Positions 1 to 64,000 of a DNA stretch of 64,000 nt are shown one piece after another. The translations under genes were made by a program, and so were the position numbers. How positions within the stretch are numbered: the first letter of the stretch is position 1; each line of letters opens with the position of its first letter. Under the pieces are notes generated by a model, which worked only from the letters and a program-made list of their open reading frames with translations, was not told the DNA's origin and did not search any database. The DNA is taken from NCBI GenBank assembly GCA_973895155.1, contig OZ316891.1, positions 1,789,324-1,853,323 of the forward strand, read 5' to 3'. Source of the DNA: Marsupella aquatica (lineage: Eukaryota > Plantae > Marchantiophyta).

Positions 1-1053
1 TAATAAAATGTCTTGCTTGCAAAAGAGAATGGTTTAATGGTTTTGTCACTCCATAGCTTCTTGGTGAAATAAAACTAAAATTTCAAAACCAATTGGGAGA
101 GCTGGCTCCTTGCTTCAAACTGGCACCTGAGCTCAATCCAGTATGGCGCCTACAATACACTTTTCAGTGTTCACACTTTGGTCAACTTTTTGTAAAGTAA
201 TGCATGTTCCATCTGCTTTTGACTGGCCATGACCTTCTAGTCTCATCATGACAACTTTAAATTTTGGCTTAGAGCTAGCTTTGTACAAAAGATATACAAA
301 TGTTGGCTGCCCCAATTTTCAGTCCCATTCACTAAGTTGGTGTAAAGTATAGCCATCGTAAGCAAAAACGCTGTGTTGTTACTCCATACAAAGGTAAGGC
401 TACGTAGTGTATGGAGAGAGGGATCCACAAGTTTTTCATATTGTACCGAAGAGCTTGAAAGTGAAACTAAAGTCCCGGATGGACCTCCACTTTGTCTATG
501 AAACCTATATGGACTGGCAAAGCTTGAATGGACTTGCTCAGAACATTTAAATTTGACTCAGATAACACTATTCAAATTTTTGATTGAAATGTAACTTGTA
601 AACTGCCTCCTTACCGTTTGCAGCTAGTTTAACTACATAACCAAACCGATGTCTTTGGTAACTTGACGACAAGATGACCTTGAATCTAAAAAATACCAAG
701 ATGTCATGCCATTATTCAGGATCACCATGACGTGTTGACTACTGTCTCCCCAAGGTAGTCAAAGTCGTAGACTGCGATCCACAACCGGTTCCTTTTTATT
801 TCAATATAAAAGCGACGATTGCTTTACGCAGTCCATGGGGATGGGCGAAGACAATGTCTCCATCCATCCGGGCTTTTGTTTCCTTGAAAGTTTGCTGTGA
901 AAAGCTCGTGAGGTACTAATATTCAATCTGCATATTGGTGTTGCAAACAGCAAGAGGAGCTGAGCATGAACCCATATAGTTATGAAGCTTGCCAATAAGC
1001 ACACGTCAAAATGTGATAATATATGACCTGGACTCATTGATTTATGAAGGTTG

Positions 1054-1397
1054 TGTTGAGCATAGACGACATTCGCAACGGCAAGCCCATGAACCATCCA
1101 ACGCACAATAGTCGACATAGAGAGATACGTGGTTCACCTCCACATGAGGCTACGTCCACGGGAACACACAAGAGCTTTACTGCACTCTAGGCCGACCGGC
1201 CATACCAAGCATCCACAGCACAAGCTCTCCCTATCTCTCAACTAGCTCCGTAACAATGAGCCTAAGTTCCACCAGGGTCTGGCATCAGCCCTGGCTATAT
1301 ACACAACAGCACTACCGCTAACATTAGCTAAGTCCTAACCCGAGTTAGACTAACTGTGGTTAGCTCATGAGTCACAAGACTAGAGCAATATCTAACA
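1054..1397 (-). repeat. 3' LTR of copia element A
   Basis: Reads TGTTGAGC...TCTAACA on +. The adjacent AACTCCCCCTT (1398-1408) is the polypurine tract on the minus strand. Confidence 0.95.
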
Positions 1398-1604
1398 AAC
1401 TCCCCCTTGACTCTTGTCTTGGGGACTGGACTAAATGCAACCATATGGAATCCTCAGCGGGAAGTTCTAGACAATCACCAAACCAGGTCTCCCCCTAAAA
1501 ACCACAAGGATTAACTAAGGGTTAACTAGAACTAAGCCGTAGCCTAACAGGAATGAGTAATCCATATACAAATAGTCACACATTGTTAAATAACTCTACT
1601 TGCA

Positions 1605-4600
1605 CTACAACTGCAAAACCTGCAAAGTAGCACGGTGTCTTGAAAAACTCTCCAAAGGAATCACTTTGGTAAAGGCATCAGCGGGATTGAGCTTTCCATC
1701 AATCTTGACTAGCTCAAAAGTTTTATCAGACACTGCTTGCCTGATAAAATGGTACCTGATATCAATGTACTTCACCCTGCTATCCATCACCTGGTTAGCA
1801 GCCAAGTGAAGAGCACTCTGACTATCACAGTTTAGAGTCATTTTGCCATGCTCTAAACCCATCTCCACGATCAACTTGTCCAACCAAATTGCTTCCTTTG
1901 CTGCTTCTGCTGCTACAACATACTCTGCTTCTGTAGTAGACTGAGATATGCACTTCTGCAAGGTAGATTTCCAACTGATACATCCTCCTCCAAGAGTGTA
2001 TACAAACCCAGTTGTAGACCTCCTTGTATCCAGACAGCCTCCATAGTCAGAATCTACATAGCCAACTAACGTTCTATCTGATGTGTTATCAAATAGTAAT
2101 CCATAGTCCTGTGTTCCCTTCACATACCTGAGAATTGACTTCACAGCTTCCCAGTGTACCTTCCCTGGATTTGACATGAATCTGCTAACCTTGCCCATCG
2201 CTAGGGCCAAGTCAGGCCTAGTACAAGTCATCAAATACATCAGACTGCCTACTGCCTTCTCATAAGGAATCTTAGCCATCAGACCTTTCTCCACAACATC
2301 CGTATGAGAGAAAGCCGATGATAACTTGAAATGTGAAGCTAAAGGAATATTCACTGGCTTACAATTCTCCATGTTGAATCGTGCAAGTACTTTCCTCGCA
2401 TACTGGCCTTGACTCAAGCACAACTGTCCAGTCTCAGAGTTCCTAAAAATCTCCATCCCTAAGATCTTCTTGGCCTTACCAAGATCCTTCATCCTGAATT
2501 CAGCACTCAATTTCGCCTTGAGACTATCAACCTTAGATTGATCTTTAGCCATAATCAGCATGTCATCCACATAGATCACCAGAATGATGAAACCAAATAC
2601 ATCATTCTTGACTGATTTCGTATACACACAAGGATCATACACCATCCTTGTAAAACCTTGAGCAAGCATGAAATCATCAAACCGCTTGTTCCATTGTCTG
2701 GGAGATTGCTTCAATCCATACAAGGACTTGAGCAATCTACAAACTAAGTTCTCTTGGCCCTTCTTCATAAAGCCTAGTGGCTGTGTCATGAAGATCATCT
2801 CTTCCAAGTTGCCATAGAGAAAAGCAGTAACAACATCCATCTGATCCATCACCAGACCAAAAAACACAACAAGCTGACACAAGATCCGAATTGTGGAATA
2901 CTTAGCCACCGGTGAAAAGACCTCATTGTAATCCACTCCTTTTTCCTGAGTGAATCCCTTGGCAACAAGCCTTGCTTTGTAGATCTTGTCTCCACCCTCT
3001 GAAGGACTATCCTTCAACTTGTAAATCCACTTGCTGTCCACCACTTACTGACCTCTTGGAAGCTCCACCAGCTCCCATGTCTTGTTGTCACTCAAAGATT
3101 GTAACTCCCTCTGCATTGCTGCATTCCACTCATGCTTCTGCTCTGAAGCACAAGCCTCACTATACGAAGAAGGCTTTCCTTCTTCCAAGATCAAAGCCAT
3201 ATCATCTTCATCAGGTGCAATGTCAATATCATCTAGCTTAGATGAGTCTGCCCATTGACCATACCTGGTAGGAGCTCTAGTAGAACGACTGGAAGTTCTT
3301 CTAGTATATGACTTAGGCTGATCTGTAGCTGCTGCTGGTTGAATTTGAGGTACCCCAGCAACAATCTGCTCCTCTTATTCCATCACAGGAACCAGCTCCA
3401 AGCCCGAAGCTTCTCCATCTTTCCTGTCATGAACATCATCATGACTAATCTCCCCCTCAACCCCGTCCGGGATGGGAGATTTCTCCTTGTCAGTATGGGA
3501 GTCCTGAGAACTCTCCCCCTCCTTTGATGATCTGGATTCATTAAAGGACACATCTCTACTGACAATTAGCTTATAGGTTACTGGATCCCATAACCTATAA
3601 CCCTTCACACCTTTCTGATAACCAAGGAAAATGCACTTCTTCAACTTGGACTCCAGCTTGGATCGAAGCTGGGGAGGTGTAAGCACATAAGCATCACATC
3701 CAAAAATCCTCAGATGTGAGTAATCTGCTGGACGCCCGTACCTCATTTCAAATGGCATTTTGAATCCAATAGAACTGGATGGAGAAAAATTTATCAAATA
3801 AGCTGTAGTGTTGACAGTTTCAGCCCAAAACTCATGTGGTAAGCATGATTGACTCAACATACTCCTCGAGCGGTCCAATAGTGTTCGGTTGAGTCTCTCA
3901 GAAACACCATTCTGCTGAGGAGTATAGCTTGTTGTGAGATGACGGGTAATCCCTTGCTCCTTACAATACGTTCCAAATTCACCGAAATTGTATTCACCGC
4001 CATTATCTGATCGAAGATATCTCACCTTATTACCAGTCTGATTCTCAACTTGGGCTTTCCACTCCTTAAAAGTGGCAAAAACATCAGACTTATTGTGTAG
4101 AAAGTATATCCACACATACCTTGAGTAATCGTCAATGAACGTGACATAGTATAACCGTCCAGAATGTGAGGGAGTAGGGGCTGGACCCCACACATCACTA
4201 TGTACATACTCAAGTACCTCCTTGCTGGTGTGAGTTCCAACTCCGAAAGGTTTTCTGTGCTGCTTCCCTAGCACACAGTGCTAACAAAATTCCAACTTAC
4301 AAGATTGCAAATTAGAAAGTTATCCTTTCTTCTGAAGAATAACCAAACCTTTTTCACTTATGTGGCCCAAACGGAAGTGCCACAGCCGGGCCGTCTCCTC
4401 ATGAGATAAGGTTACATTGGTTTCATCACAGATTACACTGCCCTCCAAAACGTATAGATTGCAATGTCTCTTTCCCTTCAATACAACTTTAGTACCAGTT
4501 GAAACCTGAAGGACACCATTAGCAGAACTCCACTGATGGCCATTTGCTTCTAAAACTCCAAGTGAAATGAGATTTTTCATCATGCTGGGAATATGTCTTA

Positions 4601-5683
4601 CATTCCTCAATGTTCTCACAGCACCATCAAACATCTGAAATCTACAGATCCAAGTCCAACAACTTGACATGGGATTCCATTTCCCATCAACATTGACCCG
4701 TTGGAAACCGTGTAAGAACTGAAACAATCTCTCCTAGAGCAAATGTGAAAAGTACATGCACTATCTAGAATCCAGTCATCACTACCTGGATTTGACACTA
4801 TGTTGAGAGCATAACCTTGACATCACAATATGTCATCATCATCGAGTAAATCTACCTCATGCGAGCTCGATGCCGCGTTAGCAGAGGCAGTAGGGACCTT
4901 TACTCGACAATCCCTTTTCATGTGGCCTGGCTTGCCACAATTCCAACATGCAAGAGGCTTCCTCTCTTGTGATTTCCCTCTGGATTTAGATCTCCCCCGT
5001 GATGTAGATCTAAACCTGTTCTGCCCATTTGTGCATTGCGTTGCTCTTCTCCTGTTCACATTGAGCGCAGTGCCAGAAGAAGATGTTGTCTGTGATTGAC
5101 CCAGCTTCTTCTGAGCATCATCAGACAGTAAAGAGCTCACCACCTCATTATACGAAATGGACTTCAGATCTCTGTACAAGAGCACCTGTTTCAAGCCCTG
5201 ACATGACGGCGGTAAGGAGCTTAGCAGAAGCAAGGCCTAATCCTCATCTTCAACTCCTTTTCCCAGGTTTGACAGATCCACCGCTAGACTATCAAATTCA
5301 TCTAGGTGATCCTGCATCTTGCTCCCTTCCTTGAGCCTGAGGCTCATCAAGAGAGACTTCTTGTACAGCCGGTCTGACGCATCTTCTCGATAGTACTTCT
5401 CTCTAAGAGCCTTGAACAGTGACACGCAATCCGCATAATCATCCAGTTGCTTGATGATGTGCTGCTTGAGATATAGCATCACTGCATTGACAGCAATCAC
5501 CTGCTCCTGTCTCCACTGTCTCACAGAAATCTCCTCCTCTCCATCATACTGCTCTCGCGAAGAGAGCAGATGAGCTAAGCCCATGGCCCGTAGAACACCC
5601 TTCACTTGCTTCTCCCATAGCAAGTAATCAGTACGACCATCGTACTTCTCCACCTCAAACTTCACTCCTCCAAATCTAGCCAT
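1605..5683 (-). pseudogene. Copia gag-pol polyprotein with stops and frameshifts
   Basis: gag MARFGGVKFEVEKYDG (ATG 5683); zinc knuckle CWNCGKPGHMKRDC; protease WILDSAC; GAG-pre-integrase LWHFRLGH; integrase VHSDVWGP/RSDNGGEY; RT YVDD; RNase H. Split over ORFs 5237-5887, 4823-5233, 4616-4798, 4320-4727, 3375-4274 and 1605-3044. Confidence 0.95.
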
Positions 5684-7566
5684 CTCCCTCTTCTTTCCCA
5701 CTATCGACAGCTCTGGTAGTAACACAGCTTCCTCCACTGCACGCCGCACCGGTGATCGTACCAGTGTCACTAGTTCTTCCTCAAACGGTAGCAGCTCCTC
5801 CTCAGACTCTCCGTCTGGCCATCGCGATCCTGAAGCTCCACCGATGCCAATTCTTGCAGTATCCTCCGAGTCACTCATATGAAACAATCATGAAAAAACG
5901 TTTTTTTTCGAAACTTCTCATAAAACTCAAAACTCAACACCGCCGTGTAGCCCACGAAGCTAGGAGTCCAATACTGAAAGCCGAAATCAAAAACGAAATT
6001 CGACGGAAAAGTTATTCAAATTTTGGTCGGGGTGGGTAAAACCTTGGGAAACTCCCCCGTTTTGACCACCTCGGAGAATAACCAAAATACCCAGTGCAAC
6101 CCGTCGTCGGAATCGCGACGTGATTGGTGAGCCGCGTTGCTAACTCCAGTGGCAACGTCCTCACCAAAAAAGAACCAAAAAAGAACCAAAAAAGGTACCG
6201 TTCGGCGGACGAAATCTTTGTCGGACCGCCGAAAAACAACTCTCTGTTTTTCGGGAATATTCCCGCACAGTTTTTTGGGAATATTCTCACAGGGGGCCGT
6301 TCCCCCTGTCCAAGCGGTTAAAATGGAGGGTGGCAGGCCCCGACATAAAGGGAAAAACAAAGGAGAACAAAAAATGGCTATTAAAAGCGCCCTAAAGGGG
6401 GTGCTTAAGCCCCTTACCAAAATACAAAGTATAAATAAAAGGGCGCATTCGCGTCGTATAGGCGACGCGAGGCGGGCCAGGGGGCGTACAGGGTATTGAG
6501 GCAGGGGCCGGGAGTACAAAAATACAGCCGACGGGGCAGGCAGCCAGTGCCGCGAAGTAGCGAGCACCCGCAAGGGCAGGGCGAGGTAGGAGTCGCGATG
6601 GCAGGCCGGCAGTCGCGAGGGCGTAGCGCGGGGCCGCAGCGGGGCGTACAACGCAGGGCACGCCAGCTACTTGTGAACGGGGGCGCAAGGTAGCGGGCAT
6701 AAGGCCGGGGCGCACGCCGGTCGACGTTGCGCAGCCAAACTCTGGCCCAAGTAAACGGGGAGTCGGGAGGGGGGAGCGAGAGCGGGAGGACACAGCCGAC
6801 AGGGGGGAGTAATCCGAGTATGCGAGGCCCAAATATGAGGTGTGTGTATACACCTCGTGTATACACGGAAATATGGCCCAAAAAACCCCCCTTTAAATCC
6901 AAAAGGAAATTACTCACTTGGATTGCCGCTGTTTGAAACGAGGAAAAAGAACGTCGCTGACGGGAAATGTTGTCACAGTTTGCAGCCTTAGCAGAGACTA
7001 AACTTTTCGTCACGTCACCTTCACTCCGCGTCAAGTGCCAATGCTGGGCTCAAAATGACCACCTTGCCGTGATCAAACCATTGAGCCGTAGCACTTCGTG
7101 TCTCTTCCACCGAGTCGGACATCACAAAGAGAAACCCGGTTCAGATGTGAACAAGCTCCATAGCTTGTGAAAAAACCTGAACGCCTCCTTCACTCGTCAC
7201 GACGTACTCGGTAACAACTCGGCAGCAATCCAGCTACCGAAACGACCAGCTCGCTTCAACCTTCAACTTAAGCTATAATGTGCGATCCCTCTCGCACCGC
7301 ACAGCTCACACCGTTGAAAAAAGTGAATTCTGGTCTCTCTCCCGAAATACCGTCGAACACGAATAAACCCTGAAGGACGCAAACTTCGATTCCTCCCCAC
7401 CACGGATACTGATCAGCGAGTTCTAACCACCGTTAGAAAGCCCTCTCACTAACCTATCCGCTCAGCAACACACATTCGAGTTTCATGCGACGAAACTCTG
7501 AATGTACCATCGACAATGAACGCTGGAAAAACCTGTCACGAAAAAACCTCGTCACCTCCCAGGCAT

Positions 7567-7578
7567 GCTCTGATACCA
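7567..7578 (-). promoter_or_regulatory. Primer-binding site (tRNA-iMet) of element A
   Basis: GCTCTGATACCA on + equals TGGTATCAGAGC on -, 2 bp from the 5' LTR. Confidence 0.93.
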
Positions 7579-7580
7579 CT

Positions 7581-7924
7581 TGTTGAGCATAGACGACATT
7601 CACAACGACAAGCCCATGAACCATCCAACGCACAATAGTCGACACAGAGAGATACATGGTTCACCTCCACATGAGGCTACGTCCACGGGAACACACAAGA
7701 GCTTTATTGCACTCTAGGCCGATCGGCCATACCAAGTATCCACAGCACAAGCTCTCCCTATCTCTCAACTAGCTCCGTAACAATGAGCCTAAGTTCCACC
7801 AGGGTCTGGCATCAGCCCTGGCTATATACACAACAGCACTACCGCTAACATTAGCTAAGTCCTAACCTGAGTTAGACTAACTGTGATTAGCTCATGAGTC
7901 ACAAGACTAGAACAATATCTAATA
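7581..7924 (-). repeat. 5' LTR of copia element A
   Basis: Colinear with 1054-1397; 11 substitutions counted by eye. Confidence 0.95.
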
Positions 7925-9383
7925 GGTTGGATATATACCATCTAATGAACAAAATGGTTTCTTTATTGGAACATGGGCTAGATGAAAGGTCACAATCTTT
8001 GTACCACAGCCAACGGCTAGTTGATTAGCAAATAAAAATAGAAGAAGCTCAATTCTCCTTAGTAATGCGGCTAAGGACAACCGACACCATTGGATCCTCA
8101 ATCGAAACCACAATTATAATCATATGGATGGTCCATGTAGTTCCACGTGCAGGAATATGCAGAAATAAAACCGTGACTATCGGTCAAAGTACCCTGCACG
8201 TAATTCAATGTTAAATCTTTAGGTTGTCGTGTCAGGGTCTTTATAAATTTGGCAAAAATCACAAGTATTCAAAACTATTCCAAAATATAATTAGACATCA
8301 ATAAAAGAAATAACAAAGAGAAATGAATAAACCATTTGATAAAGTTGATGCTCAAATATACCATGACTTTGAACTTGAGATTTCCATAGACCAAATATCA
8401 TTTGATCTTCAAAATCGTGACGATTATCCGGAAGAAAAGATGCTAACTGAGTATTCTATGTTAACTGTTATAATTTATCGAAATATCTTGACATACGTGA
8501 TGATCCATGAAAGCTTTAGTTTCCAATTTGATGCAAAAGCAGGATAATGCATTCAAAGCGCCCCCCAAAAACAGAGAGAAAATAACCATCGGTGCAATTC
8601 GCATTCAAAAATTGAGAGAAAGCGTTTTAGATTCAACAATTTTATGGGTAGAACTACAATTTCACTATTTCAGTATTATTATTAGCCCTTTCACAACATT
8701 TCGTGACGTTAAAGTACTCAACACTGGCCATGACATTGTTATGTCCGTGTCGGTACTGTACAGTAACATACGGGAATAAGGCCTCCACGGCTCCACTAGT
8801 TCGGCGGTACTGTACGGGTTCTTGGAGGGCAACCGCTAGACTAGGCTACGCTTTAGCAGGACCGTACCTCTTACTTTGGGCCCACAACTGCGGCTCTACT
8901 ACTTTAGCAGGACCTCTACTCTAGGTACTCTAGTTTAGGTCCTCTGCTCAAAGGCTGTCGAACGTGCTCTTCGTTGTTCTCTCCTTGTTTGGGATCTCTC
9001 GTTGGCGAAAAACACCATCGCACAAATTCCTGTATGTACTACTCTTCTATTGGATTCGCACATTGAAGCTCGCAAAATCGCAACTCTGCAAAGCCTACGA
9101 CGTGCATGCTGAACAGTCAGAGCTGCTGGGCTAGAAATTCCGTACCTGACCTGACCTCGTTGGCCTCAGCTGAGAAGATATTGTTGAAGCAACGGATCTC
9201 TGTCTGTCCTCGGAATTTGTCGCTCTCTGTCTGCGTCCATCCTCTCTGTACTTTACTGAGTGATGAATCACTGAGGGAGAGCAGTGTTTGCTTTTGCTCT
9301 GGCTCGTCTCTCTTTCTGCTGACTCTTGCTGGCGAATGGAAAGAAAGAGAGAGCTAATTGGCAGTGCTGCTGATGCAATCCAG

Positions 9384-9505
9384 TCAGTGGCTTCCTGTTT
9401 CCGTTTTCACATTGCTCAGGGTGTTTACAAGACTTCAGGGCTGCAATTCAGTGGCTTCCTGTTTCCGTTTTCACATGGCTCAGGGTGTTTACAAGACTTC
9501 AGGGC
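9384..9505. repeat. Tandem duplication, about 64-bp period, 2 copies
   Basis: TCAGTGGCTTCCTGTTTCCGTTTTCACAT(T/G)GCTCAGGGTGTTTACAAGACTTCAGGGC starts at 9384 and 9448. Confidence 0.85.
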
Positions 9506-11842
9506 ACTCGTGATTTTTTCCACCAGCGCAAACTGGAGGCCACTTTGTGTTCTAAAGATACTCCAGATCAAAATCTTGGAAATGTTTGGACCCTTTGAAT
9601 GAGGGGTTTAAAATTCGAGACAAAATAATCACCCTACATAAACATTTTCCTTGGGCCCATTCCTTGCCGCCATGTAGGATAGTAGATACTATATTCGAAT
9701 AGCCCTGAGTTATCGTCTCTCAGAGCCCAGCGAGCGAGGGGGTAGCATTGATTGAATGCTGCTTGCCGTGCATTCCATTCTTATGGCAGGCAGGAGGCAG
9801 GCATTCGTTCAAGACTGCGGCCCCTAGCCTCATTCCCGGGTCTGTCTAGTCCCTGAATAACAGCTATTCTAGCCCGGTAGCTTGCTCTCTTCTATGTTTG
9901 CAGCAATATGGGAACATCTCGGACGGTTTCACATTCCTTTGGATTCCCCTCACGGTCGTTCGTGCCCTGCACCTACTGGACTCGGCGGAGATCTCTACTT
10001 CCATCTCATCATCACCCCGGAAGCAATTTCTGGGAGAAAGCTGTTGCGGCAGAGAGCTGTTACGGCAGATAGCTGTTGCAGCTGCTCCCCGGCGTGTGAA
10101 CTGTGAGTTGTGAAGAGAGGAGATTCCAGCGGATGACCTTGTGGGACGACTGTACAGTAGTAGTGCTGCCACTAGCCAGTTTAGTTCAGCTCTGCGCTCT
10201 GCTCTGAAGTGAGCAGGAGGGAGGTGGGGCGTGGTGTGGGTCGTTTGTGTTCTACGTAAGACCATCATGCGGATGTTGGGTAGTTAGAGCTTTGTGAGGC
10301 TTGTCTGTCCTTGTTGGGTCCCTGATTTCGTGGGCCGAGAGAGAGAGTGTTCGGATATAGGTGGCAGGTGATGATGAAGAGAAGGACACCAGGGAAAGGG
10401 TGAGTCTGGGGAGAGCAGGACACGCATGGGAATGTCCTCGGTGATAAAAGTCTTGCCGTTACATTTAATTCTGCAGATCTTTTCTCTCCGCCTGTCCACA
10501 CTCGGAATTCCATTCCCCGTGCTGTAGTGCACAGCCCGCACCGTGGCACAGAGGATGAGCTGAGGAGCTGTGAGGTGCTGCGGAGTCGTTGAGGAGAGGT
10601 TGTGGTGGGAAGCTCCGTGGTGGGAATTCGTTCGGCGGGAGTGGCTAGAGCTGTGATCCTACATTGTGCACTGACTGCTTGCCTTCGTCGGAGAATTCTG
10701 CTCTGGCTCATCCTACTCGTGCTCAGCTCACTGAAATGTATATACCACTCTCTGTCGTTTAAATCTAGGATCATTCAAATTCTATGGCGGACTTCTCTGT
10801 GGGTACTTCCCTTGTATTGTCTCTCTGAGAGTTCTTCACATCCTCATATTGTTTCCGCTGCATCCTCCTGTATTCTAACATTCACTGGATTGACATTATG
10901 TACTATGTATCTGGAGTGTTAAGAAAGGTTTGGTCTGTACATGTCATTCCCGTGTAATTTCCTGAAAGAGAAGTACCAGTTGTCCCGTCCACAAGTATAT
11001 TTTTGGCGGTACTGAAACGCAAAGTTAGTAAGCGAAATACTGAAATAAATGCAATTTTCGCTCTCCAATTTAGCTACACCAGACTAGAATTCAAGTTGGG
11101 TAGATCATCCAACACTGGAAAGTAGTGCAGAACCTAGTGTTGCCTCTAAAAATTTCGTCAACGAAATTGGTGGTCTACCTATGTACAGCTTTGTGAGGCT
11201 GGGGATTGCCAAGCATGTGTAGTCTCATTTACAAGCTCGTCTCAGTTTGACTCCAATCGATTGCTCGTGGGGGAGCTTGGTCCATCCCTTAGCAGCTTGG
11301 TTCATGCCTTATGCGTTGAACTCACAACCCCCACCACTAAACCTTTTCTCCTACTCAGTCCCAATGTACTAGCGAGCCATAGGTGCTTCCTTCGTCACAT
11401 TTGTGGGTAAGTGCATTTCGGTGTCTAGTGCAGCGTTGTTGCTCTATCCTTTGCTTCCGTTCTCTTTCACCTGTCAGTTAGAGGCTGGTCGATGATGCCA
11501 ATATCGCTCTTGATAGATCAGCAGCAATGGATTGTAAGGATTGGCCGTATGGCTGCTGTTTATTGAGCCCTTCATTTCTGTTGCTTTATGTTGGTCCAGT
11601 GGAGCACGGAGGTAATGCGGCCAGATCGAATGGAAATTGAACTTGCCTGGGCTCTGGCTTAGAGCCTTCATAGTCGGCTCTTTCTATTATGGACATGAGC
11701 CTTTCGTGGAAGTTCTTTGTCCTGTCAGCACGGCAGGGAGCTGGTTTGCCATGAAAGCAGGTTGCGGGTTTTGAATTTTTCTCCAACTGAGGTGCCCTCC
11801 TTTTTGGGTTGCATTAGCCTGGCTGCATGCAAACAGGGCAGA

Positions 11843-14800
11843 ATGAAGTATGGTCGAGCTACCTCCTTATCCACGATGAAGTCCATCCTCATGCTGTCTC
11901 TGCTCATGGGAACCATGCTGCGACAGACAGCTGCAGAAATTTATATGGTCCGAATGGCAGATGATCCTATCCTGAGTTACACGGGTACTCTTCCAGGGTT
12001 GAAGGCCACTGCTGCAACAGCAGGGCAAAGAGCTGATATTAACAGGTACGAAACATCTCACCCAAGACTCAACATCACAAACATAACCATCTTTGATGCC
12101 ATTCTTCGCAGGAGCAGGCCTTCATTGTGAGTTGGCTGCGCGAATCTCTTGAAAGGGACTGGCATCTGCTATAAATGCGAGGCATGATTTGAGTAGGACT
12201 ACGCTTTCGTGGTCGGCTAGAAGAATTCTCCTGAGTGACTACACGGATGCAAAGAGAGAGCACAGATGATGATTATAGTTCGTTCCAAGCTGTGAATGTT
12301 CAGAAGTGATTGCTTGACCCTCAGGTGAAGCAAATGTAACAGTAATGTGATATTTTGATGAATGCAGTGCTGAAGCTCAGTCGTACATCAGCTATTTAAG
12401 CCATCGGCAAGATTTGCTTCTAAGCAATACTCTGCAACCGGGCACGTACACGAAGCTGTACTCTTACCACTATCTCATCAATGGCTTTGCTGCAGAGATG
12501 ACGCCAGATCAGGTAAGGGACCATGTGTACTGGTATCCTACAAATCGCTGTCAAGGATCGAAGTAGCTCACGCTTTCAAGGAGAAATGTAGCTCATGTCA
12601 TAAAGTAAATTCCGTAGTGCTGGTCAATGTTGGTAATTGAGGAGTGATTCCAAGATTTTCAGATTGAGGTTTCGGGCTCTCTGCCTTCCGTTTGGAGAGG
12701 GGTTTATCGTTTGTACTTCAACAAGATGGAGAGGGGCTCACTTCCTTTGCTGAATTTCTTGTGCAGGCAAAGACACTGGCAAATACAGCTGGGGTTATAC
12801 AGGTGGAGGAAGATAGGAAAGTTGAGAAAATGACCACCCATACTCCTGACTTTTTGGGTCTCCCAGGCAACGCATGGCCACGGGTGGGAGGGGTTGACAA
12901 TGCTGGAGAAGGAATTGTCATAGGGGTTGTAGACACCGGAATAAATCCCTTCCACCCGAGCTTTGCGGTTAGCAATAACAACCCGTACGATGCAATCTCA
13001 TCTTTCAATGGAACATGCGAAGTGGCACCGGAATTTCCCCAAGGTTCATGCAACGGGAAGATTGTTGGTGCTCGTCACTTCGCTGCTGCTGCCATTGCCG
13101 GTGGAGACTTCAACGCTTCTCGAGACTTTGCTTCTCCTTTTGACGCAGATGGACATGGAAGGTGAGAGCCGAGTCTCCAACCTTCTCCCCTTCTGCCTTC
13201 CACTAGCAGTTGACTACAATTTGACTCCTCCACTTACAACTCTCTTTCTCGGCGGCGGCGGGGGCAGAAACTTGATTCATTGTCTTCACCAGCCATCATT
13301 TACTTTGTGCAAGATTGATTTTCATCTAGGAAAATTCTTATCGAGTTCTGCTCACCCATGTGCAGTCATTCAGCTGCAATAGCTGCGGGTAACCATGGAG
13401 TAAAAGTCACCGTGAAAGGATATGATTATGGTACTGCAAGTGGAATGGCACCTCGTGCCAGGTAAGAAAGTCGCGGACATTTGTATTCAACTCTGTAGAC
13501 GGAAATTGTCGTCTACGACAGACAGTTTTCTCGTTTCCTAACCAGATCGGAGTAAGTATAGATGGCATGTTTTGCCATCAGATTGTTCTGTTATTGGGCT
13601 AATTTCAACTACGGGCACTTAGTGGTTTCTTTCTTGAGTGAAATTGTATTTCTGTATGGCAGACTTGCTATTTATAAAGCGCTGTACCCTTTTGGAGGAT
13701 ATATATCTGACGTGGTGGCCGCAGTCGACCAAGTATGCTCGTTCTCCACCATTCTGGTTTATGTGGCTTTCGTTCGCGACGAATGATCATTCGTCCAGAT
13801 TTCCACTTCTAGGTGCAATGGCGTGCCATGGAGTGATCTAGAGGAAGGCTAGATTAGGTTATTGTATAGCGCTTAGTTTGCTAGAGGTTCGTCCTTATTT
13901 GACGTTGGTTTTCCTGAGACTGTCAGATCCTTCTAGACTTGGGTGCTTGCTAAAACTGTTTCTGGCATTTTGCAGGCCGTCCAAGATGGTGTAGACGTAA
14001 TCAGTTTATCTCTCGGGCCGACTAGTGCTCCAACTGGTGTGGCGACATTTCTCAATGTGTTTGATGTGGAACTCCTCTTTGCAGTGAAAGCTGGTGTTTT
14101 TGTTGCACAAGCTGCAGGAAATAGCGGCCCTGCACAAACGAGCATTCTCTCTTTCAGTCCATGGATCACGTCTGTAGCTGCCAGTATCACAGATCGCACT
14201 TACTCGAATTATCTGCTGCTGGGTAACAACGAGAGTTTCGTTGGTGTTGGCCTTTCACGTAAGTGGAATTGGTTTTCCCTTGTTTTCGCTTTAAACCAGA
14301 AAACAAGATTTTCCGCTGCCTTCCAAGTGGATGGAAGTATTAGATAGGAAGGGTTTAGGGTAGGGTGGAATATAGTCATGCTGACTGCGTAACCTTGCTC
14401 AGACCTGGAAAACTTATAAGGAAGTGACTTCACTAGCATGAACCAATGTCTTGTACTTGTGCTGTGGCGCAGCTCCAACCCACAGCGGGTCTACCAAGTT
14501 GGTGCACGCCAGCGATGCTGCCTCACATAACGGAACATTCATCAATCTAGATGAGTGTCAAAATCCGGCTGCGTTCAACCGAGATCTGGTCACAGGAAGC
14601 GTTCTGTTATGTATATACTCGTTTAGTTTTGAATTTGGATCTGCCACTGTCAAGCAAGTGGCGGAGACTGCCTACTCGCTGGGGGCTGCAGGGTTTCTCT
14701 TGGTTTCTGACCCTGCCCTGGGTGCCGTATCAAGGGCCGATCCATCCCCACTTAAACTTCCTGGGATCGTTGTGACTGATCTTAGTGCTTCGATTGTGAG

Positions 14801-16717
14801 TTCCTCTGTTGTGAACTTCCAACCCCATTGTCATTTATTGCTTGCTGCCGATTATCAGTTTTACATCAGAACTTGTTTTTTCAAAGGATATTTTCTATGT
14901 AAAGGATTTGGCTGGCCTGACACTGGAACGTTATGCAATGTGGCTGCTTGTGTTGCCGACGACTCTACTTTGCACACTCATCTTGCAGGATCTTTCTTTG
15001 ATAGAGGTCTGAGGAATTAAGAATTCAAGACAATTCAATTTCTGAGAGGTTGTTGACATGATCGGTGACAGGAAATTTTGAAGTATTACAATGAATCTAC
15101 TTCAAGAGGTCCCACAGGTTCGGTGGATTGGTTTGGAGCTTATGTAACCCTGGGAGATGGACGTGTTGCTGCATATGGTGCCGTAGCGCCAGTGGTAGCG
15201 ACTTTCTCGTCAAGGGGCCCTGACATTTTGAACAGTCAATCACAACTCGCCGATGTTTTGAAACCGGACATCCTTGCTCCAGGATACCTTGTCTGGTCTG
15301 CCTGGAGTCCCACTGGGGCCGACGACAGCAGTTTTTACGGTACGCCCTTTTGCAGGTTCAAGTGTTGCATCGTTTGCTGCTCGTTGTCAGGATGCATCGC
15401 CCCACAAGATATGTCCAAAACTAAATCCGCAAAGAATTTCTGGGCTTGGAACTCTTTTTGACGACAGGGTTGGGACTAATATCCTTCCCTTTTCTATTGA
15501 GCAGGTGAAGATTTTGCAATGCTGTCAGGAACGAGTATGGCCACTCCTCATGTTGCTGGGATTGCAGCCCTCATTAAGCAAGCGAATCCTCTTTGGAGCC
15601 CGGCTGTCATAACTTCTGCTCTGATGACAACTGCAAACCTGTATGATAACAAAAACAGCCCTCTCATGGCACAAAATCCTACCAGCAATTTTTCATCCGC
15701 TGTTGGACCGGGGACACCTTTTGACTATGGAGCTGGGTCAGTCAACGCTGGATCTGCCATGGATCCTGGTCTTGTTTTTGAAGCCAGTAAGCTCTCAGCT
15801 CTCTTCCATTCACGCCTTCGAGTGAGCTCTGATTGTTCTTTCTCTCAAAGACCTGTCCCTGAATTCATCTTTTTAAATTGATTGTCTTGATGACTAACAG
15901 TTTTGATATGTATTGAATTCTGGTCCTGTAATGAATTCGCTTAGAGTCCCCGTCATTCATTTAAGTTTTATTGTAAATTGGTGTAAACATATCATATGTA
16001 AATTTGTGCTATTCTTTTTGAGGATTAGCGAATCATATACACACGTGTAAGTTGCGAAGTCCGCAACTCACTCAAGTCTGCAAGTTTTCCATACCTAAAG
16101 AAAAGGACTTAAGGAAGATTTAAGGGACTGGGCTCTGTCGCTGAGCTCTCATGAAACTATTACAAGGAACTTTCTCGTAAACTTTTGGACAGCATTTTTC
16201 TGACAGTCGTGAATGCTATACGTATGCGAAGAAACTTTGTGGGCAGGGCAGAACTTCCGGAATTTGACTTCGTCTTGGAATTTTGTGTTCAGGTTTTGAC
16301 GACTATGTAAGCTTCCTCTGCGTAGTACCAGGAGTAGATCCAGCTTCAGTCCGGGATGCCACGGGTTCAGCCTGTTCAATAAACCCATCCGGCTGGGCTT
16401 CAGACCTGAACAAGCCGTACATCGCAATTGCCAACCTAGTAGGATCGAGAACGGTGACTAGGACAGTGACCAACATTGGCTCCGCAACAGAAACTTATCA
16501 CGTTTCTCTGGATAGTCATCCACCCGGGGTGTCTGTGACTATTAACCCCACCTCCTTCACAGCCAACCGAGGAGAGACAGTGCCATTGTTCATCACCGCG
16601 ACAGCTACCACCAGTACCACCAATGTGTTCAGCTTTGGATCAATTTCGCTCTCTGGAGATCATGGGCATCGGCTTCACATACCCTTGGCAATATCTCCAA
16701 ACTCGGCTTTAAGTTAA
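11843..16717 (+). CDS. Subtilisin-like serine protease (S8A subtilase, SBT2-like), 10 coding exons
   Basis: Approximate exons: 11843-12045, 12368-12512, 12767-13161, 13366-13461, 13663-13732, 13976-14258, 14473-14795, 15072-15338, 15505-15786, 16293-16717, with GT-AG introns. Has a signal peptide, I9 prodomain ([13 protein letters not shown]), [10 protein letters not shown] mature start, catalytic D (VVDTG), H (DGHGSH) and S (SGTSMATPH), a PA domain and an Fn3-like C-terminus. An alternative ATG lies at 11876. Confidence 0.93.
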
Positions 16718-18736
16718 GGAGTAGGTAATTTTTCTGAGGGCCCTGGCGGATCTCTAGCTTCTCATTCAACTCTGCAGGGAAATTCTCTGGAGTAGAGTAG
16801 CCTTTGGATGACCGCTGAAGCGGCTCCCTTCAGTCAACCCTTGTAAGTAGAATTGCACAAGCCTCGAAGGCAGCAAGATAGGAAAATAACTTAGTAGCTG
16901 TCGATATGTCATCATTCAATCAACATTCCCACAAAATCTGGGAAACATTGTTATAAAAGCTTAGACTCTAGGAGGTTTTGTTAGAGTGGCAGAATAATAA
17001 TCAAAGAGCGGTCTGCTATGATCAATAGTTACAGCCAGACAAGGAGTCAATAAAGCTCCAATGCGTATTGTCAATCGTGTGGAAGCAATGGGGTTCTCTG
17101 ACTGGCGCGGATGCTTGACTGCATGTGACGAGGTAGCCAATATCTCTGGGTTTAGTTTGTCTACCCTGGATGCATCTAGTAATTATTTAATTGTCCCTTC
17201 TGTATAAAGTTTGCCTCGATTGTTCATGAATGGAATTGGGGATCCATTAGCCTGTTGTTTGATCGGGCGAACTTTCAGAAATTTCGATGAACGCAAGACA
17301 GACCACGGTCAACGTTTCAAAGAAAAGTATGGCTTTGGTGTGCATTTTGGCTGACTGTTGAGATTTCGAACTGTCGTCCTCTTTATTTGACAAGACCACT
17401 GTAGGTGAAGTTACTTTTGTTTGCAACCAGAAAGACCATCGGTCTCTATGTATCTCAAATGTTGACTAGCCACTTGTCAACTGTCGTCAACCTCATATAT
17501 CAATTTATTGATGAGTCTATTGTCAAGTATCTTCCATGAAAACGAAATTGAAAATATTTCTTCCTTCTTTACAATTTTTTGAAAATATTTCTTCCTTGAG
17601 AACTCAAGATGAGAAGTGGCTATAGTCTGAGTGAATCGCCGAAAAAGTCAGTGAATCTCTTAGGCAGAACTTGTGAGCATACATCTCATCAAATAAAAGG
17701 ATTCCTGGCATGAAATCAAATTCCGAGATTGATGCTACATTTGACTGATCACTCGAGTGCGACTTTCAGCCAAACGGAAAGCCCTATTTGTGGTCCAAAA
17801 TAAGAACGGAGAGCCCAAGCAACAATTCCCCAACCCATCTCACGATGACGTGAGCTTGAGACCAGTTAGTCGGTCTTGAGTACGGCATTGTGCCCAAGGG
17901 CTGATTTGACAAACTTTAATAGTTGGTGCTATCCCATTTGATGCGTGCTGATTTGACAAACATTAACAGTGGATGCTGTCCCATCGCCAGCGTAGCTTTG
18001 TGCCAAATGCACCCGTGAATGTGCAGTATGATATAAAGAAGGAGGACATCGACAGGACTAGACATCAATCAATGGATCGCTTCACTTCGTCCAGTTTTTT
18101 TTTGCTAAGATGTTTCGAGTTAGCCACTGTGAAGGAAGAGGGAGACACACAAATATGGTTTTCGCTAAGGATGTTTCGAGTTAGCCGCTGTGAAGGAAGA
18201 AGGAGACGTAAGGATGGAAGATGGATTCATGATTCTTCTGTCACGTTGCACCATTCTTTACTCTTCCTCTTACAGCAACATGTGACGAATGCAGTCACGT
18301 CGGCGCAAGAGCAGAATGATGCCGATTGCGTAAATCCTCTTTCGGTGGATTGAAGCCTATGAAGGCCGTGATTGTACAATCAAGGCAGTGATAAACAGTG
18401 AAAGAGCATAGTCAACCATCGACCGCACCATATTGCCCGTGGGAGAACGAACGATGGAACCGGAGACGATATGATGATCTGACTGTGACGCAGCCGTAGG
18501 CTAAGGAGAATCGCTCTTTCGCTATCGGGAGTGAAATAAACCACATCGAATGCAAGCTTCATGTGACAAGTACTTACTTGACAGTTCGCTTCTCTAAAGC
18601 AGAAAAACTTGAAGATTTTTCACTGATGTAGACAAACGGGCCGACTGGGTGACGACCGCTATTGTTTCTCTTGCTTCACTCCCATCGGTCATTTGGGTAT
18701 GACCGTGTGTCCCTGCTTTAATCCGATCTGGTCTGA

Positions 18737-19117
18737 GTTTTTTTTCCCTTGAAAGATGAAAGCAGACCCATCCAACAGAGGATGTGAGTTTTTTTTCTGA
18801 GTTTTTTTCTTCCCTTGAAAGTTGAAGCAGACCCATTTAACAGAGGATGCTAGTTTTTTTCTTCCCTTGAAAGTTGAATGCATACCCATCCAAGAGAGGA
18901 TAGAAGTGGATAGAAGTTGTGCTCCAGAGCATGCCATCTGCTGGGAATTTGACTTTGCACTAATCAATTCCTCGATAGTATCAGCTATTTTTCTTCCCTT
19001 GAAAGTTGAAATCATACCCATCCAACAGAGGATAGAAGGGGATAGAAGTTGCGCTCCAGAGCATGCCATCTGCTGGGAATTTGACTTTGCACTAATCAAT
19101 TTCTGGATAGTATCAGC
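18737..19117. repeat. Degenerate tandem repeat array (short units plus two about 120-bp units)
   Basis: TTTTCTTCCCTTGAAAGTTGAA...ACCCAT...AGAGGAT recurs four times. GATAGAAGTTG.GCTCCAGAGCATGCCATCTGCTGGGAATTTGACTTTGCACTAATCAATT occurs twice. Confidence 0.85.
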
Positions 19118-19380
19118 TCGAATAAGGGTGGAAGAGCTCCCTGTCCCACACTCCCAGGAAGGCCCAGAATATCTCGACGAAGTACAAAAGAAAAGTGCAG
19201 TAGACAAAATTTCGCTCTTGCTCATTTCCAGGATGGACACATCATTCACTTCCGTTGGCATATCACACTCACCCGAACCCACCAGTGGGAGGGCAAAGTC
19301 CGGCTCCGTGAATCTTTGAAAAATGAACGAAGAAAGGTGGTTCCATGTCTCTAATTATACCTCCCAAAACAAGTTTCAGA

Positions 19381-19998
19381 TCAAATAAAGGGTAGCAAGA
19401 TATATTGTGAATAGAAAAGATTCCAAATGAACCTATAAAATCCTGCTATGCTCTCTTTTTTGTACTTGACCGAGTCCAACAACCATGTCTGATACACCAG
19501 AGCTGCAGCAAGAATGGCATGAGCTGGAATCATCACTTTCTGGTTAAAGCTCTGAGGCAGGTAAATTGCTGCAATAATTGCTCCTACGTAATTGGCAAGC
19601 AGCAAACCAGCTCCCAGAAACGAGATCTTGCGCACACCAAGTTTCGTGGCAAAAGTGGAGATGCTGAATTTCCGGTCGCCTTCTATGTCTGGGAGGTCCT
19701 TCGTGATGGCGATAACTGTGGCAAAGACGGTCACGAAACATGTGATAAATACTATGGAAGGACTCCACTGATACTGAAGCCCCAGGGCAACTCTGGTCGC
19801 ATAGTACACGCCAAAGTTGAGAAGAAATCCCCTTACAGTAGCAATGATGAGGAAAGCTGGCAGAGCGAATCTTTTCAAGTGAAATGGAGGCACGGAATAA
19901 ATGGTCCCAAGGAACAGACCAAACGAGTAGAGTACTGTGATCAGAGGCCCAAAGTTGGTGCTGGCAATTGCAATTCCAAGTGCTCTTCTGCTGCCCAT
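19381..19998 (-). pseudogene. HST: Intron-free C-terminal fragment of homogentisate solanesyltransferase (UbiA family), probable 5'-truncated retrocopy
   Basis: [45 protein letters not shown] and [10 protein letters not shown] match HST. The N-terminal half, with the first Asp-rich motif, is absent. About 205 uninterrupted codons. Confidence 0.8.
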
Positions 19999-21504
19999 GC
20001 TTGAGAGAAAACAGGCAAAACGTTTGGTTCCAATAATAAGTCTTGTAGTTCGAAAAAGGGACTGTTGACGCTGTTTGCAAACATCTCTCAAACTAGTTCC
20101 AATGACCCATTTTGTTAGAGTAGTTTTTCCATAACAGGGTGTCTATGGAGAAGGTACAACATGGCCTCTATAGTCAACTTGTCGTGGATCTCTTGTAGCA
20201 GTGGAAACCGTCGAGGAATCGCGAAGACGATGCCGGTTTTAAAGGGAAGAAGGGTGTAGATAGTTTCATCTTTTCTTTTTTAGATTTCAGAATCGAATCT
20301 ATGCTGAAAATGGCATCCAGCATAAACGAGCACGGTTTGAGATTACATCCACCGCATACTGTTTGTACTTCTCGAGTGCTAGAAGGCAGCAGGTATTGCT
20401 CACTGATTGAGTGTCAGCCGGTTGACTGAAAAGTCCATACACATATAAAATACTGCACAGAACAAAAAGGTCCATAGCCCAGATTTACGGATACAGATTA
20501 GAAGATGCTCTCGGTGATTCTATTTCTCCAAACTCCTGTTGCCTGCTGATACCTGCTGATACAGCGTACTTTCATCGAGAGGTACCGTTGTCTCTCAGCA
20601 TAGTACTACCGTAGTCTCTCAGCATAATGTATCATTTTCTGTTCCGGGCCTCTCGGAAAACGAGTTTGGGCTATCGTCTATGAGATCGTCTAGCGCATAC
20701 CGTTTCGACCCCACCATGCACATTGCTTGTTCTTTTCAGTTTTCATTAGGCGCGCATGGCTTACAGAATGATCTGCAGATGATTGTTCAGTTCTGTATGA
20801 AGGACGATGGATCTTAACATAAACACCTTGCCCCCTGCTTCTCGAAAGCCAAAGCCCTGTACGTACAGACGAAGTCAATCCTTTGAAGAGGGCCTCCGTA
20901 GTCGTCAAACGAGACCCGTGTCCTGGAAATTAAGGCTCAGTGATTCCTTCCTTACATGATGCTTGTCCTTCGCTAAGGTAGTCCGAAAAGCTTAGATAAT
21001 GGTAAATGTTCAAGAGAAAAAAGGCAAGAGAAAAGAGGGCGTCTCAAAGCTTCAAATTAGAAGGACCTGAAGTTAAATCAAAACTAGTCATGGCAAAAGC
21101 TGGATTCACCACCGTTTCACCATTAATAGCACACTTTTCCTGAAATTGTGGAGCGAAGTGACACCCTAAAGAAGAGAAATGAGTGGAACGTGAAAAGGGA
21201 GAAGCCATTCCCCCTTATATGGCCAAGGGCAGTTTAAGGTTATGGACCTTATTAGTAGTCAAGGTTGTGGACAGCTAGAGTAAGTTATGGACTAACAACA
21301 TATGCCATGACCATAAGTCAGTGTCCGCTTGTGCTAGTGTGTCCGTCGAACATATTTAACTTAGGCGTAGCATCTAAACTACACTACAGCTAAAACCGAG
21401 CATCCCTAAATCCCACAGCAGATGCAACACGGTCAATGCCAATGACAGAGAGTCACGGCAACAATTTCCTCGATGTCATTAATGAATGAATTCACGCGCA
21501 CTAC

Positions 21505-21713
21505 TGGGACATATTTCTGCTTGAGTGGAATAAGGAGGTTCTTCAGAAGGAAGTGCGTCTGCACGGCCACACTTGACAGAATGCTGGGAAACATGGAAAA
21601 TTTCGTACTGGGACATATCTTCTCCTTGAATGGAATAAGGAGGTGCTTCAAAAGGAAGTGCAAATGCACGGCAACACTTGACAGAATGCTGGGAAACATG
21701 GAAAATTTCATAC
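21505..21713. repeat. Tandem duplication, about 103-bp unit, 2 copies
   Basis: CTGGGACATAT...ACACTTGACAGAATGCTGGGAAACATGGAAAATTTC starts at 21505 and 21608. Confidence 0.85.
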
Positions 21714-22412
21714 CGGGGGTTGACATCCAATGACTTCGATCACGAGATTGTCGAAGATACAGTGGCATAACAAGCGATAAAACATTGCTACGCTCTCCTT
21801 CCAAACTGATCAGAGATCATCTGAGGCAGGATCCTTCGTATTCACACTGACTTTAAAAAAATACATCAAAGTGGGCTCTTATGGTGAGAACTAGTCATAT
21901 ATATTTAAACACAGTAAACCATAATTTGGTTGGCAGCCGACAACAAGCAGAGTCCGTAGATCTGTCCCAACAACAAAATCTAGACTGAATCATTATGGCG
22001 ACGGCCTATCCCACCATCAAACCAGCATTTCTCTAATGTTCATATATACAAGATGCAAGCTACGGACGCAAAGCTAGATCCTGCAGAACTTTTCGTCGCT
22101 GCTGGGCTGTAGAGCTGTCCCCTTGAATTTGCTATACATCCCTTGAGATAGCCTCCTAGCTTGTGAAACCTGAGAAGCTCAAGACAAAGCTGTCAATGCC
22201 ATTCCTATCTCAAGCGTTCGTGAACAAGTCCCGAATTAGTTGAACGGTCCACAGGCAGACTGCACAAGGGACTTCTACTAAGCATCGCGTACTTTTATAC
22301 CGGATCACGGATCGGGGTTGCGAGCTGTACAGGGGCACTGAATTTTTGGAGAAGTAGTACTGCTACCTTTGTATCAAACAGTGTCACCTTCGTTTCAACA
22401 TTGTATATCTGC

Positions 22413-23850
22413 TCACGCGCTTCCATTCTCCACGTATTGTACAAACTGCTCAAAATGTTTGTGTGCTAAACTCGTCAATTTTACCAGTTTGATACGGTAC
22501 TCTTTGAAAGTAGTTTGACTCTCTTCACTGTCAAGAAATTGTTGCACCTCGTTTTCGGCGCACTCATGGAGTCTCTCCAAAAAGGCTTCTGCCTCCGCTT
22601 GCGAGTACTGCAAGTTGAACATTTGATCATGATCAGGTAGGTAGTAGCGATGTGCATACGTCCACTTCAGAACTTGTCGACACTCAACGATCTGCAGCCA
22701 TGCTTTACTCAAGAATTCCAATTCGGACTTAGTTTGGCATTGCTTGTCGTAGAGCTTGTCGACCATCACGGACTGCACGTGCTGAAGATCTTCAAGGGCT
22801 TTTCTCCTCGAAGATTCATTCGCAACCCAGCGTTCATAGAAATGCGTGTAACCGTCTAGCGAGTCTTTACCAGTTTTTCTTCTGTTTTGTGCTTCATCAA
22901 GCTGACCCTGTGTCACGGCATCATCATATCCATTACATCCGTAGTTTCCTCCCGACTCCTCATTGTGCGTGGTCCAAGCTCCAAGACACAGCCAGCAGAA
23001 TTCGAACCTGCAGGGTGCCTGGCAGGTCATATGGATGCACCCGTTATTTTTTTCTATTGGTCGCTTACACTTGGGACAAGCCTTGGAGTTGACCAGAATC
23101 TAGTTCATGTTTTCGGATTCTGAACTAAATCTCAGAACCCACTTCGCAACAGTCTCACAATCTGCAGGCCGGTGAGCCTCCAACCAATTCCAGCAAAACT
23201 TGTGGGAACACTTGCACAGAATGGACAAAGAGCCAGCTTGATGCTCACACTCCGCTGCAAACTCGCACCCGGGAGCCGGACACCACTTGGTCGTCTTCCT
23301 GTTTTCCACGAACGCTCTCAGCCGATATCTTGTATACTTGGCTTCGTCCTGTGGTGAGACCAGCGATAGAACCATGTCTTCCAATATAGCAGCGCTGCAA
23401 GACGGATGAGCGCAGCGCAGAGTCAAACAGCCGGGGCCGTCGTCAATTGCGGTGTGGATGTATGACGTCCAGCATGTGTCGCAGAAGAAATGTCCACAAG
23501 ACGAGGCAGATTTCCTTTGCTCCGAATTGTGCGACTCGAAGCAGATTCCGCATGTCATGTCTGGAAAAGATCTCCTTTCCTCTTCCTGTTGTGGATGGGA
23601 TTGGACAAGCCCCGCAATTTTGCGCACTCGCTCCTCATCTTCAAACCATTCCTCATTCACTTTGCTGAAGTTCCAATTGAAATGTTGCAAACGAACAACA
23701 GCTTCAGGCCTCGAGAGTGATATGACAGTGGTGACCCTGGAAACCACGTCTTCTTGGCGCTGCTGGATGTCCTCCGGACTTAGAATTTCATAGTCTGAGT
23801 GCTCCTTGTTCTCGTCCTTCTCGACTTCTTGGTCAGACCCGTCATCATTG
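22413..23850 (-). pseudogene. ARI: ARIADNE-like RBR E3 ubiquitin ligase, intronless copy 1 (start deleted, internal stop)
   Basis: RING1-IBR-RING2-Ariadne domains. TGG>TAG at 23100-23102. An about 100-bp deletion removes the MEDPLDW start seen in the other copies. Confidence 0.9.
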
Positions 23851-25573
23851 ACAAACACAATTCACGAGAAGTGGATGAATTCTGAGCGAAGGGTCTTTAA
23901 ATAGCTTTAACGCAGAAGGGATCCCTGAGTGCTGTCTGAAGTTTTGACGGGCTTGCTTGACTTTAAATAGGCTACGCAAGGACCCAAACTTCGGGCCGAA
24001 CGTCAGCAGGACACAACTTGTCTGAGCGACCAACGAATGACATGCGGGATGAGCTGAGTGGAGCTCAGGATTGGCCACTATAGTAGTGAGTACTTACATA
24101 GGACGAATGATCAGAGCTGAAATAAGGAACAAAGCATGACGAATGACTAATGATTCCGAGGAACTCAGGAATTGGCCAGCGTGCTGTACTCGCATATGAC
24201 CAGCGACCAGCGCTGAACGTAAGTGACAGCTAGATCATCAGAACCTCAAAAACATTCCTGAGACATTGATAATAGGTCTGGTGGTTTATTGTGGCCATAA
24301 TTGTCAGCAATAGAATTTTCAGACAGCTGGTTAATTTGCTCCACATGACAAGTCAAAGCATGCATATTGGTGTATTTCATCTAGTGATCTAGAGGCGGTA
24401 GTTTTCCCCGGCAAGAGTGTTCCCACAACCACCGGTGGACGTTACGAACATCAGTTTCAAGTTCCTTATCAAACGAAAAATCATATCACTTTGGTTCGCC
24501 ATATTGGAGGGCGAGCCAATGCCCAGGAATCAGGATTGAATAATTATGCACTCTAGAATGTGATCTAGAATAGGAATCTGATTCCATTTTACTCTATAAT
24601 GAGCCATCCAGCCAAAAGGGGGCACAATTAGTTTTCTCAAAACTGGCTTGCATTGTTATTACAATATAGAATCCAATCAAACACTAGTCAGAGGGACCCA
24701 TCTTCCCAAGTCCTTTTCTCAAGGTCCAATTTGCCAGATTGTACCAGCTCAACACCCTATCTTGCACACAGATGTTGAGCAGGAGATGTAGCTGTGTAAA
24801 AGATGACATTGCGTATAAAAATGTGTTTGCTGAAATGATGTCCTTGTTGTCAAACAGAGGTTGTGTTTAGAGTTCTTTGCTCAATAAAGGAGGTTGCATA
24901 AACGATGTTGTAATAAAATTAGACAATGTTGCATAAAATGTGTCTTAGTAAATTAATAAAAAAAATGACTGTTTTGGTAATATGGCCATGATAAAAACCA
25001 CAGGGTCCTTTATCATGGTTTGTGGGTGTGGAAGACTTAGTATGAATGCTCATTTTGGCTGGGTTGTTGTTCCCCAAATGTTATCATCTTAGACAAAGAC
25101 TGACTGTTGTTATTGCTTGCTGTCGGGGATTCTGAAGGTAAGGACATAGGACCCCAAGATGGATGACGGTGGCCATCACATCTGGGAGTCTAAGCATGGT
25201 TGCAAGCACAATATGATGGAGTAGTTTTTTTTTTTTCAAATATTTTCAATGGATAAATATCTATTTTTAGCAAAGAGTAATTTTGGTTTTGGTTTTGCAA
25301 AGTTTTTCAATTGATAAATATTTTCATTTAGATGCAGTATTTTTTAGATTGTTTTGAAATATTTCTATTGAAAGATTAAAATTAGGTTTTCAAGATTTTC
25401 AATTTTGTTTTTTATTTCTGTCCATCATTCTAAATTTTTATTTAATTTCTCTTTTCTGTCTGACTTACTAGCTGTTTTGCACTCAAAGGGCAGGGTGGCT
25501 TTGGGCTCTTGGGCGATATGTCGCCCATCCCAGTACATAGATGTTACATTATGGAGTCTCCGGTTCAGTCAGA

Positions 25574-28500
25574 GCAAAAACCAAGTAGTCCGGGCACATT
25601 TAATTTTCTGTGAGACATCTGGAGAATTGTGCTTGAATACTTTTGCTTCAGATCAGCCTGCAACGGGTTGGACGGTACGTTCCTTCCCCTCACGATATAT
25701 TGTCAACTGTAACGTCGATCACTACCTTGTTATTTCCATCCCATCTCCATCCCAACCAGGATCCCAACAATCACGACAACCACAGTGGATTCGATCTCAA
25801 AACGCGTTTTAGTTCAGTTTCACGGCCATCTCCAAAGCAGGTGTTTTTATTAGACTGCGTTGTCCACTTCATTTGGGGTTCACGGTTTAGGGTCCACCAT
25901 AGTCACGGAGATTCTCATCTATTGCTAAGAATACATTGCCATAATTAACCCCACGACACCAATTATCAAAACATAAGGATTTTTTTCAGATGGTCTAGCT
26001 GTTTCTTACTTCAGCGCTGGTCGCTGGTCATACGTAACTACAATCTGCGATCCCTGAGTTCCGGCCTCAACATATTCATTAGCTGTTATGTAGTCATTCG
26101 TCATTCTCTGTTCCTTATTTCAGCGCTGTCACTTGTCATGTGTAGCTAGGTACTCACTACTATAGTGGCCAATCCTTATCTGCAATCAACTCATCTTGCA
26201 TGTCATTCGTTGGTCCCTCAGACACTCGTATCCTCGTATCCTGCTGGAGTTTGGGTCCTTACGTAGCCTATTTAAGCCAAGCAAGCCCGTCAAAACTTGA
26301 AATAGCAATCGGGAATCCTTCGCTGATCGAGCGTTCAAGCTGTTGAAGATTCTTCCTTCGCTGAGAATTTATCAACTTCTCGTGCATTGTTGTTGCCAAG
26401 CGCCAGCTTAGGGCACTTATCCTTCTCAGCAAATGGAGGATCCTCTGGATTGGGCATCGGATGGAGAAGACAACGTCTACTATGACAGTGAAGACGATGC
26501 AGATGATGGGTGTGACCAACAAGTCGAGATTAACGAGAACAATGAGCACTCAGACTATGAAATTCTAAGTCAGGAGGACATCCAGCAGCGCCAAGAAGAC
26601 GTGGTTTCCAGCGTCACCACTGTCATATCACTCTCGAGGCCTGAAGCTGTTGTTCTTTTGCACCACTTCAATTGGAACTCCAGCAAAGTGAATGAGGAAT
26701 GGTTTGAAGATGAGGAGCGAGTTCGCAAAATTGCAGGGCTTGTCCAATCCCATCCACAACAGGAAGAGGAAAAGAGATCTCTTCCAGACAGGACATGCGA
26801 AATCTGCTACGAGTCGCACGATTCAGAGCAAATGAAGTCGGCATCGTCGTGTAGACATTTCTTCTGCGACACATGCTGGACTGCATACATCCACACCGCC
26901 ATTGAAGACGGCCCAGGCTGTTTGACTCTTCGCTGCGCTCATCCATCCTGCAGCGCTGCTATATTGGAAGACATGGTTCTATCGTTGGTCTCACCAAAGG
27001 ACGGAGCCAAGTATTCAAGATACCGGCTGAGAGCGTTCGTGGAAAACAGGAAGACGACCAAGTGGTGTCCGGCTCCGGGGTGCGAGTATGATGTGGAGTG
27101 TGAGCAACAAGCTAGCTCTTTGTCCATTCTGTGCAAGTGTTCCCACAAGTTTTGCTGGAATTGTTTGCAGGAGGCTCACCGGCCTGCAGATTGTGAGACT
27201 GTTGCAAAGTGGGTTCTGAGATTTAGTTCAGAATCCGAAAACATGAACTGGATTCTGGTCAACTCCAAGGCTTGTCCCAAGTGTAAGCGACCAATAGAAA
27301 AAAATAACGGGTGCATCCATATGACCTGCCAGGCACCCTGCAGGTTCGAATTCTGCTGGCTCTGTCTTGGAGCGTGGACCACTCACAATGAGGAGTCGGG
27401 AGGAAACTACGGATGTAATGGATATGACGATGCCGTGAAACAGGGTCTGCTTGATGAAGTACAAAACAGAAGAAAAATGGCTAAAGACTCGCTAGACCGT
27501 TACACGCATTTCTATGAACGCTGGGTTGCGAATGAATCTTCGAGGAGAAAAGCCCATGAAGATCTGCAGCACGTGCAGTCCGTGATGGTCGACAAGCTCT
27601 ACGACAAGCAATGCCAAACTAAGTCCGAATTGGAATTCTTGAGTAAAGCATGGCTGCAGATCGTTGAGTGTCGACAAGTTCTGAAGTGGACGTATGCACA
27701 TCGCTACTACCTACCTGATCATGATCAAATGTTGGAGTACTCGCAAGCGGAGGCAGAAGCCTTTCTGGAGAGACTCCATGAGTGCGCCGAAAACGAGGTG
27801 CAACAATTTCTTGACGGTGAAGAGAGTCAAACTACCTTCAAAGAGTACCGTATCAAACTTGTACACTTGACGGGTTTAGCACACAAACATTTTGAGCAGT
27901 TTGTACAGATACGTGGAGAATGGAAGCGCGTGAGCAGATGTACAGAAAAAGTTAAAACGAAGTGGACACATTTAGACAAAGTTGGCAGGACTCCTCAAGT
28001 ACCTGGCTCTCAACGCCGATCTGTGATCGATCCGGTATAAATGTGCACAATGCCACAAGTCCATAACGGAGTCTGCCTCTAGACCATCCAACTAATACTG
28101 GGACTTATACACGAACGCTTGGGTTAGGAATTCCACAGCTTTGTCGATCTTGAGCTTCTCAGCTGTCACAAGCAGGCTCACGAGCAGGCTCACGAGATGT
28201 ATAGCAAACTCAAGAGGACGGCCCTATTGGGCAGCGACGAGAAGCTCTGCAGGATCTAGTTTAATTTGCATCCGTAGCCTTGCATCTTGTATAGATGACC
28301 GCTAGAGAACTGCTCCCACTCTGCTTGTTGTAAGCTGCCAAACCAAATTATGGTTTAGAGTATATATGGTTAAATATGAGTAGTTAGAGCCGACACTCAT
28401 GTATGGTTTGAGGGTCGGTATGAACACAAACGATAGTGCCTGAGATGATCTCTGATCAATTCGCGTAGCCATTTTTCGTCGCTTGTTATGACACTGTATC

Positions 28501-28758
28501 TTTGACAATCTGAGATAACTAAGTGTCTCACTATCCAGATACTGATAAGGTCAATCTGTCATCGGTCCTGTTTGCTATTGAATTGAATACAATTAACTGT
28601 CTGCCTTTGATGAATATCGCTCATGGCTCAAATTGGATTGATGAAAAGGAGTAGGCCTTCTAGTTTGGTCAATGATCATGTTAGAGCCGAAAACACTAAA
28701 TTAAAGATCTTGGGAATCCTTGTATTGCAACTCACTTTTGACTAAACTAAGGTGTTTT
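25574..28758 (+). repeat. Left arm of about 3.2-kb inverted duplication containing ARI copy 2
   Basis: Reverse complement of 47863-51045, near-identical in coding and flanking sequence. Confidence 0.92.
26433..28040 (+). CDS. ARI: ARIADNE-like RBR E3 ligase, intronless copy 2 (1-bp insertion near the end gives a new C-terminal extension)
   Basis: 535-aa ORF with acidic N-terminus, CEICYE...CRHFFCDTC RING1, WCPAPGC IBR and CPKCKRPIEKNNGCIHMTC RING2 with the catalytic Cys. An extra A near 27909 relative to the other copies. Confidence 0.88.
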   Translation: MEDPLDWASDGEDNVYYDSEDDADDGCDQQVEINENNEHSDYEILSQEDIQQRQEDVVSSVTTVISLSRPEAVVLLHHFNWNSSKVNEEWFEDEERVRKIAGLVQSHPQQEEEKRSLPDRTCEICYESHDSEQMKSASSCRHFFCDTCWTAYIHTAIEDGPGCLTLRCAHPSCSAAILEDMVLSLVSPKDGAKYSRYRLRAFVENRKTTKWCPAPGCEYDVECEQQASSLSILCKCSHKFCWNCLQEAHRPADCETVAKWVLRFSSESENMNWILVNSKACPKCKRPIEKNNGCIHMTCQAPCRFEFCWLCLGAWTTHNEESGGNYGCNGYDDAVKQGLLDEVQNRRKMAKDSLDRYTHFYERWVANESSRRKAHEDLQHVQSVMVDKLYDKQCQTKSELEFLSKAWLQIVECRQVLKWTYAHRYYLPDHDQMLEYSQAEAEAFLERLHECAENEVQQFLDGEESQTTFKEYRIKLVHLTGLAHKHFEQFVQIRGEWKRVSRCTEKVKTKWTHLDKVGRTPQVPGSQRRSVIDPV

Positions 28759-30797
28759 CGGCTCTAACATGTTTTCACCAGTGGATTAGTGGATTCTAAT
28801 TTCAAGAAGGATAATAGTGAAGACCAATGGGTTTGTGTTGAGTGTGATAATTCCAGTATTTGTAATATTTACTCAGTTAGTTTTCAGAAGTGGATGCTCT
28901 CATCCCATATGTATGGAGCAACATTAAGAATCTGTAGCCAAGTAAGATGTCTTACACTTTACAGACAGGAGTAGTGGATGACTTTTTTAGCTTGTTAAGT
29001 GCAATGTCAACTCTAATGTCTTGTAGTGAGTTTTCGTTGAAATTCTTTGGAGAACTTTGATATGTAGTCCTATATGTAGTTTAAATTAGATGTTTGTGTG
29101 CTAAAGCCCCAATGGCTTTCACACATTGCCAAATATTATATGGCAATATGTTTGTTTAGTGTACTTGTCACTTAATGGTACATTAAATAAAATGTGCATT
29201 TATGATTGAATCTCTTCGCAAAAGATTTTTTTTATAACAAATGAAGGGTGTTTTAAATCTCCAAATCTATCTGATTATAATAACATAGGTAAGTTTTATA
29301 TAGGACTGAAAATTCTGTTCAGAACGAACAAGATACATTTTAATGGTCTTCCAAAATATAACAAGGGGTACATGGGGGGCCTTCAGTCACAGGTATGTCT
29401 CAGTACATTTCCCTTAGTGAGGGCCCAGGGGCTCAACATAAGCACCTTTCACAAAGGTATGAGCCAAAAGTCCATTGACAGGTTTATCGTAACCACCATG
29501 GGCCCTCACTCTATGTATACTAAGTGTACCCCTGTGCCCGGACCCCCCTTGCCTACCCCTTCTTAGTATTTTTTCTTTCATATACATTACCCTTGTTCCA
29601 TGTAAAAAATTAGTTTTTGATAATTTTTTATACCCTTAGGTGACTTATAAAACTGATAAAATCTATATTTGAAAACCCATTGTGGAATTATAATAAGGAA
29701 AACCCAAGATAGGGCTAACATACAAGATCCAAAATGATGCATACAACGCCTAGTGGGCTTAAAATCACTCACACAGTTTAGATATGTTTTACCAGTTTGG
29801 CTAAACTAGTATAGGCAAGACTACGGACAAGACATGGATCGGTAGGGAATAGTGTTGAGCATAGACAACAATCGCAATGGCAAGCCCATGAACCATCTAA
29901 CGCACAAGAGTTGACACAGAGAGATACGTGATTCACCTCCACAGGAACACACATGAGCTTTACTGCACTCTAGGCCGACCGGCCATACCAAGCATCCACA
30001 ACGCAAGCTCTCTCTATCTCTCAACTAGCTCCGTAACAATGAGCCTGAGTTCTCACTCTCCAAGCAAACACCGCTTGGTTATAGAGTGTGCACAGCATGA
30101 CTAACCTAACCAAGTCTGCGACTAAGGTTAGCCTTAACTACGGTACAGTCGTAACTCTAGACCTAAAACACGATTTCGGACCGAACGAGAACTATTTCCT
30201 CTAAACGAGAAGTGTATTTTCATTTTCCGCCGAATCTCGCGAAATCGGCAGTTTTTTTCATCAAAAACACATTTTTGGGGAAATAATGTAATTCGTATCG
30301 GAGTTCGGATTGAAACAACAAATTTAATAATGATCAAAACCAATGAAATTCATGCTAACAAACATTCATATTATCAAGGAACAATTAGATCCGAAAAACT
30401 TTCTCCTCAACCTCATATTCACGCTCTCCGAAGATATATGAAAGGTCTTATCTATAAATCTATATCCATGTTTCGAGCCAAGTGCGATAACTGTATCGGA
30501 CTCCGGATTTGAGCCATGAAAGCTCCGACCCAATCTCAGTTTTATCAGTTTTTGGATATTTACCAAAAATATTTTACATCACAGTCGATAAGAATTACTG
30601 CACGGTTCGTCAAACTTACCTTGCAGTTACCTCCACAATTGACCAGTTACCTCCGCAAGTGACCATAGTCAACATGCCATTCTTTCAACAGCAATGCGTA
30701 GTCCGATAAAATTATCGCAAAAAATATGGGCGACAAAAATACTAGTCGACAATACTAAGATCCTTCGGTTCATCGGTTAAATTTCAAAATTCCTATC

Positions 30798-31000
30798 CAT
30801 ATGAAGAAAACTCTTCGCAATACCAACATCAGATAAATTTATCGCTTCAATTTCAGAATTGCAACTTCCATATGAAGGAACCACTTTTGCAATACCAACA
30901 TCAGATAAATTTATCGCTTCAATTTTAAATTGCAACTTCCATATGAAGGAACCACTTTTGCAATACCAACATCAGATAAATTTATCGCTTCAATTTCAAA
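30798..31000. repeat. About 72-bp tandem repeat, 3 copies, each carrying AGATAAATTTATCG, upstream of the transposase promoter
   Basis: CATATGAAG...GCAATACCAACATCAGATAAATTTATCGCTTCAATTT repeated; motifs at 30831, 30903 and 30974. Confidence 0.88.
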
Positions 31001-31092
31001 ACTATATAATTTTGCCACGATGCACTTGTGAGAATGAAATTGGAAATCCAAGAAATATACCCTTTTCTGCTATTTTGTCGTTTAGGGTGACA

Positions 31093-31144
31093 GCCAATCA
31101 AAAGTGGACACATGGGCCAACCCCTCAACAGACACTATAAAAGG
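31093..31144 (+). promoter_or_regulatory. Putative transposase promoter (CCAAT box and TATA box)
   Basis: GCCAATCA near 31093 and CTATAAAAGG near 31135, about 120 bp upstream of ATG 31257. Confidence 0.5.
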
Positions 31145-31256
31145 GCCACCGCTGATAAGTTTTTGGCGTCATTATCGAGAGTAGAGTTTTGGGAGTTGTG
31201 TTCTTGGAGCAACATTCTGTCCGTTGAGCCTTTCGTTTTCCCTGATTGCGGGAGGA

Positions 31257-33750
31257 ATGCAAAGCCCCATAGTGTCTCGGATAGCCATGTCTCAATCAGA
31301 CACAGATTCACCTTCCAGTTCAGTTGAATCCTCTTCTAATCTTGTCGCTCGCTATTTGCCAAGTCGCATACTTAAAGCTCTACCTCTCTCACAGCAAATA
31401 GTGCCCGAAATCTCTGACTCAGATTCTGATGCAAGTTCTGGTCCTGAGCCCAGTGCTTACTATGTGTCGCCTAGTAAACCTGAGAAGCGTCGTCTCTTGA
31501 GCGTTCCATCGCCAAGAAATGAGAAACTTTCAATCCCAGGTTTAGGTCCGAGACGTCGCTTCAGGCCATCTAGCCCGGGTTATGGAGAGGGTATCCAACG
31601 ACCGATATGCGTATCGCAGTCGACATTCAAGTCGCCACATTCAACACAAGTTCAACGACGGATCTTTCAATCTCCGGGTGAGGATCGGGACACAGAAATA
31701 CAAAGACTGATACGGCGATCGGTCTTTGCATTGCCTGGACTGGATGTGCGAGCAAGCGAGGGAATCGGACTGCGAAGTCCAGACTCGGCCCTTTCTCGAA
31801 TGGTCCGTGGGAATCGTGGTGAACAAGTGCTCAATTTTCCAGTAGCTCGCGGAGTCATTGGGACTGCACGTGCGAATCCAGAATCTCCAAGTTCTCAAGG
31901 GCGGACTATCATTGGTTCCAGGCTCCAAGTATCGAGGAGAGGTCTTAGTGGCGTTCGGGTTATGTATAGAGAGCCACGGAGTCCAATTGTGTTTTCAGAT
32001 GAGTCGAGTGCATCGGAGGACGAAGATGAGGAAGGAGATAGAGAATCCGATATAATAGCACAAGTTGTGTCTGAATGTTTAGAAGGAGCTGTCGAAGAGA
32101 ATAGTTATAGTCGTCTATTCAGTGCCCCTCTAAATGCGTCAAGGAGATCTGTAGAGGATGGTAGCTCAGCAGAGAGTGATGCATCTATTCGCGAGGCACC
32201 TGAAGGACCTGAAAATGCCAATGTTATGAACGGATTTCAGGCTGTAGAGAAGTCAAATGAGCCTAGTAAAAAAGATAGGGACCGAATTACTAGGAAAGAC
32301 AATGTGATAAATGACAAATTGAATAGAAACAAAATGAGAGAAATTCATAAGTATTCGTGTTGTGATAATTACTGTCTGAGGAATTTGGGTTTGCTAGCCG
32401 TGACGAAACAACGCACTTATTACTATGGGCTATCCTACCCAAAGAAGAACGTCCTTCTAAGAGGATGTGTGAAGGGTGGGCATGCTGGTGCAAGTGGTTA
32501 CTCAGTTAGCGGTAGATCCTTTTGTCGGAGTGGTTTTAAGAAATTATTTTCACTAGGAAATAATCATCTCCAAAAAATCTCGTAGAACATGTTTTCTCGG
32601 ATACAGATCGATACAGTTTGTCGAGAAAAATCACCCGCACATCTTGGTCTCGTCCAATGGCTGGATGATTTTTTTTCCACAAATGTCGAGAGTCTCCCCA
32701 ACAAGGATATCTTTCATTTACCTGACAATTGGACAAAAACAGAAGTTTTTGATGCCTTCCAGTCCGAAACTCTAATGCGCCAAGAACAAGGCATGACATA
32801 TTCGTGGTTTGTTCGCATTTGGAACAAGAAGTTTCCTCGCGTGCGCACCCCCAAAAGGAGCCGTTTCTCCACCTGCGCCCCATGTACTGAATCAAAGCAG
32901 TCCGCGACAAGGCAACACTCGAAGCAGAAAAGAGTAAGTTTCTAAACCTGTGTGTTACTCCCGATAATTTTATCGGGTTGAGTATTCATGTGCTTCTTCT
33001 TTGGCCATGTGAGTGAATATATCGTTTGAACAGTTTGAATACGAACCTGATAAATTTATCGCTGTCACAGTTTTTCATTACGGTCTTGTGTTTGAATACT
33101 GAACCCGATAAATTTATCGTTGTCACGGTTTGTCATTACGGTTTCGTGTTTGAATACTGAACCCGATAAATTTATCGCTGTCAGGGTTCAACATTGCGGT
33201 TATCATGTTTTGTCCTAAACATTTTTATTATTGTAGGAAAATTCTCAACATTGCTAAACGAGCATCGGAAGGGACAAGCAATCGAGAGGGAGAAGTTAGC
33301 AAAGCACCGGAGCAAATGTTACAAGAGTCCGGAGAAATATTTGGGCATCTGTATTGATGGAATGGATCAAAAGAAGACAGAGTTACCTCATTTCATTCGG
33401 TGTCCAAAGAATATGGATGAAAAGTATTTCATCCCCGTACACGTAGTGGGTTGTTTGATCTTCAACAAATAATTAAGTTCAAATGTTTTTTTGAACTATC
33501 CAAATATTAACAATGATAGCAACTTGACCATCCACGTTATCCAGCATATTCTGAATACCTGGGAAGGTCTGCTCCCTCCAGTGCTTTACCTCCAGTGCTT
33601 TACCTCCAGCTTGATAACACAGCTCTGGAAAACAAGAATAAATATCTTATGGCATATTTGAATATGTTGGTGAAGATAGGTGTTTTCCATAAAATAAAGG
33701 TTGGTTTCCTATTGGTGGGGCACACCCATGATCAAATTGATCAAATGTTT
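31257..33750 (+). pseudogene. Sola-like DDD transposase, 2 exons, disrupted and 3'-truncated
   Basis: Long S/P/R-rich N-terminus; CCDNYC; WNKKFPRVRTPKRSRFSTCAPC; catalytic-like motifs ICIDGMDQ, LYLQLDN...ENKN and FLLVGHTHDQIDQMF. GT-AG intron 32934-33236. Lesions: TAG at 32583, frameshift near 32890, TAA at 33470, 14-bp duplication near 33595, truncation near 33750. Confidence 0.85.
33035..33183. repeat. About 58-bp tandem repeat, 3 copies, in the transposase intron, each carrying the GATAAATTTATCG palindrome
   Basis: TTTGAATAC(T)GAACC(C/T)GATAAATTTATCG(C/T)TGTCA; motifs at 33048, 33106 and 33164. Confidence 0.88.
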
Positions 33751-35283
33751 ACCCAAGCTTCCAGCTCACCATATATTTGCTTCCCGTTCATTTTAAACAA
33801 CTCGGACTTTGCCCGAGCACCATGATTCCCTCCAATAATTCTATACTTCCATACCCTTGACTTCAGGATGTCCCAATCTGCGGTTGTGGGACAATCCTTC
33901 GGATCCACACACAGCACGAACGGGGCACTGAAGTTGGTGGGGTTTTTCATGAGAAGTATCTTGATATTTTCCACATGCAATCTATTCACTGGTCTAATCA
34001 AAGTTGACAAATCCCCCTCCTCATCAAATATGAGATTGTCGACATGCAGAAGCACAGTTGTCCTTTGCACCCTTCGTTGCATCAGAAGACTGAGCTCTGC
34101 CTTGATCGCGTCCGTCTCATACATCGAAAGAGCCGTCTCCTCCTCCTGATCAGCCTACAAAAGCGTTGCAAATTCAATTAAGGAAAGAAACTGCGAGATT
34201 TTTATCGGAGTTTGCATTTGTTCAACATAACTCCACAATCCGCAATTCAGGAAATAAACAGCGAGATTTTTATTGGATTTCGTATTTGTTAAACAGTACA
34301 ACGACATAGTACTTACCAATGGCGCCGCAGGAACCGCGACTGGAACTGATGGAATTGACGGAGCTCTATCTACTTCTGCAGCCACCGTCTCAGTCTAGCC
34401 AGTCCTCTTCCTCTTTGTGCTAAGTCCAGAACCAGATGGCCCGGATCCCTCGGATCCTTTACTTTCGCTTGGTTTAACGGATGGTCCTCGACGGTTGCCC
34501 CGGCCTCTCCCACTACCGCCAGTTTCCTGGCTCTTCTTCCCACCGTCAGAGGTTCCCGCGGCATCTCCCCTGCCGCTACCTCTCCCTTTCCCTCTTCCAC
34601 TTCCCGAAACCCGACTAGAAGTTGTAGGTTCGTCCACGTCAATATGTGTAGAGGATTGCAATGGTTCTTTCCGCCCCGACATTTTATCGGCATTAGAACC
34701 ACCGCTACCACTTGAACCTGGTTTCTTGAAAACAATTTTGCGGACAGGTTTGAACTCTTCACCCACGTCTTTCGTACTCTGCGTTCACCCTTGGAAGCAT
34801 GATGGCATCACAATCTTGCACATACTAGCCGATCCAAGCCGAACCCATAACATTCATCTCTCTTGCTGCCCGAACTTCCGCAACAAGGGGATCTTCTGGA
34901 TAACTGTCCATCAATTTCTCATCAAAGTTATCGAGAGTAACAATGAGAGATGTGAAACCCTTGTGCCCACACATTGTCAAGAAACTAAGGCCCTCTGTCA
35001 ACACTTTTCCCTCCCCGTGGCCAACCATGAACTCGACGACGGCAACAGCAATGACAGGGCCATACGAAACATTAACCTTCGCCGATTTTTGCAACTGGAC
35101 CCAAAGGATTGGGGTAGCACAATCTTCAAAACCCGTGGACTGTAATCTGGCGTCACGGAAGTACCATGACTTCTTGATACACTTGACCTCTTCACAAATG
35201 TCTTCACTCGTCCAAATTGCATTGGTGAGGCTTGTCATGAGACTTTCTGCCTCAGCAGATCCACTCTTTCCACTAGCAGCCAT
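33741..35283 (-). pseudogene. Transposon cargo gene with a ParB/Sulfiredoxin-like domain, 3'-truncated
   Basis: ATG 35283 (MAASGKSG..); Gly/Ser/Arg-rich linker at 34395-34766; in-frame phase-0 GT-AG intron 34316-34155. The last exon reads LHVDNL..IRPVN..HVENIK..APFVLCV..YRIIGGNHGARAKSEL..LEAWV, matching the ParB/Srx core pattern. Stops at 34825 and 34395, plus a frameshift near 34780 if the first ORF belongs to the same gene. Confidence 0.7.
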
Positions 35284-35481
35284 GGCAAAGTCTGCAAATA
35301 AACAAATTCCAATGCAAAGAGCGATAAAATTATCGCCGCCAATCTCACAGCACATGTGGACACGACATCTCATCACACAAGGACAAAGAGACCCGCAATG
35401 CAAATGACCGATAAAATTATCGCAAAAGTGAGCCTTCTTTAAATTGACGGCCGAGTGTACAGGTCGAAGAATCAGCTACAG

Positions 35482-35523
35482 AACCCTAAATCCAAAACCT
35501 TAACCCCTAAACCTAAACCCTAA
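35482..35523. repeat. Degenerate plant telomeric/telo-box tract inside the transposon
   Basis: AACCCTAAATCCAAAACCTTAACCCCTAAACCTAAACCCTAA. Confidence 0.65.
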
Positions 35524-36233
35524 TCATAGTTGAACCTCGCCAGAGCAAAGCGTTCGATCCGCTTCTTGGGCCATTGGGGAATATGAGTGACGCGATGATC
35601 ATAAGCCCACAGCCAATGGAAATCAACTTCACCAGTCTCAGGATTCACTACTGCTACTGAATACCGGCGTGACAGAATGTCACAACAAGCATTTGTGCAG
35701 CATGGACAGATCTCACCATTGGCAAGGACGTTTGTCCACAGGCAACTTACATAGATCAAGTTAAAGAGAGCACAGACCGGCTGGGGGGGGAGTTGACGAA
35801 TCTTGTATGAATATAGTTTCCCACCAGTGTCAATAAAAAACTCGGTGGCAAGAGGATTGTCCAGCTCGTCAATCACATCCTGAATCTCATCGAATGCTCT
35901 ACGTCTGTTGTCGGCATAGAATTCTGGCTCATAAGCAGGATTGCCCTTCACAACATCACAGCAGTGGAGTATAAAACGTCTTACTACACCGGTTTTCAGA
36001 AAGAGTAGGATAACTCTTCTAGAAAATCCAACATATCTATCCCACCGAATATAAATTTCTCCCCCTACCTGATCTACGTAGAAGTGAAATGCGTTATGGA
36101 AAAACGGTTTTACTACCAGCCTGCATATCTTTAAAATTAGTGACTCATCCAGCCTCCTTAGCTGGTCCAGCATGGCTCCATTCCCCCATTCTGGAGGATC
36201 CAGGTAGGGTACAAAAATGCGTCGCTCGAGCAT
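35520..36233 (-). CDS. Transposon cargo ORF, 237 aa, possible divergent split F-box-like protein
   Basis: Uninterrupted ATG-started ORF. LRRLDESLILKICRLV and LFNLIYVSCLW resemble the two halves of an F-box motif separated by an insertion; Cys cluster CPCCTNACC. Confidence 0.55.
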   Translation of the reverse strand: MLERRIFVPYLDPPEWGNGAMLDQLRRLDESLILKICRLVVKPFFHNAFHFYVDQVGGEIYIRWDRYVGFSRRVILLFLKTGVVRRFILHCCDVVKGNPAYEPEFYADNRRRAFDEIQDVIDELDNPLATEFFIDTGGKLYSYKIRQLPPQPVCALFNLIYVSCLWTNVLANGEICPCCTNACCDILSRRYSVAVVNPETGEVDFHWLWAYDHRVTHIPQWPKKRIERFALARFNYD

Positions 36234-36548
36234 GGCCTGATCACCGAATAGAAATCAGGAATAAATTTTGGAGAACATACTAATTACAATTCTACAAGTT
36301 TCATCCAACTTTACAGTATCTTGTATAACGGGCTGTGAAGCCAATGCACTTGTCAGCTAATCGTCCGAAGAGGCGCAAACAAATACACTCTGGACCACAC
36401 AACCCGAAGTCAGGGGAGGCAGAGTCAATTACATTCAAAGTGTTTCTTTACAAGCTCTTCTCGAGCAAACCTTAGAGCACCCAAAATCGACTAGAGGAAT
36501 GAGGAGTGCGATAAATTTATCGGATGTTCGCAGCAATGCCTCATCCAC

Positions 36549-37097
36549 TCAGACTCGTCCATGCCATGCAAGAATTGTCCGCTTCCCGCTTTCTCCAAGA
36601 TTTATCCAAACTCTAAGAAACTGATCTAACTGCTCATACGAAAAGCACCCAAGCATATCTATGGGAGGGAGGAAATGAGTTTCCTCTCGGAAGACCCTAG
36701 CAATATGTATGTTTGAGAGAAGGTCGGCATTAGGAATGCTTGCGAGCATTTTGTTTATGTCATTGATCTCACGGACTGCATATTTCAATAGCGCCCAAAA
36801 TTGTGTACCAACAACAAGATGGTTCCATTTCTTTGAGGTGGCTCCAAGACAAATGATTGTTCTCATTCGAGTCAGTCGTTCTTCTAGTAGAAGTTTTAGG
36901 TCAAGGCCAAGGTGTTCATCTTGTGTGCAAGACAAGGCTAGGAGGGGCCAAATGTGAGATTCAACGAGTTGATCGGGAAGTCCATTCAACAAACTTCTGC
37001 ATTCCACACCGGGCACTTTTTCTCGAATATATTTCCTACGCTCGTGGGCTAAAACGGATCCCATCTTTGCAACGATTAGATTCTCCGACGCAACCAT
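36549..37097 (-). CDS. Transposon cargo ORF, 182 aa, F-box-like protein
   Basis: LLNGLPDQLVESHIWPLL...IICLGATSKKWNHLV follows the plant F-box pattern (LIPGLPD..L...I...L / L..VSK.W..LV). Intact ORF. Confidence 0.68.
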   Translation of the reverse strand: MVASENLIVAKMGSVLAHERRKYIREKVPGVECRSLLNGLPDQLVESHIWPLLALSCTQDEHLGLDLKLLLEERLTRMRTIICLGATSKKWNHLVVGTQFWALLKYAVREINDINKMLASIPNADLLSNIHIARVFREETHFLPPIDMLGCFSYEQLDQFLRVWINLGESGKRTILAWHGRV

Positions 37098-37291
37098 GAA
37101 GTAGAGCTACCAAAACCACCAATAAAAATACCTTCAATCACCAGGTGTAACCGAACACATCCACAGTACCAACCCTGCACGACAGTTTAACGATTAGGAC
37201 TTGTGACGTATTATATTCGCTGCGCAAGGGTAGGACTTGTTTATTTAAATATGTCCTTACAAGACGCGCCTCAATGCAAAGGTCGAAACAC

Positions 37292-37621
37292 TCATCGTGA
37301 AAGGTTCACCCAAGGGTCTTCGTTCCAAATCTTACAACAGAAGTGAGCCTGTTTGTGGTACTTGTTGTCAAGACGACGACAACAATAGTTACAAGAAAAC
37401 TCCAAAGAATGTAAACACGCCGTTAACATCAACCTCGAACGAATTGGAACTCCTGCATCATTCATTCCGCATAATTCAATGCAGAGAGGATTCTGCCTAT
37501 CTCCAGGATCAGTACCACCCATCCACAATGCTCCTATACCGATGGGGAGAACTTTGAGTCGCACGAGTCTCTTGTACAACCGGCGTGCACGTTTGACACA
37601 ATTTTCAAGGAAGACAGCCAT
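37292..37621 (-). CDS. Transposon cargo ORF, 109 aa, small basic Cys/His-rich protein of unknown function
   Basis: ATG-started ORF co-oriented with the other cargo genes; CLH..FSCNYCC..HFCC. A TATA-like CCTATATAAAG lies on the minus strand near 38213-38223. Confidence 0.4.
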   Translation of the reverse strand: MAVFLENCVKRARRLYKRLVRLKVLPIGIGALWMGGTDPGDRQNPLCIELCGMNDAGVPIRSRLMLTACLHSLEFSCNYCCRRLDNKYHKQAHFCCKIWNEDPWVNLSR

Positions 37622-37755
37622 TTGTCACAATACCTGTTGTCCACAGAGTGCAATCGACCTTCCGTTGTGCCTCCTAAACCCGGCAACACTGCGACATCAG
37701 AGATGAAGATGAGTCTCCAAACAAAACAAAGGAAAATGATTCTCATAGGAGGATG

Positions 37756-38086
37756 CGATAAGTTTATCGCACTCCGCATTCGAATTGAAAATATGACTTC
37801 CTCAGACACCTAAGCCCTGAATTCAATCTTTCACAAAAATACAACTCCGATAAATTTATCGGATTCTCAATTACTCCTCTTTCCATGAAAGGAATGAAGA
37901 CTCCGATAAATTTATCAGAATGAAGGCAACACCTCTCTAAACACTGGATCAAATGATTGCAACAGAGGAATGCAGAATGCGATAAATTTATCGCAGTCCG
38001 CTCAGATCTGGACATTTTACACTAAATGACTAGTTAGTCTTACATGGAGAACTTGAACAGGAATGGCTGTTCCGATAAATTTATCG
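37756..38086. repeat. Cluster of five CGATAAATTTATCG-type palindromes upstream of the cargo genes
   Basis: Motifs at 37756, 37848, 37904, 37980 and 38073; TGCGATAAATTTATCGCA at 37978-37995 is a perfect 18-bp palindrome. Confidence 0.9.
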
Positions 38087-41000
38087 GGTTTTTGGTAGAA
38101 AGAGTCGAATCGCTTGGGAGGAATGTAAGACTCGATGGGAGTTTGGTATTCGCTCTCAGTCAGGAGATATTTGCTCTGGCGAAAGCAAACGTTTTATGGG
38201 CAGCCCGCTCCTCTTTATATAGGAGACGCTCTACACCATGGTTAATTTCCCCTTAACCATGGTTAAGTTTCCCCTTTACTTGGATTAGTGCGTGGTCGTT
38301 CCTGGATTACGCGGTTCGGACCAAGTTACTCGTAGTTCAAACTTTTTCACTGACGGAATGTAAAACCCGATGCACGTATCGCTCCTTGCATCCCGCGGCG
38401 ATGCAATGGAGGAAAGTGGCGTTTCGGAGAGTTTTTGCCAGTTTTATTGGTCATTGCATTGCCTTAGAAAAAAAACGGGATCGGGCTAAACGAGAACTCC
38501 GACACACTTCTCGATCGGTCCGAAATCGTGTTCTAAGAGTAAATCCTAACAAATAGGTGGGCAGTGGCAACATCCCCACAAGCATGGGCACTGCCTGCAC
38601 CGAGCGTGCACTCTACATTGGAGAGACTATAATTACAAACGTGATTACAAACCAGATAATCAAGCTAAGATATGGGTCTAGGTACTAATAGAGTGATTCA
38701 CTCGGGACACTATGTTCCAATGATTGAGACCTTGCCACATGGCCCCTTATACAATGACACGTGTTACATACATTATAGGACCCCTTCGGCTAAGATAATA
38801 TGCCACGGTTTTGGAAATACCCTTCTTCCTTATAAACCCAAATTTGTATAAAGTTGAGGGTTGGTTGGTCCTAATTGAATTATAATTATTAGCCGAAAAT
38901 GGATTAAAAATACCCTACAAGTGGGCACACGTGTTTCTGGGATTACGTAAGCTGAGGGCCCACGGCGTAGCCATCAACGACTTCGGATAGATGCAATGTT
39001 CAAGTCTGCAATGGGGATGCCGACTGAGCATTTAATCTATAACCACTGCGTGTTTTCTCTCCAAAACATGTACTCAAATCTTGGTCACTTACATCAGTTA
39101 TCTTATAAGGATTTTCACCGACATTGGGGAGTCCAAAGGTGAAAGCAAAATATGTCGGGTCTCTCTGGAATTCTACAGGATCCCAATCCTTTGTACTCTT
39201 TGAGTCGCTCTTCCAACTTGACCCACACGGTTCTACTAAAACAGCAGGCTTGGCACCCCCAACAATTACAGGTACATCTCTAACTTGCGGCGCTCTACAT
39301 GGTCTATTGCATTAGACACATTTTCCAAAAGTCCATCGAGGTCAAGAGGCACAACACCCATCGTAACTTAGTCTGATTGAGGACACATACAAATGCAACA
39401 GTCTGACAAAGTAAAGTTGCATGGCTACAAATCTAACTTCAACATTCAATGGAAAAGGTGACCAAGAAATTGGAAAAGGAGCAAAAGCTATTCACCCTCG
39501 CCTCAAATCAATCCCCCAAATTTAGCCACCAAATCCTTGAACAAAGTCTTGCACTCTTCGACCGCGCCTCGCCTCAAACCTCCTTGATTGTCAGTAGTGG
39601 ATTCCGGCTAATCAAATGTGATGCAAATGAGATGGAAAATTGCTGTCCGTGGAAGGGTCAAGCTGGTGCGCCTCACCTCCAAATGCGGGATTCAAAATCA
39701 TCTAAGTGCTAGGCAAGAACGACGAGAGAATCCAGAAGTGTCCAAGTGAGAGCAGTTTGCGCGCAGTGACCTTCAACAGAGCCCAAAAGAGACAAACAAA
39801 TTAAATGTGGCTTCGCCAACACACATCAAGTACCCCACCACGCCGGGAAAGCCGTGTCAAAGGATGTGACTCCTGTGAAGGACATTGTCACTTGCTTATC
39901 CAACGATTAATACGTGCAAACCATACTTTTCCTTGCTTAAACCGTTGGTATCGTATTATGGGGTCGTGGAGGGACGCTATTTGGAGGATTTCCACACCTA
40001 AGGATGAGTATATTTGATTTCGCTCCCGGAAGTGTACTTTTTGATCAAGTCTACCGACTGGTCTCTCCGTTTTTGATCAAGTCCAAGGGACTGGTCCTAC
40101 CATCTACAACTCATGCCCATCGGGTGAGTGCTGTCACCACCCCCCTCTCATGGGCAAGCATACAAACGTTTACAACAAGATTTGAACACTAGTGACAAGG
40201 GCAAATGTTTCCACAACGAAACCGACCACATGCACTAGGGGAGGAAAACAAACAACACAAGCAACAACAAGTGACACACAAAATATTGGAACCTCAAGTC
40301 AAATCCATATCTCTTGGTGTTTCCCGTAACACATGCAAGGACAACCCGGCCTCATGCCGTCTGCCCAACTCCTGCCTCCCGGGGACAAGTGCTACGTTCT
40401 CCACCTCACTACTCTGGCTTGAACTTCTCCTAATTGGTGCGCTACTCACAAAAACTACTCAAAAGCATCCAAGCACTACGCTGAGTTCCCCCCTGTACCT
40501 GCTCTTGGAAGCCTTCATAAACTCCCGCCTGGCCTCCTCACTCACGGTGGCAGCCTCGTGTCCCAGTAGCACTCCGCCCTGGCACTCACGCTCCTTCAAG
40601 GCACGCGGCCCTATGCAAGGCGCGCCTTCTCCCTCGCGGCTCCCCCTGCTTTCTCACTCGCGGGGATTCTTTTTTTTGGGGGGGGGGGATTTAACCCCTC
40701 CCCGTTTTTCCCCTTTTTAACCCCCTTCTGGTGTGCTGCACTATGCCTCCCCTGGCGCTCCTCGACAGTCTCCCTCGCGACTCCCCCAGTCTCCCTGGCA
40801 GTCCCATTGGCCCCGGTGCTTGTGTCTTGCCAGGTACAATGTTAGGATTTACTCTTAGGTCTAGAGTTACGACTGTACCATAGTTAAGGCTAACCTTAGT
40901 CACAGACTTAGTTAGGTTAGTCATGCTAGGCACACTTTATAACCAAACGGTGTTTGCTTGGAGAGGTGGAACTCAGGCTCATTGTGACGGAGCTAGTTGA

Positions 41001-41169
41001 GAGATAGAGAGAGCTTGTATTGTGGATGCTTGGTATGGCCGGTCGGTCTAGAGTGTAGTAAAGCTCATGTGTGTTCCCGTGGACGTAGCCTCATGTGGAG
41101 GTGAACCACATATCTCTTGGTGTCAACTATTGTGCGTTGCATGGTTCATGGGCTTGCCGTTGCGATCGT

Positions 41170-42698
41170 TGTCGTGGGGATTCTTTGTTTAGTAAGTTCC
41201 TCCTAAGTATAGCTTAGTAGTATAGGATAGTAGTTTAAATTCTCGCATATGCAGTCTATAGTGTGCATGCTACAGTGCACAACCTACAGTGTGCATGCTA
41301 CAGTACACGGTCTACAGTATGCATGCTATATTGTTCGATCTACAGTGTGCATGCTACAATGCAAGACCTACAATGTGCATGCTACAATGTACAATCTACA
41401 GTGTGCATGCTACAGTGTACATGCTACAGTGTACGATCTACAGTGTGCATGCTACGGTGTACGATCTACAGTGTGCATGTTACAGTGTACGATCTACAGT
41501 ATGCATGCTATAGTGTACGATCTACAGTGTGCATGCTACAGTGTACTGTCTACAGTTGCTCCACTCACGTAACTACAGTACTAGCACACTTACTTGCCTT
41601 GGATGTGTGACACATGGCTTCCATCCATGTGCCATGCTTGATCCGTGTGCTTGAGGTGTGAGCACTATAAGTAAAGAGGAGAGGGGCTCTCTCCCCTCAC
41701 TCCCCATTTTTCATCAACTAAGTTGTGAAGTCTTAAAAATCCATTGGACTTGATGATCTCTTCTATGAATATAACCCTTATGAAGTAGACCCACTCATGC
41801 ACTCTTGCTTAGAGCTTCGGCTCGGCCAGAGATATTTTGTATGAGTCGGACCTTCAAAAAGTGTTTTCATTTGATAGGAGATGGTTATTAAGTTCTAAAG
41901 AGTTGGAAAGTGCTCAACAATGCCTTGACATCATATGCTTTCTTTTGGGTGAAATCCTTATGAAGTAGACCCACTCATGCACTCTTGCTTAGAGCTTCGG
42001 CTCGGCCAAAGGTATTTTGTATGAGTTGGACCTTCAGATAGTATTTTCATTCAAAAGAAGATCAACCTATTAAGATAAACGTCTGCATGTATATACTTAG
42101 AGTTAACTCAATGCATGATATTTGTTTGAAATGGATGATCTTTTTGTTGAATGATTCTATCTCTTGTCATTAGAATGAAAATTAGTTGGATGGAATATTT
42201 GATAGTACGATAATGCCCAGACTAGTACCTATTCTTCCTCTCCCTAATCCTTTCCTTATTAGAATTCATGTACTCCAAAAAGAGATAATGCGCCAGCATA
42301 TGACTTTTCACTTTGGAGAAGCATTTGCAACTGCGGTATTAAATTCAATAGAGCCAATTGTATACCCTTATGTAGTTTACGGGCAGGATTGGGCTTGCAC
42401 AATTTTTATCTTGTATTGAGATGGATCTCAACAAACCTCCCTCCGATGAGCCTCCCGTTTCTTTCTCGTTGGGAGATATTCGTTTTGTAACTCAACCCAA
42501 GGTAGCTGCCAAGGAGGCAATAGTCCGTAGGTATGGAGAAAAGGGTTATGATGTTGTGCTTTCATCCACGGAACCGTTCCTTGTGGTGTCTGCTACCCAA
42601 TCTAGAATAGTAATCATGATCTTAACTTAAGTTCTCTCTTGACACTAGTAGCCATAGGCCCGGTGCTTCCTCAAGAACCACATTTTTCCCCCCAGACA
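41170..42698. mobile_element. 1.53-kb non-coding TGTC...GACA insertion (solo LTR of another family, or a non-autonomous TIR element)
   Basis: Termini TGTCGTGGGGA and TCCCCCCAGACA; TSD TCGT/TTGT inside the element B LTR. Internal minisatellite, a TATA-like CTATAAGTA near 41665, and an about 95-bp direct repeat at 41776 and 41956. Confidence 0.72.
41249..41555. repeat. Minisatellite, about 28-bp unit built from two related 14-mers
   Basis: CTACAGTGTGCATG-CTACAGTGTACGAT repeated about 11 times with variants. Confidence 0.9.
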
Positions 42699-42913
42699 TT
42701 GTCGTCTATTCTCAACAATTGGTATCAGAGCATGCTTGGGAGGTGATGAGGTTTTTTTGTGATGGTTTTCCAGTGTTTATTGTCGGTGTTGCATTTAGAG
42801 TTTTGTCGCACGAAACTCGAATGTGTGTGGCTGAGAGGATAGATTAGTGAGAGGGCTTTCTATCGGTGTATAGAACTCATTGGTTGGTATCCGTTGTATG
42901 GAGGAATTGGAGG

Positions 42914-45198
42914 TTGAGCCAATCAGGTTTACCACAAGAATTTTGGGTAGAAGCTGTCAATACCGCAGCTTATTTGGTAAATCTTTCTCCTTCTAGTGCT
43001 ATCAATTTCAAAATGTCGTTTGAGATGCGCTATAAGCGGCCAGCAGACTATCATGGCTTGGTAGTTTTTGGAAGTGATGCATATGCTCTCACACCGAAGC
43101 AGAATAGGACCAAGTTGGATCCTACCTCCAAGAAATATGTTTTTCTTGGGTACCAAAGTGGTGTGAAAGCTTATAGGCTATGGAATCCTATCGCCTGTAA
43201 GCTCGTTGTCAGTAGGGATGTTTCCTTGAATGAATCCAGATTATTGAAGGAGGGGAAGAATACTCAGGTCTCCCATACTGATAAAGGAAAATCTCCTATC
43301 CCGGATCTTGTTGAGGGGGAGATTGGTCATGAGGTGCATGACCGGAGAGAAGGAGTTGCTCCAATTATGGAGTTGGTTCCTGTGCCAGAGGAACCAAAGG
43401 AGTTTGTTGATGCTGGTGAGCAGCAAGTGGATGCTGCTGAGCTTCAAATTGTACCAGCACACGCAAATCAACCGGAGTCATCGGCTAGAAGAACATCTAG
43501 TCGCATTGTACGCGCTCCACCAAGGTATGGACAGTGGGTTGATTCATCTCAGTTGTAAGAGGAGGATTTTGTTACTGATGATGAGGGTGATGCGTTGATA
43601 CTTGAAGAAGGGGAACTTTCTTCATTTCATGAGGAAAGTGCTTCTAAGGAGAAGCAGGAGTGGACTGCAGCAATGCAAACAAAGATGCAGTCACTAAAGG
43701 ACAACAAAACTTGGGAGCTTGTCAAGTTGCCTGAGGGACAGCAAGTGGTGGACAGCAAGTGGATATACAAGCTAAAGGATCAATCCATGGTAGGTGGATC
43801 GAAGGTCTACAATGCTAGGTTGGTAGCCAAGGGATTTACACAGGAAAAAGGTGTTGATTACAATGAGGTCTTCTCACCGGTTGCTAAGTACTCAACAATA
43901 CTGCTATTGTGTGTGCTTGTTCTTATGTTTGGTCTGCTGCTAGATCAGATGGATGTTGTCACAACTTTCCTCTATGACACCTTGGAAGAGGTGATTTTCA
44001 TGAGACAACCGCTAGGTTTTGTGAAGAAAGGGCAAGAGGATTTGGTTTGCAGATTGTTGAGATCCTTGTACGGGTTGAAGCAGTCACCAAGGCAGTGGAA
44101 TAAATAGTTTGATGATTGGATTCATGCACAAGGCTTTCACAGGAGTGTGTTTGACCCATGTGTGTATCTTAAACCGGTGAAGAATGTTGTCTTTGGGTTC
44201 ATTGTTTTAGTGCTTTATGTGGATGACATCCTTATTGCTGCCAAGGATAGATCTGAGATTGTTAAGCTCAAGGCACTGCTAAGTGCAAAGTTTAAGATGA
44301 AGGACTTAGGGCCAGCTAAGAGGATTTTGGGTATGGAGATCACTAGGGACTTGAAGACTGGCAAGCTATGGTTGACGCAAAGCAGTTATGCGAGGAAGGT
44401 AATTGCAAGGTTCAACATGGCGGATAGCAAGCCAGTAAGTACCCCGTTGGCTCCACACTTCAAATTGTCACCAGCTTTCTGTCCTACGGATGACATAGAG
44501 AAGGGGTTGATGTCAAAGGTTCCGTATGACAAGGCAGTGGGGAGTCTCATGTATTTGATGACTTGCACTAGACCTGATCTTGCCATGGCTATGGGCAAGG
44601 TGAGTAGGTACATGTCAAATCCGGGGAAGGTACACTGGGAAGCAATGAAGTGGATTATTTGGTATTTGAAGGTACCGTGGATCATGGTCTATTGTTTGAT
44701 GCACATGCTGATAATGCTAGATCATTGATGAGCTATGTAGATGCTGACTATGCACAAGATCTGGATCGGAGGAGGTCAACAACAGGTTATGTGTTCACAC
44801 TGGGAGGTGGATGCATAAGTTGGTGGTCTACTTTGCAGAAATGTATTGCTCAGTCTATTACAGAAGCGAAGTATGTTGCAGCAGCGGAAGCAGCAAAGGA
44901 AGCGATTTGGTTGGATAGACTTATCACTGAGATGGGATTGCCACACGGGAATATGAAGCTCCATTGTGATAGTCAAAGTGCACTCCACCTTGCTGTGAAC
45001 CAGGTGATGGACAGCAGAGTGAAGCACATCGACGTTAGGTACCATTTTATCAGGCAAGTTGTGTTTGATAATATGTTTGAGCTAGTTAAGATTGATGGTA
45101 AACTCAACCCGGCTGACGCTTTTACCAAAGTGATTCCTTTGGAGAGTTTTTCTAGGCACCGTGATGTGTTGTAGGTTTTGCAATTGCCTCACAAGTAG
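42914..45198 (+). pseudogene. Copia pol remnant (IN C-terminus, RT, RNase H) with stops and frameshifts
   Basis: LSQSGLPQEFWVEAVNTA, ARLVAKGFTQEKGVDY, LYVDD and DSQSALHL; closely similar to element A pol. Confidence 0.93.
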
Positions 45199-46325
45199 GG
45201 TTACTTAACAGTTGTGTAGATACTGAGATATGCTCTTAGTTTTGATCTACTCTCGTATAAAGAGGGAAAACCCACTTTGGTTTTTCTTTCCCGAACTTCC
45301 CGTTGAGCAATCATATTGGTAGCAGTCTTTATCCTCCCCTAGACCAGAGTCAAGGGGGAGATTGTTAGGATTTACTCTTAGGTCTAGAGTTACAACTGTA
45401 CCGTAGTTAAGGCTAACCTTAGTCGTAGACTTAGTTAGGTTAGTCATGCTGGGCACACTCTATAACCAAGCGGTGTTTTCTTGGAGAGGTGGAACTCAGA
45501 CTCATTGTGACGGAGCTAGTTGAGAGATAGAGAGAGCTTGCATTGTGGATGCTTGGTAGGGCCGGTCGGCCTAGAGTGCAGTAAAGCTCATGTGTGTTCC
45601 CGTGGACGTAGCCTCATGTGGAGATGAACCACGTATCTCTCGGTGTCAACTATTGTGTGTTGGATGGTTCATGGGCTTGCCATCGCGATCGTCGTCTATG
45701 CTCAACATCCAGCACGCCTCCCTATGCAAGGGGACTTGCCACTCCTTGGGGAATTTAAATTCCCCACCTTTTCCATCGGCTTGCACCCCGGCTGCGGCTG
45801 CTCGCCCCGGTTACCTGCTCACCCCGGCTACCCTTGGTACCCTCCCGGGAGGGTATAATGTGACTCCCCCGCTGCGCCCCTTTTGGGGAATTTAAACCCC
45901 CCCGCGCCTGGGCGCCTCCCGGCTGCTGCCGCGCCTCGACCTGGCTCACGCCCCGGCTTCCCCTGCTTACTCGCGGAGCTCCCTCCTTAGCCCCCAAGAT
46001 TCCACATGTCAAGCCCTAGGGGTGCCCCATATAGCCCCAGCAGTCATTTAGTGAGGAGGCTTGCCATCCCGGGCTCCACCTGGTCCCACTCAATTCTTCC
46101 CCTCCTAAGCACTAGAACTTAAAGTTTGACTCCTTAGACCTTGCTATTGGGGTCTCAAAAAGAAGAAGAAAAAAAAGAGGGAATAAGGCCTAAGGGAAAC
46201 GGGGTGTCCGATTAGACCGGCCCTAGTTTCAAGGTCCCAACATCCTTGCTTGTTGGGAAGTCGTAGGCATCCGAACTATTAGGATATAAAAGTACGTAGA
46301 GACCTCCGGGGCATAGCAACCGATA

Positions 46326-46570
46326 CTCGGGGGGGTCACTTCCATGGAAGTGGCATATCATGTGCGACGAAGTATAGGGCCATTTAAATGGTTTTGGCGG
46401 AAGACTTATTAAGTCTTCTATGGAAATATAGGGTTGTTTAATTGCAAAATGCATACGTGTCATCACATGATTGGTGCCGTACAACTTTCTAGAAAGTGAC
46501 TTAGGGGGGTCATAAATGACCCAAACCGTCGCACGTGATGTATGACCCTTCATATAGTGACCCCCCCGAG
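46326..46570. mobile_element. 245-bp MITE with 15-bp perfect TIRs and 8-bp TSD
   Basis: CTCGGGGGGGTCACT (46326-46340) and AGTGACCCCCCCGAG (46556-46570); flanks AACCGATA and AACCAATA. Confidence 0.75.
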
Positions 46571-47862
46571 AACCAATAATGACAGAATTAACTAAAAACA
46601 AAAAAATGGCTTATTTACAATGGTTATTTACATGGCACAACAATCATCGAGGATTTTCAGTGACGGGAACCCCGTCACAGACATCACGTAAAAGAAACAA
46701 GCTGGCCCCACAGCTTGTAGGTGGCCTTTCAGAACTTAAAAGTTGCGGTTCAACATTCAAAATGGGAGAAGGATGCTTGTCTCAAGCTAGATCCTGTTCA
46801 CATGGGCACGGAAATGACGGCTTAAACTCATAATGGCTTTAATGACATTATTCCACACTAATGCGTGACTCAAGGAATAATGATTATTGAAAACTAAGTC
46901 CTTAGTCACTTCAAGATATATTGTGTAATCCTGGCCACACATGAGCCTTGGAAGTCCTTGGACATGAAGTCATTTCCCCTAGTCCTTGGGGCCTCCGATC
47001 CTTTGGTACCCCTCTAGCTTGCTTTCGACCTACTACGGTAATATAGGACCTGGTTGATAGCATCCATTTTGTAGTCATCAAAACACGCAAAAAATCTATA
47101 AGGTATCAGAAAACAAAATAAATTTAAAACCACTACAGTAGTGTAGTGTCTGGCTAACAACACTCTCTTCACTAACAAAATTTATTACTCTGACCTTGCT
47201 CTCATTATATTATACCTCCCTGAACCACTCTCCATCGTAGCAAAAGGGTGACCGTAGGTTCCCTTTGGTATTTGTCTAAGTATCCATATGATCCATGCAA
47301 AATGTTACAAAATGCAACGTGGGACAGAATGAAAAGTGTGACCGTATTTCTTGTTAATATTGGAAATCCAATTTTTTTTCTAGGACATGCAAATCTATAC
47401 ACAACTTGCAAGATGACCAAAATTTGGTAAAGAATATATGATTGACACTATATATCTAATTAAACTTCCACACTAGGATTGCTCTCAACATTAAAAAACC
47501 ATTTCTGGTTGAGAAAATTTCTGCTTGGGTAAGTAGGGAAACTGTGCAGTCAACTTGTCGCCATCACTTTTAACATTCAAAGTTTGTTCTGGTTGGTTGT
47601 TCTTAATTAACTTGGGCTACGTCCAAATCTAACCATGGTTAATTGCAAAAGTATATATATTGAGGTCAGTTGCGAATCCCCCTTGGTTGTATCTCTTTCA
47701 AAACTCTATAGAAAATTACACTCAAATCAGTCAGAGCCCTAAGCAATATATTTATAGTGTGTACCAGTATCGCGCGCTTTTTGCATTTGCATATGAAAGC
47801 AACAAGAGATACCTGTACTGCTAGGCGTTACCCTATATGTTGTCGCTCCCTCTAAAAGGTTA

Positions 47863-50800
47863 AAAACACCTTAGTTTAGTCAAAAGTGAGTTGCAATACA
47901 AGGATTCCCAAGATCTTTAATTTAGTGTTTTCGGCTCTAACATGATCATTGACCAAACTAGAAGGCCTACTCCTTTTCATCAATCCAATTTGAGCCATGA
48001 GCGATATTCATCAAAGGCAGACAGTTAATTGTATTCAATTCAATAGCAAACAGGACCGATGACAGATTGACCTTATCAGTATCTGGATAGTGAGACACTT
48101 AGTTATCTCAGATTGTCAAAGATACAGTGTCATAACAAGCGACGAAAAATGGGTACGCGAATTGATCAGAGATCATCTCAGGCACTATCGTTTGTGTTCA
48201 TACCGACCCTCAAACCATACATGAGTGTCGGCTCTAACTACTCATATTTAACCATATATACTCTAAACCATAATTTGGTTTGGCAGCTTACAACAAGCAG
48301 AGTGGGAGCAGTTCTCTAGCGGTCATCTATACAAGATGCAAGGCTACGGATGCAAATTAAACTAGATCCTGCAGAGCTTCTCGTCGCTGCCCAATAGGGC
48401 CGTCCTCTTGAGTTTGCTATACATCTCGTGAGCCTGCTCGTGAGCCTGCTTGTGACAGCTGAGAAGCTCAAGATCGACAAAGCTGTGGAATTCCTAACCC
48501 AAGCGTTCGTGTATAAGTCCCAGTATTAGTTGGACGGTCTAGAGGCAGACTCCGTTATGGACTTGTGGCATTGTGCACATTTATACCGGATCGATCACAG
48601 ATCGGCGTTGAGAGCCAGGTACTTGAGGAGTCCTGCCAACTTTGTCTAAATGTGTCCACTTCGTTTTAACTTTTTCTGTACATCTGCTCACGCGCTTCCA
48701 TTCTCCACGTACTGTACAAACTGCTCAAAATGTTTGTGTGCTAAACCCGTCAAGTTTACAAGTTTGATACGGTACTCTTTGAAGGTAGACTCTCTTCACC
48801 GTCAAGAAATTGTTGCACCTCGTTTTCGGCGCACTCATGGAGTCTCTCCAGAAAGGCTTCTGCCTCCGCTTGCGAGTACTCCAACATTTGATCATGATCA
48901 GGTAGGTAGTAGCGATGTGCATACGTCCACTTCAGAACTTGTCGACACTCAACGATCTGCAGCCATGCTTTACTCAAGAATTCCAATTCGGACTTAGTTT
49001 GGCATTGCTTGTCGTAGAGCTTGTCGACCATCACGGACTGCACGTGCTGAAGATCTTCATGGGCTTTTCTCCTCGAAGATTCATTCGCAACCCAGCGTTC
49101 ATAGAAATGCGTGTAACGGTCTAGCGAGTCTTTAGCCATTTTTCTTCTGTTTTGTACTTCATCAAGCAGACCCTGTTTCACGGCATCGTCATATCCATTA
49201 CATCCGTAGTTTCCTCCCGACTCCTCATTGTGAGTGGTCCAAGCTCCAAGACAGAGCCAGCAGAATTCGAACCTGCAGGGTGCCTGGCAGGTCATATGGA
49301 TGCACCCGTTATTTTTTTCTATTGGTCGCTTACACTTGGGACAAGCCTTGGAGTTGACCAGAATCCAGTTCATGTTTTCGGATTCTGAACTAAATCTCAG
49401 AACCCACTTTGCAACAGTCTCACAATCTGCAGGCCGGTGAGCCTCCTGCAAACAATTCCAGCAAAACTTGTGGGAACACTTGCACAGAATGGACAAAGAG
49501 CTAGCTTGTTGCTCACACTCCACTGCATACTCGCACCCCGGAGCCGGACACCACTTGGTCGTCTTCCTGTTTTCCACGAACGCTCTCAGCCGGTATCTTG
49601 AATACTTGGCTCCGTCCTTTGGTGAGACCAACGATAGAACCATGTCTTCCAATATAGCAGCGCTGCAGGATGGATGAGTGCAGCGAAGAGTCAAACAGCC
49701 TGGGCCGTCTTCAATGGCGGTGTGGATGTATGCAGTCCAGCATGTGTCGCAGAAGAAATGTCTACACGACGATGCCGACTTCATTTGCTCTGAATCGTGC
49801 GACTCGTAGCAGATTTCGCATGTCCTGTCTGGAAGAGATCTCTTTTCCTCTTCCTGTTGTGGATGGGATTGGACAAGCCCTGCAATTTTGCGAACTCGCT
49901 CCTCATCTTCAAACCATTCCTCATTCACTTTGCTGGAGTTCCAATTGAAGTGGTGCAAAAGAACAACAGCTTCAGGCCTCGAGAGTGATATGACAGTGGT
50001 GACCCTGGAAACCACGTCTTCTTGGCGCTGCTGGATGTCCTCCTGACTTAGAATTTCATAGTCTGAGTGCTCATTGCTCTCGTCAATCTCGACTTGTTGG
50101 TCACACTCATCATCTGCATCGTCTTCACTGTCATAGTAGACGTTGTCTTCTCCATCCGATGCCCAATCCAGAGGATCCTCCATTTGCTGAGAAGGATAAG
50201 TGCCCTAAGCCTGGCGCTTGACAACAACAATGCACGAGAAGTTGATAAATTCTCAGCGAAGGAAGAATCTTCAACAGCTTGAACGCTCGATCAGCGAAGG
50301 ATTCCCGATTGCTATTTCAAGTTTTGACGGGCTTGCTTGGCTTAAATAGGCTTCGTAAGGACCCAAACTCCAGCAGGATACGAGTGTCTGAGGGACCAAC
50401 GAATGACATGCAAGATGAGTTGAGTGCAAATAAGGATTGGCCACTATAGTTGTGAGTGCCTAGCCACACATAACAAGTGACAGCGCTTTAATAAGGAACA
50501 GAGGATTTTCAGGAACAGAGGATGACGAATGACTATATAGCAGCTAATGAATATGTTGAGGAACTCAGGGATCGGCCGATTGTAGTTACGTATGACCAGC
50601 TACCAGCGCTGAAGTAAGCAACAGCTAGACCATCTGGAAAAAATCCTTATGTTTTGATAATTGGTGTCGTGGGGTTAATTATGGCAATTTATTCTTAGCT
50701 AAGATGAGAAGCTCCGTGACTATGGTGGACCCTAAACCGTGAACCCCAAATGAAGTGGACAACGCAGTCTAATGAAACACCTGCTTTGAGATGGCCGGGA

Positions 50801-51045
50801 AACTGAACTAAAACGTGTATTGAGATCAAATCCATTGTGGTGGTCGTGATTGTTGGGATCCTGGTTGGGATGGAGATGGGATGGAAATAACAAGGTAGTG
50901 ATCGACGTTACAGTTGACAATATATCGTGAGGGGAAGGAACGTACCGTCCAACCCGTTGCAGGCTGATCTGAAGCAAAAGTATTCAAACACAATTCTCCA
51001 CATGTCTCACAGAAATTAAATGTGCCCGGACTACTTCGTTTTTGC
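47863..51045 (-). repeat. Right arm of about 3.2-kb inverted duplication containing ARI copy 3
   Basis: Reverse complement of 25574-28758. Confidence 0.92.
48756..50183 (-). CDS. ARI: ARIADNE-like RBR E3 ligase, intronless copy 3 (4-bp deletion truncates the end of the Ariadne domain)
   Basis: 475-aa ORF almost identical to copy 2. CAAA is missing near 48790; the ancestral stop is at 48688-48690. Confidence 0.86.
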   Translation of the reverse strand: MEDPLDWASDGEDNVYYDSEDDADDECDQQVEIDESNEHSDYEILSQEDIQQRQEDVVSRVTTVISLSRPEAVVLLHHFNWNSSKVNEEWFEDEERVRKIAGLVQSHPQQEEEKRSLPDRTCEICYESHDSEQMKSASSCRHFFCDTCWTAYIHTAIEDGPGCLTLRCTHPSCSAAILEDMVLSLVSPKDGAKYSRYRLRAFVENRKTTKWCPAPGCEYAVECEQQASSLSILCKCSHKFCWNCLQEAHRPADCETVAKWVLRFSSESENMNWILVNSKACPKCKRPIEKNNGCIHMTCQAPCRFEFCWLCLGAWTTHNEESGGNYGCNGYDDAVKQGLLDEVQNRRKMAKDSLDRYTHFYERWVANESSRRKAHEDLQHVQSVMVDKLYDKQCQTKSELEFLSKAWLQIVECRQVLKWTYAHRYYLPDHDQMLEYSQAEAEAFLERLHECAENEVQQFLDGEESLPSKSTVSNL

Positions 51046-51047
51046 GC

Positions 51048-51544
51048 TACCCCAATAAGTGATGTCTTCAGTTTTGGTGTGTTTTTGTTGGAACTCATTA
51101 GTGGCCGGGAGGCCATTTGCATGAATCGACCTCGCCCAGAGTGGAGCTTGGTGGAATGGGTACCCTCTTGTCTCCTCTTCGAAAAGAATGCTTGGTTTCA
51201 ACGCCGGCAACTGTTCAGACTAGCATCGCGTTTAGGATAATGGTGCATGTTGTAAATCTGATTAATTTTGCGATTGTGAATATGGTTGCAGGGGCGCTCT
51301 TTTGCAGGCAGGGAATTTGGGTGCTCTTGTTGATAGTACTCTGGGATCAAATTATATGGAATCTGCTATGCGAAAGGTCGTGGAGGTTGGTTTCAAGTGT
51401 GTGGAAGCAACAGGGTGGAAAAGACCGGATATGACTGAAGTAGTTGCTGACCTTGAATTTGCACTGGAGATGGAGAGGGGCCTTACTACCGGTGGAGGTG
51501 ATGGAACAGCCACTGTGACCCTGGGCAGCGAGCTTTTCACCTAA
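51048..51544 (+). pseudogene. 3' fragment of a receptor-like (RLK/Pelle) protein kinase gene
   Basis: [20 protein letters not shown]...SLVEW (subdomain IX); probable intron 51160-51291 whose join is not cleanly in frame; KCVE..GWKRPDMTEVV (subdomain XI); tail GTATVTLGSELFT. The upstream kinase part is replaced by the ARI duplication arm. Confidence 0.82.
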
Positions 51545-52630
51545 GGCAGAGAGCATACTTAGTAGGTTAGTGAAGGTGAACAGCCTCCAATTTTTGGGAC
51601 TTAGAAGTATAGTTCTTGGGTTCTTCCATTCTGTCCACAATTGTTTTGATTGGACTCGTTTGGTTGGACAGTGTATAGATTACTTAACCCTTCAACTGAA
51701 TATTCCTTGGTGAAGGGGATGTTCGGCAGTTGAGCCTTTGAAGATTACTTCTGTAAACCCAACTGGTGGGCAGGAAAATTCATATGAAAACATCTGCAAA
51801 GCATATCATCTTCAGGTCTCTGATGTTCGCTATGCAATAACGCGAAGCATCAAGTTATGTGATGTCAAGAAGTGTCAGTAAGGGTTATTGCTGGAGTCTC
51901 TGTTTCATGGAGGTTTGATAAGGTTGTTTGAACCAATCGGGTACACTGACTTTTCCTTTCGTGCCGGTAAATGTTCCACGCCTTGTCTTACATCGAACCA
52001 GAGACCAGAGCAGAGTGTGATCTCCATTGTAACCTTTCCCTTCTTTTAGTCACTCCCAACACATTGTGACTCGTGTACTTCTTCTGGGAGTACGACATAA
52101 GCTGTAAGGCTCAGTCCCATGCGTTAGTACTGGAAATGCTTAGGTCACGAACAGCTGCAGCGATTGAACCGTCCTTCAAGACATTTTGTTCATTCCGCTA
52201 GAGTTATACGTGAGCTTCATCGTCCCGGGTAATATTCTTTTCAGATAATAGTGCACAGGTGTACTAAAACATAGCAGGTAAGACTTATCGCAACTTGAAA
52301 ACTACGAAGCGCACCTTCTGACCGGTACCAGTTTGGACAGGTTCTCTTCACATTTGAGTATCGTATTTATCATTCAAGTTCATCAATACCGTAACTCAAC
52401 TTTCAACGGGCATGGTCCGAGATCCATGGAGTAGGGCCCAAACCTCGGCATACTCTTGCAATTCCACACGAGCTTGAGTAAGCTCAGAGTCGTGGGCCAT
52501 CAGAAAATATAAATCGCAGTAAATGGATTCAGTAATGAACCAGGTGCTTTACATGGTGGGCCATCAGGAATACAAGAAACGCATTATCTCTGCAGCAGAT
52601 GTCGTCTGGTCCGCCCTTGCCAAACAGGGC

Positions 52631-52929
52631 GCCACTTCTGTGTGATCGATGCCTATTCGTCTAAGTCTCTCTTCTCACGGGGCCATCGACCACATCATTC
52701 AGAAGGCCGTCTTTTACACTCTCGATCCCGAGTTTTCATACCCTGTAGTTCTTGTCATCCGGTGGTTCCATGATCGAAGAGCATGTAGTCTCGTATAATC
52801 ATTCGTCCTTGCTATTTCTCGGAGAAGTCATTGACCGTCAAGTGCTTACAGACTTTCTCCAGAATGCTCGACGAGAACTGCAATCTGTTGGCTCGTAAAA
52901 GGGGGTCTCAAAGCTTGAAAATTATGGAT
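52631..52929 (+). repeat. About 300-bp dispersed direct repeat (second copy at 63202-63500)
   Basis: GCCACTTCTGTGTGATC...GGGGTCTCAAAGCTTGAAAATTATGGAT is present at both sites with few substitutions. Confidence 0.9.
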
Positions 52930-53650
52930 GAGTGCATTTGGCCATAAAGAAATGGTCATAAATTTTTCACAAGATTTATGGAAAAGTTTTTTTGTTTGTT
53001 TTTACTTTCACAATCCTTTTATAGTGACTCATGGTAATGGCATAGGACCAATCCTTATTGCAAAAAGTTATGGACTACCAATTCTGTAGTCTGTAACATT
53101 TTGTGTCCCAAACCCAATACTAGGCACTTAAGGTCCATGAAGTTTTCAGCTTTGAGAAACCCAAATGTTCACCTTATAGAGCAGGTCAAAGTGCTTCCTG
53201 TGACAGATTTGGTGCCTTTCTGTCTTATGCGAGGTGGTTTTACTGTCACATGGTGATTTGGAATTAGGGTTTCTAAATGTATCAAGAGAGCAGCAGCATA
53301 ACCATAATGTAAAATAATGCACTGGTATGAAACCATCTAGGGAACAACATAGCCTCAACCAGGAGGTGTTGAAACAGGAACCCTAAACTTTAAACCTGGG
53401 GAAGTTTGCAGAAAAACATTTGGCCCGAAACTATCACTTTTGGTCACCAGTTAGGAGTGTGCGGACACACATTTCCATGTCTGCCACTTTTTCTGGCAAT
53501 TTGTCTTTGAAATTGAGCAGAGGAAGAAAGGAGATATTTGGGATGCCCTAGCTACTAGAGATCAGTCACTGACACCTAATTTGTTCTATCATGCTCCTAG
53601 GCATGTCGTCACTAGGGTTTACACTAGGCTTTTTACTTTTCAATTTTTGC

Positions 53651-53769
53651 TTTTTCTGGGCAAAACTGATGTGATTCACACATTAACTGGTATTCCCTCT
53701 TTGAAACTCATTGCTCTATTTTTCTGGGCAAAACTGATGTGACTCACACATTAACTGGTATTCCCTCTT
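53651..53769. repeat. About 50-bp direct repeat, 2 copies
   Basis: TTTTTCTGGGCAAAACTGATGTGA(T/C)TCACACATTAACTGGTATTCCCTCTT occurs twice. Confidence 0.8.
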
Positions 53770-54589
53770 AATTTGAATGAAAGCAAACACATTTTCTCAT
53801 TCTCTCTTCAGTGCAAGAGTTTTTTGTTGCTCTACTCAAGCACAGGTTATGGACCAGTTTAAGAATAATTATTGAGATGTCATACACTTTCATTGTTTCT
53901 TACTTGCTTTCTAGTCTATGTGATTTTCCTGTCAGTACATGATGGTCTTCCCTAGTTTTCTGCATCAGGATTTGTTTTGCATCACTTGATTGCTCTGGAA
54001 AGAGCAGCATGCATTGGGGACTGAGATGGGCAGTGTAGAGAGCCCCAACTAAGATAACTGGGGAGCATTCCTTGATGTCAATTTAAGGCATAGTGCCATG
54101 TTGCCATTAAACAAAGATAGGCCAAAAACCCAATCAATGGAGAACAGGGAAAACTAATTAAGGCCATTAACCCAAAAAACAAAACCAGGGGAGGAGCCCT
54201 GCACAAGAAAAACCACCTACGCAAACCCTACTCTAGCTACCTATCTGTAAACTGAAGAGCCTGGTAAAGCTCCTAAAGGCATACACTGTATAGGAGGGTC
54301 AAGCAACAGAATACAACTAGATGCCCAAAATCCAACAGCCTCTCCCCTCACATTTAGGTCTGAAAAGTAGTTAGAAGTGAGATTCTCTAGCAAAACTGAC
54401 GAGAATTTGGAAAGGGATTGGCTAATTTTGAAGTGCGTGACAGATTTTATAGGTTTGCACCTAGTTCAATGTGATCTAGACTATGAATCTGATTCCATTT
54501 TTACTCTATAATGAGCCATCCAGCCAATGGGGGCACAATTAGTTTTCTCAAAACTTGCTTCCATTGTGTACTTATTTCAATATAGAATC

Positions 54590-57500
54590 TGTTAGACTCT
54601 ACCTCTGACCGGACGACCGGACCAACCGGTCATCCGACCACCCTATATGTACTCACATTCCTGACTATACACGTACTCATTCTCATTCATACCTTGACAC
54701 GTTATCAGCACGAAAGCTCACTGAGCGGAGCAAAAGGAGAATCGAGAAGAAAACCTATGGCAAATTGAGTAACGATCGAGTAAGAAGAAATTAAAGAGAC
54801 CCAGCCAGAAGCATATGAAAATTAATAAGGCGGAAGCAGCAGAAATGCACTGATTCATAAGGACACCGAGAAGCGAAAAGATCGATGCGGATCAAGAACA
54901 CAATAAGGAGAAGCATGCTGAGAAGAAAATTGATCAGAACAGCATCGACAACTGAGAATTGAAAAGAGTCCAATCGAAATCACCTTCTGAAGAGAAAGAA
55001 TGGACGAGAGGCACTGTGAGGACCGATTCCTCAAGAAAATTATTGTGAGAAGAAAAAGAGGCAACGGGACCCATTCATCGAATCGAAACTGCAGCATATC
55101 GATCATAAGCAGTTAACGACCGGGGCAGCCAGGAGGCAGATTAACAAAGTAAAAGAGAAAACTTTAGAAGCAGAAACTGATCGAAGCCACAAACACAAAG
55201 AGACCACAAATCATTGCAGAGGCCGATTGGAATCTAAAGGATAAGCGCAAACCCCTGGAAACCTGATCGAACAACGGCAGCAAATAGAGGAAGAGAGCTC
55301 GAAGTTGAAGCGGAGGCACTGAGATTCGAAAGGGTGAGAGAGAGGCAGCCACCACCTCAATCCCCATAAGGACATAACACACACTATTGGAACCTGAGAA
55401 AAAAGCAAAACGATTAGAAGAGGAGGACAAAAACGAAAGAATCGAAGCAGTAAGAGTCATGGAAGGCCGGAGCTACAGCAAAGACCGCAGAGGAGCTTGG
55501 AAGGAGGTCGTTGAAATCGACAAATTTCGCAACAAAAATGTCAAAACGTCGATAAAACCTCGAAAACTGCCGCTAAGTGCAAGACCTCTTTAACTGCAAA
55601 ATCCGTCAAAGAGATTTCAATAACAAAGGAAAAGGTGCACTTAACCAAATAAGTGCACATAACCGCAAAAATTCCATAACTGCATTTCGTAACAAAGAAA
55701 ATTACCCTTACAAAGCCGCATGTGCACTTAACCAGGGCACGAGTAAATTACCACCCATAACTGCACAAACTGCAAAACTTCATTACTGCACAGTTTAACA
55801 AAGGAAAGAGCTAATACAAAGGAAACTTTGCAGTTAACCAAATACCAAGGAAAACCTAAATCCTAAGTGCAAACCCTAAAATCAAATTCCAGATTTGCAT
55901 GCTCTCTAAACCCAGCTTCACTTTGCATGCCGTAGAAATGTGCTTTGTCGTTTCTTACTATACTTACTAGTATATAAGCCTCAACTACCATTAAAAGGAA
56001 CCAAGCCATCACCCCGATGACCAACCTCGAGAAATTAACTTTCCCAGCCCTAGAAATCGATGGTAGCAACTACCTGGAATGGTCAATGAACCTCAGAGAG
56101 AACCTAACCTCGCTAACCCTACTCCCAGCTATAGGGATAGCTCAACCCATACTAGCTGGCGAACCCCAACCAGACCCGTTAACTAAAGCCAATGAATCCA
56201 AGGCTCTAGTATTCCTTAGACGCCACATCCATAGATTCTTGCAAAGACAATACATGCACCTCTCAACCCCTCGTGAACTATGGACAACGCTCCAGACCCG
56301 ATTCGACCACCAAAAACTGGTCAAACTACCTAAAGCCAGGCAAGACTGGCTGAACCTGCGGGTCCAGGACTTTACCTCTATTTCAGCCTACAATAGCGAA
56401 CTCTTTAGAATAACTTCAACCCTCGCACTCTGTGGCGAGCCAGTCACTGACAAGGATCTGCTAGAAAAGACTTTATCCATGTTTCACTCATCGAACGTGT
56501 TACTATCAACACAGTACCGAAACATGAAGTTTGGACAATACTCCGAGCTCATCGCCCACCTCCTAGTCACAGAAAGAAACCAAGAGCTTCTTTTAGTTAA
56601 CTCTAGAAAACGCCCTGTGGGCACAATGCCCTCAGGATCACATAGTGAAACCCATAATATCAAAAACACTGAACCCTCCACATCCAGGCAGGGCATTAAG
56701 CGTACTAGGAATGGCAACCGAAGAAACACCCACAACAGGGGGAGTTTCTATAACCAACGTCCACAATATAACTCCCAACGGACCTTTAGAGGACGTGGAG
56801 GACATGGTGGACGAGAAGGACATGGAGGACGCGGAGGACGAGGAGGACGTGGCGAACGTGGTGGACGTGGAGGACGCGGCGGTGGAAGAACATATAACAA
56901 CAACCGTAGAAACGATTGGTCACAACCCCGACAACAACGGGAACGCCCGAAATGCCATGAATGCAGCACGACAAATCACCTAGCGAGAAACTGTAGAATC
57001 CTGCAACACCTTAGAGAACTATACCAACGGTCCCTCAAGGATGGACAAACCTCTAGGGCACCACCCAGTAAAACTCACGGGGCGTTTATGGAGTCTAGCG
57101 ACCCATTCCAAGACTTTACAGATCCACCTATCCAACCCGAGGCATACTTAGTGGCAAGTAGCTCCACTACACCAGATTTAAATAGTCCAAGCACATGTAT
57201 TATTGACAGTGCGACCACGCATACTATCCTCCTGGATAGGCACCTTTTCCACAAGATTACACCCTCACGTAGGTCCCTCACCACTATCAACGGTCCTAGC
57301 CAAATAGAAGAGGGCTTTGGCCCAGCTTCTATTAGACTCCCGCAGGGGACCAAAATACACATAGAATCTGCTATTTTTGCCCCGAATGCAACTCGTAATC
57401 TCCTCAGTTTTAAGAGATATAGGAGAAAATGGACTACACGTCCAAACAGGCGATACAAGAGACCAAGAAGTCATCCACTTGGTTGAAAATACCCCTACGG

Positions 57501-59612
57501 GGAAAATCATTAAAGAAACACTTTTCTCGTATCCTTGCGGGTTTTATGTAACTCATATTGAATACCTGCATAACAATGCCAACACAAGCAAATTGCATGC
57601 GCTTTGGCATGCACGCCTCGGCCACCCCGGCCAATCAATGCTAACCAAAATCATTAAGAATTCAAGAGGCATTCCAATCAATACACGCCACATTCCAGCG
57701 AGCACCCCATGCACTGCATGCTCACGCGGCAAATTAATAACAAGGCCCACGGCATCAAAATTGCCAACTAAAATACCCCAATTCTTGGAAATCATCCATG
57801 CAGATGTTTGCGGGCCAATTAACCCTCCAAGCAGACCTTTCCGCTACTTTATGGTATTAATCGACGCATCAACTAAATGGTCAAATGTGACACTGCTTTC
57901 AACGAGGAACATGGTCATGCCTCGCATTTTGGCGCAAATCTTGCGCGTGAAAGCACAATTCCCAGATCACCCCATTAAGACACTAAGGGTGGACAATGCA
58001 GGGGAATTCACATCCGAAACATTTGACGACTTTTGCACATCACTTGGCATCGACGTACAATATCCTAGACCTCACGTGCATTTTCAGAATGGATTAGCTG
58101 AAGCGGTCATTAAACGCCTTCAGTTAATTGCACGCCCATTACTAATGCAGTCAAAACTCCCCATCTCAGCACGGGGACATGCCATATTACAGGCTAATGC
58201 ATTAATATAATATCGCCCATCGGCTTTTAATACCTATAGCCCATACCAAATTGCTAATGGTATTAAATCTGACCTATCCCACCTTCGTTCATTTGGATGT
58301 CAAGTAATGGTCCCCATTACTCCACCCAAACGAACCAAGATGGGACCCCAACGACAGTTGGGGATATACATCGGATTCGACTCTCCGTCCATAATCCGAT
58401 ATATGGAGCCTACAACTGGCGACGTCTTTAAATCTAGATTCCTAGATTGCCATTTTGATGAACACGTTTATCCATCATTAATAACCCCTAAACACCCACA
58501 ACCACCTTTGGAGTGGGAAAGACACTCGCCATTTTGGCAAGACCTTAGAACCAATCAAGGGAAGAAAGAAGTTCAACGAATTTTGCAACTCCACAAGATT
58601 GTGGAAGAACTTCCCGACGCTTTTATCGATACATTTGATCACAAGTTAGCTGTTCACATATTCCAGCTGCAAGAGCATCTGCTCGCATCGAATTATCAAG
58701 TGAGCCAGCAAGTACATCCCAGCCTCGTACCAAACGTGGCAGACCCTTAGGATCAAAGGATAAACAACCAAGAAGGCGTGATCTCGATCATCCAAATCTA
58801 CAACTCATGAATCATCTGAATGAATCATCCGAATCTAGATCATACCAAATCTACAAGTCATGAAGAGATCTCTATCCACTACGCACACACCGGTGCGATG
58901 TGGGATAGAAATACTACTTCAATAGATGATGCTTTTGCATTAATGGTCGCAACACACATCATCGACGAAACACCCGAACCAATATCTATCTTAGAATGCC
59001 AAAACAGACCAGATTGGCCTGAATGGCAAAAAGCTATAAACGGAGAATTAGATTTCCTACTAAGCAGACACACTTTTGGTCCAGTTGAACCAACACCGCA
59101 AGACGTACACCTCATTGGCTACAAGTGGACATTCGTCCGCAAAAGAAATGATAAAGGCCAAGTTGTACGCTACAAAGCACGTCTGGTAGGGAAAGGATTT
59201 ACCCAACAACCGGGAATTCATTATGATGAAACTTACTCACCGGTTATGGATAGCACAACATTCCGATACCTTATCGGATTTGCCATTTTCCACCAACTAC
59301 AGATGCGACAACTGGATGTTGCGACCGCATATCTATATGGAACTTTAGACACTTGTCTATACATGCGATCACCTCCCGAGTTGGAGCAACGTCGCCGAAC
59401 TTTAGCTCAAGGCGCTAAATCGCATATCCCATATTTACATAAGATTATAAAACAATTATCTCAAGTTACACCTCATGTGGCATCTACACATGTAACTCAT
59501 AATAACGACACCGCTGTGTCAACCGTACGGAATACCAACCGGTCATCCGACCACCCTATATGTACTTACATTCCTGACTATACACGTACTCATTCTCATT
59601 CATACCTTGACA
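54590..59612 (+). mobile_element. Ty1/copia element C, Bianca-like, 3' internal deletion
   Basis: 5' LTR 54590-54699 (TG..CA); PBS-like CGTTATCAGCACG 54700-54712; 3' LTR homology 59534-59612; TSD GAATC at 54585-54589 and 59613-59617. Confidence 0.92.
56017..59380 (+). pseudogene. Bianca-like gag-pol, frameshifted, RT truncated, RNase H missing
   Basis: MTNLEKLTFPALEIDGSNYLEW gag; CHECSTTNHLARNC knuckle; IIDSATTHT protease; LWHARLGHPG; IHADVCGP/RVDNAGEF integrase; RYKARLVGKGF RT ending at LYMRSPPEL before YVDD. Confidence 0.9.
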
Positions 59613-60155
59613 GAATCCAATAAAACACTAGAGGAGCTAGGCTTTCTTTTTGTTGTTGTAGATGATGTGGAGTATTATGTGCCTGTCCCCTCTCGTGCTT
59701 GGACTTAGTTGTTTAGGTTACCCAGTTATGGAGGCCTTCCCGGTCCTGCTTTGGCCTCGTACAGCTCTCTTTACAACTTTGTTTAGTGCAAGGTTTGCTC
59801 TCCCCTTTGTGCTTGCTTCCTCTCACCGGGGTTTACAGGAAATTATCTATAAATGTTTTCTAAAAAATTCATAAAATAAAATAAAACACTAAAGAGGCCC
59901 ATCAAGTACTTCCCAAGTCCTTTTCTCTAGGTCCAATTTGCCCTTGGGGGTTTCAGTTGCATAGAATAGGCACATCAAATGCGACCACGAGGAATATGGT
60001 ACTTTTATTTGTTTTAAGTGATGACTTGGCGATCTTTATTAGAATAGCACAAGTCCACCATAGATACGAGCTTCTTGTCCTTATGCAATCAGGTCACGTT
60101 CCCAGTTTCTCTTCTCGCCGGGGAGAGTTACAGCCTCCAGATCACAAGATGAAAT

Positions 60156-60237
60156 ACACTAATGAATTAAATATGATGTGCTTTGACTCGACACTAATGA
60201 ATTAAATATGATGTGCTTTGACTCGACACTAATGAAT
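60156..60237. repeat. 35-bp tandem repeat, 2.3 copies
   Basis: ACACTAATGAATTAAATATGATGTGCTTTGACTCG at 60156 and 60191, partial copy at 60226. Confidence 0.88.
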
Positions 60238-60749
60238 TTTAATCGTCTCGGACAAATTCTATCGCTGAGAATATATAATAATTCACGCCATCCTTATCAA
60301 GGGAAGTTCTAGAGGTTTTGATGAGCTACCGGTCACTTACTTTCAGCGCTGGTCGCTGGTCATATGTAAGTACAATTGCCCAATCCCTGAGTTCCTCATA
60401 ATTCATTAGTCATTAGTCATTAGTCGCTCTCCTTCGATCCTTCTTTCGGCACTGGTCCCTGGTCATGTGTAAGTATCTCACTACTGTATGGCGAATCCTT
60501 AGCTGCACTCAACTCATCTCGCATGTCATTCGTTGGTTGGTCGCTCACAAACGCGTATCCTCCTCGAGATTGGGTCCTTGCGTAGCCTATTTAAGGTCAC
60601 GCAAGCCTGTCAAAACTTCAAACAGCACTTGGGAATTCTTCAGTGATCGAGCCCTCAAGGTTGAAGTCATCCTTCGCTGGGAATTTATCTACTTCTCGTG
60701 CATTATTGTTGTCAAGCGCCAGGCTTAGGGTACTTATCCTTTTCAGCAA

Positions 60750-62249
60750 ATGGAGGATCCTCTGGATTGGGCATCAGATTTAGAAGACAACATCGACTAT
60801 GATAGTGAAGACGATGTTGATGACGGGTGTGACCAAGATGTCGAGAACGACGAGAACAATGACCAATCTGACTATGAAATTCTAAGTCAGGAGGACATCC
60901 AGCAGCGCCAGGAAGACGTGGTTTCCAGGGTCACTAGTGTCCTATTACTCTCGCGACCTGAAGCTGTTGTTCTTTTGCAACATTTCAATTGGAACTTCAG
61001 CAAAGTGAATGAGGAATGGTTTGAAGATGAGGAGCGAGTGCGCAAAATTACAGGGCTTGTCCAATCCCATCCACAACAGGAAGAGGAAAGGAGATCTCTT
61101 CCAGAGATGTCATGCGGAATCTGCTACGAGTCGCAGAGTTCAGAGCACATGAAATCGGCCGCGTCGTGTGGGCATTTCTTCTGCGACACATGCTGGACGT
61201 CATACATCCACACCGCCATTGAAGACGGCCCAGGCTGTTTGACTCTGCGCTGCGCTCATCCGTCTTGCAGCGCTGCTATAAGGGAAGACATTGTTCTATC
61301 GCTGGTCTCACCACAGGACGGAGCCAAGTATACAAGATACCGGCTGAGAGCGTTCGTGGAAATCAGGAAGACGACCAAGTGGTGTCCGGCTCCGGGGTGC
61401 GAGTATGCAGTGGAGAGTGAGCATCTTGCTGGCTCTAAGTCCATTGTGTGCAAGTGCTCCCACAAGTTTTGCTGGACTTGTTTAGAGGAGGCTCACCGGC
61501 CTGCAGATTGTGAGACTGTTGCGAAGTGGATTCTGAGATTTAGTTCAGAATCCGAAAACATGATCTGGATTCTGGTCAATTCCAAGGCTTGTCCCAAGTG
61601 TAAGCGACCAATAGAAAAAAACAAAGGTTGCATCCATATGACCTGCCAGGCACCGTGCAGGTTTGAATTCTGCTGGCTCTGTCTTGGAGCTTGGACCACT
61701 CACAATGAGGAGTCGGGAGGAAACTACGGATGTAATGGATATGACGATGCCGTGAAACAGGGTCTGCTTGATGAAGTACAAAACAGAAGAAAAATGGCTA
61801 AAGACTCGCTAGACCGTTACACGCATTTCTATGAACGCTGGGTTGCGAATGAATCTTCGAGGAGAAAAGCCCATGAAGATCTTCAGCACGTGCAGTCCGT
61901 GATGGTCGACAAGCTCTACGACAAGCAATGCCAAACTAAGTCCGAATTGGAATTCTTGAGTAAAGCATGGCTGCAGATCGTTGAGTGTCGACAAGTTCTG
62001 AAGTGGACCTATGCACATCGTTACTACCTACCTGATCATGATCAACTGTTGGAGTACTCGCAAGCGGAGGCAGAAGCCTTTTTGGAGAGACTCCATGAGT
62101 GCGCACAAAAGGAGGTGCAACAATTTTTTGACGGTCAGGAGAGTCAAACTAGTTTCAACGAGTACCGTATTAAACTTGTAAAATTGACGAGTTTAGCACA
62201 CGAACATTTTGAGCAATTTGTACAATACGTGGAGGATGGAAGCGCGTGA
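60750..62249 (+). CDS. ARI: ARIADNE-like RBR E3 ligase, intronless copy 4, intact 499 aa
   Basis: Complete RING1-IBR-RING2 (CPKCKRPIEKNKGCIHMTC) and Ariadne domain; no lesions relative to the other copies. Confidence 0.92.
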   Translation: MEDPLDWASDLEDNIDYDSEDDVDDGCDQDVENDENNDQSDYEILSQEDIQQRQEDVVSRVTSVLLLSRPEAVVLLQHFNWNFSKVNEEWFEDEERVRKITGLVQSHPQQEEERRSLPEMSCGICYESQSSEHMKSAASCGHFFCDTCWTSYIHTAIEDGPGCLTLRCAHPSCSAAIREDIVLSLVSPQDGAKYTRYRLRAFVEIRKTTKWCPAPGCEYAVESEHLAGSKSIVCKCSHKFCWTCLEEAHRPADCETVAKWILRFSSESENMIWILVNSKACPKCKRPIEKNKGCIHMTCQAPCRFEFCWLCLGAWTTHNEESGGNYGCNGYDDAVKQGLLDEVQNRRKMAKDSLDRYTHFYERWVANESSRRKAHEDLQHVQSVMVDKLYDKQCQTKSELEFLSKAWLQIVECRQVLKWTYAHRYYLPDHDQLLEYSQAEAEAFLERLHECAQKEVQQFFDGQESQTSFNEYRIKLVKLTSLAHEHFEQFVQYVEDGSA

Positions 62250-63201
62250 GCAGATATACGGGAAAGTTTAAACGAAGGTGACACGTTATACAAAGGTGTC
62301 AGGACGTACTCCTCAAAAAAGGGGTCCAGTACCTGGCTCTCAACGCTGATCTGTGAGCAATCCGGTATAAAAGTGCCCGAGGCTTTACCAGAAGTCCATA
62401 GCGGAGTCTGCCCCTCTGGACCGTCCAACTAATACTGGGACTTATACACGAACGCTTGGGTTAATTAGGAATTCGACAGCTTTGTCGATCGTGAGCTTCT
62501 CAGCTGTCACAAGCAGGCTCACGCGATGTATAGCAAACTCAAGGACGGCCCTATTCGGCAGCGACTAAAAGCTTTGCAGGATCTAGTTTAATTTGCATCC
62601 GTAGCCTTGCATCTTGTATACATGACCGCTAGAGAACTGCTCCGGACCCACTCTGCTAGTTGTAAGCTGCCAAACCAAATTATGGCTTAGAATATATATA
62701 TGGTTAAATATGACTAGTTAGAGCCGTTAGAGCCGATTCTGATGCATTTTTTGATTGTCGGTATGAACACAAATGATCGTGCCTGTGATGATCTCTGATC
62801 AATTCGCGTAGCCATTTTTATCGTTTGTTATGACACGTAAACAATCTCATATAACTAAGTGACTTACCATCCAGATACTGGTAGGCTCTCACTTTTGTCC
62901 GTCCTGTTTGCTACTGAATTGAATACAAAATTTAGATGTCTGCTTTTGAATATCAGTCATGGCTCAAATTGGATTGATGAAAAGGAGTAGGGTGGTCATC
63001 CTTATAGTTTGGTCAATTCTCATGCTAGGGCCGAAAACGCTAAATTAAAGCTCTTGGGAATCCTTGTATTGCAACTTACTTTTGACTAAAGGTGTTCTCT
63101 AAGGTGCTCACCCTTTTAGAGGGAGAGAAAAACTGATAGGGCAATGCTTAATTAGCACTACAGGTATAGATCTCTTGTTGCTTTCATATGCAAATGCATA
63201 T

Positions 63202-63500
63202 GCCACTTCTGTGTGATCAATGCCTATTCGTCTAAGTCTCTCTTCTCACAGGGCCACCGACCACATCATTCAGAAGGCCGTCTTTTACACTCTCGATCGT
63301 GAGTTTTCATACCCTGTAGTGCTTGTCATCTGGTGGTTCCGTGATCGAAGAGCATGTAGTCTCGTATAATAATTCGTCCTTGCTATTTCTGGGTGAAGTC
63401 ATTGACCGTCAAGTGCTTACAGACTTTCTCCAGAATGCTCGACGAGAACTGCAATCTGTTGGCTCGTAAAAGGGGGTCTCAAAGCTTGAAAATTATGGAT
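63202..63500 (+). repeat. About 300-bp dispersed direct repeat (first copy at 52631-52929)
   Basis: Same sequence as 52631-52929. Confidence 0.9.
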
Positions 63501-63554
63501 AAGGGCATTAACTCCTATAATACACAGTTGCGTCACTTTTTGAAGTGATAGTCA

Positions 63555-63694
63555 TTCAAATTTGGAGAGGCTTTTTGAGTGAAAGAAAAGGGAACTGGAA
63601 AAAGAGAAAGGAATAAGAGAAAATAATTATGTTTTCAAATTTGGAGAGGCTTTTTGAGTGAAAGAAAAGGGAACTGGAAAAAGAGAAAGGAATA
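63555..63694. repeat. About 79-bp period tandem repeat, 2 copies
   Basis: TTCAAATTTGGAGAGGCTTTTTGAGTGAAAGAAAAGGGAACTGGAAAAAGAGAAAGGAATA at 63555 and 63634. Confidence 0.85.
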
Positions 63695-64000
63695 CTTAAG
63701 AGAAAATATTATGTTTTGTGTGAACACTCTTTTTCAAGGAAGAAAAGTACAAGTATTCCCCTTTACCATCCATGCTACCCCATGCTCCTCCCTCTACCAT
63801 CCATGCCACATCATCCATGCAAAGGTAATGCTGCATCTTGACATCAATCATGAGAGGAGTTTAATCACAAATATTTTACATAATCAAGAAAATAGTGCAC
63901 AATCTAATCAATGAGACATAGACAAGACGAGAAAAATAGTGAAAATTTAAAGGACGGTTTTAAAAGATATAAATAATTCCAAAAACAATTAAAAAATCAT

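Follow-up and report, generated by a model that had tools for sequence, protein, structure and literature searches.

The 8,366-bp element at the centre of the window (the whole 64,000-nucleotide stretch of DNA that was analysed) is a decayed and internally deleted copy of a Sola1-like DNA transposon, and the ParB-like piece that it carries is what is left of a gene that was once longer. The evidence supports a multi-copy Sola-like family. In related loci the ParB-like gene continues into a DNA methyltransferase and is accompanied by its own variant of a 14-bp palindrome; it is therefore likely that the protein binds and marks its own DNA. In its full form, in which the ParB/HTH part would recognise the family site and the methylase fused to it would mark its own transposon, this is the explanation towards which we lean, with modest confidence. 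The coordinates are collected in Table 1.

Table 1. Features of the transposon copy and its insertion site (positions in the window)
Feature	Position	Strand	Basis or details
Decayed copy of a Sola1-like DNA transposon with an internal deletion	30167..38532	.	TIRs, TSD, empty site, continuation in other copies
Host solo LTR split by the transposon (29853-30166 and 38537-38551)	29853..38551	+	5-bp TSD AATAG; contigs that skip the transposon
Left TSD CTAA, 4 bp	30163..30166	.	right copy 38533-38536; single CTAA in uninterrupted LTR copies
Left terminal inverted repeat, 25 bp	30167..30191	+	24/25 bases match the right TIR
Right terminal inverted repeat, 25 bp	38508..38532	-	24/25 match to the left TIR
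Transposase gene (exon 1 31257-32933, intron 32934-33236, exon 2 33237-33751)	31257..33751	+	ORFs, splice sites, DUF7869, Sola1 profile motifs by eye
Deletion junction, cut transposase joined to cut ParB-like gene	33751..33751	.	loose contig ends; homologues run past the cut
5' part of ParB-like accessory gene	33751..35283	-	exon 1 35283-34317, intron 34316-34155, exon 2 34154-33751
237-aa cargo ORF, no function assigned (second "F-box" of the original prediction)	35520..36233	-	three homologues, found in Logan only (47-67% identity)
182-aa cargo ORF that weakly resembles an F-box gene	36549..37097	-	Pfam F-box-like E 0.061, below cut-off
109-aa Cys-rich cargo ORF	37292..37621	-	homologue in locus L005
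Dispersed 14-bp palindromic sites CGATAAATTTATCG	30485..38086	.	UTRs, introns, intergenic DNA

The original prediction gave exact boundaries (25-bp terminal inverted repeats and a CTAA duplication inside an LTR whose uninterrupted sequence occurs elsewhere in the window), and these are borne out. The repeats are identical at 24 of 25 bases, CTAA stands at both flanks, and two LTR copies (45362-45707 and 40840-41173) have the uninterrupted sequence with one CTAA, i.e., the empty site. Both features agree with what the accessible part of PMC10741241 reports for Sola transposons: a 4-bp target-site duplication and terminal inverted repeats of 11-1124 bp. The interrupted LTR is itself a solo LTR, with TG..CA termini and AATAG at either side. 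The target site is described from one insertion that was fully read; at the right end, a low-depth contig (X5) reaches 38532 and then continues with different letters.

A DDD transposase on the plus strand was predicted and is present. Its exon 2 matches Pfam DUF7869 (E 1e-28), which we take to be a marker of Sola, and contains the DDD-type motifs IDGMDQ, QLDN and GHTHDQID in that order. Read by eye against positions 5-30 and 108-124 of the RNase H profile for Sola1 (supplement of PMC5751038), the transposase fits in its first-Asp and FLxxGH(S/T) motifs and in their spacing; in the same by-eye reading, the start of the Sola3 profile and the end of the Sola2 profile in that supplement do not fit. 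The motif DGMDQ was not found in the accessible part of the PMC3985635 supplement. The gene is broken by stop codons, frameshifts and a 14-bp duplication, and its 3' end is lost; an intact autonomous element is rejected for this reason.

The original prediction missed the internal deletion at 33751, the decay of the copy and the DNA amino-methyltransferase to which the ParB-like part is fused in relatives. Contigs from sequencing runs show loose ends at both sides of the junction (X1) or at the ParB side (X4); beyond it, the transposase and the ParB-like gene each go on in other copies, with 30 letters past the junction visible. Several lesions of the window copy are absent from these other copies, whose existence also leads us to reject a single-copy oddity. 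The cargo is common to many copies, in agreement with the cargo-carrying family proposed earlier; contig depth was not taken as copy number. Recent capture of neighbouring host genes is likewise rejected: the transposon has no match elsewhere in the window, and its homologues lie in similarly built loci.

Exon 1 of the ParB-like gene is broken and encodes an N-terminal domain without assignment followed by a low-complexity linker; exon 2 encodes a ParB/Srx-type domain and is cut before the HTH and methyltransferase of the relatives. The ParB fold was rightly predicted: the window exon shares 59% identity with the homologue P0007, whose predicted model has Noc/ParB structures as its best Foldseek matches (E 5.5e-5 to 6e-4), and the modelled match extends over the Noc/ParB DNA-binding domain. 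The HTH_ParB match in L002 (E 8.6e-4) is below the cut-off, and PDB sequence searches gave nothing useful.

Five related loci (L001-L005) were compared, all of them too short to show TIRs. Downstream of the ParB-like exon, three of the five (L001-L003) have a PF01555 exon (E 3e-7 to 5e-8), and L004 and L005 end before its position. The exon belongs to a beta-class N6A/N4C DNA methyltransferase, with the catalytic motif IV, a conserved D[VI]PY, before the SAM-binding motif I and with the PF01555 fold; its predicted model resembles the CcrM, M.BceJIV, N4CMT, RsrI and PvuII structures (E 1e-12 to 4e-10). A predicted protein of Riccia sorocarpa joins the C-terminus of the ParB gene and the methylase in one chain. 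The window copy has no such domain (deleted), and from the three loci and the Riccia protein we infer that the deleted middle of its family held one. A search for long fused homologues returned 0 of 4452 candidates, which is weak evidence and refers to the size range 1211-3455 aa only. The transposase link of the related loci consists of one atlas lead for L003 (score 0.91), with DUF7869 in 20% of members and low recognition value; the convergent ORF of L003 is no more than a lead. In the search for close prokaryotic or viral relatives, one of 50 candidate stretches in GTDB was a weak match and none of 34 in IMG/VR was a match; phage and plasmid matches cover part of the methylase at just 23-43%, and the ParB part has no phage match. 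No donor can be named.

The cargo amino acids are conserved while synonymous sites are saturated (pS 0.69-1.00 vs pN 0.08-0.48 in the homologue comparison), and this bears on the strongest rival explanation, namely that the methyltransferase domain has no activity and serves as a scaffold or reader, and that the protein, bound to the family sites, would affect chromatin through this binding alone, as with VANC. Motif IV reads D[VI]PY and not DPPY or SPPY, adenine methylase domains borne by DIRS elements are described as probably inactive in the accessible text of PMC4738411, and VANC proteins work by way of short motifs that have been multiplied in non-coding DNA (PMC5735166, in the part accessible). 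Nevertheless, under that saturated divergence all 20 of the 20 aligned proteins keep the catalytic D, P and Y of motif IV as well as the G-x-G that binds SAM, and an annotated prokaryotic methylase relative has DLPY at the same place; we consider an inactive enzyme unlikely.

The prediction of about 16 palindromes in the non-coding parts is also correct. Sixteen CGATAAATTTATCG sites start at 30704, 30831, 30903, 30974, 32962, 33048, 33106, 33164, 35322, 35409, 36509, 37756, 37848, 37904, 37980 and 38073, partly within 58- and 71-bp tandem units, and weaker ones at 30485 and 34194. With up to one mismatch, all 16 matches in the window are inside the transposon and none in the other 55.6 kb; with up to two, all 17 are inside. 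In the general form CGA-N8-TCG, 16 of 18 sites are outside coding intervals. This form is found 18 times in the transposon against 1.8 expected, and in the related loci the corresponding values are 12/1.5 (L001), 22/1.2 (L002), 8/1.0 (L003), 0/0.04 (L004) and 4/0.4 (L005); other CGA/TCG spacings show no enrichment.

Thus four of the five related loci carry the site, with the outer bases constant and the 8-bp core differing by family. In L001, L003 and L005, where the ParB core is 82-89% identical, the site cores differ by one or two bases and cross-match; those of L002 and of the window differ from them and from each other by 5-7 bases, with no cross-match. The site core follows the clade of the ParB-like protein, although there are only three site classes, and therefore the covariation could reflect shared ancestry alone. 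As to the mechanism, the HTH after the ParB domain would, as a dimer, read the variable CGA-N8-TCG core, the fused methylase would deposit N6mA or N4mC on the transposon DNA, and the mark may serve anti-silencing or self-recognition.

A second rival explanation is that CGA-N8-TCG is the split target of the methylase itself, which the transposon would amplify as a methylation-controlled switch for its promoters and introns, with ParB only loading or dimerising the enzyme. Beta-class enzymes are known to have split palindromic targets, no family departs from the outer CGA...TCG although their methylases share 60-75% identity, and the sites are grouped in introns and ahead of each gene. A conserved target alone, however, leaves the family-specific 8-bp core without explanation, and the predicted fold match covers the DNA-binding domain of Noc/ParB. 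We rate this switch as unlikely too, marginally below the inactive enzyme; it overlaps our main explanation, and both may hold together.

The four co-oriented genes of the minus strand are all present as ORFs, and the reading of two of them as F-box genes was not upheld. The 182-aa ORF has the one sub-threshold Pfam match listed in Table 1 and none at E 0.05 in a second Pfam scan; the 237-aa ORF matches no Pfam family, neither it nor its three homologues has an F-box match, and BLASTP could not align the two ORFs with each other. In L005 the homologue of the 109-aa ORF (25% identity, pairwise E 3e-5) lies upstream of the ParB gene and is co-oriented with it, and both supposed F-box genes are absent between the two; a role for them in the module is not supported. 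The motif of the self-targeting module proposed earlier is supported, in that it behaves like a family-specific cis site.

The absence of the two middle ORFs from L005 would suit an explanation in which the sites bind the transposase or are neutral tandem repeats, with the cargo genes as mere passengers whose functions are unrelated; many sites do lie in 58-72 bp tandem units, and they are dense near both ends as well. This is improbable, considering that sites unlike the TIR also occur at a distance from the ends, within introns and in the gaps that separate cargo genes, that the fixed spacing is kept in four distant loci, and that the cargo proteins are conserved under saturated dS. Least probable of all is a parS-like segregation or drive system, in which the ParB domain would form a clamp at the sites and so bias inheritance or the retention of an excised circle: the best structural matches of the model are indeed Noc and ParB CTP-clamp proteins and the palindromes are parS-like in form, but no ParA-like gene occurs in the transposon or the related loci, the motif conserved in the ParB alignment is GGNH[GS]A instead of the GxxR that is the consensus of CTPase ParBs, and the fused methylase is left without explanation.

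The system was originally called undescribed, which is not supported, since the brown alga Ectocarpus is already published to have a Sola1 transposon whose accessory gene combines ParB with an N4C/N6A methyltransferase (Sola1-1_Ec32; PMC12477816, Genome Biol 2025), and the authors, in the accessible text, propose that the accessory protein binds and modifies its own element. The likeness is one of architecture: the Sola1 superfamily (here a Sola1-like transposase, judged by eye), a ParB-like domain with an N4C/N6A methyltransferase (here in relatives), and an accessory gene opposite in strand to the transposase, which in the window lies inside the transposon. The Ectocarpus element is 21.5 kb long, and the family in the window, from a non-seed land plant, at least 8.4 kb; the latter adds three more cargo ORFs and the family-specific CGA-N8-TCG series ("palindrom" is absent from the main text of PMC12477816). 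Self-binding has also been proposed for PAG2/PAG3 of Plavaka elements in the red alga Bostrychia (bioRxiv 10.1101/2025.02.11.637652), where, according to the part of the preprint at hand, a ParB-like domain stands beside inverted-repeat arrays and the same elements hold a PF01555 methylase; there the transposase is of EnSpm/Plavaka type, ParB is fused to a 2OG-oxygenase, and the methylase is in a separate gene with SET.

The VANDAL elements of Arabidopsis, as far as the same part of PMC5735166 describes them, similarly pair a TE protein with family-specific short motifs, tandem-amplified in non-coding DNA; they are, however, Mutator-like, and VANC is neither ParB nor methylase and has a proven function, whereas here the function is proposed. 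Rotifer N4CMT (PMC8885841), which the relatives' predicted methylase model resembles in structure, and Marchantia MpDN4MT1 (bioRxiv 10.1101/2021.02.12.428880) share the permuted PF01555 fold and bacterial origin; in the accessible parts of these sources they are host genes with SPPY motifs and a chromodomain or no extra domain, unlike the repeat-borne, ParB-fused D[VI]PY enzyme. The literature searches found no land-plant report of the ParB-methylase design. What is new here is that it occurs in a land-plant lineage, with a site series specific to each family and with extra cargo; the design itself is known from Ectocarpus and the red-algal Plavaka.

Self-marking of transposons by ParB-methylase proteins has so far been a proposal from algal genomes, and the present case offers test material for it: a number of families that have diverged and have a defined 14-bp site each, and a methylase whose catalytic residues are conserved. 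If true, nature would have a programmable system for marking DNA here, and land plants a new route to anti-silencing. A broader version is only tentative and, in our opinion, doubtful as a whole: a widespread non-seed-plant transposon lineage with a sequence-programmed epigenetic writer of its own, in which the ParB-HTH reader and an active N6A/N4C methylase co-evolve with the family-specific 14-bp site, put a bacterial-type mark on their own copies and in this way block host 5mC silencing. Land plants would then have a second anti-silencing system that does not depend on VANC, and the lineage could have supplied the 4mC methylases that plants domesticated.

Concerning expression, there is no RNA dataset among the listed holders of the transposon sequence. 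The CpG observed/expected ratio (0.81 in the transposon vs 0.77-0.79 for a Copia stretch and two of the window's genes) does not separate the transposon from other window sequence. The window copy differs from the X1 majority at 71 places, of which 41 have A/T here where most copies have G/C and 5 are in the opposite direction; such an excess is expected if the host methylated and deaminated the copy, and it counts, like the CpG ratio, against our main explanation. The plant lineage of the host uses 5mC silencing, and the decay pattern fits it.

The element is real and the copy in the window is dead. Its exact boundaries stood as described in the original prediction (see the table); the CTAA duplication is real because the corresponding position is uninterrupted, with a single CTAA, in two further LTR copies of the window. 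The element sits in a solo LTR that is itself flanked by an AATAG duplication. This LTR in turn lies inside another repeat, and contigs of two public sequencing runs (X2 and X3) lack either the LTR or the element, which makes three nesting levels.

Coordinates of the features in and around the element (window positions)
Feature	Position	Strand	Remarks
Transposon copy	30167-38532		two 25-bp terminal inverted repeats, 24/25 positions identical; CTAA at both flanks
Transposase gene		+	two exons; GT-AG intron 32934-33236
Deletion junction	33751		
ParB-like exon	33744-34154	-	
Middle ORF, 237 aa	35520-36233	-	
Middle ORF, 182 aa	36549-37097	-	
Cys-rich ORF	37292-37621	-	
Repeat around the solo LTR	29600-29852, 38552-39100		
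ARIADNE-like RBR E3 ligase copies	22024-23861, 26412-28037, 48307-50204, 60729-62641		four, intronless; UBA, RING, IBR
UbiA-family prenyltransferase piece	19384-20142	-	intronless
Copia-type retrotransposons	1054-7922, 40840-45707, 55900-59700		three, decayed

The DDD transposase expected on the forward strand was found: exon 2 matches Pfam DUF7869 (E 1e-28) and contains, in order, three acidic motifs, and the gene is disrupted by a 14-bp duplication as well as by stop codons and frameshifts. In an unscored comparison by eye with parts of the Sola HMMs (PMC5751038 supplement), the first-Asp and FLxxGH motifs resemble Sola1 and not the compared parts of Sola2 and Sola3. The DDD transposase, the 4-bp duplication and the TIRs agree with the Sola description in the accessible part of PMC10741241. 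At 33087-33720, runs X5 and X8 have contigs of high depth that cover only the catalytic exon and belong to more distant Sola-like transposases, which are other Sola families in other organisms.

The element stretch, whole or partial, occurs in eight public runs under five organism labels, with 0.49-0.56 of its words in four of them; contigs from six of the eight were compared. Variant contigs number thousands in X2, X3 and X4 and 435 in X1; the element is therefore multi-copy, contig depth giving no copy number. The window copy is internally deleted: at the junction the dominant X1 contig departs from the window sequence and carries on the transposase frame, and on the other side contigs in X1 and X4 carry on the ParB-like frame. 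Several lesions (33470, 33575, 34396, 34766, 34827) are absent from the majority contigs. Depth is similar (493-664) among the longest X1 contigs of the transposase and of each of the four cargo genes; some X1 contigs connect gene ends with adjoining spacers, and none spans two whole genes. Against the X1 majority, the window copy shows 71 differences in 5.2 kb, 41 in the cytosine-deamination direction and 5 in the reverse.

A search of 1.84 billion representatives gave 38 homologues of the ParB-like exon at E up to 0.001, the named ones only from the liverwort Riccia sorocarpa; 23 sequences were aligned after exclusion of P0018, a spurious repeat protein, and other short fragments. The predicted ParB/Srx-like character is borne out on the ParB side, as the model of one homologue (P0007, pLDDT 83) matches Noc and ParB, and sulfiredoxin more weakly. 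A metagenome scan gave five related loci (L001-L005) out of 483 candidate stretches, and the N-terminal domain of the window gene is also present in L001, L002 and L005 (31-34% identity). Between the loci synonymous divergence has reached saturation (pS 0.69-1.00) with pN 0.08-0.48, which indicates long purifying selection. No TIRs are visible in these loci, whose contigs are short. A second, more distant ParB-like clade (P0022, P0047, P0031, P0035) has GGNHS and a different N-terminal domain; several of its members, in Riccia sorocarpa, are annotated as host hypothetical proteins. Atlas neighbours of the ParB-like exon include phage ParB_N clusters and fungal clusters with DUF3723 in 31% of members (score 0.93), DUF3723 being a Starship cargo, which suggests one ParB-like lineage recurring in giant eukaryotic mobile elements.

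In L001, L002 and L003 the ParB-like exon is followed by an intron-like spacer and a PF01555 exon; L004 and L005 stop earlier. The Riccia protein KAL3677677.1 is a single prediction with the ParB-gene end plus the methylase. The methylase has 29 homologues, and its model (pLDDT 67) matches the beta-class enzymes CcrM, M.BceJIV, N4CMT, RsrI and PvuII. We infer from these relatives that the deleted middle held the methylase in the family of the window element.

The palindrome CGATAAATTTATCG occurs, with at most one mismatch, 16 times in the element and not once in the remaining 55.6 kb of the window, in agreement with the predicted number and non-coding placement. The element contains 18 copies of the looser form CGA-N8-TCG where 1.8 are expected, and this form is likewise enriched in L001 (12/1.5), L002 (22/1.2), L003 (8/1.0) and L005 (4/0.4); the remainder of the window has a mild excess (10/5.2), and there is no enrichment in L004 (0; mostly coding) or in an unrelated bacterial locus (2/4.4); the other spacings tested (4-13 except 8) give no enrichment. 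Each family has its own site core: the element's motif has 17 matches in the element and none across the five loci, that of L002 has 20, all of them in L002, and the L001, L003 and L005 motifs match one another's loci.

We lean somewhat towards a putative mechanism, read from sequence, in which the dimeric ParB-HTH part would recognise the palindrome of its family and deliver to the element the methylase fused to it, and the element would acquire N6mA or N4mC; the putative benefit is probably escape from host silencing or competition with it. That the ParB-methylase protein binds without catalysis seems unlikely; in an alignment of 20 methylase proteins motif IV keeps its D, P and Y, and motif I its glycines, without exception, and the prokaryotic relatives are distant, with DLPY at motif IV in one. 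We also doubt, slightly more, that the palindrome is the methylase's own target. Site cores follow the grouping of the ParB core (82-89% identity within L001/L003/L005, 47-70% otherwise), a pattern that, with no more than three site classes, ancestry alone could produce. Transposase sites or neutral repeats are quite improbable; the palindromes are spread over the 5' region, the intron of the transposase gene and the gaps between cargo genes, and 16 of the 18 CGA-N8-TCG sites are non-coding, though coding intervals make up 62% of the element. A segregation or drive system is very improbable. As to methylation guided by the ParB-like part, the decay pattern of the window copy and its unremarkable CpG o/e count against strong protection of the element.

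The design is already known and the lineage is new. The accessible text of PMC12477816 describes it for Ectocarpus Sola1-1_Ec32, so that the system is not undescribed as was proposed: a 1104-aa ParB-like plus N4C/N6A methylase gene lies opposite the transposase, self-binding and self-modification are proposed for its protein, and green and red algal cases are cited. According to the accessible parts of the respective papers, the ParB-like PAG3 of Bostrychia adjoins inverted-repeat arrays (bioRxiv 10.1101/2025.02.11.637652), VANC is a proven functional model (PMC5735166), and retrotransposons with C5 methylases are also known (PMC5890265). Neither a land-plant case nor a family-specific site series was found in the literature covered, mainly openly readable papers and, for the algae, their main text. 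The source for the green and red algal cases is reportedly Iyer 2011. Long moss Sola entries could hold the ParB-methylase gene unannotated. The new lineage also brings a feature that is sharper and testable.

The expected recurrence of cargo order was found in part: L005 has a homologue of the Cys-rich ORF upstream of the ParB gene in the same orientation (pairwise E 3e-5), with no space between them for the two middle ORFs. The latter had been called F-box-like, a name we drop, as neither reaches the Pfam F-box cut-off; the 237-aa ORF has three homologues (47-67% identity), and both look like family-specific cargo with no assigned function. A convergent ORF at the end of L003 (2994-3539, - strand) has a beta-barrel-like C-terminal pattern. 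In the atlas it lies near clusters from Streptophyta, Haptophyta and Mollusca, in one of which 20% of members have DUF7869, and from this atlas lead only it may be a transposase C-terminus.

Elsewhere in the window, the ARIADNE-like copies are 87-97% identical, in both orientations with one broken, and look like a local retrocopy or segmental expansion. The UbiA-family piece, which we take to be homogentisate solanesyltransferase-like, is possibly a retrocopy. The RBR-type E3 and UbiA genes and the Copia elements, together with the Riccia homologues and the Streptophyta clusters of the atlas, suggest that the window comes from a land plant, probably a non-seed one. The first two Copia-type elements belong to the LTR family of the element-hosting solo LTR, and the LTRs of the first are 97% identical to each other.

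Follow-up and report, generated by a model that had tools for sequence, protein, structure and literature searches.

The element and its genes

In this work we have analysed a stretch of 64,000 nucleotides from Marsupella aquatica (the window), in which a palindromic motif recurs within a DNA transposon. The element and its genes are arranged as follows.

30163..30166, forward strand: left target site duplication (TSD) CTAA, matched by the empty site
30167..38532: Sola1-like DNA transposon, internally deleted, delimited by terminal inverted repeats (TIRs), TSD and empty sites
30167..30184, forward strand: left TIR (the AACACG... end)
30184..30213, forward strand: pair of subterminal AACGAGAAST motifs, different in class from the palindrome
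31257..33751, forward strand: DUF7869 transposase, exons 31257-32933 and 33237-33751, truncated at about 33751
33751..33752: internal deletion junction, marked by a loose end and by homolog matches ending there
33752..35283, reverse strand: ParB-like gene remnant, two exons and one intron
35520..36254, reverse strand: 244-aa cargo ORF, no family found
36549..37106, reverse strand: 185-aa cargo ORF with a weak F-box-like match (E 0.06, below the cut-off)
37292..37621, reverse strand: 109-aa Cys-rich cargo ORF with a degenerate palindrome (37284) at its stop
38489..38515: further pair of subterminal AACGAGAAST motifs, the one exact, the other with 1 mismatch
38515..38532, reverse strand: right TIR
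38533..38536, forward strand: right TSD CTAA

The transposon is 8,366 bp long and belongs to a multi-copy family. Its termini read AACACG...CGTGTT, and CTAA was duplicated on insertion; the unoccupied target site was found within the window, in a host repeat at 40855-41136, and the empty site is also present in 56, 61 and 22 contigs of runs X1, X2 and X3, respectively. The TIRs and the 4-bp TSD agree with those of a Sola1 element. The transposase matches DUF7869 (E 1e-28), as do all five homologs scanned; we take DUF7869 to be the Sola transposase family and term the transposon Sola1-like. No Mutator-family Pfam match was detected among the transposon ORFs scanned. The AACGAGAAST motif is distinct from the palindrome, and four copies of it lie within 50 bp of the ends; these are candidate transposase sites.

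The window copy is damaged. The transposase gene contains stops and a 14-bp duplication, and every homolog match ends at the junction, where in runs X1 and X2 a loose end carries the transposase on. The deletion, estimated from sister loci at ~3.5 kb, appears to have taken the transposase C-terminus, the methyltransferase exon and the ParB DNA-binding domain; an intact family member is estimated at ~12 kb. In the ParB-like remnant, exon 35283-34317, which holds a stop and a frameshift, encodes a conserved N-terminal domain of unknown fold and a low-complexity linker; it is followed by intron 34316-34155 and by exon 34154-33752 with the ParB N-terminal fold. No credible family was found for the exon-1 domain, and matches to designed PPR repeats were rejected as sums of weak repeats. 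With tblastn, no hit to the DNA-binding domain or to the methyltransferase was obtained in the window copy. A weak homolog of the 109-aa ORF (25% identity, E 3e-5) precedes the ParB gene of sister locus L005. A ParA-like Pfam match, which would mark a ParABS partner, was found neither in the 10 transposon ORFs scanned nor in the 7 sister ORFs scanned, which come from partial loci.

An oriented site in non-coding DNA

The palindromes are distributed over the transposon in the following way.

30485..30987: sites at 30485, 30704, 30831, 30903 and 30974, upstream of the transposase, the last three in a 71-72-bp tandem
31603..31616, reverse strand: degenerate full-frame site in the transposase 5' ORF, the single exception in coding DNA
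32962..33177: four sites in transposase intron 32934-33236, three of them in a 58-bp tandem
34194..34275, reverse strand: two degenerate sites (34194, 34262) in the intron of the ParB gene
35322..35422, forward strand: pair of sites preceding the start of the ParB gene
36509..36522, forward strand: exact site between two cargo ORFs
37756..38381: sites at 37756, 37848, 37904, 37980 and 38073 and a degenerate one at 38368, upstream of cargo ORFs

All 16 near-perfect copies listed in the original prediction were recovered, six of them exact and ten with one mismatch, and so were its degenerate copies at 30485 (two mismatches), 34194 and 38368, to which we add the one at 34262. The confinement of the motif to the transposon was also borne out: at two or fewer mismatches there are 17 palindromes, all in 30167-38532, and none in the other 55.6 kb of the window, while at three or fewer there are 18 inside the transposon and 2 outside. 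Shuffled controls (n=100) contained 0.07 palindromes on average and 1 at most. Coding DNA makes up 61% of the transposon, yet it holds none of the 17 sites (P about 1e-7, with exon limits drawn from ORFs and GT-AG sites). The predicted absence from coding regions thus stands for these 17 and gives way for two degenerate copies, one in the transposase 5' ORF (31603) and one overlapping the stop of the 109-aa ORF (37284). The two sites at 35322..35422 likely lie within a 5' UTR intron of the ParB gene, with the acceptor at 35293-35292. What had been described as a 72-bp repeat is a tandem at 30796-31000 with units of 71-72 bp.

The symmetric core is real, but the site is not a palindrome alone. 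The tetranucleotide AATR lies 7 bp upstream, on one side, in 10 of the 17 copies, where 2.5% would be expected per site; it lies at 8 bp in four further copies and at 6 bp in two. The full site is therefore longer than the palindrome and oriented, AATR-N7-CGA[N8]TCG, and its AATR arm had been overlooked. GATAA is present in the palindrome half-sites. The suggestion that the CpG ends reflect protection from deamination was approached through a crude proxy: with the motifs removed, CpG observed/expected was 0.83 for the transposon, 0.38 for two copia elements and 0.82 for a third, and 0.79 for ARIADNE copies. In viral contigs the complete window site matched 12 loci, once each and unclustered, and these matches were discarded as chance.

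Sister elements and the ParB–methyltransferase protein

Five sister loci (L001-L005) were obtained from metagenomes through their ParB gene, so the motif density near that gene is biased in them. Counted on both strands, AATR-N7-CGA-N8-TCG occurs 13 times in the transposon and nowhere in the remainder of the window, and 17, 10, 19 and 4 times in L001, L002, L003 and L005; L004, of 1,086 bp, has none. The sister sites are restricted to introns and gene flanks, with no distinct frame site in coding DNA (0/11 in L001, 0/6 in L002, 0/19 in L003, 0/2 in L005). The inner bases differ: the sister families have cores of their own, CGAGACNNGTCTCG and CGATCCAAACATCG, and at one or fewer mismatches the cores are mutually exclusive. 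The window core is found in the window alone (16 copies), core A in L001, L002 and L005 (12, 7 and 3 copies) and core B in L003 alone (20 copies). Conservation in sister families, as anticipated, thus applies to the frame, whereas the exact 14-mer has no copy at two or fewer mismatches in L001-L005. The view that the motif itself rather than one repeat unit is maintained gains from this, since in the sister families the frame persists while the cores differ.

Could the sites have arisen without any protein partner, through local tandem duplication or hairpin formation? Two short tandem arrays do account for 6 of the 17 sites. The remaining ones have unrelated flanks and both orientations, however. 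In four sister loci, with other cores, the fixed 7-bp AATR spacer is found again and coding DNA is likewise avoided, which makes this explanation scarcely credible. We also regard it as very improbable that the element exploits a host transcription factor. The sites are located in promoters and introns, and core A resembles what we take to be an auxin-response half-site, but the absence of copies at two or fewer mismatches from the 55.6 kb of host DNA argues against such a factor, and a single one would not explain one frame with three unrelated cores across families.

A better candidate is encoded by the element. In the sister genes an N-terminal domain is followed by a ParB N-terminal fold, a ParB-type DNA-binding domain and a PF01555 methyltransferase; this fusion to an amino-methyltransferase had escaped the original prediction. 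The L003 gene splices to 1,001 aa without an internal stop; the sister-gene introns are in frame, phase 0 and GT-AG. The ParB-like gene lies tail-to-tail with the transposase, whose C-terminus is so placed in L002 and L003. An AlphaFold model (pLDDT 88) was available for P0001, a homolog 83% identical to the window remnant. Its best Foldseek matches are Noc and ParB (E about 1e-5), with KorB at ranks 17-19. In the model the N-terminal part resembles the CTPase fold of Caulobacter ParB (7BM8; Z 10.5, rmsd 2.2, 98 residues), and residues 150-309 resemble parS-bound Spo0J (4UMK) at Z 6.2, under the caution line of 8 (rmsd 4.3, 100 aligned); alignments of the whole chain cover both ParB domains. 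The predicted helix-turn-helix domain belongs to the homologs. By sequence the ParB match is weak (E 0.07), and a match to Spo0J was lost with the deeper profile A2. The predicted structure thus supports the suggested ParB/parS analogy, showing the N-terminal fold of ParB together with a DNA-binding domain of ParB type. Since the window copy lacks the DNA-binding domain and the methyltransferase, we infer their presence in its family from P0001 and the sisters (47-59% identity).

In the window, as in close homologs, Box II of the ParB fold reads GNHG in place of GxRR or GxxR. Arginine occupies the position concerned in 1 of the 36 rows shown and in 2 of 52 motif-bearing proteins (157 scanned). 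The GxRR arginines are required for CTP by VirB and ParB, and CTP sliding is therefore doubtful here. The methyltransferase profile PF01555 scored above its cut-off of 26.7 bits in three of three loci (33.8, 31.0 and 33.6 bits), and an alignment of 18 of 28 homologs and 2 loci has D[IVL]PY in 20/20 rows and DLC[CS]G in 19/20. The catalytic motif precedes the SAM-binding motif, an order that by sequence points to a beta-class amino-methyltransferase. The top NCBIfam match, far below the cut-off, is the adenine methylase CcrM; in PF01555 enzymes, specificity for 6mA or 4mC switches within the family. ParB-like and PF01555 matches share one ORF in 9 of 35 long distant homologs.

The N-terminal parts of the ParB proteins are 83-87% identical among core-A loci and 48-65% identical across differing cores. 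ParB and transposase are co-inherited, however, and four loci, three of which share a sample prefix in their names, are not enough to tell the two apart by co-variation. Within the predicted recognition helix, an H/P difference follows the split between core A and the CGAT cores in four proteins, too few to build on. No relatives of the ParB-like protein, the methyltransferase or the transposase were found in the viral contigs searched; the prokaryotic genomes searched had none of the ParB-like protein or the transposase. These searches yielded neither a ParB-less DUF7869 control nor a prokaryotic donor.

Might the palindromes instead be bound by the transposase, either as internal sites that assist transposition or in a transposase-driven activation network of the AtMu1/TnpA type? 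Four sites lie in its intron and five upstream of it; family specificity suits either protein, the genes being co-inherited, and both TnpA and the AtMu1c transposase bind motifs that occur in clusters, thereby activating cognate copies (bioRxiv 10.64898/2026.08.24.746577). Those proteins bind termini, however, whereas the present sites are interior, none of the 17 being closer than 300 bp to a transposon end, and the ends carry AACGAGAAST instead. The element moreover encodes a protein whose nearest folds bind palindromes of such size. We therefore consider binding by the transposase unlikely.

A possible self-marking system and its known counterparts

We propose that the palindromes are probably docking sites for the element's own ParB-like protein, fused in intact relatives to a predicted amino-methyltransferase that would mark the element. 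A dimer would read the palindrome with the ParB-type helix-turn-helix domain of each subunit; family specificity would come from the inner bases, and the tethered methyltransferase would mark nearby DNA. The mark is more likely N6-methyladenine, in view of the D[IVL]PY motif; the conserved AATR arm has no invariant C, and as the target it would carry 6mA. Canonical CTP-driven sliding is probably absent, which would account for a large number of dispersed sites in place of a single loading site. The window copy, having lost the DNA-binding and methyltransferase exons, could be served in trans only. The likeliest purpose, by analogy with VANC, would be to protect the activity of the element's promoters and introns from host silencing by 5mC.

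The same protein might also bind with the opposite outcome, self-repression or dosage control, through KorB-like operators or silencing 4mC/6mA, and this alternative has the binding step in common with our proposal. Every transcription unit has sites, the 5' region of the ParB gene included; KorB represses the genes of its own plasmid from OB sites, and rotifer N4CMT deposits 4mC on silenced transposons. On the other hand, the placement in introns, between genes and in terminal non-coding DNA and the tandem amplification match VANC21 (PMC5735166), the ParB-like VirB is an anti-silencer, and 6mA is discussed in the literature as tied to active transcription. Repression thus seems rather improbable to us, if somewhat less so than binding by the transposase.

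Returning to anti-silencing by the ParB–methyltransferase, a more specific version, which we put forward tentatively, is that land-plant Sola1 elements carry a read-and-write system from prokaryotic mobile elements, in which a dimer would read a family-specific parS-like palindrome and write 6mA at AATR 7 bp away, shielding the element while protein and site co-diverge. If so, nature would have provided in these elements a series of adenine methylases, each directed to its own sequence. Self-marking of this kind would be a second, independent transposon system, VANDAL having been called the only proven case of self-modification (bioRxiv 10.1101/2025.02.11.637652). It would also imply that 6mA or 4mC is written enzymatically in land-plant DNA and that a ParB-family system operates in eukaryotic chromatin.

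Proteins of this class have been described before, in brown and red algae, where two genome papers predicted that transposon-borne ParB-fused modifying enzymes bind the element that encodes them and modify it. In our literature search no account from a land plant came up, nor any sequence for the binding site. We supply candidate sites, three site variants with their families, the unbroken 1,001-aa gene of L003 and a predicted target base. The Ectocarpus element Sola1-1_Ec32 encodes a 1,104-aa ParB-like protein with an N4/N6 methyltransferase, opposite to the transposase, and its authors suggest that this accessory protein binds and modifies its own element (PMC12477816). It has AAC... termini (AACCG-CGGTT) and a 4-bp TSD biased to end in A, and its best blastp match is Sola1-1_PPa_tp (PMC12477816). 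By that description our element agrees in termini, TSD and opposed gene and, through its relatives, in a ParB-like protein with a predicted methyltransferase, here of about 1,000-1,080 aa; it differs in its host, a land plant instead of a brown alga, and in its candidate sites, no binding site being named for Ec32 in the part of the paper considered here. In Bostrychia, the Plavaka elements PAG3/PAG2 have a ParB-like accessory protein and inverted-repeat arrays beside its gene, and self-binding and self-modification were proposed (bioRxiv 10.1101/2025.02.11.637652). There the host element is EnSpm/Plavaka, the fusion partner of ParB is a 2OG oxygenase while another gene encodes the methylase, and the arrays adjoin the ParB-like gene, whereas here the methyltransferase is fused and oriented sites are dispersed through all introns and promoters.

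In layout the closest parallel is VANC/VANDAL, in which short family-specific motifs, partly tandem-duplicated, likewise accumulate in introns, between genes and in the non-coding DNA of the ends (PMC5735166). VANDAL, however, is Mutator-like, and its motifs are non-palindromic and 8-9 bp long, whereas the candidate site here is palindromic and a ParB fold is joined to the methyltransferase; binding and hypomethylation are proven for VANDAL (PMC5735166). The Spm TnpA and AtMu1 regulators share clustered family-specific motifs and an element-encoded protein, here a predicted one, but bind termini via transposase-derived domains (bioRxiv 10.64898/2026.08.24.746577). Rotifer N4CMT and Marchantia DN4MT1 are, like our enzyme, eukaryotic beta-type amino-methyltransferases of bacterial origin. 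They are host genes, however; DN4MT1 has TSPPY and writes 4mC, and N4CMT is aimed by a chromodomain, whereas the present enzyme has D[IVL]PY, is borne by a transposon and would be targeted by a ParB domain. Finally, with ParB/parS, Noc, KorB/OB and VirB/virS the present system shares a ParB N-terminal fold and DNA-binding domain and short sites on the same element. Unlike bacterial ParB, it has a Box II without arginines, no ParA-like ORF seen, a C-terminal enzyme, an AATR arm and a spliced eukaryotic gene, and KorB and VirB, which regulate genes without segregation, are the members of that family to which we liken it.

Palindromic sites in the transposon

The palindromes form a real, ordered feature of the Sola1-like element at 30167-38532. 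All copies listed in the original prediction were found in place, six of them exact, ten with one mismatch and one with two, and shuffled sequence gave 0.07 copies. Their proposed confinement to the element also held, since at up to two mismatches 17 copies lie within 30167-38532 and none in the other 55.6 kb of the window. As had been claimed, none of the 17 is coding, although coding DNA makes up 61% of the element by the exon limits that we drew (P about 1e-7). The site extends beyond the palindrome to include an upstream AATR arm, which lies 7 bp away in 10 of the 17 copies, 8 bp in four and 6 bp in two, and in no copy at 4, 5 or 9-11 bp. One degenerate site with the full frame (AATR-N7-CGA-N8-TCG), at 31603, does fall within the transposase 5' ORF. 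A TATA-like box adjoining a 21-bp tandem was seen on the minus strand at 38211-38276; the five right-hand sites are on its downstream side and may belong to a 5' UTR intron of the cargo transcript.

The element encodes a DUF7869 transposase, its terminal inverted repeats start with AACACG and CTAA is duplicated at the target. An empty site was seen in contigs from three sequencing runs, and the host repeat occurs without insertion at 40855-41136. The superfamily is likely Sola1, because Sola1-1_Ec32 of Ectocarpus has AACCG ends, a 4-bp target duplication ending in A and Sola1-1_PPa_tp as best hit (PMC12477816). Among contigs of four runs (1,974, 3,862, 4,077 and 394 pieces, from at most three studies) every bin of the element was covered by many variants and a loose end at 33751 ran on into transposase sequence, and a 14-bp duplication at 33575 and a frameshift near 34766 were private to the window copy; the family is therefore multi-copy, and the copy seen here is a decayed one with an internal deletion. 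Which motif might the transposase itself recognize? Within 50 bp of the element ends AACGAGAAST has three exact copies and a fourth with one mismatch (17 matches at up to one mismatch in the whole window vs 8 expected), and it is a better candidate than the palindrome.

The insertion target is an abundant LTR-like host repeat starting with TGTTAG (about 29900-30166 and 38533-38551) with very high read depth. The flanking window is land-plant-like, with ARIADNE copies and copia elements; the host may be a moss. Of three copia-type elements (1605-5887, 42851-45174 and 55978-59623), two are depleted in CpG (o/e 0.38) and one is not (0.82).

Further features of the window
1102-1269, 7629-7796, 40855-41136 and 45378-45657: further copies of the host repeat
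19381-20142, minus strand: intronless 253-aa ORF
22413-23861, 26412-28040, 48756-50204 and 60729-62249, alternating orientations: four ARIADNE/RBR E3 ligase ORFs that lack introns and are nearly identical, some of them broken
41255-41556: tandem array based on 14/28 bp

The 253-aa ORF, which we take to resemble the C-terminus of homogentisate prenyltransferase, is possibly a processed copy; the ARIADNE ORFs would be a local retrocopy cluster or the cargo of another mobile element.

Frame and core in sister loci

One metagenome scan gave 216 pattern matches and, from these, five sister loci (L001-L005) picked by their ParB-like gene. Conservation in sister families stood for the frame and not for the letters: the exact 14-mer of the window is absent, and the frame is kept around other cores. 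At up to one mismatch, core A (CGAGACNNGTCTCG) occurs 12 times in L001, seven in L002 and three in L005, and core B (CGATCCAAACATCG) 20 times in L003. On both strands the frame was found 13 times in the element and nowhere in the remaining window, and 17, 10, 19, 4 and 0 times in L001, L002, L003, L005 and L004. None of the 38 distinct sites in the four positive loci is coding; they lie upstream of the gene, within both its introns and downstream. The AATR arm is often bilateral in core-A families, making a 36-bp palindrome; sites of the window and of L003 have a single arm, which gives the core an orientation. ParB N-terminal identity is 83-87% between core-A loci and 48-65% between loci of different core. 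Core variation across these few (four) informative loci thus shows family specificity; it does not single out the protein that reads the site, because the transposase is inherited together with the ParB gene.

The ParB-like gene and its predicted methyltransferase

The minus-strand ORF at 33744-34154 resembles the ParB_N, DUF3723 and DUF6551 clusters in an atlas comparison and has nine longer homologs (55-83% identity). For the closest, P0001, the structure model was weak with nine sequences (pLDDT 59) and confident with 41 (pLDDT 88), and its top structural matches were Noc and ParB, followed by KorB. When the model was superposed, its N-terminal part fitted ParB 7BM8 over 98 residues (Z 10.5, rmsd 2.2), and the stretch 150-309 fitted the Spo0J-parS complex over 100 residues (Z 6.2, rmsd 4.3). 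Box II reads GNHG; nearly all relatives lack the Box II arginines on which ParB and VirB depend to bind CTP.

The ParB exon of L001, L002 and L003 is joined across a phase-0 GT-AG intron to an exon whose match to PF01555 exceeds the cut-off; their upstream exon shows homology to that of the window (34%, E 1e-26). The spliced L003 gene is stop-free over 1,001 aa, L001 has one internal stop and L002 a frameshift. All 20 aligned rows (18 of the 28 homologs plus two loci) keep D[IVL]PY, the catalytic motif, and nine of 35 long distant homologs, chosen from 150 listed, carry PF01555 and a ParB-like part in the same ORF. L002 and L003 end in a transposase C-terminus of the same family, tail-to-tail as in the window. 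By our estimate the deletion therefore took about 3.5 kb from the window copy, DNA-binding and methyltransferase exons included; no trace of methyltransferase sequence remains in the window.

The ParB-methyltransferase begins with a conserved domain of some 170 aa (window 34828-35283; L001 643-1200; L003 393-950; L005 1047-1604), which matched no known family and might recognize the AATR arm or chromatin. The 199-aa protein P0214, compared with L001-L003, joins a transposase start to antisense methyltransferase sequence, an independent deletion fusing the tail-to-tail genes in another family. Distant relatives (P0055, P0096, P0031) have SAM or Tudor-like fusions, or two ParB-like units per ORF.

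Proposed self-marking and its relation to known systems

The mechanism that we propose starts from the observed sites, their placement and family specificity, and the gene with its folds. A dimer of the ParB-like protein would dock on the palindrome, and the fused enzyme would methylate DNA nearby, probably at adenine and perhaps within the AATR arm, which might alternatively be contacted in the minor groove or by the exon-1 domain. Promoters and introns may be kept open by the mark or by the protein on its sites. We consider binding by the ParB-like protein highly probable, and binding together with self-marking moderately so; that the element is kept open is less probable still. Could the protein instead repress its own element? 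By analogy it might, and KorB, which represses its own element, is a precedent within the ParB family. The transposase itself could also be the activator, but known transposase activators work at termini (bioRxiv 10.64898/2026.08.24.746577). A CpG proxy, compared among elements of the window, did not discriminate.

Related proteins and elements have been described elsewhere. A brown-algal Sola1 has a 1,104-aa protein with ParB and an N4/N6 methyltransferase, for which self-modification was suggested (PMC12477816), red-algal Plavaka elements have inverted-repeat arrays adjoining a ParB-2OG gene (bioRxiv 10.1101/2025.02.11.637652), and chlorophytes and chytrids have ParB-HTH-fused adenine methylases of another clade (PMC4738411); related work includes PMC8885841, PMC4455052, PMC12704722, PMC10770331, PMC11790492 and bioRxiv 10.1101/2021.02.12.428880. 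Neither a land-plant case nor a defined site was found in the literature outside subscription journals and Repbase reports; the repeat sequences may stand in the supplements of bioRxiv 10.1101/2025.02.11.637652. New here are a land-plant version of the so far predicted class of ParB-fused transposon self-modifiers and concrete, family-specific candidate sites for it. The layout of the sites in our element matches that described for VANC21 (PMC5735166).

Follow-up and report, generated by a model that had tools for sequence, protein, structure and literature searches.

What does a spliced gene with a ParB-like exon do inside a plant DNA transposon, and what does the copy studied here still encode? 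The window, a stretch of 64,000 nucleotides from the liverwort Marsupella aquatica, was given a preliminary description that placed such a gene between 35283 and 33741. Its location inside a DNA transposon is borne out: sequence comparison in the 64-kb window delimits a cut-and-paste element of 8.4 kb (30167-38532), bounded by 25-bp terminal inverted repeats (30167-30191 on the forward strand and 38508-38532 on the reverse, identical at 24 of 25 bases) and flanked by a CTAA target-site duplication (30163-30166 and 38533-38536, both on the forward strand). The left duplication falls in the end of an LTR, two further copies of which (at 40867 and 45390) are uninterrupted and carry a single CTAA at the matching place, providing the empty site. 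The transposase gene (31257-33751, forward strand, broken) matches Pfam DUF7869 (E 1e-28 for 33520-33822), a group that we take to be linked to Sola. Sola DNA transposons have terminal inverted repeats and a 4-bp target duplication, as seen here, and the element is probably of this type, its transposase being known only as DUF7869.

The copy in the window is dead, because an internal deletion (33751/33752) is accompanied by two stops and a frameshift in the first exon of the ParB gene. The deletion took the 3' ends of both genes, fusing the truncated transposase (forward strand) to the truncated ParB exon (reverse strand); other copies show loose ends on both sides of 33751, their contigs extending beyond the junction in either direction. 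In the transposase, which has a probable intron at about 32934-33238 (ends approximate), there is also a stop at 32583-32585 and a 14-bp duplication near 33575. The lesions of the ParB gene are a TAG at 34827-34825, a change of frame near 34766, and a second TAG at 34397-34395, two codons past KRKR; the continuous gene of the preliminary description does not survive them. Nor does the 127-residue product proposed for the ORF that opens with the ATG at 34124. A stand-alone sulfiredoxin-like or nucleotide-binding protein would agree with this start and with the sulfiredoxin-like match of the N-terminal domain (VIA Z 7-8), but the last residues and the stop are supplied across the deletion junction by the antisense strand of the transposase, nine of nine longer homologs carry on beyond EAWV, and sulfiredoxin ranks below ParB and Noc; the junction refutes it, and we give it hardly any credence. 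The window copy, having lost both its DNA-binding domain and its methyltransferase exon, produces no ParB-methylase protein and could only serve as a target in trans.

What remains of the gene lies on the reverse strand. Exon 1 (34317-35283) encodes a conserved N-terminal domain of about 165 residues and a low-complexity linker; it is 33% identical to the related loci L001, L003 and L005 (E 1e-29, 3e-24 and 2e-32 in a search within the loci), and its domain finds no family in Pfam, PHROG or longer-protein comparisons. A PPR identity for this domain, raised by PDB matches, was dropped, the scores being sums of weak repeats. The Gly/Arg/Ser-rich linker ending in KRKR is present in the window as described, but its composition is not conserved: in three relatives the linker is rich in Ala, Pro, Thr and Glu, and their KRK-type basic patch forms the start of exon 3. 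Intron 1 (34155-34316; 162 nt, phase 0, GT-AG), which contains a single degenerate palindrome that fits the common frame discussed below, has its position and phase in common with L001 and L003 and its acceptor in common with L002; the in-frame intron originally proposed is real, and this conserved position supports the splice. The remnant of exon 2 (33752-34154) encodes a ParB-type N-terminal domain, 83% identical to the homolog P0001, and holds the peptide motifs first read from 34154-33741. Word-based searches, of close range only, returned no close relatives from viral contigs, prokaryote genomes or plasmids.

The complete gene is seen in intact relatives, where three exons encode, in order, the N-terminal domain of no known family, a ParB/Noc/KorB-like unit made of an N-terminal domain and a helical DNA-binding domain, and a beta-class amino-methyltransferase; the missing C-terminus had been suggested to carry an HTH or a methyltransferase domain, and relatives carry both. 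The fold is assigned by structure comparison, because Pfam offers nothing for the window exon at E 1 and its HTH_ParB model matches only two of nine homologs, below threshold (E 0.05-0.09). The model was built on P0001 as a stand-in for the window exon (pLDDT 91.4), an earlier one from 11 sequences (pLDDT 54) being set aside. In Foldseek against the PDB, the top 11 among the matches listed all belong to ParB or Noc (E 3.6e-6 to 1.4e-4), aligned over about 280-310 columns (model residues about 22-310), and sulfiredoxin matches begin at E 0.02. VIA gives ParB a Z of 11.3, the Caulobacter ParB N-domain a Z of 10.9 (rmsd 2.4 over 98 residues), KorB an rmsd of 4.5 over 203 residues, and the isolated Noc DNA-binding domain a Z of 5.2 (rmsd 4.4 over 114 residues), middling when taken alone. 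By sequence, the best PDB match of the close alignment is a DNA-binding helix of Spo0J (E 0.07, weak alone), and the deep alignment A3 finds no match in the PDB; a viral structure library returns ParB/Spo0J-like phage proteins at 8-18% identity. As modelled on P0001, the protein thus has the two-domain fold of ParB and Noc. Of the ParB/sulfiredoxin label first attached to it, the ParB part stands and the sulfiredoxin part does not: sulfiredoxin is a single small domain with its catalytic Cys in GCHR, whereas this protein is multi-domain and has Cys at the corresponding position in 7 of 97 homologs, against Asn in 50. For the DNA-binding domain deleted from the window, P0001 is only a stand-in.

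At its CTP site, this unit departs from bacterial ParB in most residues. The GGNHG of the window exon does lack the second arginine, as the preliminary description had it, and with residue counts assigned by motif spacing across the family, the R80 position is arginine in only 4 of 97 homologs, the E78 position is mostly Asn (50/97), the R79 position is His, and the E111 position in the third box is His in 83 of 101. The GERR and ENLQR motifs are not kept, only the first-box Arg, Gly, Ala and Asn being retained; in B. subtilis, R80A abolishes CTP binding and hydrolysis requires E78 and E111 (PMC8494293), and Caulobacter ParB requires R103, R104 and R139 (PMC8367383). Because the family as a whole has other residues at most of the positions that ParB uses to bind and hydrolyse CTP, a classical CTP clamp appears doubtful, which weakens the clamp-like role suggested at first. 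In favour of a nucleotide-gated clamp, loading at the palindromes and taking the methylase with it as it slides along the element, are the full N-domain and DNA-binding-domain fold of the ParB CTPases, and three residues kept from plants to animals: the first-box arginine (64/69), the GGxH histidine (89/97) and the third-box asparagine (97/101). These residues suggest that a ligand pocket or an N-to-N interface has been preserved; but the positions that the bacterial proteins need are mostly replaced, and nucleosomes would block the sliding of a clamp, so that we hold this mode of action to be rather improbable.

The third exon, read in the three loci that reach it (L001-L003), matches N6_N4_Mtase above the Pfam cut-off in each (E 4.5e-8, 2.2e-7 and 4.8e-8); the exon alone gives no sequence match in the PDB at E 0.01. 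Its motif order is that of the beta class (catalytic motif, then SAM motif), the D[IVL]PYG motif, intact and of DIPY type, is found in 24 of 30 homologs, and CcrM is the top match in NCBIfam (10 of 134 members). ParB and methylase are also fused in single ORFs, for example P0031, P0046 and P0050. Methylase motifs show strong conservation in the plant lineage nearest to the window. The enzyme is on balance predicted to be active, N6-adenine being favoured over N4-cytosine because of the Asp-type motif and the CcrM/YhdJ-type matches. In some lineages the methylase is dispensable or dead, since the model is matched at E <=0.01 by no more than 9 of the 41 long members of the family and the catalytic motifs are eroded in sea-cucumber and amoebozoan members.

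The preliminary description overlooked the pseudogene state of the copy and also what is the most informative feature of the locus: 17 palindromes of 16 bp (at most two mismatches), all of them inside the element and none elsewhere in the 64-kb window, with 16 matches in the 64 kb against 0.05 expected. None lies in coding DNA, although this makes up 61% of the element. Five occupy the left non-coding end (30485-30987; at 30485, 30704, 30831, 30903 and 30974, the last three in a 71-bp tandem repeat), four the probable transposase intron (32962-33177; at 32962, 33048, 33106 and 33164, three of them in a 58-bp tandem repeat), two the region directly upstream of the ParB gene (35322-35422; at 35322 and 35409), one the gap between accessory ORFs B and C (36509-36522), and five the right non-coding end (37756-38086; at 37756, 37848, 37904, 37980 and 38073). 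Four of the five related loci have palindromes of their own on a common frame, SCGA-N8-TCGS: 20 copies in L003 (0.01 expected), 12 in L001 (0.02 expected), 8 in L002 and 3 in L005; none was found in L004, which is 1,086 bp long and mostly exon. The sites are of three types, never mixed, which in five elements track three ParB lineages, the ParB N-domain being 82-88% identical between loci with the same site and 48-64% between loci with different sites. A hairpin or MITE origin of the palindromes was set aside, since each site is one 16-bp dyad and the flanking sequences are unrelated.

The match between site type and ParB lineage would be expected from shared descent whichever protein binds, and lineage specificity is equally compatible with the transposase. 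The palindromes could be sub-terminal transposase binding sites spread by tandem duplication, with the ParB-methylase working without them: ten of the 17 are at most 820 bp away from a terminus, five per end, as such sites should be, and six sit in tandem repeats. However, the other seven are separated from the closer end by 2.0-3.2 kb, the site is absent from the terminal repeats, the introns of the ParB gene itself contain sites in L001-L003 and L005, and the 16-bp dyad has the form of parS (16 bp; PMC8494293); taken together, these features make transposase sites an unlikely reading. Less probable again is a KorB-like architectural or regulatory factor that represses or loops promoters or joins the two ends, methylation being secondary: the sites gather around the two ends, both of which bear a TATA, and also upstream of every accessory gene, the alignment with KorB spans 203 residues, and the methylase is missing or eroded in many family members, but its motifs are strongly conserved in the window's nearest plant lineage.

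The reading that we prefer, with a probability of roughly 0.58, is that the window holds a dead copy of a probably Sola-type element, in whose relatives the ParB-methylase likely binds the element's own palindromes and would methylate DNA there, probably against silencing. The intact protein would combine ParB and amino-methyltransferase, encoded by three exons; its helical ParB domain is rather likely to bind the palindromes as a dimer, by analogy with the binding of parS by ParB. Targeting would consist of direct site binding and local action, with no CTP-driven sliding clamp, and the methylase would mark DNA in and around its own element. That the purpose is anti-silencing or self-regulation, working like VANDAL/VANC, is a tentative suggestion from analogy, put at slightly less than even odds. 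A more far-reaching version goes beyond this and seems doubtful as a whole: plant and animal DNA transposons would have captured the entire parS-ParB addressing module, and a ParB of eukaryotes, its nucleotide pocket rebuilt, would load at parS-like sites specific to the element and spread a methyl mark of bacterial type (6mA or 4mC) along the element that encodes it, the sites evolving together with the DNA-binding domain so that each element family has a code private to itself.

Several known systems resemble parts of this arrangement. The accessory protein of Sola1-1_Ec32 from Ectocarpus likewise joins a ParB-like domain to an N4C/N6A methyltransferase, encoded on the strand opposite the transposase, and is proposed by its authors to bind, and to modify, the element that encodes it (PMC12477816); that element is from a brown alga and measures 21.5 kb, its description, by which rather than by sequence it is compared here, names no binding sites in the parts that concern the protein, and the present family differs in its plant genome, lineage-specific palindromes and degenerate CTP site. 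The ParB-methylase fusion is thus already reported from an algal Sola1 element; the palindromes and their lineage match are new here. In the red alga Bostrychia, PAG3/PAG2 of Plavaka elements combine a DNA-binding domain resembling ParB, adjoining inverted-repeat arrays as its proposed sites, and a methylase in the same cassette (bioRxiv 10.1101/2025.02.11.637652), but there ParB has a 2OG oxygenase as its fusion partner, a gene of its own encodes the methylase (with SET), the transposase is of EnSpm type, and the repeats form arrays beside PAG3, whereas the window sites are dispersed over all the non-coding regions. Bacterial ParB/Spo0J, Noc and KorB share the N-domain and the helical DNA-binding domain, their parS/NBS sites are 16-bp dyads like the candidate sites here, and specificity can be switched from ParB to Noc by a few residues (PMC8494293, PMC8367383, PMC7383237); unlike them, the present family has its CTP-site residues mostly replaced, carries a fused methylase, is eukaryotic and spliced, and comes with no ParA-like match among the element's ORFs in a Pfam search. 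VANDAL/VANC of Arabidopsis is a functional analogy only: an element-encoded protein acts there on short motifs that differ from family to family and lie in introns, between genes and in terminal regions, frequently as part of tandem repeats, but VANC removes 5mC and its motifs are non-palindromic and of 8-9 bases, where the present family would write a mark (PMC5735166). Prokaryote-derived amino-methyltransferases of the green lineage include a chlorophyte-type Dam family with a fused ParB-HTH (Iyer et al., PMC4738411) and MpDN4MT1 of Marchantia (bioRxiv 10.1101/2021.02.12.428880); the former is a group-2 (Dam-like) enzyme of chlorophytes and chytrids, for which the relevant part of the review names only the HTH, and the latter is a host 4mC enzyme, ParB going unmentioned in the main text of the preprint. 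A land-plant description of such a gene was not found in the literature searched (few subscription journals and no Repbase reports), where the algal papers and the Iyer review were all that came up.

If the preferred reading is true, transposons of non-flowering plants such as ferns, liverworts and Ginkgo place a bacterial-type DNA mark of their own making at self-specific addresses, a second and unrelated answer to the problem solved by VANC in Arabidopsis, and 6mA or 4mC in plant genomes would have a concrete source and concrete places. The suggestion made in two 2025 algal genome papers would become directly testable, with three protein lineages and three predicted 16-bp sites, and the natural set of ParB domains with differing sites would provide a test bed for the evolution of specificity.

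The element also carries three accessory ORFs on the reverse strand: ORF C (35520-36233, about 237 residues), without a family match; ORF B (36549-37097, 182 residues), with a sub-threshold F-box-like match only (E 0.06); and the Cys/His-rich ORF A (37292-37621, 109 residues), of which L005 has a weak homolog (25% identity at a pairwise E of 3e-5) located upstream of its ParB gene. With the sites masked, CpG observed/expected comes to 0.83 in the element, while tiles outside it average 0.64 (8 versus 54 tiles, p 0.01); this is a weak argument for the preferred reading, as two of the eight element tiles are under the outside mean and age or composition may be the cause of the difference.

The element at 30167-38532 of the window ends on both sides in inverted repeats of 25 bp (24/25 alike) and is flanked on either side by CTAA; CTAA occurs only once at the corresponding place in two copies of the surrounding LTR that lack the insertion, so the flanks represent a genuine 4-bp target duplication. 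The element's plus strand encodes a transposase, in a broken gene (DUF7869, E 1e-28), and its minus strand has four genes: ORFs A (37292-37621), B (36549-37097) and C (35520-36233), and the ParB gene (35283-33752). The 4-bp duplication and DUF7869, a transposase domain probably linked to Sola, make Sola the likely superfamily. The transposase and ParB genes abut at 33751/33752, each truncated. Other copies have contigs that continue beyond this point, in the transposase frame in runs X1 and X2 and in the ParB frame in run X4, and each of the nine longer homologs extends past the EAWV motif; an internal deletion therefore took both 3' ends. The 127-aa ORF offered as gene product in the preliminary description is thus an artefact of the deletion, and a stand-alone small protein has next to no likelihood. 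The element is covered in 30 of 30 bins by contigs of all four runs compared, which are four of eight listed, from two studies with two organism codes, and represented by contigs only.

The peptide motifs first noticed are present in the minus-strand frame 34154-33741; between this frame and an upstream exon starting at the ATG at 35283 lies a 162-nt GT-AG intron in phase 0. The upstream exon, exon 1, contains a TAG at 34827-34825, a change of frame near 34766, where contigs from two of the four runs compared have 2 extra bases at high share, and a second TAG at 34397-34395, directly behind KRKR; the gene is a dead copy. Its full structure can be read from five related loci from a metagenome scan, of which L001 and L003 have three exons, L002 exons 2-3, L005 exons 1-2, and L004 a part of exon 2. 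For intron 1, position and phase agree between the window, L001 and L003, and L002 shares the acceptor, a conservation that supports the proposed splice; intron 2 lies at one common place in L001-L003. Exon 2 of L001 and L002 is itself slightly damaged (one stop, one frameshift). Exon 1 of the relatives is 33% identical to that of the window and matched no known family in Pfam, PHROG or among longer proteins.

Exon 3 scores above the N6_N4_Mtase cut-off in all three loci that have it (L001-L003), with the motifs D[IV]PY, NPYQKP and DLCCGTG in beta order. Of 30 homologs, 24 show D[IVL]PYG, and the remaining six are shorter or were not resolved; among 41 long members scanned, the methylase model is matched by nine with E values up to 0.01 (eight above cut-off), some matches being missed because gene callers split exons and others because of erosion. 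The Asp-type motif and the CcrM-like matches would favour N6-adenine as the methylated base. In P0172 (Holothuria) and P0134 (Clastostelium) the catalytic motif is eroded and the SAM motif retained.

The ParB fold was modelled on P0001, a homolog 83% identical to the window exon, from 134 sequences (pLDDT 91.4). The best 11 Foldseek matches listed, at E 3.6e-6 to 1.4e-4, are ParB and Noc from Myxococcus and Bacillus; KorB follows, and sulfiredoxin first appears at E 0.02. In the VIA alignment, which took in 270 chains, the N-domain reaches Z 10.9 at rmsd 2.4, KorB aligns over 203 residues at rmsd 4.5, and the isolated Noc DNA-binding domain gives Z 5.2; the high rmsd against closed ParB structures reflects domain orientation. 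These matches make the protein a two-domain unit of the ParB/Noc/KorB type. It had been suggested that the lost C-terminus might hold an effector or DNA-binding domain, and the relatives have both, as the modelled helical ParB domain and the methylase of exon 3.

The predicted CTP site, with residues assigned via motif spacing rather than residue-level superposition, is degenerate across the family. Retained are the first-box Arg (64/69), GG, His at R79 (89/97), Ala, and the third-box Asn (97/101); E78 is mostly Asn, E111 mostly His, and R80, the arginine noted as missing from GGNHG, is Arg in only 4 of 97 members, P0134, P0096 and P0140 among them retaining it after the histidine. Bacterial CTP binding or hydrolysis depends on these positions (PMC8494293, PMC8367383). 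Of the nucleotide-binding, clamp-like protein envisaged earlier, the transposon-borne nature stands and nucleotide binding is weakened; a nucleotide-gated clamp seems distinctly unlikely, and the unit may bind sites in ParB-like fashion without being a member of the ParB CTPases.

A candidate site, CGATAAWWTTATCG, occurs 16 times in the window at up to 1 mismatch (0.05 expected); a search at up to 2 mismatches against the perfect palindrome gives 17 sites, all inside the element and mostly extended by a flanking C or G into a 16-bp dyad, and none in the coding 61% of the element (p ~3e-5, counted as 11 clusters). In L003, CCGATCCAAACATCGG occurs 20 times, and GCGAGACNNGTCTCGC is found 12 times in L001, 8 in L002 and 3 in L005, with no site in the 1.1 kb of L004. 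With up to 3 mismatches allowed, four loci have 50 sites, of which 49 are non-coding; many of them lie within introns of the ParB gene itself, and none of the site types was found in another lineage among these loci and the window element. Common to all types is the frame SCGA-N8-TCGS, present 14 times in the 8.4-kb element and once in the other 55.7 kb of the window. ParB N-domains are 82-88% identical between loci with the same site and 48-64% between those with different ones. At the residue aligned with G201, the ParB/Noc switch residue (PMC7383237), L001-L003 have Gly and P0001 has His, which fits the site lineages and, these being too few, proves nothing. CpG depletion is milder in the element (observed/expected 0.83, sites masked) than in its surroundings (0.64), which weakly hints at escape from 5mC or at youth.

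The reading we prefer is that the spliced protein would dimerise on the dyads via its ParB DNA-binding domain and bring the methylase to its own element, where the methyl mark, or mere occupancy, could preserve the use of promoters at the two ends or adjust expression; sites would be retained only where coding sequence permits, and multiplied by tandem duplication. That the palindromes are transposase sites is rather unlikely, and an architectural, KorB-like role for the protein appears quite improbable. Location outside coding sequence and multiplication in tandem are also described for VANC motifs (PMC5735166). Self-modification has been proposed for Ectocarpus Sola1-1_Ec32, which has a gene with ParB and N4C/N6A methylase (PMC12477816); in Bostrychia, a ParB-like PAG3 lies beside arrays of inverted repeats (bioRxiv 10.1101/2025.02.11.637652), and a ParB-HTH Dam family is reported from chlorophytes and chytrids (Iyer et al., PMC4738411). 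The ParB-methylase transposon gene is a real feature of a recently noted kind, dead in the window copy. A search of main texts, mostly outside subscription journals, found no land-plant account of such genes; new here are the land-plant range, the intact methylase, the modelled two-domain ParB fold with its rebuilt pocket, and the three-way match of proteins and sites, which is testable at once.

Profile searching yielded 293 proteins with E values up to 0.001, of which 150 were listed and 20 looked up, yielding organism names for 12 clusters: the plants Chara braunii, Riccia sorocarpa, Adiantum nelumboides and Ginkgo biloba, and further Holothuria, Branchiostoma, Actinia and Clastostelium, one cluster also including a stray 56-aa bacterial entry. 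Word-based searches of viral contigs, prokaryote genomes and plasmids, which reach close relatives only, found no close prokaryotic or viral relative. P0031 (Chara braunii) has two ParB-methylase units in tandem, and the ParB unit is fused to a SAM domain in P0055 and to a weak Tudor-like match in P0099. In L002, an open frame without Pfam match (2994-3539, minus strand) converges on the methylase exon and may, by its position, be the transposase C-terminus lost from the window copy.

ORFs A, B and C and the ParB gene stand in tandem behind a single TATA-bearing right end (35283-38230, minus strand), and the start codon of each is preceded, at a distance of no more than about 15 bases, by an AG; a single leader may be spliced to them as alternative terminal exons. 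The LTRs of two oppositely oriented Ty1/copia-like elements (40833-45700 and about 1050-7900) are of the family that received the DNA transposon. An ARIADNE-like RBR E3 ligase sequence (IBR, UBA_ARI1) is present in at least four intronless, near-identical copies, 87-100% alike and in both orientations, at 26412-28040, 22400-23850, 47860-50400 and 60670-62800, by retrocopying or transposon-carried amplification. These copia elements and ARIADNE copies, together with the named relatives of the ParB protein, point to a plant host. A 14/28-bp tandem array lies at 41194-41584 and a GC-rich 9-bp array at 56780-56890.
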